Below, one piece after another: positions 1 to 37,708 of a stretch of DNA of 37,708 bases. The DNA comes from Burkholderiales bacterium (GTDB lineage Bacteria > Pseudomonadota > Gammaproteobacteria > Burkholderiales > Usitatibacteraceae), in the NCBI GenBank assembly GCA_043772475.1, contig JAYVGG010000255.1:1-37708 (forward strand), in the 5' to 3' direction. The notes under the pieces are model-generated. The model ran no database searches. It saw nothing but the letters and a program-made list of their open reading frames with translations, and was not told the DNA's origin. Made by a program: the position numbers and the translations under genes. Numbering within the stretch: the stretch's first letter is position 1; each line of letters begins with the position of its first letter.

Positions 1-616
1 CGTGTAGGTCGTGCCGACCAGTGCGCCGCCGCAGGTGCCGCCGACCGAGGCGGTGAAGCCAGCGTTCGGTGTCACGGCGAAGCTGGTGGTTGCGCCAGAA
101 GCCACTGTTTGCGCGGTGCTTGGGTTGATGCTGCCGTTGGCACCAGCGCTTGGTGTGACGGTGAAGGTGACAGGGATCGCAGCGAAGCTCGCAACCACGC
201 TGCAGTTCGCCGTGATCGGATTCGTCGTGTGGGTCGTGCCCACCAAACCACCGCCGCAGGTGCCAGCGACCGATGCCGTGAAGCCTGCGTTCGGTGTCAC
301 CGTGAAGAAGGTGGTTGCGCCAGAAGCCACTGTTTGCGCGGTGCTTGGGTTGATGCTGCCGTTGGCACCAGCGCTTGGCGTGACCGTGAAGGTGACAGGG
401 ATCGCAGTGAAGCTCGCAATCACGCTGCAGCTCGCCGTGATCGGGTTCGTCGTGTAGGTCGTGCCCACCAGTGCGCCGCCGCAGGTGCCGCCGACCGAGG
501 CGGTGAAGCCTGCGTTCGGTGTCACGGCGAAGCTGGTGGTTGCGCCAGAGGCCACGGTCTGTGCGGTGTTCGGGCTGATGCTGCCGTTGGCACCAGCGCT
601 TGGCGTGACGGTGAAT
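1..616 (-). repeat. Tandem 225-nt (75-aa) coding repeats, about 2.7 copies in the window; the array continues beyond the left edge
   Basis: Unit boundaries on the + strand are 1-225, 226-450 and 451-~616, each starting cgtgt(a/g)ggtcgtgcc. The encoded unit is FTVTPSAGANGSI(S/N)P.TAQTVASGATT.F.VTPNAGFTASV.GTCGG.LVGTT.TTNPITA.CSV.ASF.AIPVT. Confidence 0.9.
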
Positions 617-3033
617 TGAGGCGCCACCACCGTCAATACCGTCGTCGCCGCGTTACTGAGCGCCACTGTGCTCGCCGAAACGTTGAACGACCCAGAAACA
701 GGCGAGTAGCTCCCTGCCGTCGAGCTTGAAACGGGAATCGTGATTACGCACGAGGACGCGCCGGTGCTGCCAAAAGGAATCGAACCCGACCCCCAGCTAA
801 CCGTGAACCCTGTCGCCAACACCCCCGCAAAGCTAACCGTAGTAGCGCACGTGTTGGTGATCGAGCCGCCAGCTATCGCTAAATTCGGCGGTAGCGCAAT
901 ACTGCCGCTCGTAAAAGTGGCAGGCGTGCCGGTAGTGCTCGAAAGCGTCACAGTAAGCGCTGACGGCGCGGTAGCGGCAACGCTCGTCGGCAAAAATGCG
1001 CTTGTCATCTCAAATGGTGCGCTAGCCACTATCGTCGCCAGCACACCAGCACCCTCCTCATCCGAGCCAAAATTTATACCGCCGTTAACCTCAATCCCAA
1101 GCGGAGGCAGTGGGGGAGTTGCTGGCGAAAGCCCGGTCAGCGTGTAGGTGCATGTGCCCGTAGCGGGGATCACTGTAGCTAAGAGCGACGTATCGGTGCC
1201 AGATGTTAAAGGTGACAGTGAAAGCGTGCCACCACACACGGATTGCGGCGTTGGTGACGTAGAATTCAGGCCAAAAAGGTGAACGCCCACCGTACCGGGC
1301 ATCGCCGCGACTGGGGAGGGATTGGTGACTTTGACCGTCAGATTTCCGCCTGGCGCGATCGTCGTTGGCGACGCGGTAAGGCCGAATACGGTGGCAGGAT
1401 TTGTCGCGACTGCGGTGAACGAAGTCGCGCCGATCGTGACCGCGCCGGACGGCACAAGATAAGCGGGGCTCACGCGGGAAACTTGGACAGCGATGCTGAG
1501 GGTACATGGCGTGAAGGTTGCACTACCGCCCGTCCAGCTAAGCGACGAGCTGCCTAGCGTGTTGCCGGTAAGACCCGCCAATCCGCAACTGCTGGGGCCA
1601 GGCGTTACGCCTCTCAACGTCACGCCGGGGGGCAGGGTGACCGACCCCGCCCCGGCGGTCCAATTGCCCGGCAAGCCGCTAGGGTTAACTAGCGTGATAG
1701 TGAGACCCGTGTTCACGAACTCAAACAGCGAGCCGGGGCCGGCGTTGGTATGCGTCACGAAGCGCGTCTGACTGAATCCCAGCTGCATGACGGGTAACCC
1801 GACAGATAGCGTTGGCAGGTTCACAATGCCAATGGGCGAGGCACTGTCCATCGTAAGCGTTCCGGCGAGGACGCCTGGAGAGCCATCGCTATCGGGCGTG
1901 ATACTCGTCACAGGGATGTCCACGGTGCAGGTTCCGTTCGCGGGAATACTGCCACCCAAGAACGCGATGGTTGTTTGCCCAATGATCGGCGTAAACGGTT
2001 GAACTGCGCCAACGGATCCACCGCAGGCGTTGACGGGCAACGACACTGGAATAATGCTGTCCGGCAGAACGACGCTGAATGAATTAATCGGCGCGGTTGC
2101 TGCGCTGGCGTTGGTTAGCGTGAGGTTCAGGATGGACTGGCCACCCGCGGTAATGACATTCGGCACAAATGCGGCGCGAAGTTCATGCGGGATGAACGCG
2201 ATGGTGATCGTCTGATTCAGCGAAATCTGAGAGCCGACTTGGTAAGGCGGGACACCGTCCCGATCACGATCGAACGAGGGTATAGCTGGGATGGATGGAA
2301 CCAATCCCGCACGGATAATCGGCAGCGTTGACGGAACCTGGGGCACAAAGGCGCCGATAGATTTGACCAACAACCGCCCCGCTACGGTAGCCAATGCGCC
2401 GGACACGTTTATGCTATCCGCAGCAGGAAACGAGGACGCGTCAAGCCCGACGTCGGCCTCGTAGGTGCCCGAAAAACTAAGGTTTCCACCGACATTGATC
2501 GTGCCCCGCGCGCCTGCGCCGCCGGGCCGAAAGGTGGTGCTGAAAACCTGAACTAAACTAAAACCCAGGGTGAGATTCCCTTCCACCGCCCCGCCAAAAA
2601 AGTTCACGAACGATTGTGTTGGCACGGGCACGTGCGTTAGGGTCCCCGCCCCTTTTAGGGTGCCGACGTTGCGATTAGTCGCGGAATCGAACGCGAAGTC
2701 GAAGCTAGCTGAGTTGCTAGGACCGGTCACACCCAAGTGAAGGATTGAACCCGAGCCTATATCCAGCGTGCCGCCGACGGTCACGCTGTTGACGGTGATG
2801 GGCGGCGTACTGGCGGGGATTGTCACTGTGCGGGGGGTGGGGATGATGACGGTATCGACGCTCTGTGGCACGCCACTCCGGCAGTCTGCCCAAGTGGCCG
2901 GTTGAGTCCACGGGCCGTCGAGCGTTGCGGTACATGTGACCGCAGTTATCTGCGCCTGTACCCCCTGCGCGCTAACGAGAAGCGCGGCAAGCCCAATGAG
3001 TTTGAATAGCGTGCGTGTGAATATGTTTTTCAT
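1..3033 (-). CDS. Large secreted repeat/adhesin-like protein, N-terminal 1011 aa only (the ORF continues past the left edge)
   Basis: ATG at 3033-3031 follows an AGAGAG-type SD. My manual translation of this minus frame stays open for all 1011 codons down to position 1, and no ORF in this frame is listed in the track, which fits a missing stop. Sec signal MKNIFTRTLFKLIGLAALLVSAQGVQA|Q. After a beta-rich N-terminal region come ~90-100 aa modules, each with a Cys pair (NACGGSVGA...ANGTCTVDIPVTS; SSCGLAG...FTPCTLSIAVQVS; SVCGGTLS...ATGTCTYTLTG; NTCATTVS...ASSCVITIPVSS). These are followed by 75-aa InlB-B-repeat-like units. The + strand ORFs at 11-2215 are antisense shadows. Confidence 0.8.
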   Translation of the reverse strand, partial: MKNIFTRTLFKLIGLAALLVSAQGVQAQITAVTCTATLDGPWTQPATWADCRSGVPQSVDTVIIPTPRTVTIPASTPPITVNSVTVGGTLDIGSGSILHLGVTGPSNSASFDFAFDSATNRNVGTLKGAGTLTHVPVPTQSFVNFFGGAVEGNLTLGFSLVQVFSTTFRPGGAGARGTINVGGNLSFSGTYEADVGLDASSFPAADSINVSGALATVAGRLLVKSIGAFVPQVPSTLPIIRAGLVPSIPAIPSFDRDRDGVPPYQVGSQISLNQTITIAFIPHELRAAFVPNVITAGGQSILNLTLTNASAATAPINSFSVVLPDSIIPVSLPVNACGGSVGAVQPFTPIIGQTTIAFLGGSIPANGTCTVDIPVTSITPDSDGSPGVLAGTLTMDSASPIGIVNLPTLSVGLPVMQLGFSQTRFVTHTNAGPGSLFEFVNTGLTITLVNPSGLPGNWTAGAGSVTLPPGVTLRGVTPGPSSCGLAGLTGNTLGSSSLSWTGGSATFTPCTLSIAVQVSRVSPAYLVPSGAVTIGATSFTAVATNPATVFGLTASPTTIAPGGNLTVKVTNPSPVAAMPGTVGVHLFGLNSTSPTPQSVCGGTLSLSPLTSGTDTSLLATVIPATGTCTYTLTGLSPATPPLPPLGIEVNGGINFGSDEEGAGVLATIVASAPFEMTSAFLPTSVAATAPSALTVTLSSTTGTPATFTSGSIALPPNLAIAGGSITNTCATTVSFAGVLATGFTVSWGSGSIPFGSTGASSCVITIPVSSSTAGSYSPVSGSFNVSASTVALSNAATTVLTVVAPQFTVTPSAGANGSISPNTAQTVASGATTSFAVTPNAGFTASVGGTCGGALVGTTYTTNPITASCSVIASFTAIPVTFTVTPSAGANGSINPSTAQTVASGATTFFTVTPNAGFTASVAGTCGGGLVGTTHTTNPITANCSVVASFAAIPVTFTVTPSAGANGSINPSTAQTVASGATTSFAVTPNAGFTASVGGTCGGALVGTTYT

Positions 3034-3176
3034 TTTGATTCTCTCTGTAAATACCATCGCTTGAGCGATTTTCCCGGTGCTAAATGTGGTTAAACCCTAA
3101 TACTGGCGCGGCGTTTGCGGCGATCTCTCGTTTTGGTTACTGGCAACTGTTTGTGGCGGTTGAGGCAGCGCCTGCC

Positions 3177-5444
3177 TCACCCCCGCCGCCTAAACGCAAT
3201 CGCACCACTGATATTGCTATTCAAGTTGTACATCACGCCCGCACCACGCCCGGTGCGGCCGGTGAAAAATCCATCAATACTGCCGCTAGGTATTACCGGC
3301 GTGCAGCTGGGGGCACAGCTGATGGTGAGCGTGCCTGCCGGGGCGACGTTGGCGATGGCGGCACCGGCGTAGGTGGCGAAATACTGGGCGCGGTAAATAG
3401 GCACGTTGCTCGCGGCGGCGTTCCACGTCTGCCCGGCGATGGTGATGTTGAGGCTGGTGTTGACGGTTCGGGCGGAGAAATTGGCGCTGAGTGCGGCGCT
3501 ATTAAAGGTGCCGACGTTGCCATTGAGATCGGTGGGGCGCGTTGAGCCGATTACGTCATAGGTTGCGCTGCCGGTAAGCGGCAAGGCGGTGGGGCCGTTT
3601 TGCGCGCTTGAAAAAATGTAGTGGAGGCTGCGATTAGTGAGTGCTACCGCTTGCCCACCCACGGTGGCGCTGCCGCCAGACCAGCGCCCCCAGATTAAGC
3701 CGGTGGCAGCATCGGCACCGTTTTCGAGCACGGTGGCGCTACCCTGCGCGTAGGTAGCGTGGCCGACGATATCGGGGCCACGCGCGATGGGGCCCGCAAA
3801 CGCGGTGGCGCGCCCCTCGGCATCACTGGTGACTTCTTCAGGGCGGTTTACGGTGGCGTAGCTTCGGAAAAAACTGGCGTTGGCGAGCGTGTTGCTTGGG
3901 TCAGAAAGTAAGCCATTGCGGAAGGTGGCACCGATGTTTTGGACCGGGCCTTGGAAGGCGATGACGCCATTGATGGTTTGGGCACCTTGGCCGCAGGCGC
4001 AATTGGTGCGGTCACTAAAGCCGTAGCCGATGAGCGCACCATTGAGTGCTGCACCGGTGAAGCCGCCTTGCAAGGTGCCAACCAGCGCTGGGTTGGTAGC
4101 CGAGCTTTGGCCGGTGGCATTGGTGATGGTGAGCCGACCGCCGCCGGTGTAGGCGAAAAAGCTATTGAGCGAGAAGGCGACATTGCTGGCCGTGAGCGTC
4201 CATGCGCCAGCGGGCACGGTGGCGCTCGCGGGCATCGAGACACCGATGATCGCGTTTAGCGTGCGCGCGCTGAAATTAACATTGAGCACCGAATTAGTGA
4301 GCGCACCCACCGTGCCGAATTGATTGGTGGGGCTGGTGGCACCGGCGCGCGTGTAGCTCACGGTGCCGGTTAAGACATCGGACAAATAGCCCGCGTAGCC
4401 CGCGCCGCCGTAGCCCCAGTGAATCGGGGCGGCCACGCTGCTACCGGCACCGGTTGCGCCGTTCCAGCGGCCGATGACGATGCTATTGCCGTTGCCAATA
4501 TCAATACGCTGCACGTCGGCCGCCGTGCCGCCAGCGATGGCGGCGTTGAGACCGCTCTGATCGCCCGCATAGCCCACCACGCGGCGCAGGTTGCTGCCGT
4601 CAAGCGTGAGGCCGTCTCGCCCGGCTAAGCTTGCGATGGTGCCGCCATTTCCGGCGATCACGGCTTGCTGGAGGCCGAGCGGGTCGGTGGGGCTGTAAAG
4701 ATCGAGGGGATCCACCAGCACGTACCCTAGGCCGCTACCGCCGATCACGATTGCGCGTCCCACGGCATCCGGGCCGCGTGGCGGGATGTTTGCATCGCCT
4801 CCGTCATCAATCGCCTCGGCTTCCCCCGGCCCGACCATGATGCGCCCAGCTTCGAGCATACCGGGCGGGGTGGGTATAAATTGTGGCGCTTGACCATTGA
4901 GCACTTGCACGGTGTCGTTGGGGCCGGTAATCAGCGGCGGAAAATTGGTGTTGTTCGACAACACCTCATGGCTACCTTCGACGGTGTGATTGATGGTGCC
5001 GCCATCATCGGCGATCAAGATATTGAATGAGCCGCGAATGCCGACCGTGGCGGCGCGCGTTTTCATTTTGAATTTGTTGGCGTCGTTGCGCGAGAGTAGT
5101 TTGGTAAAGCTACGCAAGGTGCCGCGCACGAGATTTAAGATCGCCCCTTCGTCGCCATCGACTTTCTGCGCGTAGCGCTCAACGATAAGCTGGCTACTGG
5201 AGCGTAGCGAGAGCTTGGCTTTATCAACCATATCGAGCTGGGCTGCGCCGTTGGCACCAGTGGTGATGATGTCGCCTGCGGCAACCTCGGTGCCGGGCGT
5301 GGCCTGGCTGGTTTTGTCACCGCTTTTGAGCGTGACCTCGCCAACCACGTGGGTGAAGGTGCCGCTCTTGGCGAAAGCAGGGAGCGTCAGCGCTGTCAAT
5401 ATCAGCACGCTAAAGAGGCAGAGTTTTTGGATAAGATTTTTCAT
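3177..5444 (-). CDS. Secreted FecR-domain protein with two C-terminal TbpB/hemophilin-like beta-barrel modules (candidate Slam/T11SS cargo)
   Basis: 755-aa ORF with a GGAG SD before the ATG. Sec signal MKNLIQKLCLFSVLILTALTLPAFA|KSG contains no lipobox Cys. Residues ~28-140 match the FecR pattern (GEVTL....ATPG..V..GD.I.TG.NG.A.L.......L...S.L.......L.L..G..R). Residues ~322-499 and ~583-753 repeat a module: GRW.G... Y.G...G.(V/A)(S/T)Y...G.T.PT...G.VG.....L..NFSART(L/V)N ...W.. ASNV... G...GGF(T)G....GA...Y.......I.G.IAF. Confidence 0.75.
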   Translation of the reverse strand: MKNLIQKLCLFSVLILTALTLPAFAKSGTFTHVVGEVTLKSGDKTSQATPGTEVAAGDIITTGANGAAQLDMVDKAKLSLRSSSQLIVERYAQKVDGDEGAILNLVRGTLRSFTKLLSRNDANKFKMKTRAATVGIRGSFNILIADDGGTINHTVEGSHEVLSNNTNFPPLITGPNDTVQVLNGQAPQFIPTPPGMLEAGRIMVGPGEAEAIDDGGDANIPPRGPDAVGRAIVIGGSGLGYVLVDPLDLYSPTDPLGLQQAVIAGNGGTIASLAGRDGLTLDGSNLRRVVGYAGDQSGLNAAIAGGTAADVQRIDIGNGNSIVIGRWNGATGAGSSVAAPIHWGYGGAGYAGYLSDVLTGTVSYTRAGATSPTNQFGTVGALTNSVLNVNFSARTLNAIIGVSMPASATVPAGAWTLTASNVAFSLNSFFAYTGGGRLTITNATGQSSATNPALVGTLQGGFTGAALNGALIGYGFSDRTNCACGQGAQTINGVIAFQGPVQNIGATFRNGLLSDPSNTLANASFFRSYATVNRPEEVTSDAEGRATAFAGPIARGPDIVGHATYAQGSATVLENGADAATGLIWGRWSGGSATVGGQAVALTNRSLHYIFSSAQNGPTALPLTGSATYDVIGSTRPTDLNGNVGTFNSAALSANFSARTVNTSLNITIAGQTWNAAASNVPIYRAQYFATYAGAAIANVAPAGTLTISCAPSCTPVIPSGSIDGFFTGRTGRGAGVMYNLNSNISGAIAFRRRG

Positions 5445-5462
5445 TGTGGCTCCGGGGTGGCG

Positions 5463-6860
5463 CTATTGAATTTCGCAACGAATCGCCGACGACACCTCGT
5501 GGCGGCTGTAGTCGTAAATGGCAATGTTTGAGCTATTGCGCGAGGCCTGCCATTGCGCGTGCAGATTGCACTTGGGGGTGAAGCGCCAATTGGCACCGAG
5601 TGAAAAATCGGCCAGACGATCACGGCCAAATTCGATCTCGGTGGCACGTGCAAAGGCTTTGTCGTCGTTACGCTTGGTGTAGCCCAGCACGGTGAAAAGA
5701 TTGAGCTTTTCACTCATGCTGACTTGCCCGTAGGCACGCGCACCCGAGACGCGCTTCGATTTATCGGATTCGCCATCGGCTAACGTGCGGAGCGCGCGGT
5801 CCCGGCTGGTGTAGCCGCTTAGCTGGATAAGTGGCGCGCTGGCACCATCAAATTGGCGCAGCCAACCCGCCGAAAGTTGATTGGCGTTGAAGTCTTCGAT
5901 GTTGTTATCGGGGAAGCGAATGCGTAGGCTGGTGCCGCCGAAACTGAGCTGGTTTTGTGGCGTAATCGCGTAGCGGTACTCGGCCCCAACACTAGCACTG
6001 GTGCGGTCGTTGGTGGGTTTAGGCGTGCCGGGGGCATCGGCTTTTTGTTTGTACGCAGCGCCACCGGCATTCAACGTGACGCGGTGTTGCTCACGCGTCC
6101 AGATGGCCGCGGCGCGCAGGTCGGCATTGAGTAAATTAAAGAGGGTTTCTTTTTGGTAGGCACGCCCGCGCCCTTCAGCCGTGAGCTGGGCGGCCCACTC
6201 GGTTGAAAGCGGCATCCGGTAATCGCCACCGAGGCCGGCTGCAAAAAATGCCGCGCGGCGTTTAATGGCGTTACCCGTAGGCGATACTCCGGGAATCGCA
6301 AAAGCCGACTCAACCGCCGAGGTGAAATCAACCGGCACCCCGGTTACGTTGGTGTCGTAGCCTAGCTGCGTCTCGCCCCAGATAGAAAGTTTCTTGGCCG
6401 AGCTAGCGCGCTTTTCGCGAATGGCGGTGAGGTAGCGCTCGATGGTGGCGCGCGCAGCCTCGGGTGGGTTGGCGCGTTTGAGCGATAGGAGCGTCGATTC
6501 GGCGAGATCCATCGAGCCGGCGTGGAAGTAGGCGCGGCCCAAGTCAAGCCTCGCCCCGGCGTGCTTGGGCACGGCGGCCAGCACACGCTCGAGCGCCATA
6601 ATCGCCTCGGTGTATTTCAGGCTATCGAGTGCGGCAACACCGAGCAGGTAGTTGAATTGGGGGTTATCGAGGTTTTTGTCTTGGGCCTCGGCCAGAATCA
6701 CGAATGCTTGTTTGGCGTCACCCTTGGCGAGCAGAGCTTCTGCTTCACCGATTAGCTTGGGCTGCGCCCAGGCGGGCACACAAAACGCCGCAAACACCAA
6801 TAGCAGCGCGGGTTTCCACTGCATTGCGCGTGTTTTTTTATTGCGCTTATCTATCACCAT
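5463..6860 (-). CDS. Outer-membrane TPR plus beta-barrel protein, Slam/DUF560-like (surface lipoprotein assembly modifier / T11SS translocator)
   Basis: The ORF runs 5463-6902. I prefer the ATG at 6860 (AGGAAGAG SD 4 nt upstream); the ATG at 6824 is an alternative. Signal ...MQWKPALLLVFAAFCVPAWA|QP. The N-terminal ~120 aa are TPR-like helices (AEALLAKGDAKQAF...NYLLGVAALDSLKYTEAIMALERVLA...RLDLGRAYFHAGSMDLAE). These lead into YLTAIREKR...SIWGETQLGYDTNV and an amphipathic-strand barrel that ends SRNSSNIAIYDYSRHEV. The ~465 aa size and the architecture match Slam proteins as I remember them, and the gene stops 18 nt upstream of the start of the candidate cargo gene. Confidence 0.6.
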   Translation of the reverse strand: MVIDKRNKKTRAMQWKPALLLVFAAFCVPAWAQPKLIGEAEALLAKGDAKQAFVILAEAQDKNLDNPQFNYLLGVAALDSLKYTEAIMALERVLAAVPKHAGARLDLGRAYFHAGSMDLAESTLLSLKRANPPEAARATIERYLTAIREKRASSAKKLSIWGETQLGYDTNVTGVPVDFTSAVESAFAIPGVSPTGNAIKRRAAFFAAGLGGDYRMPLSTEWAAQLTAEGRGRAYQKETLFNLLNADLRAAAIWTREQHRVTLNAGGAAYKQKADAPGTPKPTNDRTSASVGAEYRYAITPQNQLSFGGTSLRIRFPDNNIEDFNANQLSAGWLRQFDGASAPLIQLSGYTSRDRALRTLADGESDKSKRVSGARAYGQVSMSEKLNLFTVLGYTKRNDDKAFARATEIEFGRDRLADFSLGANWRFTPKCNLHAQWQASRNSSNIAIYDYSRHEVSSAIRCEIQ

Positions 6861-7127
6861 TTGTCTCTTCCTGTTGTGTTCGCGTGGTGGCGATTCAGGC
6901 ATCCCGGTGTGCGATTCGATGAGCCGCCGCTAGCATATGAAAGACTAAGCATAGCAAGTTTGGGCTTCCTTACCACTTGTAAAATCACACGCACGCGCCA
7001 TAGCACCGAATATATTCCCCACGGCCTTACAATTAGACCTAGTTCAGCTCGACATCGCTATACCGCGATTACGGTATTGCGCTGGCAGCCTGGTTTATTT
7101 CTTTCGCCCCACTCGCAAGGCCCCATC

Positions 7128-7907
7128 ATGACTGACACCGCCGAACCTATCCTCGACATCACCCATCAAGGCGGCGTAACCCGCCTCACCCTTAACCGCC
7201 CCAAGCAGTACAACGCGCTCTCAAAGGCCATGCTGGACGCGCTGCATGAGGCTTTAGATGCGATTGCCCACGACACCAGCGTGCGGGTGGTGGTGATCGC
7301 GGCCCATGGCGGCGCATTTTGCGCGGGGCATGATTTGAAAGAAATGCGCGGCGCAAATGACCCCGCTTTTGTTTCGCAGCTTTTTGCGCGCTGCTCGGCG
7401 CTGATGCTAAAAATCGCCAAGCTGCCCGTGCCGGTGGTAGCTGAAGTGCAAGGCATGGCCACCGCAGCCGGGTGCCAGCTGGTGGCGCAGTGTGATTTGG
7501 CGGTGTGCGCTGATACGGCGCGTTTCGCGGTATCGGGTGTGAATTTGGGGCTCTTTTGCTCAACCCCTGCGGTGGCGCTCTCACGTGCAATCTCGCGGAA
7601 GCGCGCGGCGGAAATGTTGATGACCGGCGAATTTATTGATGCCGCTACCGCGCTCGATTGGGGCTTGGTGAATCGTGCGGTGCCTGCGGCCGCGTTGCGG
7701 GCTGAAACGCTAAAGCTCTGCGAAACCCTCAAAGCCAAGCCACGCGCGGCGCTTGCGATGGGCAAGGCGCTTTTTTATCGGCAGTTGGAGATGGGTATTG
7801 AGGCCGCGTATCAAGATGCGTCGGCAACCATCACGTGCAACTTTGCGATGCCGGAGGCGGTGGAAGGGGTTACTGCGTTTTTGGAGAAGCGTAAGCCGGT
7901 GTGGTGA
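7128..7907 (+). CDS. Enoyl-CoA hydratase/isomerase (crotonase) family protein
   Basis: In-frame ATG at 7128 gives MTDTAEPILDITHQGGVTRLTLNRPKQYNAL. Crotonase motifs are present (AFCAGHDLKEM, G.ATAAGCQLV..CDL). The upstream 89 codons of the listed ORF cross the divergent promoter region. Confidence 0.85.
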   Translation: MTDTAEPILDITHQGGVTRLTLNRPKQYNALSKAMLDALHEALDAIAHDTSVRVVVIAAHGGAFCAGHDLKEMRGANDPAFVSQLFARCSALMLKIAKLPVPVVAEVQGMATAAGCQLVAQCDLAVCADTARFAVSGVNLGLFCSTPAVALSRAISRKRAAEMLMTGEFIDAATALDWGLVNRAVPAAALRAETLKLCETLKAKPRAALAMGKALFYRQLEMGIEAAYQDASATITCNFAMPEAVEGVTAFLEKRKPVW

Positions 7908-7940
7908 TAGCGGCGTGCGCCTTGACATGCGGTGCAACGC

Positions 7941-7974
7941 CACTGGATTCCGGGTCGAGCCCGGAATGACAGTG
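7941..7974. repeat. REP-like hairpin between convergent genes (possible bidirectional terminator)
   Basis: cactgg-ATTCCGGG-tcgag-CCCGGAAT-ga-cagtg. An 8-bp perfect stem (7947-7954 with 7960-7967) is flanked by an outer 5-bp stem (7941-7945 with 7970-7974). Confidence 0.6.
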
Positions 7975-8016
7975 TTGGCGTGGTGGTGACGAGCGTAGCC
8001 CGCTGCGACGTGCCAT

Positions 8017-10296
8017 CTACGCCGTCTTCAACGCCGCCAAAATCTGCGCCGGGCTAAACGGCACCCGCCTAATCCGCACGCCGAGCGCATCAAACAACGC
8101 ATTACCAATCGCGGCTGCCATCGGCCGTGTCGAGGGCTCGCCCGCACCGCGTGATGTCGCATCAGGGCGGTTATTGAGATGCACGATCTCGATGGCATCT
8201 GGGGTATCGGTGATGTCGCCAATCGGGTAGCTATTCCAATCGAGGCTCAGGACGCGCGATGAATCAAAGCGCACTTCTTCATACATGGCGCGGCTCATGC
8301 CCTGGATGAGATTGGCTTCTATCGTGCCATTCAATAGACTTGGGTTGATGATGAGCCCGCAATCGTGCGCGCACACAAAGCGGGTCACGCGAAATTTGCC
8401 GGTGGTTTTATTGACTGACACTTCAGCAACAATGGCCACGACAGCGTTGTTGCGCGGTGCGTAGGCGATGCCGCGACCAATCGCAAACTGCCCGCCGTTA
8501 TTGGGGTTTGGGCCGATACGGGTCTGCCAGTTGGCTTTATCGGCAGCGGCTTTGACGACGGCGAGATCGCGTTTTTCAGTCAGGTATTTGAGGCGAAACG
8601 CAACCGGGTCGAGACCCGCTGCGAGCGCCATTTCATCCACAAAAGATTCGCTCGCAAAACACGTCGCCATGCCATCGGGGTCGCGCAAATGCGCGGTGCG
8701 TAGCGGTGTTGCAAGCGATTGCTCCCACGGGATGATGTGGCTCGTGGTGCGCTTACTCGGAAATTTATACGACTCGGCAGGGTACTGGTGCAGGTCGGTG
8801 CTGGCGGCCTTGTGCCCGCGCAATTGCCCTGCTAAAAAATCGCCCGCGACATCGGTGCCCGAAGGCCGAATGCGGCCAGAGTAGCCGTAGGCGGTGTAGT
8901 CGCAGGCGAGGATGTCGCCTTTTTCGTCGAGGGCTGCGGCAAGATTAAACGCAATCGGTGGGCCCTTCGCGTCCCACCCTGTGCCCTGCGCACGAGTGTA
9001 TTGCAGGCGCACGGGGCGACCGCAGGCTTGTGACAGTAATGCGGCGTCACCCGCGCAATCGTCGGCATCATTCATGCCATACGAGCCCGGCCCCGGCTGC
9101 CAAATGACGCGGATTTTTTCACGCGGGATGTTGAGTAGTAGCCCCAGTGCAGCGCGTAGCGGATACGGCTTTTGCCCACCCATCCAGACAATCGCCGCGT
9201 CACCCTTCACGTCGGCAATCGCGCAAGCGGGCCCCATCGAGGCGTGCGATTGAAACGGATACTCAAAGTGACCTTCGATGCGCTTAGCAGCACCGACGCT
9301 GGCCTTACTCACGTCGCCAATATTTTGCCCAGCCTTCGAGACCTTGGGCTTGTCGGTACGCAGTTTTTTGTAGAGCGCGTCGTAGTTTGCTGAATAGAGG
9401 GGTGCGGGTTTTGACCACGTAATTTTTAAATCACGCGCGGCGTTGATCGCCTGCTCCTCGCGCTCACAGATCACGCCGACGAACTCGCGGTCGTGGACGA
9501 TGCGGACGAGACCGGGAAATTTTTGCGTGAGATCGAGTGCCACCACCTTGGCGTGCGCCTCAGGCGGCGACACCATGCGCGCGTGAACCATGCCGGGTAC
9601 GTTGAGATCGACTAAATACGGATAGCCGCCGACCACCTTTTGCGGAATGTCCATGCGCGCGATGGACTTGCCGACAATCTTGTAATCCTTGGGGTTTTTG
9701 GTGGCAGGTTTTTCGGCGAGCTTGAGATTAAATTGTTTACCCCCGATGAGCTCGCCATAGCTCACGCGACGGCTCGCCTCACCGCGCACCCAGACGATAC
9801 CGTTTTCGACTTGCAGTTTGTCGCTCGCCACATTCAGCTTGACCGCAGCCATCGCAAGCAACGCGCGGCGCGCTTCCGCAGCCGCATTACGCAGCGCACT
9901 GCCGCCCTGCGAGATGCCGTTCGATGAGCCCGTGCCGCGCTGATCGACGGTGGAGGCGGTGTCCCCCATGCGGATTTCGACTGCGCTCAGCGGCACGTCT
10001 AGTTCTTCGGCCACAATCTGTGTGAAGGCCGTGCCGATGCCCATGCCCGCTTCAATCTTGCCGACCGATGCGGTGACGTTGCCGTTCGCTGCGATCCGCA
10101 CCCATGAGTCGAGCGCATCAGCGGCGATCTTATCCGGCCACACCGCACCGGGCTGCGGGAGCAAGGCCGCCGGGCGCGCGCCTTGCAGCGCGCAGCCCGA
10201 TGCTGCGAACGAAACAACGAGCGCACCGCCGGTCTTTAAGAATTCGCGCCGCGATACACCATGCTGCGCGCCAAATTGGGTAATCACAGTTGTCAT
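8017..10296 (-). CDS. Molybdopterin-binding large subunit of a xanthine dehydrogenase/aldehyde oxidase-family hydroxylase (IorB-like), TAT signal
   Basis: The internal ATG at 10296 follows GGGGG and lies 9 nt after the small-subunit stop. Twin-arginine signal MTTVITQFGAQHGVSRREFLKTGGALVVSFAASG. The ~760 aa length and overall composition are typical of IorB-type subunits. Confidence 0.8.
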   Translation of the reverse strand: MTTVITQFGAQHGVSRREFLKTGGALVVSFAASGCALQGARPAALLPQPGAVWPDKIAADALDSWVRIAANGNVTASVGKIEAGMGIGTAFTQIVAEELDVPLSAVEIRMGDTASTVDQRGTGSSNGISQGGSALRNAAAEARRALLAMAAVKLNVASDKLQVENGIVWVRGEASRRVSYGELIGGKQFNLKLAEKPATKNPKDYKIVGKSIARMDIPQKVVGGYPYLVDLNVPGMVHARMVSPPEAHAKVVALDLTQKFPGLVRIVHDREFVGVICEREEQAINAARDLKITWSKPAPLYSANYDALYKKLRTDKPKVSKAGQNIGDVSKASVGAAKRIEGHFEYPFQSHASMGPACAIADVKGDAAIVWMGGQKPYPLRAALGLLLNIPREKIRVIWQPGPGSYGMNDADDCAGDAALLSQACGRPVRLQYTRAQGTGWDAKGPPIAFNLAAALDEKGDILACDYTAYGYSGRIRPSGTDVAGDFLAGQLRGHKAASTDLHQYPAESYKFPSKRTTSHIIPWEQSLATPLRTAHLRDPDGMATCFASESFVDEMALAAGLDPVAFRLKYLTEKRDLAVVKAAADKANWQTRIGPNPNNGGQFAIGRGIAYAPRNNAVVAIVAEVSVNKTTGKFRVTRFVCAHDCGLIINPSLLNGTIEANLIQGMSRAMYEEVRFDSSRVLSLDWNSYPIGDITDTPDAIEIVHLNNRPDATSRGAGEPSTRPMAAAIGNALFDALGVRIRRVPFSPAQILAALKTA

Positions 10297-10304
10297 GGTG
10301 CCCC

Positions 10305-10787
10305 CTAAGCCGATTGTTTGGCGAGCGTTGCCGCCGCGCGTTTGACTGCACGCAGAATCCGCATGTGTGTGCCGCAGCGGCATTTGAGCCCGGCGAGCCC
10401 TTGACGAATTTCAGCGTCGTTCGCCTTGGGGTTGCGCGCGAGCAATGCGGCTGCGGTCATGATCCAGCCATTGATGCAGTAGCCGCACTGTGCCGCGTCT
10501 TCGTCGATGAAGGCCTGCTGCACCGCGTGTAAGGCTTTTCCTTCTGGTGCTAGGCCTTCGAGTGTGGTGATTTTTTCGCCCACCACGGCCGACACTGGCG
10601 TCACGCACGATCGCACCGCGTCCGTGCCTACGTGTACGGTACACGCGCCACATTGCGCGAGCCCGCAGCCGAACTTAGGCCCCGTGATATTGAGATCGTT
10701 TCGCAGCACATAAAGCAGTGGCGTGTCTGGCTCAACTTCAACGCGCAATTTTTTTCCGTTAACGGTTAGCGCAATAGCAACGGGCAT
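10305..10787 (-). CDS. (2Fe-2S)-binding small subunit of the molybdenum hydroxylase (IorA-like)
   Basis: 160 aa. Contains the plant-type cluster motif GCGLAQCGACTV and the second cluster motif QCGYCINGWIM...LKCRCGTH. Confidence 0.85.
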   Translation of the reverse strand: MPVAIALTVNGKKLRVEVEPDTPLLYVLRNDLNITGPKFGCGLAQCGACTVHVGTDAVRSCVTPVSAVVGEKITTLEGLAPEGKALHAVQQAFIDEDAAQCGYCINGWIMTAAALLARNPKANDAEIRQGLAGLKCRCGTHMRILRAVKRAAATLAKQSA

Positions 10788-11067
10788 GATGGTCTCCTAA
10801 ATTTTTCTTGAGGCTATGTTGCGAGTGTTGGCGGCAGGTGTCAATCTGATTACGCTCGGTTTTACATACCAGAACACAAGGCGCTCAATACGAGACATAA
10901 ACGCCGTGATCGCCACCGAAATTGCGCCCCTCGCACACGCAGCGCGTGCACTGTGAACCATCAGCGGCTGCGCTTCATCACCCTATTCACCACCGTGCGT
11001 AACCCGAATCACCACTATCGGCGCGGTGTTCCGGCGATTCACCCACACCGTGTGTGCAAGCCGCACC

Positions 11068-11637
11068 CTACCAAAGCCTTTCACCGCGCGTAACCTTCGC
11101 CGCCATCTCGTGCAAAAACGCAGCCGGCCCAAAGCCAAACCGCTCGCCCGCCCGCTCGTAGAAAAACGGCCGCTTGGTGCGCGTCGCAAATTCTTCCATC
11201 CAGCCAATCATTGCCGCATCCGGCTCACGCCCGGCATTGCACAAAATATAGGCAGGGGCGTTTTGCCATTTGATCGGGACGATCATCACGCCGATTTCGT
11301 CGGGTCGAAAATTTTCCGGGAACGGGCTGTCCTTTTGCAACCACCCGCAGATGAAGTGTCGGCACGGGTCTTTGGGGCGTGTGTCGTAAATCGTGCAGCA
11401 ACCTTCGCCGCGATAAAAGCAGGGTGTGCCGGGCTTCATCTCGTGACCGTTGATGGTGGCGGCTGCCCAGCCATCGCAGCAGGCGGTGCAGGTGCCGCAT
11501 TGGCGCGCGGCCAAGGGGGCGGCGATGGGGGCGGCGATGGGAGCAGGGGCGATATTGATCACCGCGCCGCAGCACTTCTTAAATTTTTTTCCGCTGCCAC
11601 AGAGGCAGGCATCGTTGCGTCCGGGGGGTGTGATCAT
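11068..11637 (-). CDS. Cys-rich zinc/iron-binding protein: N-terminal SEC-C motif plus a YkgJ-like CxxCxxCC domain
   Basis: 189 aa. DACLCGSGKKFKKCCG is a SEC-C motif. It is followed by a PIAAPIAAP linker (a 12-nt tandem ggggcggcgatg x2 at 11516-11539), then CGTCTACCDGW...PCFY..EGCCTIYD.RP..CR.F. Confidence 0.6.
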   Translation of the reverse strand: MITPPGRNDACLCGSGKKFKKCCGAVINIAPAPIAAPIAAPLAARQCGTCTACCDGWAAATINGHEMKPGTPCFYRGEGCCTIYDTRPKDPCRHFICGWLQKDSPFPENFRPDEIGVMIVPIKWQNAPAYILCNAGREPDAAMIGWMEEFATRTKRPFFYERAGERFGFGPAAFLHEMAAKVTRGERLW

Positions 11638-11701
11638 GTGCGCCTCAAAGACTTACTGTTAAGCTGACCGTATCGCATTCTGCATATCAGAAAACACCCG
11701 C

Positions 11702-12895
11702 ATGAAAGTGTATCTCGTCGTTCTGCTTGCTATTTTATCGAGCATTGGCCAACGTGGCGGCAAGGTGTTGACCTCGTTGTCCGCGCTCGAAATCGGCGCG
11801 AGCGCGTTTACGGTTGGTGTGCTGGCGGCTACCTATGCGGTCTTTCCGCTGCTGCTCGCGGTGGTTGCGGGGCGCATCTCGGATCGGCTTGGCGTGCGCT
11901 TCCCGATCATGCTGGGGGCGCTCGTGATGGCGCTGGGGATTTTTATTCCGGCCATCAATACCGGGAGTCTCGCCCTACTTTTTCTGTGCCCGGCACTCGC
12001 GGGCTTGGGACATATTTTTTTGCACGTCTCAATTCATAACGCGGTCGGCGCATTTGGGGACCGGTCTGATCGCGCCAAAAATTTCGGCACCTTCGCGCTC
12101 GGCGCGTCCATCGCTACCTTTATTGGCCCAGCACTCGCTGGTATCGCGATTGATCATCTTGGCTATCGCCCGGCGTTTCTGATTATTGGTGGGTGTGTGT
12201 TGGCGATCACGGTACTGGTGCTGGTGTTTCCGGGCATCGTGCCCGCGCATGTTAAGCACCACGACGAGAAACGTGGCGCGCTTGATTTACTGCAAAGTGC
12301 CGGGCTCAGACGCACGCTCATCATGAGCGGTGTTGCACTCACGGGGATTGAGCTTTTCTCGTTTTACTTTCCGGTGTATGGCAAATCAATTGGGCTATCT
12401 GCGACATGGATCGGGCTCGTGATGAGCGCCTACGCAGCGGCGGCGTTTGTGGTCAGGCTTGGTATGGGCCGTCTTGTCCTACGCTATACCGAGATTGGCG
12501 TTCTCACGTTTTCGCTGTTCGTGGCCGCCCTCACCTACGGGCTGATGCCGTTTTTTACCAATCCCTACGCGCTCTCGGCGGTGGCGTTTTTGCTGGGGCT
12601 GGGGCTTGGTAGCGCGCAGCCGCTCACCATCATGCTCACCTACAACCACGCGCCGCCGGGGCGCTCGGGCGAGGCGCTGGGGCTCAGGCTCACCGCCAAT
12701 AAATTTACCCAATTGCTCGTTCCGCTTGCATTCGGTAGCATAGGCACAGCACTTGGAGTCGCGCCAGTGTTTTGGGCGAACGCGGTGTTTTTGTTGATCG
12801 GTGGTACTGTTTCGTATCTCAGTCGCAGCACGCTACACGAAGCGCCCGTTGATGCCGCGCCCAAACCGATTGACGAACTGGAGGAGACAAAATGA
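11702..12895 (+). CDS. MFS transporter
   Basis: 397 aa and about 12 hydrophobic segments. Contains the MFS loop motif GRISDRLGVR. Confidence 0.8.
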   Translation: MKVYLVVLLAILSSIGQRGGKVLTSLSALEIGASAFTVGVLAATYAVFPLLLAVVAGRISDRLGVRFPIMLGALVMALGIFIPAINTGSLALLFLCPALAGLGHIFLHVSIHNAVGAFGDRSDRAKNFGTFALGASIATFIGPALAGIAIDHLGYRPAFLIIGGCVLAITVLVLVFPGIVPAHVKHHDEKRGALDLLQSAGLRRTLIMSGVALTGIELFSFYFPVYGKSIGLSATWIGLVMSAYAAAAFVVRLGMGRLVLRYTEIGVLTFSLFVAALTYGLMPFFTNPYALSAVAFLLGLGLGSAQPLTIMLTYNHAPPGRSGEALGLRLTANKFTQLLVPLAFGSIGTALGVAPVFWANAVFLLIGGTVSYLSRSTLHEAPVDAAPKPIDELEETK

Positions 12896-13242
12896 ACGCG
12901 AATAAATTATGGTGCGGCCTACTCTTGAGTGGCGCAATGTCAGCCGTGTACGCGCAAACACCCGCCGGTGACGTCGGTGCCGGCCAAAAGGCCTACATGA
13001 AAAACATGTGCGACGCCTGCCACGGCACGGCGGGACAAGGCGGCGACCGGGGTGCTGGCCCCAAGATCGCACCTAATCCATTTCCCTTCGAAGCATTCAA
13101 CATGCAGATGCGCCGCCCACGCGCGGTGATGCCACGTTACAGCGAAGAATTTTTAAGCGCCAAAGACATGGCCGACATCTACGCGTACATGCTGTCGATA
13201 AAAGAAGGGCCGAAAGCCAAAGATATTCCGCTGCTTAAATAA
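12892..13242 (+). CDS. Periplasmic class I c-type cytochrome
   Basis: 116 aa. Signal peptide ...GAMSAVYA|QTP, a single CDACHG heme site, and a distal VMPRY Met. The start overlaps the MFS stop (ATGA). Confidence 0.8.
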   Translation: MNANKLWCGLLLSGAMSAVYAQTPAGDVGAGQKAYMKNMCDACHGTAGQGGDRGAGPKIAPNPFPFEAFNMQMRRPRAVMPRYSEEFLSAKDMADIYAYMLSIKEGPKAKDIPLLK

Positions 13243-13307
13243 TAGGCAATGGCTGAAAAGCCGCGTGGATGCTAGGGTTTGACGTGTATTGCGCCCTGCA
13301 TGACAGG

Positions 13308-15212
13308 CTAGCGCCCTTGACACACCGCATCCACCAGCGCCGGTGCACCACCTTTCACGACGGCCAACGCGCGCTTGATCGCGGCGTTGAGCTTGGCCGG
13401 GTCTTCAATCGGGCCCTCTGACCACACCCCTTGTGCCTCGGCGAGTTTGGCGTAGTTGATCGGTGGTTTGTCGAGCACATTGCCGATCCAGGCCTGATCG
13501 GGGCGGCGGTTGTGAACCGATGCCATACGTTGTAGGTGCATGACTTCCTGATGGTAGCCACGATTGTTATGCATCACCATCAGCAGCGGAATCTTGTGAT
13601 ACGCCGCCGTCCACAGCACGCCGGGCGCGTACATCAAATCGCCGTCGGGTTGAATCGTGACCGAGATGAGGCCCTTCGCTTTATTGGCGAGTGCTGCCCC
13701 AACAGCGGCAGGTGCCGCGTAGCCCACGCCCTGCCCGCCGGAACCACCGAGCATGTGGTGATAGTCCGTCGTCGGCCATAGATTGCGCGGCCAGCCTAGG
13801 CGGTCACTCACCACGAGCGACCAAGGTTCATTCTTGATTACATCGTAGAGCTCCATCGACAAGCGCGCGGTTGAGATCGGGCGTAAATCCCAGCCGACGG
13901 CGGCGGCTTCGCGGATGCGCGTGTTGGCGCGCTTTCGATCTTCCTTAAATTTATCCGTGCGCGCCATAAGCACACTGCGACGCGCATCGGTCATCACTTT
14001 TTTGATTTCTTCGGTGAGCGCCGGGAGGCTCGTCTGCGCGTCGCCATTGATCGGGAGATCGACCGGCATGAAGCGCTGGTGATCTTGATAGTTCGAGCGG
14101 ATGTACACGTCCTGCATCGAAATGTTGATAATTTTTACGCCCTCTTTGCCCACGAAGCGCTGCTCTTTGTGCGGGTCTGAGAAAGTATGGAATTGCCCCC
14201 ATGAATCGGCAACTTCGAGGAGCAGCACCACGTCCGCGTTGCGAACAAGGTTGCGCCGCGCTTCGGTCTGGCTTAAGTGGTGCGTATTGGGGAAATTCAT
14301 CCGGCCACCGATATCGATCACCGGCGCATTGAGCGATTCGGCGAGCGCTATCATCGCTTTCACACCATCCTGATTTCGTACCGCGCGATCCGCGATGATG
14401 ACCGGTGCTTCTGCATTTACGAGCATCCGCGCGGCTTCTGCGAGGGCGTTGCGATCCCCCTGCGATGGTTTCGAGAGCGTCAGTTTGGGAATCTTGAGCG
14501 CGTCATCGTGGATCGCGTCTTCCTGCAAATCAATATCGGCCGAGATCAGGACCGGCTCCATCGGCGGGGTCATGGCGATTTTGTAGGCACGCACGGTGGA
14601 TTCCGCGAAGTGCTGAAGCGAGGCCGGGTAATCGTCCCACTTCACAAAATCTCGCACCATCGCGGCGACGTCCTGCACAGAGTGATTCCATTCCGTGCCG
14701 GGGCGGCGCTTGTTCGCGTCCAGTCCATTGCCCGCGAACATCATAACCGGCACACGATCCACCCACGCGTTGTAAATCGCCATTGCCGCGTGTTGCAAGC
14801 CCACGGTGCCGTGCAGCATCACGCCCATTGGTTTACCTGCGGCCTTTGCGAAGCCGTGTGCCATCGCGACCGACGTTTCTTCATGCAGACAAGTGAGTAG
14901 CTCAGGCGCTTTATTGCCGCCATAGTTAACGAGTGATTCGTGCAGGCTGCGAAAGCTGGAGCCCGGGTTCGCAGCAATGTATTCAAGATCGAGCTTCTTG
15001 ATAACGTCCACCATAAAATCTGAGCCGGGACGCGCAATCATAAGATCGCCGGGGTGGGGTTTTTCTTTTTTCTTCGCGGCTGGCTTTGCCTCGGGTGTGG
15101 CGGCCTCGGCAGCAGGGACCAGCGCAGCGGCGGCACCGACGGTGGCAACAGCAGACTGCATGAAGGCGCGGCGATCAAGGCGCGTAGCGCCGCTGTCTTT
15201 TTCGTCTGTCAT
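13308..15212 (-). CDS. Thiamine diphosphate-dependent enzyme (acetolactate synthase-like fold) with a twin-arginine export signal
   Basis: Start at ATG 15212 (MTDEKDSGATRLDRRAFMQSAVATVGAAAALVPAAEA). A Lys/Pro/Ala linker follows, then the ThDP N-domain (catalytic Glu in CLHEETSVAMAHGFAKA) and the C-terminal ThDP motif (GGQGVGYA...QPDGDLMY...LLMVMHNN). Confidence 0.75.
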   Translation of the reverse strand: MTDEKDSGATRLDRRAFMQSAVATVGAAAALVPAAEAATPEAKPAAKKKEKPHPGDLMIARPGSDFMVDVIKKLDLEYIAANPGSSFRSLHESLVNYGGNKAPELLTCLHEETSVAMAHGFAKAAGKPMGVMLHGTVGLQHAAMAIYNAWVDRVPVMMFAGNGLDANKRRPGTEWNHSVQDVAAMVRDFVKWDDYPASLQHFAESTVRAYKIAMTPPMEPVLISADIDLQEDAIHDDALKIPKLTLSKPSQGDRNALAEAARMLVNAEAPVIIADRAVRNQDGVKAMIALAESLNAPVIDIGGRMNFPNTHHLSQTEARRNLVRNADVVLLLEVADSWGQFHTFSDPHKEQRFVGKEGVKIINISMQDVYIRSNYQDHQRFMPVDLPINGDAQTSLPALTEEIKKVMTDARRSVLMARTDKFKEDRKRANTRIREAAAVGWDLRPISTARLSMELYDVIKNEPWSLVVSDRLGWPRNLWPTTDYHHMLGGSGGQGVGYAAPAAVGAALANKAKGLISVTIQPDGDLMYAPGVLWTAAYHKIPLLMVMHNNRGYHQEVMHLQRMASVHNRRPDQAWIGNVLDKPPINYAKLAEAQGVWSEGPIEDPAKLNAAIKRALAVVKGGAPALVDAVCQGR

Positions 15213-15474
15213 CGTGGGCTCTTTCGGTGGGCGGTGGCGGGAGTTTCTGCTATGCAAAACAACTGGCAATCAGCGTAGCGCGTGCGACGGGTGGTGTCAA
15301 ACACGCTCGCGCGCAAGGCTCTGTGCATTGCCACGTCATCACCCACACCTCGCGCTGCGTTACGCACGTTGGCGTGGGTCAAGGCATAAAATCGGTGTAT
15401 CGGCGACGCTACGCCGAAGCCGATACCACGTCCTCACCTTTCTGTTAATCGCATTCCACTCGCTAGGATCTCAA

Positions 15475-16449
15475 ATGACCAAGCTCTCCACATTCCTCGG
15501 TGTCGCTGCAGTCGGGCTCGCACTATTCACGTCCAGCACGTTCGCGCAAACCGCGTTCCCGACGAAGCCGATCAAAATCATCGTTCCCGTGGCCCCCGGT
15601 GGCGGCGTCGATCTAGTCGGGCGTTTGGTGGGCGACCGTCTGAGCAAGGTGCTTGGACAATCTGTGCTGATCGAAAACATCGGCGGTGGCGGGGGCATTC
15701 TTGGCTCACAGGCGACCGCACGGGCGGCAGCGGATGGCCACACGCTCATGGTGGGCTATGTGGGCACGCACGGCACTAATCCTGCACTTCGCAAATTGCC
15801 CTACGACGCGGTCGCCGATTTCACACCGATTGCAATGGTGGGCGGTACACCCAATGTGCTGGTGCTAAACCCATCGGTGCCAGCGAAAGATTTCAAGGAG
15901 CTTATCGCCTACGCAAAAGCAAATGCCGCCACGGCGAGCTACGGCTCTGCCGGTCAGGGCACGCTCACCCATCTCGTGATGGAGCAGATCAAGGACGCTA
16001 CCGGAACTGCGATGGTGCATGTGCCGTACAAGGGTATTACCCCCGCGATTACCGATCTCCTCGGTGGGCAGACCAACATGGCCGCTCCCGGTCTTGCGGC
16101 CGCCCTCCCCCACATCAAGGCCGGTAAGTTGCGCCCGATTGCGGTGACGGGGACTGTGCGGCATCCACTCTTGCCCGATGTGCCAACGCTCGAAGAGCTT
16201 GGCCTCAAAGGCTTTGACGGCGTGCAGTGGTACGGCATTGTTGGCCCGGCCAAAATGCCAGCGGACGTTGTTAAACGCCTCCATACCGAGATCAATAAAA
16301 TCATTGTCGCACCAGAGATCAAAGAGCGGCTCGCAGGTGAGGCACTTGAGGCGCTACCTATGAGTGCAGAGCAATTTGGCAATTACATCAAGGCCGACAT
16401 TGCGAAATGGAAAGCCGTGGTTAAAGCGGGCAACATCCAAATCGACTAA
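15475..16449 (+). CDS. Bug-family (TctC-like) tripartite tricarboxylate transporter substrate-binding protein
   Basis: ATG at 15475 gives MTKLSTFLGVAAVGLALFTSSTFA|QTAFPTKPIKIIVPVAPGGGVD, a typical Bug N-terminus. The listed ORF 14977-16449 is an artefactual 5' extension that overlaps the divergent gene. Confidence 0.85.
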   Translation: MTKLSTFLGVAAVGLALFTSSTFAQTAFPTKPIKIIVPVAPGGGVDLVGRLVGDRLSKVLGQSVLIENIGGGGGILGSQATARAAADGHTLMVGYVGTHGTNPALRKLPYDAVADFTPIAMVGGTPNVLVLNPSVPAKDFKELIAYAKANAATASYGSAGQGTLTHLVMEQIKDATGTAMVHVPYKGITPAITDLLGGQTNMAAPGLAAALPHIKAGKLRPIAVTGTVRHPLLPDVPTLEELGLKGFDGVQWYGIVGPAKMPADVVKRLHTEINKIIVAPEIKERLAGEALEALPMSAEQFGNYIKADIAKWKAVVKAGNIQID

Positions 16450-16494
16450 CGTGTAAAACACAACCGCAATCGCAACCCAACCTTAAAGAAACCC

Positions 16495-17868
16495 ATGGCA
16501 CACAATACCCAAGTTAATGCAGACCACAACGCACCGGCAATCACCACCATCCTCGCTGAGTTCATCGCCAATCATCCCTCACGCGGGTGGAGCCATGCGG
16601 TAGAAGCCGAAGCGCATCGCACGTTTTTTAACTGGTTGGGTTGCGCGATTGGGGCAGCAAATCATGAAGCGATGGAAGCGGCGCTGGCGGCAGTGAATGA
16701 GCTTCAACCCGCCGCACAGGCGAGCATCTTGGGGCGTAGTGAGAAAGTGGATATTGCGAGTGCGGCACTACTCAATGGTATTTCATCGCACACGTTTGAC
16801 TTTGATGACACGCACTTAAAAACCATCATCCACCCGGCAGGTCCGGTGGCTTCCGCCATCTTGGCGCTCGCCGAAAAAAATGGCGCATCGGGCCGCGAGA
16901 TCATTGATGCGCTCGTGATCGGTATTGATGTCTCATGCCGACTCGGCAACATGATGTACCCGCAGCACTATGATCGCGGCTGGCACATCACGGGCTCTAC
17001 CGGCACGTTAGGTGCGGCGGCGGCGTGCGCGCGTTTACTGAAACTCGACGCGAAAAAAACCGCGATGGCGTTAGGAATTGCCGCCTCACAACCCATCGGC
17101 CTACGTGAGCAATTCGGCACCATGACCAAGCCCTTTCACCCCGGTGCGGCCGCGCGGGCGGGCATGATGTCAGCACTGATGGCCAAGCACGGCTTTACGT
17201 CTTCCGGCAAAGCGCTTGAGGCACCACGTGGCTTCGCGCAAGTGGTCTCGACCAAATTTGATTGGAGCGAAGTCACGACCGATCTCGGTAAGCGCTTCGA
17301 GATTTCGTACAACACCTACAAGCCGTTTGCCTGCGGCATCGTGGTGCATCCGACGATTGATGCTTGCGTGCAGTTGCGTAACGAGCACGGCATTCGCGCC
17401 GACGATGTCCTGCGAATTGACCTACGTGTGCATTCGCTCGTGCTTGAGCTCTGCGGTAAAAAAGCACCAAAGGATGGGCTCGAAGGCAAATTCAGCGTTT
17501 ACCACGGGGCTGCGGCAGGCCTTATTTTTGGACAAGCGGGTGAGCCGGAATACGCGGATGACATCGTCAATCGTGCCGATATGGTGGCTGTGCGCGGCAA
17601 GATTGTGGCGGTGGTGGATGATGCGATTCACGAGGCATCCGTTGACGTAACGGTGACGTGCCATGACGGGCGTAGCGTGCATTTGTTTGTCGAGCACGCG
17701 ATTGGCAGCGTTGAGCGGCCGATGAGCAATGCACAACTCGAGGCGAAGTTCGACGGCATGGTGCATCCGGTGTTGGGTGCTGCCAAGGCGGATGAAATTA
17801 AGAAGCTGTGCTGGGCATTATCGACACAAAATAATGTAAGCGCACTCACCGCCGCTGCAAGGCCATGA
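16495..17868 (+). CDS. MmgE/PrpD family protein (paralog 1)
   Basis: 457 aa. PrpD-family motifs NG.SSH..DFDDTH, HP(A)GPV, GWH.TGS.G..GAAAA. Confidence 0.8.
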   Translation: MAHNTQVNADHNAPAITTILAEFIANHPSRGWSHAVEAEAHRTFFNWLGCAIGAANHEAMEAALAAVNELQPAAQASILGRSEKVDIASAALLNGISSHTFDFDDTHLKTIIHPAGPVASAILALAEKNGASGREIIDALVIGIDVSCRLGNMMYPQHYDRGWHITGSTGTLGAAAACARLLKLDAKKTAMALGIAASQPIGLREQFGTMTKPFHPGAAARAGMMSALMAKHGFTSSGKALEAPRGFAQVVSTKFDWSEVTTDLGKRFEISYNTYKPFACGIVVHPTIDACVQLRNEHGIRADDVLRIDLRVHSLVLELCGKKAPKDGLEGKFSVYHGAAAGLIFGQAGEPEYADDIVNRADMVAVRGKIVAVVDDAIHEASVDVTVTCHDGRSVHLFVEHAIGSVERPMSNAQLEAKFDGMVHPVLGAAKADEIKKLCWALSTQNNVSALTAAARP

Positions 17869-19250
17869 GTGAACCAGCCGTCGCCGAAAAACTAGCGGCA
17901 GCGATACACGCTGCCACCCGCGCAGGCATCCCGCCTGCCATGCGTGCCATGGCGCAACGCTTGGTGCTCGATATCGCTGGCCTCTGTATTGCTGCACGCC
18001 AGAGTGACTACGTGGCCGCCACCATCGCGGGCACGAGTGAGCCGGGTGTGTGTACGGTGATCGGCCACGCGGGCAGGATGGACGTGGCCTCGGCAGCCCT
18101 CATCAACGGCACGGCTTCCCACGGCGAAGATTTTGATGACACCTACGAGGGCGGCCCGGTGCATTCGGGCGTGGTGATTGTGCCGGCTGTTTTAGCCGCA
18201 GCCGAGCGGCATGGACTGTCGGGTGAAGATGTTTTAGACGGCATCGCAATCGGCTGCGAAGTGATGTGCCGCTTATGTGCCGTTAAGCCAAAAGCCTTAC
18301 ACCACGCGGGTTTCCACCCGACTGCTATCTTTGGCGTGATTGGTGCAACGGCTGCCGTAGCGGCTGCCTTAAAACTCACGCCCGCACAAACGGCATCGGC
18401 ATTTGGCATTTCGGGCAGCATGGCGGGTGGCATCATCGAGTATCTAGCGGAAGGCACGTGGACGAAACGGATGCACCCCGGCTGGGCCGCGCAGAGTGGC
18501 TATCGTGCGGCACGATTGGCCGAGGCCGGGTTCGCCGGGCCGCGCACTGTATTTGAAGGTGAGCATGGGCTTTTCAACGGCTTCGCGCGCGCCAAGACGG
18601 GCGAATGCAATTGGCCGGGGCTACTCAATGATTTCGGCACGCGCTGGGCATCCGTCGATATCGCTTTCAAGGCCTACGCCTGTGGAACGATGACGCATCC
18701 GTACATCGACTGCGCGCGCGCCCTTGCTGCCACGATGAAATCAAGCGGCAGCGCCTTAGAGGCGATCAAGGAAATTGAATGCGAAACCTCCGACGGCTAC
18801 GTGCATCGCCTATGGGAGCCGCTCGCGAATAAGCAACGTCCGCCGAACGCCTACGCCGCCAAATTCAGCGTGCCGTATGCGATTGCGGTGGCGATGATTT
18901 TTGACGATGCGGGCTTGAGCCAGTACACCGAAGCGATGGTCGCCGACCCGCGCGTGCAAGCGCTCGCGACGAAAATCCACTACATCGTGGATCCGCAAAA
19001 CCCATATCCGGCGCGGTACACGGGGCATTTACGGATTACGCTTCGTGACGGAAAAATCATCGAAGGCCGACAGCCGCATCTGCGTGGTGGGGTGGCTGAG
19101 CCGTTGTCCGATGACGATATTACGCAGAAATTTTTTGCTAATTGTGTGCATGGTGGGATGACGCGCATAGAAGCGAATGCCGCGAAAAAAATGTTGGATG
19201 AGATTTTTTCGGCGAGCCAGATTGATCTGGCGACATTACGGTTTACCTAA
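17865..19250 (+). CDS. MmgE/PrpD family protein (paralog 2)
   Basis: 461 aa. Motifs NGTASHGEDFDDTY, GFHPTAIFG..GA.AA. The start overlaps the paralog 1 stop (ATGA), which implies translational coupling. Confidence 0.8.
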   Translation: MSEPAVAEKLAAAIHAATRAGIPPAMRAMAQRLVLDIAGLCIAARQSDYVAATIAGTSEPGVCTVIGHAGRMDVASAALINGTASHGEDFDDTYEGGPVHSGVVIVPAVLAAAERHGLSGEDVLDGIAIGCEVMCRLCAVKPKALHHAGFHPTAIFGVIGATAAVAAALKLTPAQTASAFGISGSMAGGIIEYLAEGTWTKRMHPGWAAQSGYRAARLAEAGFAGPRTVFEGEHGLFNGFARAKTGECNWPGLLNDFGTRWASVDIAFKAYACGTMTHPYIDCARALAATMKSSGSALEAIKEIECETSDGYVHRLWEPLANKQRPPNAYAAKFSVPYAIAVAMIFDDAGLSQYTEAMVADPRVQALATKIHYIVDPQNPYPARYTGHLRITLRDGKIIEGRQPHLRGGVAEPLSDDDITQKFFANCVHGGMTRIEANAAKKMLDEIFSASQIDLATLRFT

Positions 19251-19291
19251 TTTTCACCACACACGAAATTGATTTAGTGCGCGCATCATGC

Positions 19292-19405
19292 GAAGCACTT
19301 CCCCCTTTGGAAAAGGGGGATTGAGGGGGATTTCACAGCGGTTGCGAATCGCTCACGTCCGAAAATTCTCCTCAATCCTCCTTTGCAAAGGAGGAAGTGC
19401 CTTGC
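19292..19405. repeat. Composite palindromic REP/MITE-like element: two inverted copies of a ~42-nt hairpin-containing unit
   Basis: The left arm 19292-19333 is gaagcacttCCCCCTTTggaAAAGGGGGattgagggggattt. The reverse complement of the right arm 19363-19405 is gcaaggcacttCCTCCTTTGCAAAGGAGGattgaggagaattt. A 29-nt centre separates the arms. Confidence 0.7.
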
Positions 19406-19458
19406 GAAATTCCCGACAAATTTGCAGCTTCGTCGTTCGCTACCTTCCAAGGATTTAC

Positions 19459-20217
19459 ATGACCTCACAACCCACCCGCGTCGCCATCATCACCGGAGCA
19501 GGCCGCAATATCGGCCGCGCAATTGCGCTCAGACTCGCGCGCGATGGGGTTGCGATCACCGTGAACGTGCGCGAAAGTATTGATGAAGGTGAGGCCACCG
19601 TCGCCGCCATCAAAGCCATCGGCGGGCAAGCGATACTGGTGCAGGCCGACATCACCAAACGCGACCAAGTAGATCGCATGGTGGCCGCCACCCTCGCCCG
19701 CTTTGGCCGTATCGACATTCTTGTCAACAACGCGGGCATTCGTAAAGAAGTCCCGTTTGAACAACTCGATTACGCAACGTGGCGGCAATCGCTCGATGTC
19801 TGCCTCGATGGTGCCATGCACTGCGCGCAGGCCTGCCTCGCTGCACTCAAAGCGGCTGACGGCGGACGACACATCATCAATATCGGCGGGCTCACCGCGC
19901 ACACCGGGGGTGCCGAGCGCGCGCATGTGATCACCGCCAAGGCGGGCTTGGTCGGCCTCACGCGCGCCTTAGCGTGCGAGCTCACGCCCATGGGCATCAC
20001 GGTGAACTGCGTCTCACCGGGCATGATCGACACGGTGCGCGTGGGCACGAGTGCCTCGGCCAAACCCGCGCACCACGCGGGCCGCAATATGCTTACCGGC
20101 CGACGTGGTACCGCCGAAGAAGTGGCAGAGTCGGTAGCGTGGCTCACGGGCCCCGGCGGGCAGTATGTGACGGGGCAGGTGATTCACGTGAATGGTGGCG
20201 TGTATTTGGGCGGATAG
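19459..20217 (+). CDS. SDR-family oxidoreductase
   Basis: ATG at 19459 follows AAGGA. Contains TGAGRNIGRAIA (the TGxxxxIG cofactor-binding motif) and the NNAG motif. The usual YxxxK is replaced by HVITAK. The listed 5' extension runs through the palindromic element. Confidence 0.8.
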   Translation: MTSQPTRVAIITGAGRNIGRAIALRLARDGVAITVNVRESIDEGEATVAAIKAIGGQAILVQADITKRDQVDRMVAATLARFGRIDILVNNAGIRKEVPFEQLDYATWRQSLDVCLDGAMHCAQACLAALKAADGGRHIINIGGLTAHTGGAERAHVITAKAGLVGLTRALACELTPMGITVNCVSPGMIDTVRVGTSASAKPAHHAGRNMLTGRRGTAEEVAESVAWLTGPGGQYVTGQVIHVNGGVYLGG

Positions 20218-21318
20218 ATGATGCGTAACGAGCCCGCAGAACAGCCGATGGCCGACACCGCACTGACACGGCGGCGCATCAATCAATGTCTCGCCGCCGC
20301 ACTCGTCGCGAGTGCCGTACCCGCGCCCCTGTGGGCAAGCACGCCCACGCGCACGGCACGCCTCCCGCTCGTGCGACCCGCCGCACTCAAGCGCGGCGAT
20401 GTCGTTGGTGTGATCGCGCCGAGCGGTTTTATGGTGGACGATGAGATTGAGGCCAAGACCCGTGGGCTGGAGGCGGCGGGGTTCCGCGTAAAACTCGCGG
20501 CCAACATTCGCGCTGCACGTGGCAATACCGGCGGCACGATTGCCGAGCGCGTCGCTGACGTACACGCGATGTTCGTTGATCGCGACGTAAAGGCGATCTG
20601 GGCGGGGCGCGGCGGCTCAGGCGCATCACAGCTATTGCCGCACCTTGATTACGCATTGATTCGCCGTCACGCAAAAATCTTGATCGGCTATTCCGACATC
20701 ACGGCACTCTTGGTCGCGATCAATAAATTATCCGGGCTCGTCACGTTTCACGGCCCGGTTGCGTTTCGCAGCATCGCTGATTATTCGCTCTGGCAAATCG
20801 AAACCATGCTGATGCAGCCCTCGGACGGCACCACCATCCACATGGCACACGCCAACGCAAAGCGCGCCGAGGCAGAGCCCGCGTATCAGTTACGGACATT
20901 GATAAAAGGTGTGGCGGATGGCGTGCTCGTCGGCGGAAACTTGAGCGTGCTCGCCGCCATGGTGGGCACGCGCTTTCAGGCGGATATGCGCGGCGCGATT
21001 TTGTTTTTAGAAGACGTTGGTGAAGCGCCTTATCGGGTGGATCGCATGTTGACCCAGCTCGCACAAAATCAGGACATGCGCCAGATTGCCGGCGCGATGT
21101 TGGGCGTATTTCGCCTGCGGCAGAATCAAGTGGAAGAAGACAAATTAACGATGGACATGGCGCTCAACGATCATTTCGCCAACCTCGGCCGCCCGGCCGT
21201 GGCCGGGTTCTCGTTCGGGCACATTGCGGATCAGTTCACGATACCCATCGGCATTCGCGCGAGGCTCGATACCGAGGCCGCTACGCTGACGCTCCTTGAG
21301 AGCGCGGTTCGCGTTTGA
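20218..21318 (+). CDS. S66-family LD-carboxypeptidase-like peptidase with an N-terminal export signal
   Basis: 366 aa. Motifs GDVVGVIAPSG, ...IWAGRGGSGASQLLP.LDY..I......LIGYSDITAL, and a His near the C-terminus (FGH). The signal-like segment is TRRRINQCLAAALVASAVPAPLWA. The start (20218 or 20248) is uncertain. Confidence 0.7.
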   Translation: MMRNEPAEQPMADTALTRRRINQCLAAALVASAVPAPLWASTPTRTARLPLVRPAALKRGDVVGVIAPSGFMVDDEIEAKTRGLEAAGFRVKLAANIRAARGNTGGTIAERVADVHAMFVDRDVKAIWAGRGGSGASQLLPHLDYALIRRHAKILIGYSDITALLVAINKLSGLVTFHGPVAFRSIADYSLWQIETMLMQPSDGTTIHMAHANAKRAEAEPAYQLRTLIKGVADGVLVGGNLSVLAAMVGTRFQADMRGAILFLEDVGEAPYRVDRMLTQLAQNQDMRQIAGAMLGVFRLRQNQVEEDKLTMDMALNDHFANLGRPAVAGFSFGHIADQFTIPIGIRARLDTEAATLTLLESAVRV

Positions 21319-21339
21319 CGTAGCAGCACGTCGCAGAGA

Positions 21340-21726
21340 TCAAAGCGCTGCCACCGCCTCAATCTCCAGCAGCAATCCATAGTGCAGCTGCGGCACCGGC
21401 ACCACCGCGCGCGCGGGCTTGGCGTCCCCTGCCCACGCGGCGTAGATCTGATTAAACGCCGCCCAGTTCTCAATATCGGTCACGTACACGCGCACCTGTA
21501 CGAGATTGGCGACAGTGAGCTTGTGGGCACGCAGCACTGCCGCAATGTTGGCCAATGTTTGCGTGGCCTGCACGGCGAACGATGCCGAAGCGAGTTTGTT
21601 GCCGTTAGCATCAATCGGCAGTTGGCCCGCGATAAACAGCATCCCGTTCGCGGCAACGCCGTGGCTGTAATGGCCGCCGGGCGTGGGCATGTCGGTGGGG
21701 TTGGTGTAGGTGATTTTTGCGTTCAT
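21340..21726 (-). CDS. RidA/YjgF family reactive-intermediate deaminase
   Basis: 128 aa. Contains P.GHYSH.V..NG.LFIAGQ...D..G and ...AR..V.V..L......EIEA.A. Confidence 0.8.
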   Translation of the reverse strand: MNAKITYTNPTDMPTPGGHYSHGVAANGMLFIAGQLPIDANGNKLASASFAVQATQTLANIAAVLRAHKLTVANLVQVRVYVTDIENWAAFNQIYAAWAGDAKPARAVVPVPQLHYGLLLEIEAVAAL

Positions 21727-21759
21727 GTTTGTTCCTTGCGTGTCGATGCGCGCGGTAAG

Positions 21760-22899
21760 CTACCAGCCCGAAAAGCGCGGCCATTCTTGCAGACCGCCGT
21801 TTTCATCGCGCGCGATGTAGTGCGGGAATTGTGCCGCCGTTGCACAAGCGTGATTGGGCAGGATCCGCCACTGGCTACCGATGGGAAAGCGTTGCACGAG
21901 GTCAGCGTCAATCGCGCCATCGCGACGCGCGATGATGCCGTGCTCTTGATTGGCAGCACACATCACGTAATCGTCGAGCACGCGCCCACCCTCCCCGCAC
22001 ACGGCACCGTAGCCGTAGTCGGTGGCTTGGCTCTGGGTGCCACGATCACGGCTCATCGCCATCCAGCCCGCATCGACAATCACCCAGCCCTTCTCGGCTT
22101 GGTGACCGATCACGGTGGTGAGCACACTGAGCGCAATCTCATCAAGCGAACACACGCCCACACCCGCCATCACCAAGTCGAAAAAAACATACACACCAGC
22201 GCGCACTTCGGTAACGCCGTCTAACTGCGTTGCCGAAAGCGCCGTCGGCGTCGAGCCCACACTCACGAGCGGGCACGCGATCCCCGACTCGCGTAAGCGC
22301 GTGGCCGCCCGCACCGCCGCCGCGCGCTCCTGCTCGGCGATAGCTTCAAGTGCAGCCGTGGTGTGGCAATCGTAGGAGCTCCCGGCATGCGTCATCACAC
22401 CTAAAAAATTAGCACCACCGCGATCAAGAATATGCCCAATCTCTAATAGGGACGCGGCGTTTGGGGCGATTCCGCTGCGATGGCCGTCGCAGTCGATCTC
22501 GATCAAGACATCAAAAACATGCTGTGCAGCCGCACCGATTTTCACCACTTCTCGCGCAGTGGCAACCGAATCAACCAATATTTGCAGCGCACAACCACGC
22601 GCGCGCAAGGCCAATGCGTGTGGGATTTTATTGGGCGCAATGCAGACGGCATAGAGGATGTCTATAAAGCCCGCCGCAAAAAATGCCTCAGCCTCGCGCA
22701 GCGTAGAAACGGTGATACCGCGCGCACCCGCATCGCGCTGACGCGCAACGATTTCCACACATTTGCTGGTTTTGACGTGCGGGCGAAAACTAACGCCGAG
22801 CGATTGCAGGCGCGATTGCATACGCGCGATGTTCGCTGTCATCTGCGCGACATCGACAAGGGCGACGGGGGTTTCGATGGTGGGTGGGGATGGGCTCAT
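21760..22899 (-). CDS. PLP enzyme of the alanine-racemase-N / D-serine dehydratase-like (DSD1, D-threonine aldolase) family
   Basis: 379 aa. Contains RPHVKTSKC (PLP Lys) and the C-terminal pattern ...ILPNHAC.T. It lies 33 nt upstream of RidA on the same strand. Confidence 0.65.
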   Translation of the reverse strand: MSPSPPTIETPVALVDVAQMTANIARMQSRLQSLGVSFRPHVKTSKCVEIVARQRDAGARGITVSTLREAEAFFAAGFIDILYAVCIAPNKIPHALALRARGCALQILVDSVATAREVVKIGAAAQHVFDVLIEIDCDGHRSGIAPNAASLLEIGHILDRGGANFLGVMTHAGSSYDCHTTAALEAIAEQERAAAVRAATRLRESGIACPLVSVGSTPTALSATQLDGVTEVRAGVYVFFDLVMAGVGVCSLDEIALSVLTTVIGHQAEKGWVIVDAGWMAMSRDRGTQSQATDYGYGAVCGEGGRVLDDYVMCAANQEHGIIARRDGAIDADLVQRFPIGSQWRILPNHACATAAQFPHYIARDENGGLQEWPRFSGW

Positions 22900-23014
22900 G
22901 GCTGTGGATCATAGCGTGGAAATCGCTAGTCTCCTCGGCTTGGCTATAAGGCGAGAGCGCCGCGGTGGAAATGCTTTTTCTCCGCTTGGTGTGCTGTCTA
23001 TTTGCCACGACCGA

Positions 23015-23113
23015 GCCGGGGGTTGCCCGGCGGCAAGTCACTTTTTTTGCTTCGCCAAAAAAAGTAACCAAAAAAAGGCGACCCGATGTTCGTCGCCCCG
23101 CAAAAGCGCGGGG
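23015..23113. repeat. Cluster of four consecutive hairpins in a 490-nt intergenic region (REP-like or small-RNA-like)
   Basis: GCCGGG-ggttg-CCCGGC (23015-23031). ACTTTTTTT-gcttcgcc-AAAAAAAGT (23040-23065). GGCGAC-9 nt-GTCGCC (23077-23097). CCCCGC-aaaagc-GCGGGG (23096-23113). Confidence 0.55.
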
Positions 23114-23389
23114 TGCCCAAAATTTCGCGTCATCGCCGGGCCGCTGCGCAACTCGTGGCTCGTGGTGTGGTTAGCGCATAAGGGTACGGTGGGTGCTCGC
23201 CACTCAGACAGTGCTCGCGGACAGCCCCCGGCGCTGACGCAAAATTTTGGCGACTCTCAAACGGGAATTCCAGAGCCCGATTAGTCGCAATGGCCTTCCT
23301 AATCCTGCATGTTCGCAATACCGCATCCGATTCAGTAATCTCCAAACTGGACATTCACCAACTCAGCACCAATGTCCACCCGCCAAACC

Positions 23390-26300
23390 TCAAAACCCAG
23401 CCACAGGCTCGCTATTGTCGTCCCACACATTACCAACACCACGGAGCGGGTTAACCGTGAAAGGATACTTGGGGCCCAAGGCTGCGGCGCGGCCAAAGCG
23501 GTTGTGGCTAAACACGCTCGCGGTCGCGTCGATATGCACGGTGTAGCCGCCGCCATCGAGCCAATTACCGGTGATGTTGAGTCTCGTTACGTTATCGCCA
23601 CTGATTGAAATCGCATTGGACGCTGCTGCGGGTGCCACGATGGTGTTGCCGCGCAGCGTGATATTGCTAATGGCCGCACTGTAAATCCCGCCGATGGCAG
23701 CACCGCTGTTGTTGTGGAGGTAGGACTGCTCTACACGCGTGTCGTACGCGGTGGCGATGGCGTTGCCGCACCCGCTAATGTCCGCGCGCAGCACAGTGAG
23801 GGACGAGCCCAGAATACAAAACCCACCCCCGCCGCCGGTGATGGTGACATCTTCAAAGCGCGTGCCGGTGACACCGTCCGCGATCACCACCAGCGCCCAA
23901 TTGTTGGCGGTGATTGCGCTTCCTTTGAAGGTCACGTTGTTTGCGGTCACGAACACGGGCTCGGTGATCGCGACGGCTTCAATCACGCTATTAGGTATAT
24001 CAATGGTGGTGTTGCCCGCATAGGGCGTGAGCGTGATACCGGCCGGCACGCCGGTGTTGGCGCGCGTGGGCTTACTTGCCCGTGGCGCATCGGCGGTGAT
24101 GACACTGCTCTGCGCCGAGGCAACACGTGCCGTGCCGAGTGGATTGGCCGCGGTCACCACGACGCGCACCGCTACCCCCTCCTCGGCTGTTGTGAGCCGC
24201 TGTGTTGGCGTGGTGGCGTTCGCGATATCAACACACGCATTGTTCGCATCACAGCGCTGCCATTGGTAGGTGATGGTGGGTGCGGGCTCACCCAGCCATT
24301 TTCCCGCCGTTGCGCTGAGCGTTGCGTTGACTTGCGCGGTGCCGGTGACGATGGGGGCGACGGTGTTGGCGGGCGCGCGCGGCACCGCTGCCACGGGTGT
24401 CATGCGGACAAAGCTGATGCTCCACGGCGCGCTCGTGATCGACACCTGCTGGTCGCTGACGGTACTACTGGTCGCCGCCACATAGCCATCGGTGGTGCCA
24501 TCGTAGGTGTAGGGGGTGGCGCTTGCCATCGCGTTGCAGTCGGCGAGTGCGAGCGTGGTGGTCGCGGTTTTGTCGTCGGAAAGATTGATGACCGCAGCGA
24601 TGATTTCACCGCTGGCGCTATCTTGTGAGCCGAACACCGAGACACTGCCATCGCCGCTACCGAGCGCAGGTAGAACGCGCGTGTCAATCGAGGTATCCCC
24701 AAAGCCGCGCCCTTCACCATCGAAATTACGAAACCCTTTGAACGCCCAATAGAGTGGCGTTTTTTCGGCGGGGTAGGTCCAGTAGTAGGCGGAATCCACA
24801 CCGGGGAAGCGCTGCCCACCCACGGTGATGGCCTGACCAAACCGACCCAGCGTTTCCGCCTGCGCGACCGCACCGCTCATGTGGCCTTCAGCCCCAAAGC
24901 TGTATTCACCAATCGAGATGCCGAGCCCCGGATAGTTGTCTTTGATCCAGCCTTGCAAGGTTGGCAGTAAATTCACCGGCGGATTGCCAACCTGCCCGTA
25001 CCAAGATTCGTCAACGTAGCCCGCATCCCACAACGAGCGCGTGGAGCGGACGCGTAGACGTGACGTGGCAAGATCAAGCCTGCCACCATAAACGCCGCTG
25101 CCCTGCGGGTAATAGTGCGTGTCAAAAAGATCAAGGAGTTTGATGCCCGTTGCGGTCTCATGGGCTTTGAGCTCACGCAAATACCACGGAGCCATATCAC
25201 CACCGACCAACGCACGGTCGGAGCCCGCACCCCCCGCCCAGAGTGCATTGTTATTGTCGTAATCACTAAAGCGCAGCGCGAATAACCCCGATGTGGCAGG
25301 CCCTGCGATTTTTGCGTTCGGCTCCGCGCGGCGGATCGCGCTCGCAAAAGTTTTGTTGTTCTCCACAAGCTCTGCCGCACGTAGCCGCGTCGTGCGCACA
25401 TCGCGGTGCGTGTCGCCCCAGAGATCGGGCTCGTTATCGAGAATGTAATGGTCAATCCGCCCGCCTTTCGCACGCGCGGCCTCACGTAGCGCGCCCACCC
25501 ACGCGGCCGCGTCTGCGGGCGTGAAGGCAACACTCGTCTGCGTTGGCGGCTGCGTGACCGTGAGATTGGTGCCCGCCGGGCTGCGGCCATTGCCGGCATC
25601 CGGGCGGTAGATGTCAGTGGCATTTTGCGCGCCATAAATACCTACCGGGAATCCACTCGCGCTCGCATCCTTCGCAACCCAGCCGAGTGTGGGGATGCTC
25701 ACCGCACTCCCCACCGCGTGTTCGGCATTGTCCGCGACGTACTGCTGCCAAGTGCGGTTGGTGCGAATGTTCTCAAAGAAATAATCGTTGGCGGTATTCC
25801 ACGCGCTGATCGCGGGGTTATAGCGCGATGTTGGGTTACCACCCCAACGACGGCTGGTAGCCCCTATCGACCACTGCGCGGGACTACCGTTGGCACCCGC
25901 AAAAAAATCGGTAACGTCGGCGTAGGCGATGCCGTAAATGCGCGGGCTGATTGGCACCGTCTGCGCACACTGCAAGGTGGCACTGGCCGTGGCGCGCGTC
26001 GGCGTGGTGGAGGCACCCGCGCGTGTCGGGGCTTGCGGGGTAACGGTGGGTGCGCCGCTCACGAGCACGTCGTTCACACGCACGAGCGAGCGTGCGGGCC
26101 AGTCGCTGGTTGCTTGCAATTGCAGGCCGTCAAAATTGAGCCCGCTTGGGTTCAAGACTTCCATTGGAATCGTGATGCTGATGAAGCCCGCGCTGTCTGG
26201 CACCAGCCCCGCAGTCGGCACCGCGTGCGAGAGAAAAATCCCGCCGTAATTATCTTGGCGCGTCAACGTCACGTTGAGAAAATTGGTCGTCGTCGAGAGC

Positions 26301-26596
26301 GGCGTCATCTTGAACGAGAGCGTTGCGGTCGGCGTGATGGAGGCGACGGCACTGGTTGCCAAAAACACGCCACCCCATTGCCCAAGATCGTTAACCAGCG
26401 CGCCGTTTGGCTCGTTTGCCGGTGCCGCACAGTTGGCCCCGCAATGCCAGCTCCAGTTTTGCCAGCCGGGGGCGAAGCTGCCATCGCGGTACACGGTCAC
26501 ATCGGCGGCGTGGGCAAGCGTTGGATAAAGTAGCGATAGACTGAGGACAGCGAATGCGCGCGGTGCGGCGCGCAGAAAATTCAATATCGGTGGCAT
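23390..26596 (-). CDS. Secreted multidomain glycoside hydrolase-like protein: N-terminal CBM-like region, GH44-like catalytic domain, Ig-like domain, C-terminal right-handed beta-helix
   Basis: 1068 aa. Signal ...LSLSLLYPTLAHA|ADV. GH44-like motifs ISPRIYGIAY, RRWGGNPTSRYN, HYILDNEPDLWGDTHRDV, DTHYYPQG. Ig-like segment P.VTGTAQVNATLSATAGKWLGEPAPTITYQWQRC. Beta-helix repeats (NVTFKGSAITANN.., VTITGGGGG.., NITLRGNTIV.., LNITGNWLDGGG). Confidence 0.65.
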   Translation of the reverse strand: MPPILNFLRAAPRAFAVLSLSLLYPTLAHAADVTVYRDGSFAPGWQNWSWHCGANCAAPANEPNGALVNDLGQWGGVFLATSAVASITPTATLSFKMTPLSTTTNFLNVTLTRQDNYGGIFLSHAVPTAGLVPDSAGFISITIPMEVLNPSGLNFDGLQLQATSDWPARSLVRVNDVLVSGAPTVTPQAPTRAGASTTPTRATASATLQCAQTVPISPRIYGIAYADVTDFFAGANGSPAQWSIGATSRRWGGNPTSRYNPAISAWNTANDYFFENIRTNRTWQQYVADNAEHAVGSAVSIPTLGWVAKDASASGFPVGIYGAQNATDIYRPDAGNGRSPAGTNLTVTQPPTQTSVAFTPADAAAWVGALREAARAKGGRIDHYILDNEPDLWGDTHRDVRTTRLRAAELVENNKTFASAIRRAEPNAKIAGPATSGLFALRFSDYDNNNALWAGGAGSDRALVGGDMAPWYLRELKAHETATGIKLLDLFDTHYYPQGSGVYGGRLDLATSRLRVRSTRSLWDAGYVDESWYGQVGNPPVNLLPTLQGWIKDNYPGLGISIGEYSFGAEGHMSGAVAQAETLGRFGQAITVGGQRFPGVDSAYYWTYPAEKTPLYWAFKGFRNFDGEGRGFGDTSIDTRVLPALGSGDGSVSVFGSQDSASGEIIAAVINLSDDKTATTTLALADCNAMASATPYTYDGTTDGYVAATSSTVSDQQVSITSAPWSISFVRMTPVAAVPRAPANTVAPIVTGTAQVNATLSATAGKWLGEPAPTITYQWQRCDANNACVDIANATTPTQRLTTAEEGVAVRVVVTAANPLGTARVASAQSSVITADAPRASKPTRANTGVPAGITLTPYAGNTTIDIPNSVIEAVAITEPVFVTANNVTFKGSAITANNWALVVIADGVTGTRFEDVTITGGGGGFCILGSSLTVLRADISGCGNAIATAYDTRVEQSYLHNNSGAAIGGIYSAAISNITLRGNTIVAPAAASNAISISGDNVTRLNITGNWLDGGGYTVHIDATASVFSHNRFGRAAALGPKYPFTVNPLRGVGNVWDDNSEPVAGF

Positions 26597-26884
26597 GGTG
26601 GACTCCTGACGTCGGATGCTGCGTGCGACATTTCTCCCTACGCATTGCCATTACCGGATCGCGGTGTTCAAGGCCGCGAGCCTTAAGTAGGGTGCGCGGG
26701 GAGAACAAAAGTTCCGAAGACACAAAAATGGCGCGTTCGTGTCACAAATAATTCGGCACGTAAATTGCAGCCATATGCCCAAACACCTCGCCGTTATTGG
26801 GCTTTTGGCCAGTCATGCTTGTTGGGTCGGGTGCGGCAACAACGTGGGGGCGTTGTCATCATCACCATGCACTAAACTACCCAC

Positions 26885-27742
26885 ATGAAAATTCCCAAGC
26901 GCTTGGAACCCTTGCTCGAAGACGGCCTCATCACGAGCGTGGTGCGTCAGCTCATGAGCGGTAAAGAGGCGATGGTATTTGTGGTGCGCTGCGGCGACGA
27001 TGAGCCCGCACGCTGTGCCAAGGTCTACAAAGAGGCAAACAAGCGCGCGTTTCGCCAAGCGGTGGATTACACTGAAAATCGCAAAACCAAAAATTCACGC
27101 CAAGCGCGCGCGATGGCAAAAGGCTCGCGCTACGGGCGTGAATCGCAAGAGGCTGCTTGGCAGAGTGCTGAAGTCGATGCGCTTTATCGTCTCGCGGCTG
27201 CCGGTGTGCGGGTGCCCAAGCCCTACAATTTTCACGAGGGTGTCTTGCTCATGGAACTGGTGGCGGATGCCGATGGCAATGCCGCACCGCGCTTAAATGA
27301 CGTGGAATTTTCCGAGGAAATCGCGCTGAAATACCACGAGATGCTGATCCGTGAAGTGGTGCGAATGTTGTGCGCGGGCATTATTCATGGCGACTTGAGT
27401 GAATTTAATATCTTGGTTGCAGCCGATGGCCCGGTGATTATTGATTTGCCGCAGGCAGTTGACGCCGCCGGTAATAACCATGCAGAAGCCATGCTGGATC
27501 GCGATGTCGGCAATTTACGCAATTACTTCGGGCAATTTGCGCCAGCACTCCTCACCACCGCCTACGCAGCCGAAATCTGGGCGCTCTACAAGGCCGGCAC
27601 GCTCACGCCAGAATCCGCACTCACCGGGCGATTCCAAAAGAGCCAGAGAAAAGCCGATGTGGGAGCACTCTTGCGCGAGATTGAGGACGTGGAGCTGGAA
27701 GAAAAAGCGCGCTTAATGCGAATGAGCGAAAAACGAGATTGA
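26885..27742 (+). CDS. RIO1-like atypical protein kinase (PA4780-type)
   Basis: 285 aa. Motifs SGKEAMVFVV...AKVYK, LMELV, and IIHGDLSEFNILV...VIIDLPQAV (catalytic and metal-binding loops). Confidence 0.75.
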   Translation: MKIPKRLEPLLEDGLITSVVRQLMSGKEAMVFVVRCGDDEPARCAKVYKEANKRAFRQAVDYTENRKTKNSRQARAMAKGSRYGRESQEAAWQSAEVDALYRLAAAGVRVPKPYNFHEGVLLMELVADADGNAAPRLNDVEFSEEIALKYHEMLIREVVRMLCAGIIHGDLSEFNILVAADGPVIIDLPQAVDAAGNNHAEAMLDRDVGNLRNYFGQFAPALLTTAYAAEIWALYKAGTLTPESALTGRFQKSQRKADVGALLREIEDVELEEKARLMRMSEKRD

Positions 27743-27856
27743 ATTGGCAAGTAAGCCGAAAGCCCGCACCGTTATTGGGTTTCCGGGCATTGCTGTAAAT
27801 CAAAAAACGAACGCCACACACCCGCAGATTCACGCGTAGAATGGTTCGTCATAATT

Positions 27857-29083
27857 TTGGAGTCCACCTTGAATCTGCCCTCTGATGTAAATTTTCTCAA
27901 TGGTTTAATCAGTCTTCCTTGGTGGGGTTATCTCGTTGTTGGGTTGGTGCTCACGCACATCACAATCGCGTCCGTGACGATTTTTTTGCACCGCGCGCAG
28001 GCGCATCGCGGGCTCGATCTGCATCCGATCATGAGCCATTTTTTCCGTTTCTGGCTGTGGATTTCGACGGGCATTGAGACCCGCGAATGGGTCGCCATTC
28101 ATCGTAAACACCACGCCAAATGCGAGACGGCGGATGATCCGCACTCGCCCCAACATCACGGCATTAAAAAAGTGCTGCTCGATGGCTACGGGCTTTATTG
28201 GACCGAATCACAAAACCCCGAGACCATCGCCAAATACAGCCACGGCGTGCCGGATGATTGGCTTGAGCACAACCTGTATGAAAAATATAGCTGGCAGGGT
28301 GTCGCCCTCTTGCTCATCACCCACCTGATTTTGTTTGGGCCCATTGGTGCCACCATCTGGGCCGTGCAAATGGCGTGGATACCGTTTCACGCGGCCGGCA
28401 TCATCAATGGCATCGGTCACTACTGGGGCTATCGCCATTACACGGTGAATGATACGAGCCGCAATATCGTGCCGATTGCGTTTTGGATTGGCGGCGAAGA
28501 GCTACACAATAATCACCACGCTTTCCCTACCTCTGCCCGGTTTTCGATGCGTTGGTACGAGTTTGATCTGGGATGGGCATACATTCGCACGCTGTCGATG
28601 TTGGGATTAGCCGAGGTCAAAAAAGTAGCCCCGCGCCCGCGATTTAACATGAACAAAGTCACCTGCGATGTGGAGACCGTCCACGCCGTGATCGCGCACC
28701 GCTACGAAATCATCACCAAATACGCGGGCTCGTTAAAGGAAACCTACGCCGCCGAAATCGCCAAACTCCGCGCCAATGGCCATGTTCCAGCACTGTCGAG
28801 CTTGCGTGAAAAAGTTGCCTCGAAACATTTTCGTAACTGGCTTAGAAGCGATGCGAATCAACTCACGAGCGAGCAACACGCTACGCTTGCCGAGACATTC
28901 CAACACAGCCGTGTGCTAGAGCTGCTCTACAAGATGCGCCAAGAGCTCGCGCAATTATGGGAGCGCTCGACCCTCACGGCAGAGGAATTGGTGGCGAAGC
29001 TGGAAGACTGGTGCCGCCGCGCGGAAGCGTCCGGGATAGAAGCGCTGCAAGAGTTTGCGCTGCGATTGCGCTCCTACGCGTAG
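27857..29083 (+). CDS. Membrane acyl-CoA/acyl-lipid fatty acid desaturase (DesA-like)
   Basis: 408 aa from a TTG start. His boxes HRAQAH, HRKHH and HNNHH are present, with N-terminal transmembrane segments. Confidence 0.75.
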   Translation: MESTLNLPSDVNFLNGLISLPWWGYLVVGLVLTHITIASVTIFLHRAQAHRGLDLHPIMSHFFRFWLWISTGIETREWVAIHRKHHAKCETADDPHSPQHHGIKKVLLDGYGLYWTESQNPETIAKYSHGVPDDWLEHNLYEKYSWQGVALLLITHLILFGPIGATIWAVQMAWIPFHAAGIINGIGHYWGYRHYTVNDTSRNIVPIAFWIGGEELHNNHHAFPTSARFSMRWYEFDLGWAYIRTLSMLGLAEVKKVAPRPRFNMNKVTCDVETVHAVIAHRYEIITKYAGSLKETYAAEIAKLRANGHVPALSSLREKVASKHFRNWLRSDANQLTSEQHATLAETFQHSRVLELLYKMRQELAQLWERSTLTAEELVAKLEDWCRRAEASGIEALQEFALRLRSYA

Positions 29084-29097
29084 TAGTTTTTCTCCCA

Positions 29098-29127
29098 TAA
29101 AAAAACCCGCCAGCTGGCGGGTTTTTT
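29098..29127. terminator. Bidirectional rho-independent terminator between the desaturase and rpmG
   Basis: aaaaaaaa-CCCGCC-agct-GGCGGG-tttttt. A GC stem flanked by an A-run and a T-run. Confidence 0.85.
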
Positions 29128-29147
29128 GTTGGAGCCAAACTTAAAAA

Positions 29148-29201
29148 TTACTTAAGCTTTGTTTCCTACTTAAGCTTTGTTTCCTACTTAAGCTTTGTTT
29201 C
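29148..29201 (-). repeat. Perfect 18-nt tandem triplication of the rpmG 3' end including the stop codon
   Basis: Minus-strand reading is GAAACAAAGCTTAAGTAG | GAAACAAAGCTTAAGTAG | GAAACAAAGCTTAAGTAA, which is ETKLK* three times in the rpmG frame. Confidence 0.95.
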
Positions 29202-29339
29202 CTTATACATCACATGTTTACGCGCCTTGGGATCGAATTTCATGATCTCCATTTTCTCGGGCATGGTGCGTTTATTTTTGCTGGTGGTGTAGAAATGGCC
29301 GGTGCCAGCAGAGGATTCGAGTTTGATTTTGTCGCGCAT
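29184..29339 (-). CDS. rpmG: 50S ribosomal protein L33
   Basis: Manually translated because it is below the ORF-track size cut-off: [51 protein letters not shown]. An AAGGAAA SD precedes the start, which lies 16 nt after the rpmB stop. Confidence 0.9.
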
Positions 29340-29355
29340 GATGGTTTCCTTTGAA

Positions 29356-29592
29356 TTAGACCGCTACGCCTTGCGCGCGTAATTCGGCGAGCACAGCGTC
29401 GATTCCATTTTTGTCGATAGTGCGAAGACCGGCGTTGGTTAAACGCAGACGCACCCAGCGGTTTTCAGATTCGACCCAAAAGCGGCGGTATTGCAGATTC
29501 GGTAAAAAGCGACGTTTGGTTTTGTTGTTCGCGTGGGAAACATTGTTACCCACCATTGGGCGTTTGCCCGTTACTTGGCAGACTCGTGCCAT
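29356..29592 (-). CDS. rpmB: 50S ribosomal protein L28
   Basis: 78 aa. [38 protein letters not shown] is the canonical L28 sequence. Confidence 0.95.
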
Positions 29593-29702
29593 ATTGCACC
29601 TCGATAAACGGTTAAGAATCGGGCCGAAATGACCGGCTCCATTTGTGGTTGGTGTTGCAACTACGCCGGGTTTAACCAGCGAAGCCCAAAATTATAACCA
29701 AA

Positions 29703-30386
29703 TTAAGCACTTAGCGCAATCCCCTGCTCTACAAACGAGACCGAGGCACCGGGGGCGACGATGACGTGATCCATGACGCGAATATCCACCAAGGCCAAGG
29801 CGGCTGCGAGCGTATGCGTGAGGTTTTTGTCGGCGAGGCTGGCATCCGGCGTGCCCGAGGGATGATTGTGGGCAAAAATCACTGCACCCGCATTGTGCGC
29901 GAGCGCGCGCTTGACGATCTCACGGGGGTACACACTCGTCTGCGTTAAGGTGCCGCGAAAGATCTCCTCGACGGCGATCACGCGATTTTGCGCGGTTAAA
30001 AATACCGCCACGAATACTTCATGCGGCAAGCGCGATAAGGTCTGCTTCAAATAGTCACGCACGGCCTGTGGGGTGGCTAATGCGTCGCTCAATTTGATCT
30101 CTTCAGCCAAGGCGCGTTTAGACATCTCCAGCACCGCCTGCAACTGCACGTATTTCGCTTCACCCATGCCCTTCACGGCGCAGAGGCTTTCTTGGCTGGC
30201 GGCAAATAATCCGTTGAGTCCGCCGAAGGTACTCACCAGCTCGCGCGCAAGATCGACCGCACTTTTGCCGCGCACGCCGACCCGCAAAAAAATCGCCAGC
30301 AATTCAGCATCAGAAAGTGCCGCCGCACCTTGTTTTAGCAAGCGTTCACGCGGGCGCTCATCTTCGGGCCAATCGGTAATGGGCAT
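29703..30386 (-). CDS. radC: RadC-family JAB/MPN domain protein (UPF0758)
   Basis: 227 aa. Contains RPRERLL..GA..LSD.ELLAI.LR.G and the HNHPSG JAMM motif, in the classical position next to rpmB-rpmG. Confidence 0.85.
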
Positions 30387-30451
30387 GGCGGGTCTCGGTT
30401 AAAATGCGTGGAGTTTGAAGACTAAATGTTAGCCCACTTCTCGGAACCCCC

Positions 30452-30901
30452 ATGCAAAAGCTCGATGTAAAAATTCTCGATGCGCGCCTAAAAGATCAGC
30501 TCCCGCAGTACGCCACAGGCGGCTCCGCCGGGCTCGACCTACGCGCCTGCATTGAGTCGCCCATGACCTTAAAGCCGGGTGAAACTAATTTGGTGCCCAC
30601 AGGCCTCGCTATTCACATCGGTGACGCAGGCTTTGCCGCCATGGTGCTGCCGCGCTCGGGCCTCGGGCATAAACACGGCATCGTGCTCGGCAATCTGGTG
30701 GGACTGATTGATTCCGATTATCAGGGGCAAATTTTTGTCTCGATGTGGAACCGTGGGCAGACCGAATTTATCGTGCAGCCGATGGAGCGTATCGCCCAGC
30801 TCATCGTGGTGCCGGTGGTGCAGGTGCAATTCAACGTGGTGGCCGAATTTGCACAGTCGGCGCGCGGCGCGGGTGGCTTTGGCAGCACCGGTAAAAAATA
30901 A
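30452..30901 (+). CDS. dut: dUTP diphosphatase
   Basis: 149 aa. Contains [32 protein letters not shown] and [10 protein letters not shown]. Confidence 0.95.
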
Positions 30902-30974
30902 GGTCAGCCGCTTTTAGCTTGCAACGTTAATATCAACGATACAGCAGCGCACCTCACTCGAAAGCAAAACGCAT

Positions 30975-31442
30975 ATGAAATTTTTAATCGGTAAGTTCGT
31001 CGCCATGATGGCAATGTTGGCGCTCGCCTTTAGCGCCGCAGCCCTTCCGCCCAGCGCGCCCACCAAACTCTCCACCATGACACTCAAAGCCGGCGGCCAA
31101 ACGGTCACCGCCGAAATCGCCGCCAACGATCAGACGCGCCAACAAGGCCTCATGTTTCGCAAAAAAATGGGTACCAATGACGGAATGCTTTTCGTATTCC
31201 CCCAATTGGGCTACCACGCGATGTGGATGAAAAATACCTTCATCCCCCTCTCGGTGGCCTACCTTGATGATGCGGGAAAAATTTTATCCATCCACGAAAT
31301 GGAAGCGCACAACGAAACCGCGCATCAGTCACACGGCCCCGCGCGGTTCGCGTTAGAGATGAACACCGGCTGGTTTGCGCGCCATAAGCTGAAGGCGGGC
31401 GACACGATTAGCGGGCTGGATAAAGCGCCGAAACCTCAATAG
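30975..31442 (+). CDS. DUF192 (COG1430) domain protein, secreted
   Basis: 155 aa with a signal peptide. Contains ...A.T...R..GLMFR......DGMLFVFP......MWMKNT.IPL..A(Y)LD..G.I. Confidence 0.7.
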   Translation: MKFLIGKFVAMMAMLALAFSAAALPPSAPTKLSTMTLKAGGQTVTAEIAANDQTRQQGLMFRKKMGTNDGMLFVFPQLGYHAMWMKNTFIPLSVAYLDDAGKILSIHEMEAHNETAHQSHGPARFALEMNTGWFARHKLKAGDTISGLDKAPKPQ

Positions 31443-31458
31443 GGGCGCGGGGTTTTGG
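31166..31458 (+). repeat. Direct repeat copy A (3' two-thirds of the DUF192 gene plus 16 nt); copy B lies at 32225-32514
   Basis: By-eye alignment gives about 95% identity over ~290 nt, with 13 substitutions in the coding part and a 1-nt indel near each end. Confidence 0.9.
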
Positions 31459-31618
31459 AGCGGCGGCTCGCGCAACGAATTATCCAAATACGAGAATTCG
31501 CGATTCGTTATATATTTATGTTTCACGCTCGGTTCTTGGGCTACATGATTTCAACCTTGGGTGAGTTGTGGCAACAGCCACAGAAGAATTTCAACCATCA
31601 GCCAAAAAGAATTTCAGC

Positions 31619-32011
31619 ATGATTAAGCTCACCCTGACCTTAGTTGGATTTGTCGTACTCTCACTTTGTGCGCCCATCACCGCCGCCGCCACATCCTCAA
31701 CGTCCACCAGTAAAACGTATAGCAGTTCCGGCAAGCAAGTGGCCAAGTCAAGCACCACGAAAACAAGCTCGGGCAGCACAACCAAACATACCTCCACCTC
31801 GGGAAAAAGTTTAGGCAAATCCACCACGTCGGGAAAGACCACTAAGCACGTCAATGCATCCGGCGCCTCAACGGGAAAATCGGTGCGCTCTGGCAGCACC
31901 ACAACCCACTACAACGCCTCGGGTAAAGCGGTGGGCAAATCCACCACCAGCGGGAGTGTCACCACCCACAAAGACACGAGTAATAAGACGGTGGGCAAGA
32001 CAACACGCTAG
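31619..32011 (+). CDS. Small secreted Ser/Thr/Lys-rich protein made of 20-aa repeats, unknown function
   Basis: The start is probably the ATG at 31619 (MIKLTLTLVGFVVLSLCAPITAAA, a signal peptide); the ORF opens at 31568. Four exact-period repeats fill aa 51-130: SGSTTKHTSTSGKSLGKSTT / SGKTTKHVNASGASTGKSVR / SGSTTTHYNASGKAVGKSTT / SGSVTTHKDTSNKTVGKTTR. The protein ends exactly at the end of a repeat. Confidence 0.55.
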   Translation: MIKLTLTLVGFVVLSLCAPITAAATSSTSTSKTYSSSGKQVAKSSTTKTSSGSTTKHTSTSGKSLGKSTTSGKTTKHVNASGASTGKSVRSGSTTTHYNASGKAVGKSTTSGSVTTHKDTSNKTVGKTTR

Positions 32012-32108
32012 AAATCACCAACCCCAGCATTGGCGGGGTTCTTGTGGGATTCACGAGCGATCAACTGCCGTTTCTAGTGTCTAGTTGCATAAGTCTGCGT
32101 TACACCGA

Positions 32109-32205
32109 AAAGCGTTTGGTGCCTCCAGTGCAAGGCGCAAACCACAGCCATAGCACAGCTATGGCGAGGATTTGCAACGCCGCAATGGAGGGTGCCAAAC
32201 GCTTT
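32109..32205. repeat. 97-nt imperfect long hairpin (MITE-, REP- or sRNA-like)
   Basis: Outer stem AAAGCGTTTGG with CCAAACGCTTT (11 bp). Then CCTCCA with TGGAGG, TGC with GCA, GGCG with CGCC, and CAAA with TTTG. Apical stem CCATAGC-aca-GCTATGG. About 35 bp are paired in total. Confidence 0.75.
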
Positions 32206-32224
32206 GAATGGTGCAAGACATATG

Positions 32225-32500
32225 CATGGGCACCACGACGGAATGCTTTTCGTATTCCCCCAATTGGGCTACCACGCGATGTGGATGAAAAATACCTTCA
32301 TCCCACTCTCGGTAGCCTACCTAGATGATGCGGGAAAAATCCTATCCATCCACGAAATGGAAGCGCACAACGAAACCGCGCATCAGTCACACGGCCCCGC
32401 ACGCTACGCGCTAGAGATGAACACCGGCTGGTTTGCGCGCCATAAAATGAAGGCGGGCGATACGATTAGCGGGCTGGACAAAGCGCCGAAACCTCAATAG
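32225..32500 (+). pseudogene. 5'-truncated duplicate of the DUF192 gene (lacks the signal peptide and first ~64 codons; 1-nt deletion near the junction)
   Basis: The last 86 codons differ from copy A at only 2 residues (F->Y, L->M). The listed ORF 32192-32500 begins with unrelated codons (MPNALNGARHMHGHH). Confidence 0.7.
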
Positions 32501-32531
32501 GGGCGCGGGGTTTGGCGTTTAGCGCGTGCCG

Positions 32532-32933
32532 CTAAACCCAATTTTCCAAAATCAGCGGCGCTTCAATTTGTTTGTAGTGCCGACTATTGTTCGTCACCAG
32601 CACCGCCCCTGCCGATAACGCGTGTGCGGCAATCATCATGTCGAATTCACCGATTGGTTTACCCGACGTGGTGAGCTGATGGCGAATCTCGGCGTACCAG
32701 TCTGCGGCCTCGGCATCCCACGGCAAAATACGCACGATTTTGAGGAATTGACGAACTGCTAGTTGCAGCCGGTGCTCGGTCGGTAGGCGTTTTAGGCCAT
32801 AGAGGAGCTCTGCGCGCGTCATCACAGAAACGCACACGCTCGACGGTAGAAGAGCGGCCAGCTTCGCTTCCACGGTCTTTGATTTACCCTTGATGAGATA
32901 GCTCGCTGTATCGGTGTCGAGCATGTGCTGCAT
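32532..32933 (-). CDS. vapC: PIN-domain toxin VapC (module 1)
   Basis: 133 aa. Contains MLDTDT.SY, ...AE.RH.L...G.PIG..D..IAAHA...GAVLVTNN..H. The start overlaps the antitoxin stop (TAATG). Confidence 0.85.
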   Translation of the reverse strand: MQHMLDTDTASYLIKGKSKTVEAKLAALLPSSVCVSVMTRAELLYGLKRLPTEHRLQLAVRQFLKIVRILPWDAEAADWYAEIRHQLTTSGKPIGEFDMMIAAHALSAGAVLVTNNSRHYKQIEAPLILENWV

Positions 32934-33229
32934 TAGCGTTTACCGGTCTTGCGCGCAGGCTTACGTTCCGCATCAAAAATTCCACGTGCCGTCGGGAGCT
33001 TATTCAACGGCCGATCCGCCATAAAATCGGCGGGCACATCGGTCGCACGCAGCAACGCGAAAAAATCTCCCCATGTCTTAGCCGCCGGGCGATTCGACAG
33101 CACCACGTCACCCGTCGCATCATCGCGCGTAACGTAAACCTCATCGCCCTCAAAGCGAAATTCAGCGGGAAGCCTCACGGCTTGGCTGGCCCCATTCTTA
33201 AAAAGTTTTGCGGTGCGGGTTTCGATCAT
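32933..33229 (-). CDS. vapB: AbrB/SpoVT-type antitoxin VapB (module 1)
   Basis: 98 aa. Contains AKLFKNGASQAVRLPAEFRF.GDEVYV, lies directly upstream of the PIN gene, and overlaps it. Confidence 0.8.
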   Translation of the reverse strand: MIETRTAKLFKNGASQAVRLPAEFRFEGDEVYVTRDDATGDVVLSNRPAAKTWGDFFALLRATDVPADFMADRPLNKLPTARGIFDAERKPARKTGKR

Positions 33230-33247
33230 GGTTGCGCGTTTTTTTGA

Positions 33248-33270
33248 GAGTATATGCTTGAGTATATACT
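33248..33270 (-). promoter_or_regulatory. Candidate vapBC-1 promoter/operator
   Basis: GAGTATAT direct repeat at 33248 and 33260. A perfect 10-bp palindrome AGTATATACT at 33261-33270 lies 32 nt upstream of the vapB start. On the minus strand it reads TATACT twice, which is -10-like. Confidence 0.5.
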
Positions 33271-33311
33271 TTTTCTGCGCGGCATGAGGTGGCGACGCGC
33301 GAACCGTGCGT

Positions 33312-33731
33312 TCAACCGCCAGCCGCCCAATTCTCGACCGTTAACCCCGGATAGTCTTGGAAATCCGCTTCATTGTTTGTCACCAGCGTCACGCCCGCGC
33401 TCACCGCGTGCGCGGCGATGAGCCTATCCATCGTATCGCGATTACGCGCACGCACAGCGGCGCGCAGCACACCAAAATGTTCGGCGTCGGTCGCTGAAAA
33501 AGGCAGAACTGGAATGCGAGCGATCATCAACGCGAGTGCCCTTCGATCTCGCTCCTGATCACGTGGCGAACGAGCGCCGCCTTGAATCTCAAGCCCAGCG
33601 CAGAGCTCGGCGTAGGTGACCACAGACATCACCGCATCGCCTTGCTTTAGTGCGGACAGTTTTTGGAGAACCTGTGGGGGGTGGTTTTTAATGAGATAGA
33701 TGCAGATATTGGTATCCAACATGTACCGCAT
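33312..33731 (-). CDS. vapC: PIN-domain toxin VapC (module 2)
   Basis: Start at ATG 33731 (MRYMLDTNICIYLIKN...), which overlaps the antitoxin stop (TGATG). Contains ...D.LIAAHA.S.GVTLVTNN..DF. Confidence 0.85.
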   Translation of the reverse strand: MRYMLDTNICIYLIKNHPPQVLQKLSALKQGDAVMSVVTYAELCAGLEIQGGARSPRDQERDRRALALMIARIPVLPFSATDAEHFGVLRAAVRARNRDTMDRLIAAHAVSAGVTLVTNNEADFQDYPGLTVENWAAGG

Positions 33732-33988
33732 CAGATTTTTCCGCCCTGGGGCGCATCCCAATCACGCTCACGCTCAGGGTGAAACTCACGACCATGCGTC
33801 ATAAAGCTTGGGCTAAATAGGTCAAATATGTCGCCAATATTAGCTAATGTTTCCTGCGCGATAGGCCGCAGCACCAAGGTATTCCCGACCCGTTCTACGT
33901 CGATATCCTGCGCCTGATCGACAAAATTGAGCTCCTTAGGAATGCGAACGGCCAGAGAGTTACCGCTTTTGAAAACGCGTGTGAGCAT
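33731..33988 (-). CDS. vapB: AbrB/SpoVT-type antitoxin VapB (module 2)
   Basis: ATG at 33988 gives MLTRVFKSGNSLAVRIPKELNF, 85 aa. The listed ORF extends 15 codons further upstream into the operator region. Confidence 0.8.
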   Translation of the reverse strand: MLTRVFKSGNSLAVRIPKELNFVDQAQDIDVERVGNTLVLRPIAQETLANIGDIFDLFSPSFMTHGREFHPERERDWDAPQGGKI

Positions 33989-34015
33989 GATGGTGTGAGT
34001 TAGAATAAGAGTTGA

Positions 34016-34031
34016 AGTATATACAGTATAC
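34016..34031 (-). promoter_or_regulatory. Candidate vapBC-2 promoter/operator
   Basis: AGTATATACAGTATAC contains the palindromes GTATATAC and GTATAC. It lies 28 nt upstream of the vapB-2 start and shares the 9-mer AGTATATAC with the vapBC-1 site. Confidence 0.5.
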
Positions 34032-34092
34032 ACACTATCGGGCGGGTGAATTCCTGATAAGAATCAGCCTCGGGCGAGCCACATTCCTTGAC

Positions 34093-37000
34093 TCAACAAA
34101 TCTCAAGCAACGCCCCATCGCGCAGCACCACCGCACCCCGTATTGCCTTCTGCGGATACAGTGTCCGCACCGCCTCGCAGTAGCCTGCAATCTGCGCGCG
34201 ATCTTTTTCGGCGCCGACGTCCTCGCCCGATTTGTAATCGAGCACCCAGACTTCAGTTTCGAACTCCACCAGCCGGTCGATGCGTTCCATGCGCTGGAGG
34301 CTATCTGCTGTCGTCACCGCAAGGTCGAGCTCGTTATAGGCGGCGATGAAATGCTCGGGCTTAAAAAATTTCGCGAGCGCTCTGGCACTCAGAATTTTTT
34401 CAGCCATCTGAATCACCTCAGGCGCGAAGGCACCTGCACTGCCACGCGCGCGACGATGCGTGGGGGCGAGCGCCTCTAATGCTGCATGTAGCGCGATGCC
34501 GAAATCACGCGCGGGCGCAACGCCTGCGCGTACGCTGCGCGTGCCGATGGGAGTGGGCCAGATTTCGGCCTCACGTGGTGGGGTAGCGCGTGCCGCCTTC
34601 ACGACGGTAAGCGCTGTAGACGATTGCAACCACGTCGCATCCCCCCCTTCGCAGGCACCCATCATGCGCGTAAGCCACGACTCGGCCTCTAAATTTTTCG
34701 TGCGCTCGGTGCCGCTAAAAATGAGATATTGCTTCGCGCGCGTCGCCGCCACGTAGAGGAGATTAAGCTGCTCGCGCGCTTGGTAGGCGGCCTCGGCTTC
34801 GAGAATGCCTGCGCGCATAGTGCCGGTGGATTTCACCGTGCTCCAAAACGAAAAATGACGCGGACAAGCATCGGCTGGCTGCCAGTCGGTGAGTACCGTG
34901 TAGGTGTCGGTCTTACTCGGCACCGCATTGCTATCAATCACCCACACGATGGGCGCCTCTAACCCTTTGGCCGCGTGAATGGTCATGAGCCGCACGCCGC
35001 CACTATTGGGCTCTGCATCGTCAGTTTGATCTGCCTCCGCCGCCCCTTCGTCCGGCGCATCTTGGTCTGGCAGCGCGCGGTAGCGCTTGAGCTCATTCAA
35101 AAACCGCGTGAGGCTCGGGTAACGCCCGCTATCGACTTCGAGTGCTAAGCCCATAAACGCATTCAGATTCGCCACCACGCGCGCACGCATGATCTCGGGC
35201 ACAGCGGCGCGGTAGCGCGCGAGTAGATCGCGATCATGAAAAATCCGGTCGAGTAAATCATGCACGGGCAGGTAATCCATCCACGCGAGCCATTTCGCGA
35301 TGTGCGTGGCCGCCTCGGCCAGTGCGGGTACATCGGTAATGGTGGCTAAGCGCGCCCACCAGCCAAAGCTCTGATCGTCGACAAACCTAAGCGTTAATAA
35401 ATCTTCATCACTCACGCCAAACAGGGGCGAGCGCAGTATTTGCGCGAGGGCGAGATCGTTGTTTGGCGAGGCTAAAAACGTGAGCACGGCCACCATGTCG
35501 CTCACCTCAAGGGTGGCGAGTAGCCCGCCCGCGCTGGCACCCACGTAGGGGATGCGCGCCTCGCGTAGCGCGCGCTCGAAACGTGGCAGTGCCGTGCGCC
35601 GACGAAATAAAATCAGCACGTCATCAAAGCGGGCGCGGCGTGTGCGCTCGCCTTCGCTGATTTCAAGCGTGCCCACCATGGCCGCAATACCACGCGCCAG
35701 CGCATCGGCCTCGGCTCCGTAGCGGTCGTCATCGTCGTCTTCGAGTGCATCCATGAGTGGATTGCGCCAGATTGCGCGCGGCGCGGTGGCTATCACAACG
35801 GGAATCGGGAACGCAGGCAACACGGCCACCTGCCCCACGAGCGTCGTTTGCTCGGCGTGGTGCCGCATGAAATCAGCATAGTCGGGCTTCGCACCAAAGG
35901 CCGCATTCACCGCTGCCACCACCGGCGGCGCGTTACGGCGTGTGCTGTTGAGGGCGCACACCTGCGCGTGAAAATGCTCGACCAAATAATCACAAGCGAC
36001 ATCAAAAATCCGCGCGTCGGTGCGGCGAAAACGATAGATCGCCTGCTTGGTGTCGCCGACCATAAATACCGTTGGCTTGTCGTCGGGGGAAGCCGCCACA
36101 CTCGCCGAGAGCCACGCGGTCAAACACTGCCATTGAATCGGATTGGTATCTTGAAACTCATCAAGCAAGATATGCCGATAGCGCGAATCGAGCCGGTACT
36201 GCACCGTTTCCGCGTGGTCGCTTGAGGTCAAGAGCTGGTAGGCGCGCCATTCCAGATCGGCGAAATCAAGCGCGCGTTGCGATTCTTTTTGCGCTTCATA
36301 GGCTTCTAAGAGCGCAACACCAGCGTAAAGCGCCGCGTGATTAAGCGCATAAATTTCGCGGCGGGTGATCGTTTCGTCCACCTTCAGCATCGCGCCACAC
36401 ATCGCTGCAAATTCGTCGGCTACATTTGCCAGATCGGCCCATCGCGTTTGATCTTTGCGCGGGGCGTTTTTTTGCGTGAGAAAAATCGCGCGCACTTCGG
36501 CAAAGAGCGCGCCGTCATTGGCGATTTCGCTTTTCCAGATCGTTGTGATGTTGTCTGCCCAGTTTTTGGCAGGCGCGGTCGCGCTCGGGCTTTTCTTCAC
36601 CGCCATCACGATCGCGCGCAGGTTCGCCACCGTCGTGTCGGCTAATCGCCATGCGCGCACTGGGTCGGTCGAAAGATCAATCGCCCACTCTTCCCGCCAG
36701 CGCGCGAGTGCTTGCTCTATCGCCTCCTCATCCGTCGTTCCCTGGCCGACACCCGCGTAAGCGCGCCATTCGGCGCGGCGTTTGACGAATTGGAATAACA
36801 GTAACCGCGTGTTGTGCAGGCCGATGGTTGAAAAAAGCGCGTGCAGTGAAGTCGCGGGGGCACCTTCGGTTTCGTGATTCAATTTTTCGGCGAGCTGTAA
36901 CCATGCGTCATTGAGTAGCGACGATTCGCTCTCGGCAATGGTGGCGCTCATCGCCCCTTCGCCCATCGGGGCCGCCGAAATAATCTGCTGAAACCAGCCG

Positions 37001-37383
37001 TGGAAAGTGGAGACCGACATCGCCGGTGTGGCGAAGGCGACCTCGGCGAAAAGCGCACGCGCCTTGGGTAATGCCAAGACAATGTCCGCGTCACTCATCG
37101 CGCGTGCGCGCAAAAATTCACGCACACTTTCGTCCGGTGCAACGCTTAAAAACCGCAGCCATTCAAGCAGGCGCTCGCTCATTTCTTGCGCGGCCTTGCG
37201 GGTGAACGTGATGGCGAGAATCGAGGACGGTGGCGCACCGCTGAGTAGCAAACGCAACATTCGCGAGACCAAGAGCCACGTTTTCCCCGAGCCCGCGCAG
37301 GCCTCCACCACCACGCTTACGGCCGGGTTTAGGGCGACGTTTGTGATCTCGCCACGTGCCCGAAACACCGCGCCCTTACTCAT
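34093..37383 (-). CDS. addA: UvrD-type helicase with a C-terminal PD-(D/E)XK nuclease, AddA-like
   Basis: Start at ATG 37383 (MSKGAVFRARGE...). Walker A is ACAGSGKTWLL. Contains ILLDEFQDTNP, and a C-terminal nuclease motif (RIDRL...VWVLDYKSG). It overlaps the upstream addB-like ORF by 8 nt. Confidence 0.8.
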   Translation of the reverse strand: MSKGAVFRARGEITNVALNPAVSVVVEACAGSGKTWLLVSRMLRLLLSGAPPSSILAITFTRKAAQEMSERLLEWLRFLSVAPDESVREFLRARAMSDADIVLALPKARALFAEVAFATPAMSVSTFHGWFQQIISAAPMGEGAMSATIAESESSLLNDAWLQLAEKLNHETEGAPATSLHALFSTIGLHNTRLLLFQFVKRRAEWRAYAGVGQGTTDEEAIEQALARWREEWAIDLSTDPVRAWRLADTTVANLRAIVMAVKKSPSATAPAKNWADNITTIWKSEIANDGALFAEVRAIFLTQKNAPRKDQTRWADLANVADEFAAMCGAMLKVDETITRREIYALNHAALYAGVALLEAYEAQKESQRALDFADLEWRAYQLLTSSDHAETVQYRLDSRYRHILLDEFQDTNPIQWQCLTAWLSASVAASPDDKPTVFMVGDTKQAIYRFRRTDARIFDVACDYLVEHFHAQVCALNSTRRNAPPVVAAVNAAFGAKPDYADFMRHHAEQTTLVGQVAVLPAFPIPVVIATAPRAIWRNPLMDALEDDDDDRYGAEADALARGIAAMVGTLEISEGERTRRARFDDVLILFRRRTALPRFERALREARIPYVGASAGGLLATLEVSDMVAVLTFLASPNNDLALAQILRSPLFGVSDEDLLTLRFVDDQSFGWWARLATITDVPALAEAATHIAKWLAWMDYLPVHDLLDRIFHDRDLLARYRAAVPEIMRARVVANLNAFMGLALEVDSGRYPSLTRFLNELKRYRALPDQDAPDEGAAEADQTDDAEPNSGGVRLMTIHAAKGLEAPIVWVIDSNAVPSKTDTYTVLTDWQPADACPRHFSFWSTVKSTGTMRAGILEAEAAYQAREQLNLLYVAATRAKQYLIFSGTERTKNLEAESWLTRMMGACEGGDATWLQSSTALTVVKAARATPPREAEIWPTPIGTRSVRAGVAPARDFGIALHAALEALAPTHRRARGSAGAFAPEVIQMAEKILSARALAKFFKPEHFIAAYNELDLAVTTADSLQRMERIDRLVEFETEVWVLDYKSGEDVGAEKDRAQIAGYCEAVRTLYPQKAIRGAVVLRDGALLEIC

Positions 37384-37708
37384 GTTTGGCCTCTTTTGTC
37401 GGCCAATAATCTTTGCGACAAAGCCCGCGCACCGCACAGCGCCCACAGATTTTTTCAACCCCTTGTGCCGGCATTGCCGCCCCCGCGTAGAGCCCGACAA
37501 ACATCGCCTCCAAGCGCGCCACACTGGCGGCACCGGCGGCCTGCGGCTCGGGATGGCGCACGGGCTTTACGTCGTCACGCACAATCGCGAGGTAGGCCGC
37601 CTCGGCCACCGTGCGCTCGGGGTGCTTGGCCTCGGCCAGTGCCGCGTACACCGCCAATTGCACATCTTCGCCGGGGTGTTTCAAGCCCGCTTGCAGGCCG
37701 CTACTCGC
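37376..37708 (-). CDS. addB: C-terminal end of an AddB-like PD-(D/E)XK nuclease subunit (5' end beyond the right edge)
   Basis: The frame stays open to the window edge, and the M of the listed ORF is an internal TTG codon. The C-terminal Cys cluster CGRCAVRGLC fits the AddB Fe-S/nuclease tail. The gene sits directly upstream of addA. Confidence 0.6.
   Translation of the reverse strand, partial: ASSGLQAGLKHPGEDVQLAVYAALAEAKHPERTVAEAAYLAIVRDDVKPVRHPEPQAAGAASVARLEAMFVGLYAGAAMPAQGVEKICGRCAVRGLCRKDYWPTKEAKHE

Follow-up and report, generated by a model that had tools for sequence, protein, structure and literature searches.

A Slam-like barrel paired with a FecR–TbpB-like protein: a probable variant of the type XI secretion locus with a non-lipidated candidate cargo from environmental bacteria

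Type XI secretion has been tested so far only in animal-associated bacteria, and the cargos tested there are lipoproteins or hemophores that serve metal or haem piracy, immune evasion or host colonisation. Among the soluble cargos, the hemophilins are single-lobed, haem-binding proteins whose genes lie beside those of TonB-dependent receptors, often together with a FecR regulator encoded separately. Published surveys (PMC8406197, PMC12282271) left the environmental clusters of the DUF560 family uncharacterised and with no known cargo. The locus described here, from an uncultured soil or freshwater betaproteobacterium, is probably a variant of this known secretion system with an undescribed candidate cargo: a TbpB-like protein with a FecR domain where the lipid anchor would be. 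The original prediction that such a combination sets the locus apart from known Slam loci is in line with the T11SS literature searched, in which FecR is found only as a separate regulator gene.

The window, meaning the whole stretch of 37,708 nucleotides that was analysed, carries three co-directional genes on the minus strand: gene 1 (5463..6860), gene 2 (3177..5444) and the 5' part of gene 3 (1..3033). ORF calls confirm the coordinates and spacing first proposed for this trio, with intergenic gaps of exactly 18 nt and 143 nt. Each of the three proteins has a Sec-type signal peptide at its N-terminus (AWA↓QPK, AFA↓KSG and VQA↓QIT, in gene order), and a lipobox cysteine is absent from each. 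A promoter and terminator scan of positions 2900-7400 returned no promoter-like site, and terminator-like sites in that interval are no more frequent than in shuffled sequence. Directly 3' of the gene 2 stop codon lies a 6-bp hairpin, which is missing a T-run and was not called a terminator.

The surroundings of the trio were surveyed by a Pfam scan of the ten largest ORFs beyond 12 kb and through the precomputed domain list of the shared contig. In agreement with the earlier statement, these sources show no gene for a TonB-dependent receptor, an ECF sigma factor or iron uptake. Nor did the window or the close relatives examined yield a TonB-dependent receptor or any gene for taking up metal or haem.

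Gene 1 encodes 465 residues. Its reading frame is open as far as 6902, and the ATG at 6860 is preceded by the ribosome-binding site AGGAAGAG. The signal peptide, TPR-like helices and C-terminal barrel that had been proposed for this protein are borne out by domain matches and by an AlphaFold2 model with a mean pLDDT of 83.5. The signal peptide takes up approximately residues 1-33 (6762..6860), as judged from the translation and from low pLDDT in the model. Helices at residues 34-155 (6396..6761) form the periplasmic TPR domain, which matches TPR_19 (1.3e-12) and TPR_16 (5.7e-10). They are followed by 14 long strands, a predicted β-barrel that spans residues 157-465 (5466..6392) and is indicated by the model, by Foldseek and by PF04575 coverage in orthologues.

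Each condition set to refute the original interpretation was applied, and the interpretation withstood all of them with one nuance. The proposal that gene 1 belongs to the DUF560 family fared less simply. PF04575 (SlipAM/DUF560) was not detected by Pfam in the window's own gene 1, even at E <= 1, and TPR_Slam reaches this protein only at E 0.1. Matches to PF04575 are found in 29 of 34 orthologues, and all ten that were examined in detail (53-59% identical) pass its curated cut-off of 22 bits, with scores of 24.7-28.6 bits; TPR_Slam matches in the orthologues are weak, the best at 1.1e-4. The link can be followed further through the outer-membrane protein of a distant locus, L090, which aligns with the gene 1 family profile over 410 columns (hhalign, probability 100%, E 4e-52) and itself matches positions 5-285 of the 288 in PF04575, at 39.5 bits. 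Within the gene 1 family E163, G167, D169 and N171 are invariant, as is S440...E455, and both motifs (E163-N171 and S440...E455), which had been likened to neisserial Slam1, are also present in a SlipAM-matching relative. The family assignment stands through the orthologues and the profile alignment, not through a direct match of the window's protein. On these sequence comparisons gene 1 belongs to a very divergent branch of DUF560/SlipAM, the Slam-like family of type XI secretion, and is homologous to its members across the whole barrel.

Structural comparison places the barrel in a more general setting. The highest TM-scores in a Foldseek search of the PDB (0.62-0.71) belong to the 14-strand barrels OmpG and CymA, and FadL also ranks high by E-value. 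Because no Slam structure appears among these matches, the fold search demonstrates a 14-strand barrel and not Slam specifically. A search of the PDB with the gene 1 family profile gave generic TPR proteins only.

PelBC and BcsC are also among the Foldseek matches, and it might be argued that gene 1 is a TPR-porin that exports polysaccharide, or an outer-membrane protein associated with PEP-CTERM, in the manner of PelB, BcsC, PgaA or EpsL, with gene 2 as a periplasmic or secreted accessory. The C-terminus of gene 1 gives weak matches to EpsL (2e-8, far under the cut-off), TIGR03016 and BBP2_2, and some ten related loci have a gene for a GT1-like glycosyltransferase that separates gene 2 from a neighbouring gene of the tail-bearing type discussed below. 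However, the TM-scores to PelBC and BcsC are 0.26-0.38, well below those to OmpG and CymA. The barrels of PelB and BcsC have 16 strands. Grossman et al. 2021 report 16 for PgaA as well, against the 14 strands modelled for gene 1. The TPR region of gene 1 is short, about 120 residues, its orthologues and relatives match full-length SlipAM, and its invariable partner is TbpB-like, not a synthase; the Pfam scan of the ten largest ORFs beyond 12 kb found no polysaccharide synthesis or synthase genes. An exporter of the PelB/BcsC/EpsL type was rejected on strand number, TPR length and partner gene, and we regard this account of the locus as highly improbable.

Gene 2 starts 18 nt past the stop codon of gene 1, behind a GGAG ribosome-binding site, and encodes a secreted protein of 755 residues, the proposed cargo of gene 1. 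In its model, which has a mean pLDDT of 79.3, a FecR domain is joined through a disordered linker to two TbpB-like lobes. The signal peptide (residues 1-25, 5370..5444) is of type I, with no cysteine at +1 in the translation. Among 33 aligned homologues an Ala-rich cleavage site is followed by a conserved SG-x-F motif, and a cysteine at +1 or a lipobox is absent from every one, so the original prediction was right that the neighbour of gene 1 is not a lipoprotein. Lacking a lipobox, gene 2 belongs with the soluble subclass of T11SS cargos and not with the surface lipoproteins.

The mature protein opens with a FecR-type β-sandwich (residues 28-190, 4875..5363). The FecR passenger had been anticipated, and residues 59-156 match PF04773 at 32.2 bits, above the cut-off of 24. 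Foldseek pairs the domain with the C-terminal signalling domain of PupR (6ovk_R) and with the anti-sigma factor BDI_1681 (4m0n), at target TM-scores of 0.50-0.53 and rmsd values of 3.0-3.7 Å. Residues 27-97 also resemble, weakly, the LapA retention module (NF033682, E 2.7e-4). The linker that follows (residues 203-253, 4686..4838) has pLDDT values below 50, and its alignment columns are variable and gap-rich.

Public annotation describes gene 2 as a 'FecR domain-containing protein', and this label and the Pfam match would be expected of a conventional FecR-type iron-starvation regulator whose neighbours are unrelated to it. The domain architecture contradicts a FecR anti-sigma regulator. There is neither a cytoplasmic anti-sigma domain nor a transmembrane helix; instead, a cleavable signal peptide leads directly into the FecR domain at about residue 28, and some 500 further residues form TbpB-like lobes. 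The scan described above found no ECF sigma factor or TonB-dependent transducer in the window. The chance that gene 2 is such a regulator seems to us negligible.

The N-lobe (residues 259-500, 3945..4670) and the C-lobe (residues 507-755, 3180..3926) are each modelled as a handle sheet joined to a barrel of about eight strands; in the C-lobe the handle strands lie at 507-611 and the barrel at 626-753. The two lobes are homologous to one another (31% identity over 191 aa, E 4e-13) and, on their sequences, are internal duplicates. The TbpB-like character originally proposed for these modules is upheld by Foldseek, which identified the N-lobe as well as the C-lobe: the best 25 matches of gene 2 in the PDB are all TbpB or LbpB, with E-values of 1.6e-8 to 1.3e-5 and a probability of 1.0. 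Further down, the FecR-type domain of PupR precedes hemophilin (E ~3e-4), and fHbp is at rank 50.

Sequence searches do not reach these proteins. Neither PF01298 (TbpB_B_D) nor the lipoprotein C domains were matched by the whole of gene 2, by its isolated lobes (Pfam, E <= 10) or by ten distant lobe-bearing proteins; in all, the 11 proteins scanned gave no Pfam match to the lobe. Phmmer found nothing significant for the lobes among PDB sequences, with hemophilin at E 0.81, and a profile of 14 C-lobe sequences likewise had no sequence match in the PDB. It is predicted structure, therefore, that relates the lobes to known cargos. The C-lobe is presumed to be the targeting domain for the translocator.

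The pairing of the two genes is widely conserved. Wherever upstream DNA suffices across 79 genome loci, gene 1 stands directly upstream of gene 2 on the same strand, and one locus has two such pairs in tandem. Distant lobe-bearing proteins of 526-2333 aa follow the same rule, since a gene for a TPR or SlipAM outer-membrane protein lies directly upstream in five of five cases. The synteny suggested by the window alone is thus kept in every locus where it could be examined. The hosts of the pair are uncultured soil and freshwater Burkholderiales, Usitatibacteraceae, Nitrosomonadaceae and Rhodocyclaceae. A search with the C-lobe profile yielded 985 protein clusters at 50% identity, about 1,000 in round numbers, in which the lobe is mostly C-terminal. 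The cargo class as a whole has between one and nine TbpB-like lobes after the FecR domain.

A CHASE2-guanylate cyclase gene adjoins a distant pair of SlipAM and FecR-lobe genes in two records (L090 and L091), which raises a different possibility: that genes 1 and 2 make up a sensor spanning the outer membrane. On this view an extracellular ligand would be captured by the lobes, the linker would run through or alongside the barrel, and the FecR domain, kept in the periplasm, would pass the signal on to a partner in the inner membrane, for example a CHASE2 sensor; gene 3 would be a mere neighbour. The FecR fold of gene 2 does match the periplasmic signalling domain of PupR, a disordered linker of roughly 50 residues could span the outer membrane, and the weak match to the LapA retention module points the same way. 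Burkholderia operons, moreover, pair FecR-domain proteins with CHASE2 kinases, as in a published operon that combines a LysM-FecR protein with a CHASE2 kinase (PMC5192318). Against this, neither the window nor the close relatives examined yielded a gene for a CHASE2 protein, a kinase, a cyclase or a sigma factor, and a threaded cargo is not described in the T11SS literature searched. The tail-bearing genes next to the pair are also too consistently adjacent and co-oriented to be random neighbours. A sensor of this kind is unlikely, though it deserves more weight than an exporter or an iron-starvation regulator.

Gene 3 is represented by 1011 codons of its 5' part, and its 3' end lies beyond the window. 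The translation is that of a giant, hypervariable, secreted repeat protein with two Pfam matches to DUF7933, and it includes 2.7 copies of a 225-nt (75 aa) tandem repeat (1..615) at the edge of both window and contig. A public contig carrying identical genes stops at the same gene 3 repeat. A search for homologues gave one weak match among 5.8 billion proteins, and an exact-match search of metagenome contigs for an extension of gene 3 produced no matches to its 5' end.

The third gene had been described as a giant adhesin; it is conserved as a position but not as a sequence. The pair usually has giant surface proteins as neighbours. Genes at the gene 3 position in related loci encode choice-of-anchor D giants that, where the gene's end is visible, terminate in a GC-x14-C tail, the corresponding C-terminus of the window's gene 3 falling beyond the edge. 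The loci contain 1036 stop-to-stop ORFs of 300 aa or more. This tail ends 40 of them, and every one of the 40 shares the strand of the pair and is adjacent to it or one gene away, upstream or downstream. The tail is 18-20 aa long, and its two cysteines are exactly 14 residues apart in 33 of the 40. It contains no hydrophobic stretch and matches no NCBIfam or Pfam model; six of the proteins that bear it give only choice-of-anchor D and Ig-like domains, which end before the tail. No sortase-like enzyme is encoded near the tail-bearing genes. Some six Usitatibacter loci contain the pair but lack a tail-bearing gene within about 8 kb. A functional link between the gene 3 position and the pair is plausible. 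A role for gene 3 as a second classical T11SS cargo was rejected: its full-length counterparts end in an Ig-like domain and the short tail, not in an eight-strand barrel.

Homology, predicted folds and conserved pairing together indicate that genes 1 and 2 probably constitute a type XI (Slam-like) secretion pair, translocation itself being deduced from these features. In such a pair the 14-strand barrel of gene 1 would sit in the outer membrane, and its TPR domain would lie on the periplasmic side. Gene 2 would be exported by Sec and recognised through its C-terminal handle-plus-barrel lobe, and both TbpB-like lobes would be brought to the cell surface. The order of its parts follows that of TbpB (anchor, disordered linker, N-lobe, C-lobe), with the FecR β-sandwich in place of the lipid anchor. 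Elsewhere FecR acts as a periplasmic protein-docking module, and it may dock the cargo to a partner here; the structural match to PupR, the CHASE2 cyclase gene beside a distant pair and the published LysM-FecR operon speak for such a role. It is possible that the domain stays in the periplasm for retention or relay, with the linker threaded through the membrane, or that it is an exposed effector domain. Gene 3 would encode a giant surface protein of variable sequence, likely to be a client of the pair or its partner, and the two-cysteine tail of its counterparts could act as a docking or sorting tag. How the FecR domain is placed, and what part gene 3 or the tail may play, are likewise inferred.

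A broader and much more speculative proposal, which we consider doubtful, would join these elements into the machinery of an undescribed sorting or anchoring system. The Slam-like barrel would place the FecR–TbpB-like protein across or on the outer membrane, FecR would replace the lipid anchor, possibly as a periplasmic domain with a threaded linker, and the cargo would recognise the GC-x14-C tails of the choice-of-anchor D giants. The tail might form a disulfide loop, and its recognition might export or dock the giants; in other lineages the same apparatus might be wired through CHASE2 for signalling from surface to periplasm.

For the type XI pair itself, the class represented by gene 2 offers the environmental branch of T11SS a concrete candidate for a non-lipidated cargo. 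It raises the question of whether a protein domain can take the place of a Slam cargo's lipid anchor or hold part of the cargo in the periplasm. The neighbouring giant surface proteins raise another, which is whether their two-cysteine tail is a new sorting or docking tag.

The tail invites comparison with the PEP-CTERM/exosortase, T9SS CTD and LPXTG tags, with which it shares one short conserved C-terminal element on otherwise hypervariable choice-of-anchor D bodies and conserved envelope neighbours. Unlike these tags and GlyGly-CTERM, it has no hydrophobic helix, curated model match or nearby sortase-like enzyme.

The secretion pair is closest to the Slam/T11SS proteins (Slam1 and Slam2 of Neisseria, NilB and HrpB of Xenorhabdus). 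As in those systems, gene 1 is a Sec-exported protein predicted to combine an N-terminal TPR domain with a 14-strand barrel, and it adjoins a gene for a protein that ends in a handle and an eight-strand barrel. The pair differs from most characterised T11SS loci in having no TonB-dependent receptor, TonB, metal or haem genes nearby, and it resides in soil and freshwater bacteria, not in animal-associated ones.

Gene 2 combines features of three protein groups. Like TbpB and LbpB it is bilobed, with duplicated lobes that each comprise a handle sheet and an eight-strand barrel and with a disordered tether ahead of them; unlike TbpB and LbpB it has no detectable sequence similarity to them, no lipobox and no TbpA-type receptor, and FecR stands in the place of the anchor. 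It shares with the soluble cargo hemophilin/HphA a non-lipidated, Sec-dependent form and a C-terminal eight-strand barrel, but FecR, in contrast to the hemophilin loci, is a domain fused to the cargo itself. That domain has the same β-sandwich (PF04773), presumably serving as a docking module outside the cytoplasm, as the FecR/PupR signalling domains and the LysM-FecR proteins that accompany CHASE2 sensors. Whereas those proteins contain an anti-sigma domain, a transmembrane helix, an STN-like subdomain or LysM, gene 2 has none of these and carries Slam-type lobes fused to the FecR domain instead.

The window opens with three co-directional minus-strand genes, arranged just as the original prediction described. 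Gene 1 (5463-6860, 465 aa) encodes a Slam-like protein with TPR helices and a β-barrel, gene 2 (3177-5444, 755 aa) a FecR domain followed by two TbpB-like lobes, and gene 3 a giant secreted repeat protein whose reading frame starts at 3033 and reaches the window edge after 1011 codons without a stop. The intergenic gaps are exactly 18 nt (genes 1 and 2) and 143 nt (genes 2 and 3). A GGAG motif precedes the start codon of gene 2, and AGGAAGAG lies upstream of the gene 1 ATG at 6860. Each of the three products begins with a type I signal peptide, and none contains a lipobox.

Divergent from gene 1 is an enoyl-CoA hydratase (ECH_1) gene (6861-7907, plus strand). The same arrangement is found in several related genome loci (for example L002 7468-8271 and L006 7378-8178, in the coordinates of each locus); beyond the locus there is often a Liv-type ABC transporter operon. 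The module formed by genes 1 and 2 thus occupies a conserved chromosomal position and is not on an obvious mobile element. Farther along the window, the stretch from approximately 26000 to 34000 has a GC content of 0.53-0.55, down from about 0.60, which suggests an insertion sequence or foreign segment. Within this stretch a single ORF (27857-29083, plus strand) joins a fatty-acid desaturase domain (residues 22-245) to a piece of an ISL3-family transposase (283-407). The minus-strand gene at 23390-26596 encodes a 1068 aa protein that combines a glycoside hydrolase family 44 domain with a right-handed β-helix region; it is probably an enzyme secreted to break down polysaccharides, and is unrelated to the pair.

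Gene 1 had been proposed to be a Slam/DUF560 translocator. In Pfam searches its own product matches TPR repeats and, weakly, generic barrel families, with no match to SlipAM/DUF560 (PF04575, the type XI secretion family); to this extent the proposal is not borne out by the window protein itself, but its relatives and its predicted fold uphold it. Close homologues of 440-495 aa number in the hundreds in betaproteobacterial metagenome bins. PF04575 is touched by 29 of 34 aligned homologues, and all ten homologues examined individually exceed the Pfam curated cut-off (24.7-28.6 bits versus 22), their matches jointly covering nearly the whole model. The family profile also aligns by hhalign over 410 columns (probability 100%, E 4e-52, 30% identity) with the outer-membrane protein of a distant locus, which itself scores 39.5 bits against PF04575, over positions 5-285 of the 288 in the model. 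An AlphaFold2 model (pLDDT 83.5) has helices at residues 34-155 followed by 14 long strands; the top Foldseek TM-scores are to OmpG and CymA, both 14-strand barrels, and no Slam entry is among the PDB matches. Given the homologue matches, the profile alignment and the predicted TPR and 14-strand fold, gene 1 is a divergent yet genuine member of DUF560/SlipAM with Slam architecture. Several features speak against the alternative of a TPR-porin for exopolysaccharide: 14 strands are predicted, the TPR region is short, relatives match SlipAM over its full length, and the TbpB-like partner is constant.

The only Pfam match in gene 2 is FecR (residues 59-156, 32.2 bits); with the missing lipobox, this agrees with the expectation of a non-lipoprotein carrying a FecR domain. 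Sequence methods did not detect the lobes. The predicted model (pLDDT 79.3) contains a β-sandwich (28-190), a disordered stretch (203-253) and two units, each a sheet plus a barrel of about eight strands (259-500 and 507-753), which are homologous to each other (31% identity, E 4e-13). Structure comparison with the PDB returns TbpB or LbpB at every rank from 1 to 25 (E 1.6e-8 to 1.3e-5, probability 1.0), so that the TbpB-like barrels foreseen at the C-terminus are recovered in the predicted fold. The FecR-type domain of PupR and an anti-sigma factor occupy ranks 26-29 (target TM-score ~0.5, rmsd 3.0-3.7 Å), ahead of hemophilin/HphA and of fHbp, the latter at rank 50. Whole-chain TM-scores are low, probably because the query is multi-domain and its lobes are oriented differently. 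The signal peptide without lipobox and the TbpB-like predicted fold together point to a soluble protein that is exported by Sec and organised in two lobes like TbpB. Its domain architecture excludes a classical FecR regulator, as does the lack of sigma factor and transducer genes among the window ORFs scanned.

Relatives of gene 2 were sought in one genome for each of 185,579 species. From the 104 found, 79 loci were kept; all belong to Burkholderiales, Usitatibacteraceae, Rhodocyclaceae or Nitrosomonadaceae, save two Lysobacter bins, and one is the complete genome of Betaproteobacteria bacterium GR16-43. Wherever a locus contains enough upstream DNA, the gene immediately before gene 2, on the same strand, is a gene 1 homologue, which confirms the expected synteny of the pair. 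A search of 1.84 billion representative proteins with a C-lobe profile matched 985 clusters at E ≤ 1e-3, of which 532 also pass E ≤ 1e-10. The lobe-bearing proteins range from 123 to 3351 aa and contain 1-9 copies of the lobe, which usually extend to the C-terminus; among ten sampled, six have an N-terminal FecR match and none matches TbpB_B_D. All five sampled proteins with a readable neighbourhood are directly preceded by a gene for a TPR outer-membrane protein (two with strong SlipAM matches, one faint, one TPR only, and one cut by a contig end). The adjacency in both the genome loci and the distant lobe proteins therefore establishes the SlipAM protein and the FecR-lobe protein as a widespread, conserved two-gene module.

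The module may be duplicated. Locus L053 has two complete pairs in tandem (1657-5388 and 11247-14920) with a tail-bearing gene, of the kind described below, between them, and two further bins have two copies on separate contigs (L027 and L030; L022 and L035). Directly beside a distant pair, on the opposite strand, is a CHASE2-guanylate cyclase gene (L090 9780-12008; L091 3916-6144), a hint that some module members feed a periplasmic sensor.

The third gene of the predicted trio fared differently: its position is kept in relatives, but its body is not conserved. In the window, the gene 3 product matches DUF7933 twice, contains 75-aa tandem repeats and is essentially without homologues. Related loci have equally large genes in this position with unrelated bodies, such as RCC1 propellers or Ig-like repeats. 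Wherever the 3′ end is visible, the C-terminus consists of a choice-of-anchor D (ASH/HYDIN-type) Ig domain and then a conserved two-cysteine tail, ...SNAxGSPxxVxLSGTG-C-R-x-F-S-x4-R-x5-C-x(0-3)-stop, which no NCBIfam or Pfam model covers. Read in six frames, the loci contain 1036 stop-to-stop ORFs that are 300 aa or longer, and 40 of these end in such a tail (core pattern G-x-G-C-R-x-F-S-x4-R-x5-C-x(0-3)-stop); all 40 are on the strand of the pair, and in 33 of them the cysteines are exactly 14 residues apart. Most tail-bearing genes lie just downstream of gene 2, while others come after a GT1-like gene or immediately precede gene 1; examples of tail-bearing genes next to the pair are L002 12327-16409, L013 12445-17511, L048 12324-15587 and L043 13315-22157 (two genes). 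In about six Usitatibacter loci the pair has no tail-bearing gene nearby; therefore the pair is the core and the tail-bearing gene a frequent companion.

Gene 3 of the window stands in the companion position, with its C-terminus past the contig end. At that edge (1-615) a unit of 225 nt (75 aa) is repeated in tandem, with 2.7 copies at 89% identity; a public contig with identical genes stops there too, which makes the repeat the probable cause of the break in assembly. An exact-match search did not extend the gene. In the Usitatibacter-like clade the GT1-like gene (about 405 aa, beginning MRVLFGWELGE...) separates gene 2 from the tail-bearing gene (L041, L043, L049, L061, L066, L070, L074, L075, L082 and L083; in L061 at 12389-13603). 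It may be a fourth component, perhaps glycosylating the giant protein. The last Ig-like domain before the tail in the L048 protein (12324-15587, residues 995-1067) has a sub-threshold match (5.3e-10, 39.5 bits versus a cut-off of 100) to NCBIfam OS_HP2, a (seleno)protein family.

Homology and architecture make it most likely that gene 1 encodes a type XI translocator and gene 2 its cargo. The analogues are Slam-TbpB and HrpB-hemophilin (PMC5449769, PMC8406197, PMC12282271), and the translocator would recognise the cargo by its C-terminal lobe. The FecR fold serves for extracytoplasmic docking in every characterised context: the structural match is to the PupR/FecR signalling domain, LysM-FecR proteins are paired with CHASE2 kinases (PMC5192318), and a CHASE2 cyclase gene adjoins a distant member of the module. 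These contexts lead to two readings. The FecR domain may stay periplasmic while the 50-residue linker crosses the membrane, making the domain a protein anchor or relay, or it may be a displayed effector domain. Conceivably, the FecR domain or the lobes bind the tail of the neighbouring giants, and the tail beside the pair is a possible new C-terminal tag.

The interpretation of the pair as a secretion pair is supported. Surveys of type XI secretion distinguish ten DUF560 clusters: animal-associated cluster 1 is the sole one tested by experiment, marine cluster 3 has been studied bioinformatically, and the remaining environmental clusters are uncharacterised in these surveys. A FecR N-terminal domain is absent from their approximately ten cargo architectures; mentions of FecR in these papers are confined to co-occurrence tables and to regulator genes that stand apart, close to hemophilin loci, and no paper in the literature searched combines "surface lipoprotein assembly" with "FecR domain". 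Within that literature, the FecR-lobe cargo class and the tail are undescribed. This form of a known secretion system is widely distributed in the environment and has an unexpected fused FecR domain: whereas TbpB carries a lipidated anchor peptide, the gene 2 product has a FecR domain in that place.

Follow-up and report, generated by a model that had tools for sequence, protein, structure and literature searches.

Organization of the Locus

The window considered here is a stretch of 37,708 nucleotides from a Burkholderiales bacterium of the family Usitatibacteraceae (GCA_043772475.1, contig JAYVGG010000255.1). Near the start of the stretch, its minus strand carries a cassette of three genes whose products are, in order of reading, an outer-membrane protein, a 755-aa protein that joins a FecR-type domain to a TbpB-like C-terminal half, and a large repeat protein (Table 1). 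The outer-membrane gene is separated from the FecR gene by 18 bp, and its translation probably begins with the ATG at 6860, which gives the 465 aa called on the ENA contig. No convincing terminator was found between the FecR gene and the third gene. A start codon and ribosome-binding site were read for the third gene at 3033, and its signal peptide is MKNIFTRTLFKLIGLAALLVSAQGVQA with cleavage ahead of Q. The encoded protein has three tandem repeats of ~75 aa at the start of the window and a Pfam match to DUF7933; the gene is cut by the window edge, with the C-terminus of its product outside both the window and the ENA contig.

Table 1. Features of the three-gene cassette in window coordinates.
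Feature	Position	Strand	Residues	Basis
Large Sec-exported repeat protein, third cassette gene	1..3033	minus	at least 1011 aa	open frame, edge-cut
FecR/TbpB-like protein	3177..5444	minus	755 aa	ORF
Sec (type I) signal peptide, predicted cut AFA/KSG	5370..5444	minus	aa. 1–25	sequence reading
FecR-type β-sandwich head	4842..5363	minus	aa. 28–201	Pfam, Foldseek, pLDDT ~90
Disordered Gly/Asp/Pro-rich tether	4695..4841	minus	aa. 202–250	pLDDT < 50 at aa. 203–249 (47 aa)
TbpB-like N-lobe (handle sheet and β-barrel)	3933..4694	minus	aa. 251–504	all-β model, pLDDT ~90
TbpB-like C-lobe (handle and barrel), end ...ISGAIAFRRRG	3180..3932	minus	aa. 505–755	model, Foldseek
Divergent Slam / type 11 secretion (T11SS) outer-membrane protein, putative	5463..6902	minus		ORF, orthologs, model
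TPR domain of outer-membrane protein	6399–6761	minus	aa. 48–168	helices in model
14-strand β-barrel of outer-membrane protein	5469–6392	minus	aa. 171–478	model

Domain Anatomy of the FecR-Headed Protein

From a reading of the sequence, the 755-aa protein opens with MKNLIQK, then LCLFSVLILTALTL, then PAFA ahead of KSG, which together provide a basic n-region, an h-region of 14 residues and an AxA site. No lipobox is present, and the sole early cysteine, C9, lies in the context QKLC and does not fit one. Across 120 homologs, the residues behind the AxA site form a near-invariant SGxFT(Y/F)VxGxV, and a lipobox-like pattern is absent from 110. The other ten carry such a motif. The AlphaFold2 model (pLDDT = 85) places a helix at aa. 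2–18; outside the signal peptide region there is a single short helix and no second hydrophobic segment. The protein is thereby read as non-lipidated and Sec-exported, and it should not be filed as a surface lipoprotein since the acylated lipobox cysteine of that class is missing. Its layout is kept in the best 120 of 222 homologs, nearly all of which are 750–836 aa in length.

FecR was the only Pfam family identified in the protein (PF04773, aa. 59–156, E = 1.5e-7, 32.2 bits against a cut-off of 24), with no anti-sigma, FecR_N or FecR_C domain. An initial annotation, made from the sequence alone, had described a Sec signal without a lipobox and a FecR domain without an anti-sigma or transmembrane part, and the data agree on both counts. 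In addition to a profile match above the gathering score, the head has the fold of an anti-sigma periplasmic domain: Foldseek aligned it with 4m0h/4m0n and with PupR (6ovk) over ~144 columns at a target-normalized TM-score of 0.51–0.54. An N-terminal FecR domain was found by Pfam in all ten distant relatives scanned, and among homologs conservation is as high in the head as in the lobes. A FecR domain with nothing but a signal peptide had been regarded as unusual. This cannot be upheld since such proteins are already known among the LysM-FecR partners of CHASE2 (PMC5192318), as SMc02177, a periplasmic FecR-domain protein of the S. meliloti cAMP regulon (PMC5498481), and in the LipL45 and Lsa33 models. 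These two Leptospira models were the best NCBIfam matches of the 755-aa protein; both were sub-threshold, as was the LapA retention module.

The first ~60–70 residues of the head are similar to the retention module, or plug, that sits in the periplasm in LapA/MpIBP adhesins, with a match to the "cell surface anchoring domain" of an adhesin (PDB: 5ix9, TM-score 0.74, rmsd 1.0, 61 columns). Membership in the LapA-type module was rejected, as retention_LapA (NCBIfam NF033682) scored 23.2 bits (E = 6e-5) against a cut-off of 50 and the similarity is local and structural.

The Gly/Asp/Pro-rich region that had been noted behind the FecR domain corresponds to the disordered tether. In 66 homologs, the tether spans 40–100 aa, is never shorter than 40 aa and is rich in G/T/A/P/S. 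Column identity is lowest in the tether (0.37), ranges over 0.7–0.78 in the folded parts and is highest in the C-lobe barrel (0.78).

The two modules that had been proposed as paralogs lie one in each lobe, module 1 (aa. 322–499 = 3948–4481) in the N-lobe and module 2 (aa. 583–753 = 3186–3698) in the C-lobe; these positions, like those given for the FecR domain (aa. 28–140 = 5025–5363), convert correctly. Both modules carry GRWxG, (S/T)Y...G.T.PT, NFSARTxN, W...ASNV, GxFTG and IxGxIAF, and BLASTP aligned them with 31% identity over 191 columns (E = 8e-14). Judged by this alignment, their likeness is far beyond chance. The duplication had also been taken to distinguish the protein from classical Slam substrates. 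That contrast fails, as a two-lobed duplicated build is typical of TbpB and LbpB too, and the alignments of the model take in each of the TbpB lobes.

A search of the model against the PDB with Foldseek returned bilobed TbpB as the top 18 matches (E = 4e-8 to 2e-5, probability 0.99–1.0), and the alignments to full-length TbpB extended over 540–730 columns to cover both lobes. FecR/PupR periplasmic domains ranked next. Matches to one lobe followed, first HphA/hemophilin (PDB: 8gmm, 6om5, 8glo, 7re4), then the TbpB C-lobe, fHbp and the LbpB N-lobe. The TbpB-like character attributed to the modules is therefore recovered, and neither a β-helix nor an autotransporter passenger, the kind of unrelated fold that was to have counted against it, was among the matches. 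The TM-scores against whole TbpB are low (0.17–0.26) because the lobe arrangement differs.

At the level of sequence, profiles of the modules retrieved no TbpB-family chain from the PDB sequences, which leaves the relationship as a shared fold, short of established homology. Pfam TbpB_B_D (PF01298) did not match the 755-aa protein at E ≤ 1. It was the only Pfam family to recur among 24 diverse modules (2/24), the best match having an E-value of 0.0041 and 18.1 bits against a cut-off of 26 (profile positions 8–121 of 126), and the relative P0366 gave a sub-threshold E-value of 0.023. On the evidence of the model, the C-terminal ~500 residues are predicted to be TbpB-like in fold only, with the handle sheet and 8-strand barrel expected of that fold. 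The C-lobe is the presumed targeting domain for the secretor.

The Outer-Membrane Neighbor

The AlphaFold2 model of the outer-membrane protein (pLDDT = 82.5) contains seven helices and 14 strands. As modeled, it has the Slam architecture, in which a TPR domain at the N-terminus leads into a barrel of 14 strands within ~450–500 aa. The top TM-scores in a Foldseek search were to 14-strand barrels, namely OmpG (0.66–0.70), an engineered loop-deletion OmpG (0.72) and CymA (0.62). The lowest E-values belonged to PelB (1e-11), an E. coli porin (2x9k) and EstA, an autotransporter. FadL and BcsC were near, and no solved Slam structure was among the matches.

Pfam identified TPR_19 and TPR_16 in the window protein. 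SlipAM/DUF560 (PF04575) was not matched, by the barrel alone even at E ≤ 10, and weak Pfam/NCBIfam matches were to OMP_b-brl, BBP2_2 and EpsL. Among the orthologs, SlipAM was matched in 43 of 56 (E ≤ 0.01) and TPR_Slam (PF24575) in 23 of 56. The SlipAM scores of P0123 (26.1 bits), which is 70% identical to the window protein, P0197 (25.0) and P0173 (24.9) lie just above the gathering cut-off of 22. Over its full length, the window protein shares 30% identity (E = 3e-52) with an outer-membrane protein that has an unflagged SlipAM match, the strongest class within that listing. Slam membership of the window protein thus rests on the SlipAM matches of its orthologs, and computed profile matches place the family as a whole within SlipAM.

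Gene Pairing, Family Size and Genomic Context

An outer-membrane homolog lies directly upstream of the FecR gene on the same strand in 69 of 69 close loci (median gap 60 bp), where secretor and partner genes are strictly paired 1:1, and it is placed likewise in all eight distant relatives with upstream DNA. As in Slam systems, the putative secretor gene adjoins a putative cargo gene whose product has a C-terminal TbpB-like barrel. The initial annotation had expected an adjacent DUF560 gene; a Slam-type gene is indeed the neighbor at every one of these loci, but the window copy itself lacks the PF04575 match.

A profile search with the C-lobe identified at least 943 cluster representatives at 50% identity, most of them ending in ...G(V/A)xAF(K/H/R)R, and the number of modules per protein ranges from one to nine across the family. 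The module is modeled nowhere above threshold in Pfam, NCBIfam or PDB sequences, database names of the members stop at "FecR domain-containing protein", and FecR is never given as a cargo in the T11SS cargo papers searched. The hosts are uncultured environmental Betaproteobacteria.

In related loci, the position of the third gene is occupied by genes for Ig-repeat proteins of 540–2600 aa, which have choice-of-anchor D domains and, at the C-terminus, a conserved Cys-loop tag. The position and kind of this downstream giant gene are conserved in ~33 of 46 loci, hence not universally, and its products are weakly similar in sequence between loci. Given this partial spread and weak likeness, a functional link to the secretion pair is a conjecture. 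CHASE2 and cyclase genes adjoin some distant relatives of the pair. The ORFs examined in the window and the close clade include no ECF sigma factor, TonB-dependent transducer or CHASE2 gene, and no LapG/LapD genes occur here. No heme or iron genes lie near the window pair, no TonB-dependent receptor or uptake genes were found nearby in the loci examined, and no cassette examined contains glycosyltransferase or polysaccharide synthesis genes.

A Proposed Secretion Pair and Its Alternatives

The computed domain anatomy, fold similarities, SlipAM family membership, strict pairing and family size are consistent with a dedicated type 11 (Slam-type) secretion pair, which the genes at 5463–6860/6902 and 3177–5444 quite likely encode. 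From this we infer export by the neighbor, a surface location for the lobes and a role for the head. The 755-aa protein would cross the inner membrane via Sec and be cleaved after AFA without lipidation. Its C-terminal half would fold in the manner of TbpB into two lobes, each with a handle sheet and a small β-barrel. The adjacent TPR and 14-strand barrel protein may recognize the last, most conserved barrel and bring both lobes out to the cell surface in the way that Slam exports TbpB and hemophilin. The FecR-type β-sandwich and the 40–100-residue tether would take the place of the TbpB lipid and anchor peptide, so that the head may be the end through which the molecule interacts or is anchored. 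Its likely partner would be the downstream giant Ig-repeat surface protein in the window clade and the adjacent CHASE2 cyclase in other clades.

It may tentatively be considered that the lobes alone reach the surface while the head stays in the periplasm, with the tether running through the 14-strand barrel as part of a lipid-free anchor or sensor. The protein could then pass information or hold partners across the outer membrane. In some lineages those partners would be CHASE2 cyclases, in the lineage of the window the tagged giant proteins. FecR-type domains are periplasmic in the sources consulted (SMc02177, PMC5498481; LysM-FecR partners of CHASE2 kinases, PMC5192318), CHASE2 and cyclase genes neighbor distant relatives of the pair, and there is a precedent in NsrA, an outer-membrane protein that feeds CHASE2 cyclases (PMC7529298, PMC13001267). 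In terms of domain order, the head stands where TbpB has its lipid and anchor peptide. The retention-module likeness at its beginning, its lobe-like level of conservation, the minimum length of the tether and the strict 1:1 pairing of the genes all point the same way. However, the known T11SS cargos, hemophilin and HphA among them, are exported whole and have the N-terminal domain as their working part. Furthermore, a CHASE2 gene is absent from the window and from the cassette of the close clade, and the retention-module score, at 23 against a family cut-off of 50 bits, may reflect a common β-sandwich. The more specific proposal, in which a Slam-type barrel exports the lobes only and the threaded tether and periplasmic head anchor a surface receptor through the pore, thereby coupling outside binding to periplasmic partners, is rather doubtful.

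Another possibility, also somewhat unlikely and the one favored in the initial annotation, is a hemophilin-like fate in which the complete 755-aa chain would end up in the medium, with the FecR head as a passenger that binds an external ligand. The absence of a lipobox and the resemblance in structure to HphA and hemophilin, two Slam cargos that are released, would fit this fate, as would the standard T11SS model of a variable N-terminal effector joined to a C-terminal targeting barrel (PMC12282271). The N-terminal FecR domain is constant among the distant relatives, unlike the diverse effectors of known cargos, and the loci offer no nearby TonB-dependent receptor or uptake genes to take up a captured ligand. 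The lipobox-like motif in ten of the 120 homologs also hints at membrane attachment of some members.

That the neighbor is instead a TPR-barrel polysaccharide exporter or a porin, with the FecR/TbpB-like protein an unexported periplasmic accessory, is improbable. PelB as the top match by E-value and BcsC near it are both TPR and barrel exopolysaccharide exporters, and the window copy weakly matches OMP_b-brl, BBP2_2 and EpsL in place of SlipAM. Against this are the 14 strands of the model and its top TM-scores to 14-strand barrels, the SlipAM and TPR_Slam matches among orthologs (43/56 and 23/56), the lack of polysaccharide synthesis or glycosyltransferase genes in the cassettes, and the Slam cargo fold of the partner protein. 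Finally, a miscalled or truncated FecR-type anti-sigma regulator, suggested by the Pfam match and the database name, is effectively refuted by the domain anatomy: the FecR domain is N-terminal and directly behind a cleavable signal peptide with no cytoplasmic anti-sigma domain, FecR_N, FecR_C or transmembrane helix, the 18-bp gap rules out an upstream in-frame exon for an anti-sigma or transmembrane part, the 755-aa layout recurs in the best 120 of 222 homologs, and the window and related loci contain neither an ECF sigma factor nor a TonB-dependent transducer.

As a dedicated secretion pair, the two genes would represent a large, undescribed class of Slam/type 11 systems in environmental bacteria. 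The T11SS has been studied almost solely in animal-associated bacteria, and no cargo is known for the many clusters from soil and water (PMC8406197, PMC12282271). The locus provides a concrete and very widespread putative cargo class for divergent secretors, with at least 943 clusters and one to nine modules, which takes the TbpB fold far beyond iron piracy in a lipid-free layout. The recurrent neighbors, CHASE2 cyclases and Cys-loop-tagged giants, suggest that outer-membrane export may be linked to second-messenger signaling and to the anchoring of giant surface proteins. Should the threaded-tether arrangement be true, it would amount to cell-surface signaling built on a type 11 secretor in place of a TonB-dependent transducer, and would give "choice-of-anchor" proteins a new way of being sorted or anchored.

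Comparison with Known Systems

With the FecR/PupR anti-sigma regulators (PDB: 6ovk), the 755-aa protein shares the Pfam domain and a fold match of ~144 residues (target-normalized TM-score 0.54). It differs in having no anti-sigma domain, transmembrane helix or detected C-terminal STN-like subdomain, in the N-terminal rather than C-terminal position of the FecR domain, and in the lack of sigma factor and transducer genes. As in the LapA/MpIBP adhesins (5ix9, NF033682), a folded domain stands at the N-terminus, ahead of a long body that is, or here would be, exposed at the surface. LapA lacks a signal peptide and relies on a TolC-like pore, whereas the 755-aa protein carries a Sec signal and is thus not a type 1 secretion substrate.

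A FecR domain with a signal peptide only is also found in the LysM-FecR and CHASE2 kinase "BiofilmReg" operon (PMC5192318), and the CHASE2 and cyclase genes beside distant members of the FecR/TbpB-like family extend the resemblance to CHASE2-partnered FecR proteins. NsrA of S. meliloti (PMC7529298) is a functional analog, being an outer-membrane component upstream of a CHASE2 sensor. These FecR-CHASE2 systems lack TbpB-like lobes and a Slam-type neighbor, while the window clade is without an adjacent CHASE2.

The predicted T11SS cargos of Grossman et al. 2025 (PMC12282271) likewise have a conserved C-terminal barrel, an N-terminal domain and a co-located outer-membrane gene, and the cargo of non-cluster-1 secretors of water and soil organisms is given there as unknown. 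The FecR-headed TbpB-like family is undescribed among those architectures. "FecR" is absent from the main text and appears in the supplement only as a co-occurring Pfam family in neighborhood tables, beside sigma-70 families.

Hemophilin and HphA (Bateman 2021, PMC8560813; bioRxiv 10.1101/2023.03.29.534853) resemble the 755-aa protein in their non-lipidated Sec signal, C-terminal 8-strand export barrel and adjacent dedicated secretor. Hemophilins have one barrel, a heme-binding N-terminal clamp and a TonB-dependent receptor partner, whereas the 755-aa protein combines two lobes with a FecR head and a long tether, and its gene has no heme or iron genes nearby.

Compared to the Slam systems of Neisseria with TbpB, LbpB and fHbp (Slam1; Hooda 2017, PMC5449769; Huynh 2022, PMC9090332), the proposed cargo of the pair has no lipobox or lipid anchor and carries a folded FecR-type N-terminal domain instead. 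In sequence, the likeness to TbpB_B_D and SlipAM lies at the family cut-offs or under them, a TonB-dependent receptor partner is missing, relatives have one to nine modules, and the hosts are environmental rather than animal-associated. The likenesses are those of architecture. In both, a TPR and 14-strand barrel outer-membrane protein adjoins the gene of its substrate, the substrate is two-lobed with a handle and small barrel in each lobe and a disordered segment before the lobes, and conservation is highest in the C-terminal barrel, whose last strand has the pattern G-x-x-A-F-basic.

Domain composition of the FecR/TbpB-like protein

The initial annotation described a FecR domain that is exported by a Sec signal peptide with no lipobox, carries no anti-sigma part and precedes two related TbpB-like modules. 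This observation was confirmed, and the amino acid positions assigned to the parts of the protein converted correctly to nucleotide positions throughout. The amino terminus (MKNLIQK-LCLFSVLILTALTL-PAFA/KSG, with the slash marking the cleavage site) is that of a standard signal peptide, and the sole early cysteine (QKLC) lies outside any lipobox. The only Pfam domain identified was FecR (aa. 59–156, E = 1.5e-7, 32.2 bits against a cut-off of 24), with no match to anti-sigma, FecR_N or FecR_C families. A classical anti-sigma role for the FecR domain is excluded by this anatomy. The two modules are true paralogs, aligning to each other by BLASTP with 31% identity (E = 8e-14). The features considered here are collected in the table below.

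Table. Coordinates of the FecR/TbpB-like protein, its neighbors and comparable genes at related loci
Feature	Position	Strand	Remarks
Third gene, giant-protein kind	1-3033 (start 3033)	minus	at least 1011 aa, cut by the window edge
FecR/TbpB-like protein	3177..5444	minus	755 aa
Outer-membrane protein (TPR repeats and barrel)	5463-6902	minus	18 bp upstream of the FecR/TbpB-like gene
All-β head	aa 28-201		AlphaFold2 model
Tether	aa 203-249		AlphaFold2 model, pLDDT <50
First all-β lobe	aa 251-504		AlphaFold2 model
Second all-β lobe	aa 505-755		AlphaFold2 model
Giant-protein genes at related loci (examples)	L001:10420-14409; L009:12445-17511; L014:5180-11224; L038 (two genes); L039 (two genes)		downstream of the FecR/TbpB-like gene
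Distant pair members flanked by a CHASE2 and adenylate/guanylate cyclase gene	L088:3200-5440; L089:8780-11008; L090:3916-6144

A total of 222 homologs were identified at E ≤ 1e-3. Among the best 120 of these, nearly all are 750–836 aa in length, each originates from a metagenome or MAG, and the names, where given, are limited to "FecR domain-containing protein" or "hypothetical". In the same 120 sequences, a near-invariant SGxFT(Y/F)VxGxV motif follows the AxA site and a lipobox-like pattern is absent from 110. The other ten (P0093, P0094, P0098, P0101, P0103, P0107 and others) present a lipobox-like L(V/I/S)(A/S)C within the hydrophobic region of the signal peptide, 15–20 residues before the conserved AxA/SG site; some members of the family may be lipidated.

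A perfect short hairpin (GGCAG-GCG-CTGCC, window 3164-3176) with no T-run lies directly 3' of the stop codon and was not scored as a terminator. A scan of window 2800-7400 for terminators and promoters returned nothing that exceeded shuffled expectation.

Predicted fold and resemblance to TbpB

An AlphaFold2 model of the 755-aa protein was calculated from an alignment of 66 sequences (mean pLDDT = 85.3). When the model was searched against the PDB with Foldseek, the top 18 matches were full-length, two-lobed TbpB structures (E = 4e-8 to 2e-5, probability 0.99–1.0, 540–730 columns aligned). The TM-scores to whole TbpB are low (0.17–0.26) because the arrangement of the lobes differs. Second in the ranking were periplasmic domains from anti-sigma factors of the FecR type (4m0h, 4m0n and 6ovk, the latter from PupR), with target-normalized TM-scores of 0.51–0.54 over approximately 144 columns. 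These were followed by HphA and hemophilin, Slam cargos that are not lipidated (8gmm, 6om5, 8glo, 7re4), and then by the TbpB C-lobe, fHbp and the LbpB N-lobe. The TbpB-like reading of the initial annotation is supported by these matches, and an autotransporter or β-helix passenger was rejected as no such fold appeared among them.

Searches of PDB sequences with the single protein, a full-length profile, a C-lobe profile and a profile of diverse modules (A1, A3 and A4, respectively, for the three profiles) produced either nothing or chance matches to antibodies; therefore, the link to TbpB rests on the fold. The Pfam family TbpB_B_D was matched below threshold by two modules from a diverse set of 24 (E = 0.0041 for the better, profile positions 8–121 of 126) and by one distant relative (P0366, E = 0.023). 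From the model, both lobes are predicted to be TbpB-like in fold, and homology to TbpB is probable, not proven.

The outer-membrane neighbor

The start of the upstream gene is probably at 6860 since the gene call on an identical ENA contig gives a protein of 465 aa. Neither the whole protein nor its barrel alone matched SlipAM (DUF560, PF04575) in searches of Pfam and NCBIfam, where weak matches to generic barrel families and EpsL were obtained. Since the window copy has no SlipAM match, membership in the Slam, or type 11 secretion (T11SS), family is argued by way of its orthologs. At E ≤ 0.01, SlipAM was matched by 43 of 56 orthologs and TPR_Slam by 23 of 56. The ortholog P0123, which is 70% identical, scored 26.1 bits against a SlipAM cut-off of 22 (profile positions 47–280 of 288). 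The neighbor also aligned over its full length, with 30% identity (E = 3e-52), to an outer-membrane protein with an unflagged SlipAM match, which is the strongest class of the listing concerned.

In the AlphaFold2 model of the neighbor (pLDDT = 82.5), exactly 14 strands come after the seven helices. By TM-score, the best Foldseek matches were 14-stranded barrels such as OmpG (0.70); by E-value, PelB, 2x9k (an entry for an E. coli porin) and the autotransporter EstA ranked highest, with the TPR-barrel exporter BcsC in sixth place. No solved Slam structure was present among the top 50 PDB matches listed. From the orthologs and the model, we conclude that the neighbor is a putative, divergent member of the Slam/T11SS family of borderline standing.

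Conservation of the gene pair

According to the initial annotation, its reading would be refuted if homologs usually lacked an adjacent DUF560 gene, and this was not the case: in all 69 of the 69 close loci for which the upstream DNA exceeded 1.4 kb, an outer-membrane homolog was situated immediately upstream on the same strand (median gap 60 bp). The 80 loci from species-representative genomes are uncultured without exception; their hosts are mostly Betaproteobacteria (Usitatibacter, Nitrosomonadaceae, Rhodocyclaceae, Burkholderiales), with two MAGs labelled Lysobacter. A tblastn search of a plasmid collection returned no relatives.

A C-lobe profile was searched against 1.84 billion cluster representatives and matched 943 proteins at E ≤ 1e-3, 175 of them at E ≤ 1e-30. 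These proteins are between about 500 and 3351 aa long, with the module present one to nine times; a signal peptide followed by AGxxQFVxGxV opens most of them, and most terminate in ...SGVAAF(K/H/R)R. Each of the ten distant relatives scanned, one with a named origin in Desulfobacterales, has an amino terminal Pfam FecR domain and no other domain above threshold. Where upstream DNA was available (8 of 8), the gene is preceded by that of a 440–465-aa TPR protein homologous to the outer-membrane protein of the window (25–33% identity, E = 1e-25 to 5e-68). SlipAM is matched by a number of these TPR proteins. The size of the family and the recurrence of both partners argue that the two-gene unit is ancient and widespread.

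Two variants of the arrangement were observed. One Usitatibacter contig (L072, 10001-21821) appears to hold two cassettes approximately 8 kb apart, with a second outer-membrane homolog at 18148-19440 followed by a second FecR/TbpB-like gene. At a distant locus (L092:7119-7940), the outer-membrane gene is separated from the large FecR-module gene by the gene for an additional 273-aa protein, which consists solely of a signal peptide and FecR domain and has the appearance of a head on its own.

Associated genes

In the close clade, the gene 3' of the FecR/TbpB-like gene usually encodes a giant, Sec-exported Ig-repeat protein of 540–2600 aa with He_PIG, DUF7933, ASH and choice-of-anchor D domains. 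Of 46 loci with sufficient downstream sequence, about 33 encode such a protein, at times two. The reading of the giant protein as a further cargo, equipped with a TbpB-like barrel of its own, was rejected since BLASTP of the modules against three of these proteins gave nothing meaningful. The giant proteins end in a conserved tag, G-x-G-C-R-x-F-(S/G)...R...C-COOH, situated right behind the choice-of-anchor D domain. Its full pattern is G-x-G-C-R-(W/Y/L)-F-S-x4-6-(S/A)-R-F-F-x-T-x-C, in which approximately 15 residues separate the two cysteines and no transmembrane helix is present. NCBIfam has no model for it, choice-of-anchor D being the only match, so the tag may represent a signal for sorting or anchoring that is as yet undescribed and is tied to the cassette.

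The third gene of the window is also incomplete on the identical ENA contig, which stops sooner than the window, and therefore its tag is inferred rather than seen. Its sequence similarity to other giant proteins is local only. The 3' part of the gene (window 1-730) contains three near-identical tandem repeats of approximately 75 aa (FTVTPSAGANGSI...TTNPITA.CSV.ASF), which also yield long spurious plus-strand ORFs (11-457, 109-729).

In one relative (L085:2686-5082), the FecR-module gene is followed by a gene for a GAF-MshEN-T2SSE ATPase, of the kind that belongs to type 2 secretion or type IV pilus systems. Among the distant lineages examined, two have a CHASE2 and nucleotide-cyclase gene adjoining the pair, and a cNMP-binding Ser/Thr kinase is additionally present at L088 and L093. 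The neighbors of these distant loci suggest that the FecR head is linked to CHASE2 sensing. FecR-type periplasmic proteins partner CHASE2 kinases in Burkholderia (PMC5192318), and NsrA of S. meliloti is an outer-membrane protein feeding CHASE2 cyclases (PMC7529298, PMC13001267). The window contains no CHASE2 or cyclase genes.

The other window ORFs examined have ordinary chromosomal functions (molybdopterin oxidoreductase subunits, enoyl-CoA hydratase, MFS, TctC, PrpD, SDR, LD-carboxypeptidase, GH44, RIO kinase and UvrD-like helicase); genes for iron uptake, sigma/anti-sigma factors or TonB-dependent proteins were not found in this set. One ORF at 27857-29083(+) joins a fatty-acid desaturase domain (aa. 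22–245) to an ISL3-family transposase fragment (aa. 283–407), which suggests an insertion-sequence junction. The GC content falls from about 0.60 to 0.52–0.55 across window ~27-34 kb (27000-34000), so this segment may be mobile or acquired.

Proposed mechanism

The neighbor and the 755-aa protein are likely to form a dedicated T11SS pair that exports non-lipidated lobes. The 755-aa protein would cross the inner membrane by Sec and receive no lipid, and the neighbor would carry the TbpB-like lobes across the outer membrane. The C-terminal barrel, which is highly conserved (column identity of 0.78 as compared to 0.37 for the tether), is the predicted targeting element for the neighbor.

A less probable arrangement, though one to be taken seriously, is that of a threaded, lipid-free anchor or sensor of which the FecR head would be the periplasmic end. 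The head takes the exact place that the lipid and anchor peptide occupy in TbpB, and the tether behind it is never shorter than 40 residues. The first ~60–70 residues of the head are similar to the retention module of LapA/MpIBP adhesins, which is periplasmic (Foldseek 5ix9, TM-score 0.74, rmsd 1.0; NCBIfam E = 6e-5, below cut-off), and the CHASE2 genes beside distant pairs are likewise compatible with an anchor or sensor. The proposal of the initial annotation that the FecR domain is itself a secreted passenger is about as doubtful. That the neighbor is a polysaccharide exporter is unlikely.

Comparison with known systems

The core interpretation of the initial annotation stands, with two of its arguments set aside: duplication of the module does not distinguish the protein since this is the norm in TbpB, and FecR domains accompanied only by a signal peptide are already known. 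In the T11SS cargo surveys searched, FecR is not mentioned as a cargo and occurs solely as a co-occurring neighborhood Pfam family beside sigma-70 families. The outer-membrane protein of the window would be a borderline member of the Slam/T11SS family. Its putative cargo shares the predicted fold of TbpB but fails the TbpB_B_D sequence test, and unlike the Slam surface lipoproteins, it fails the lipoprotein test. By analogy, the pair would work in the manner of Slam with TbpB or hemophilin.
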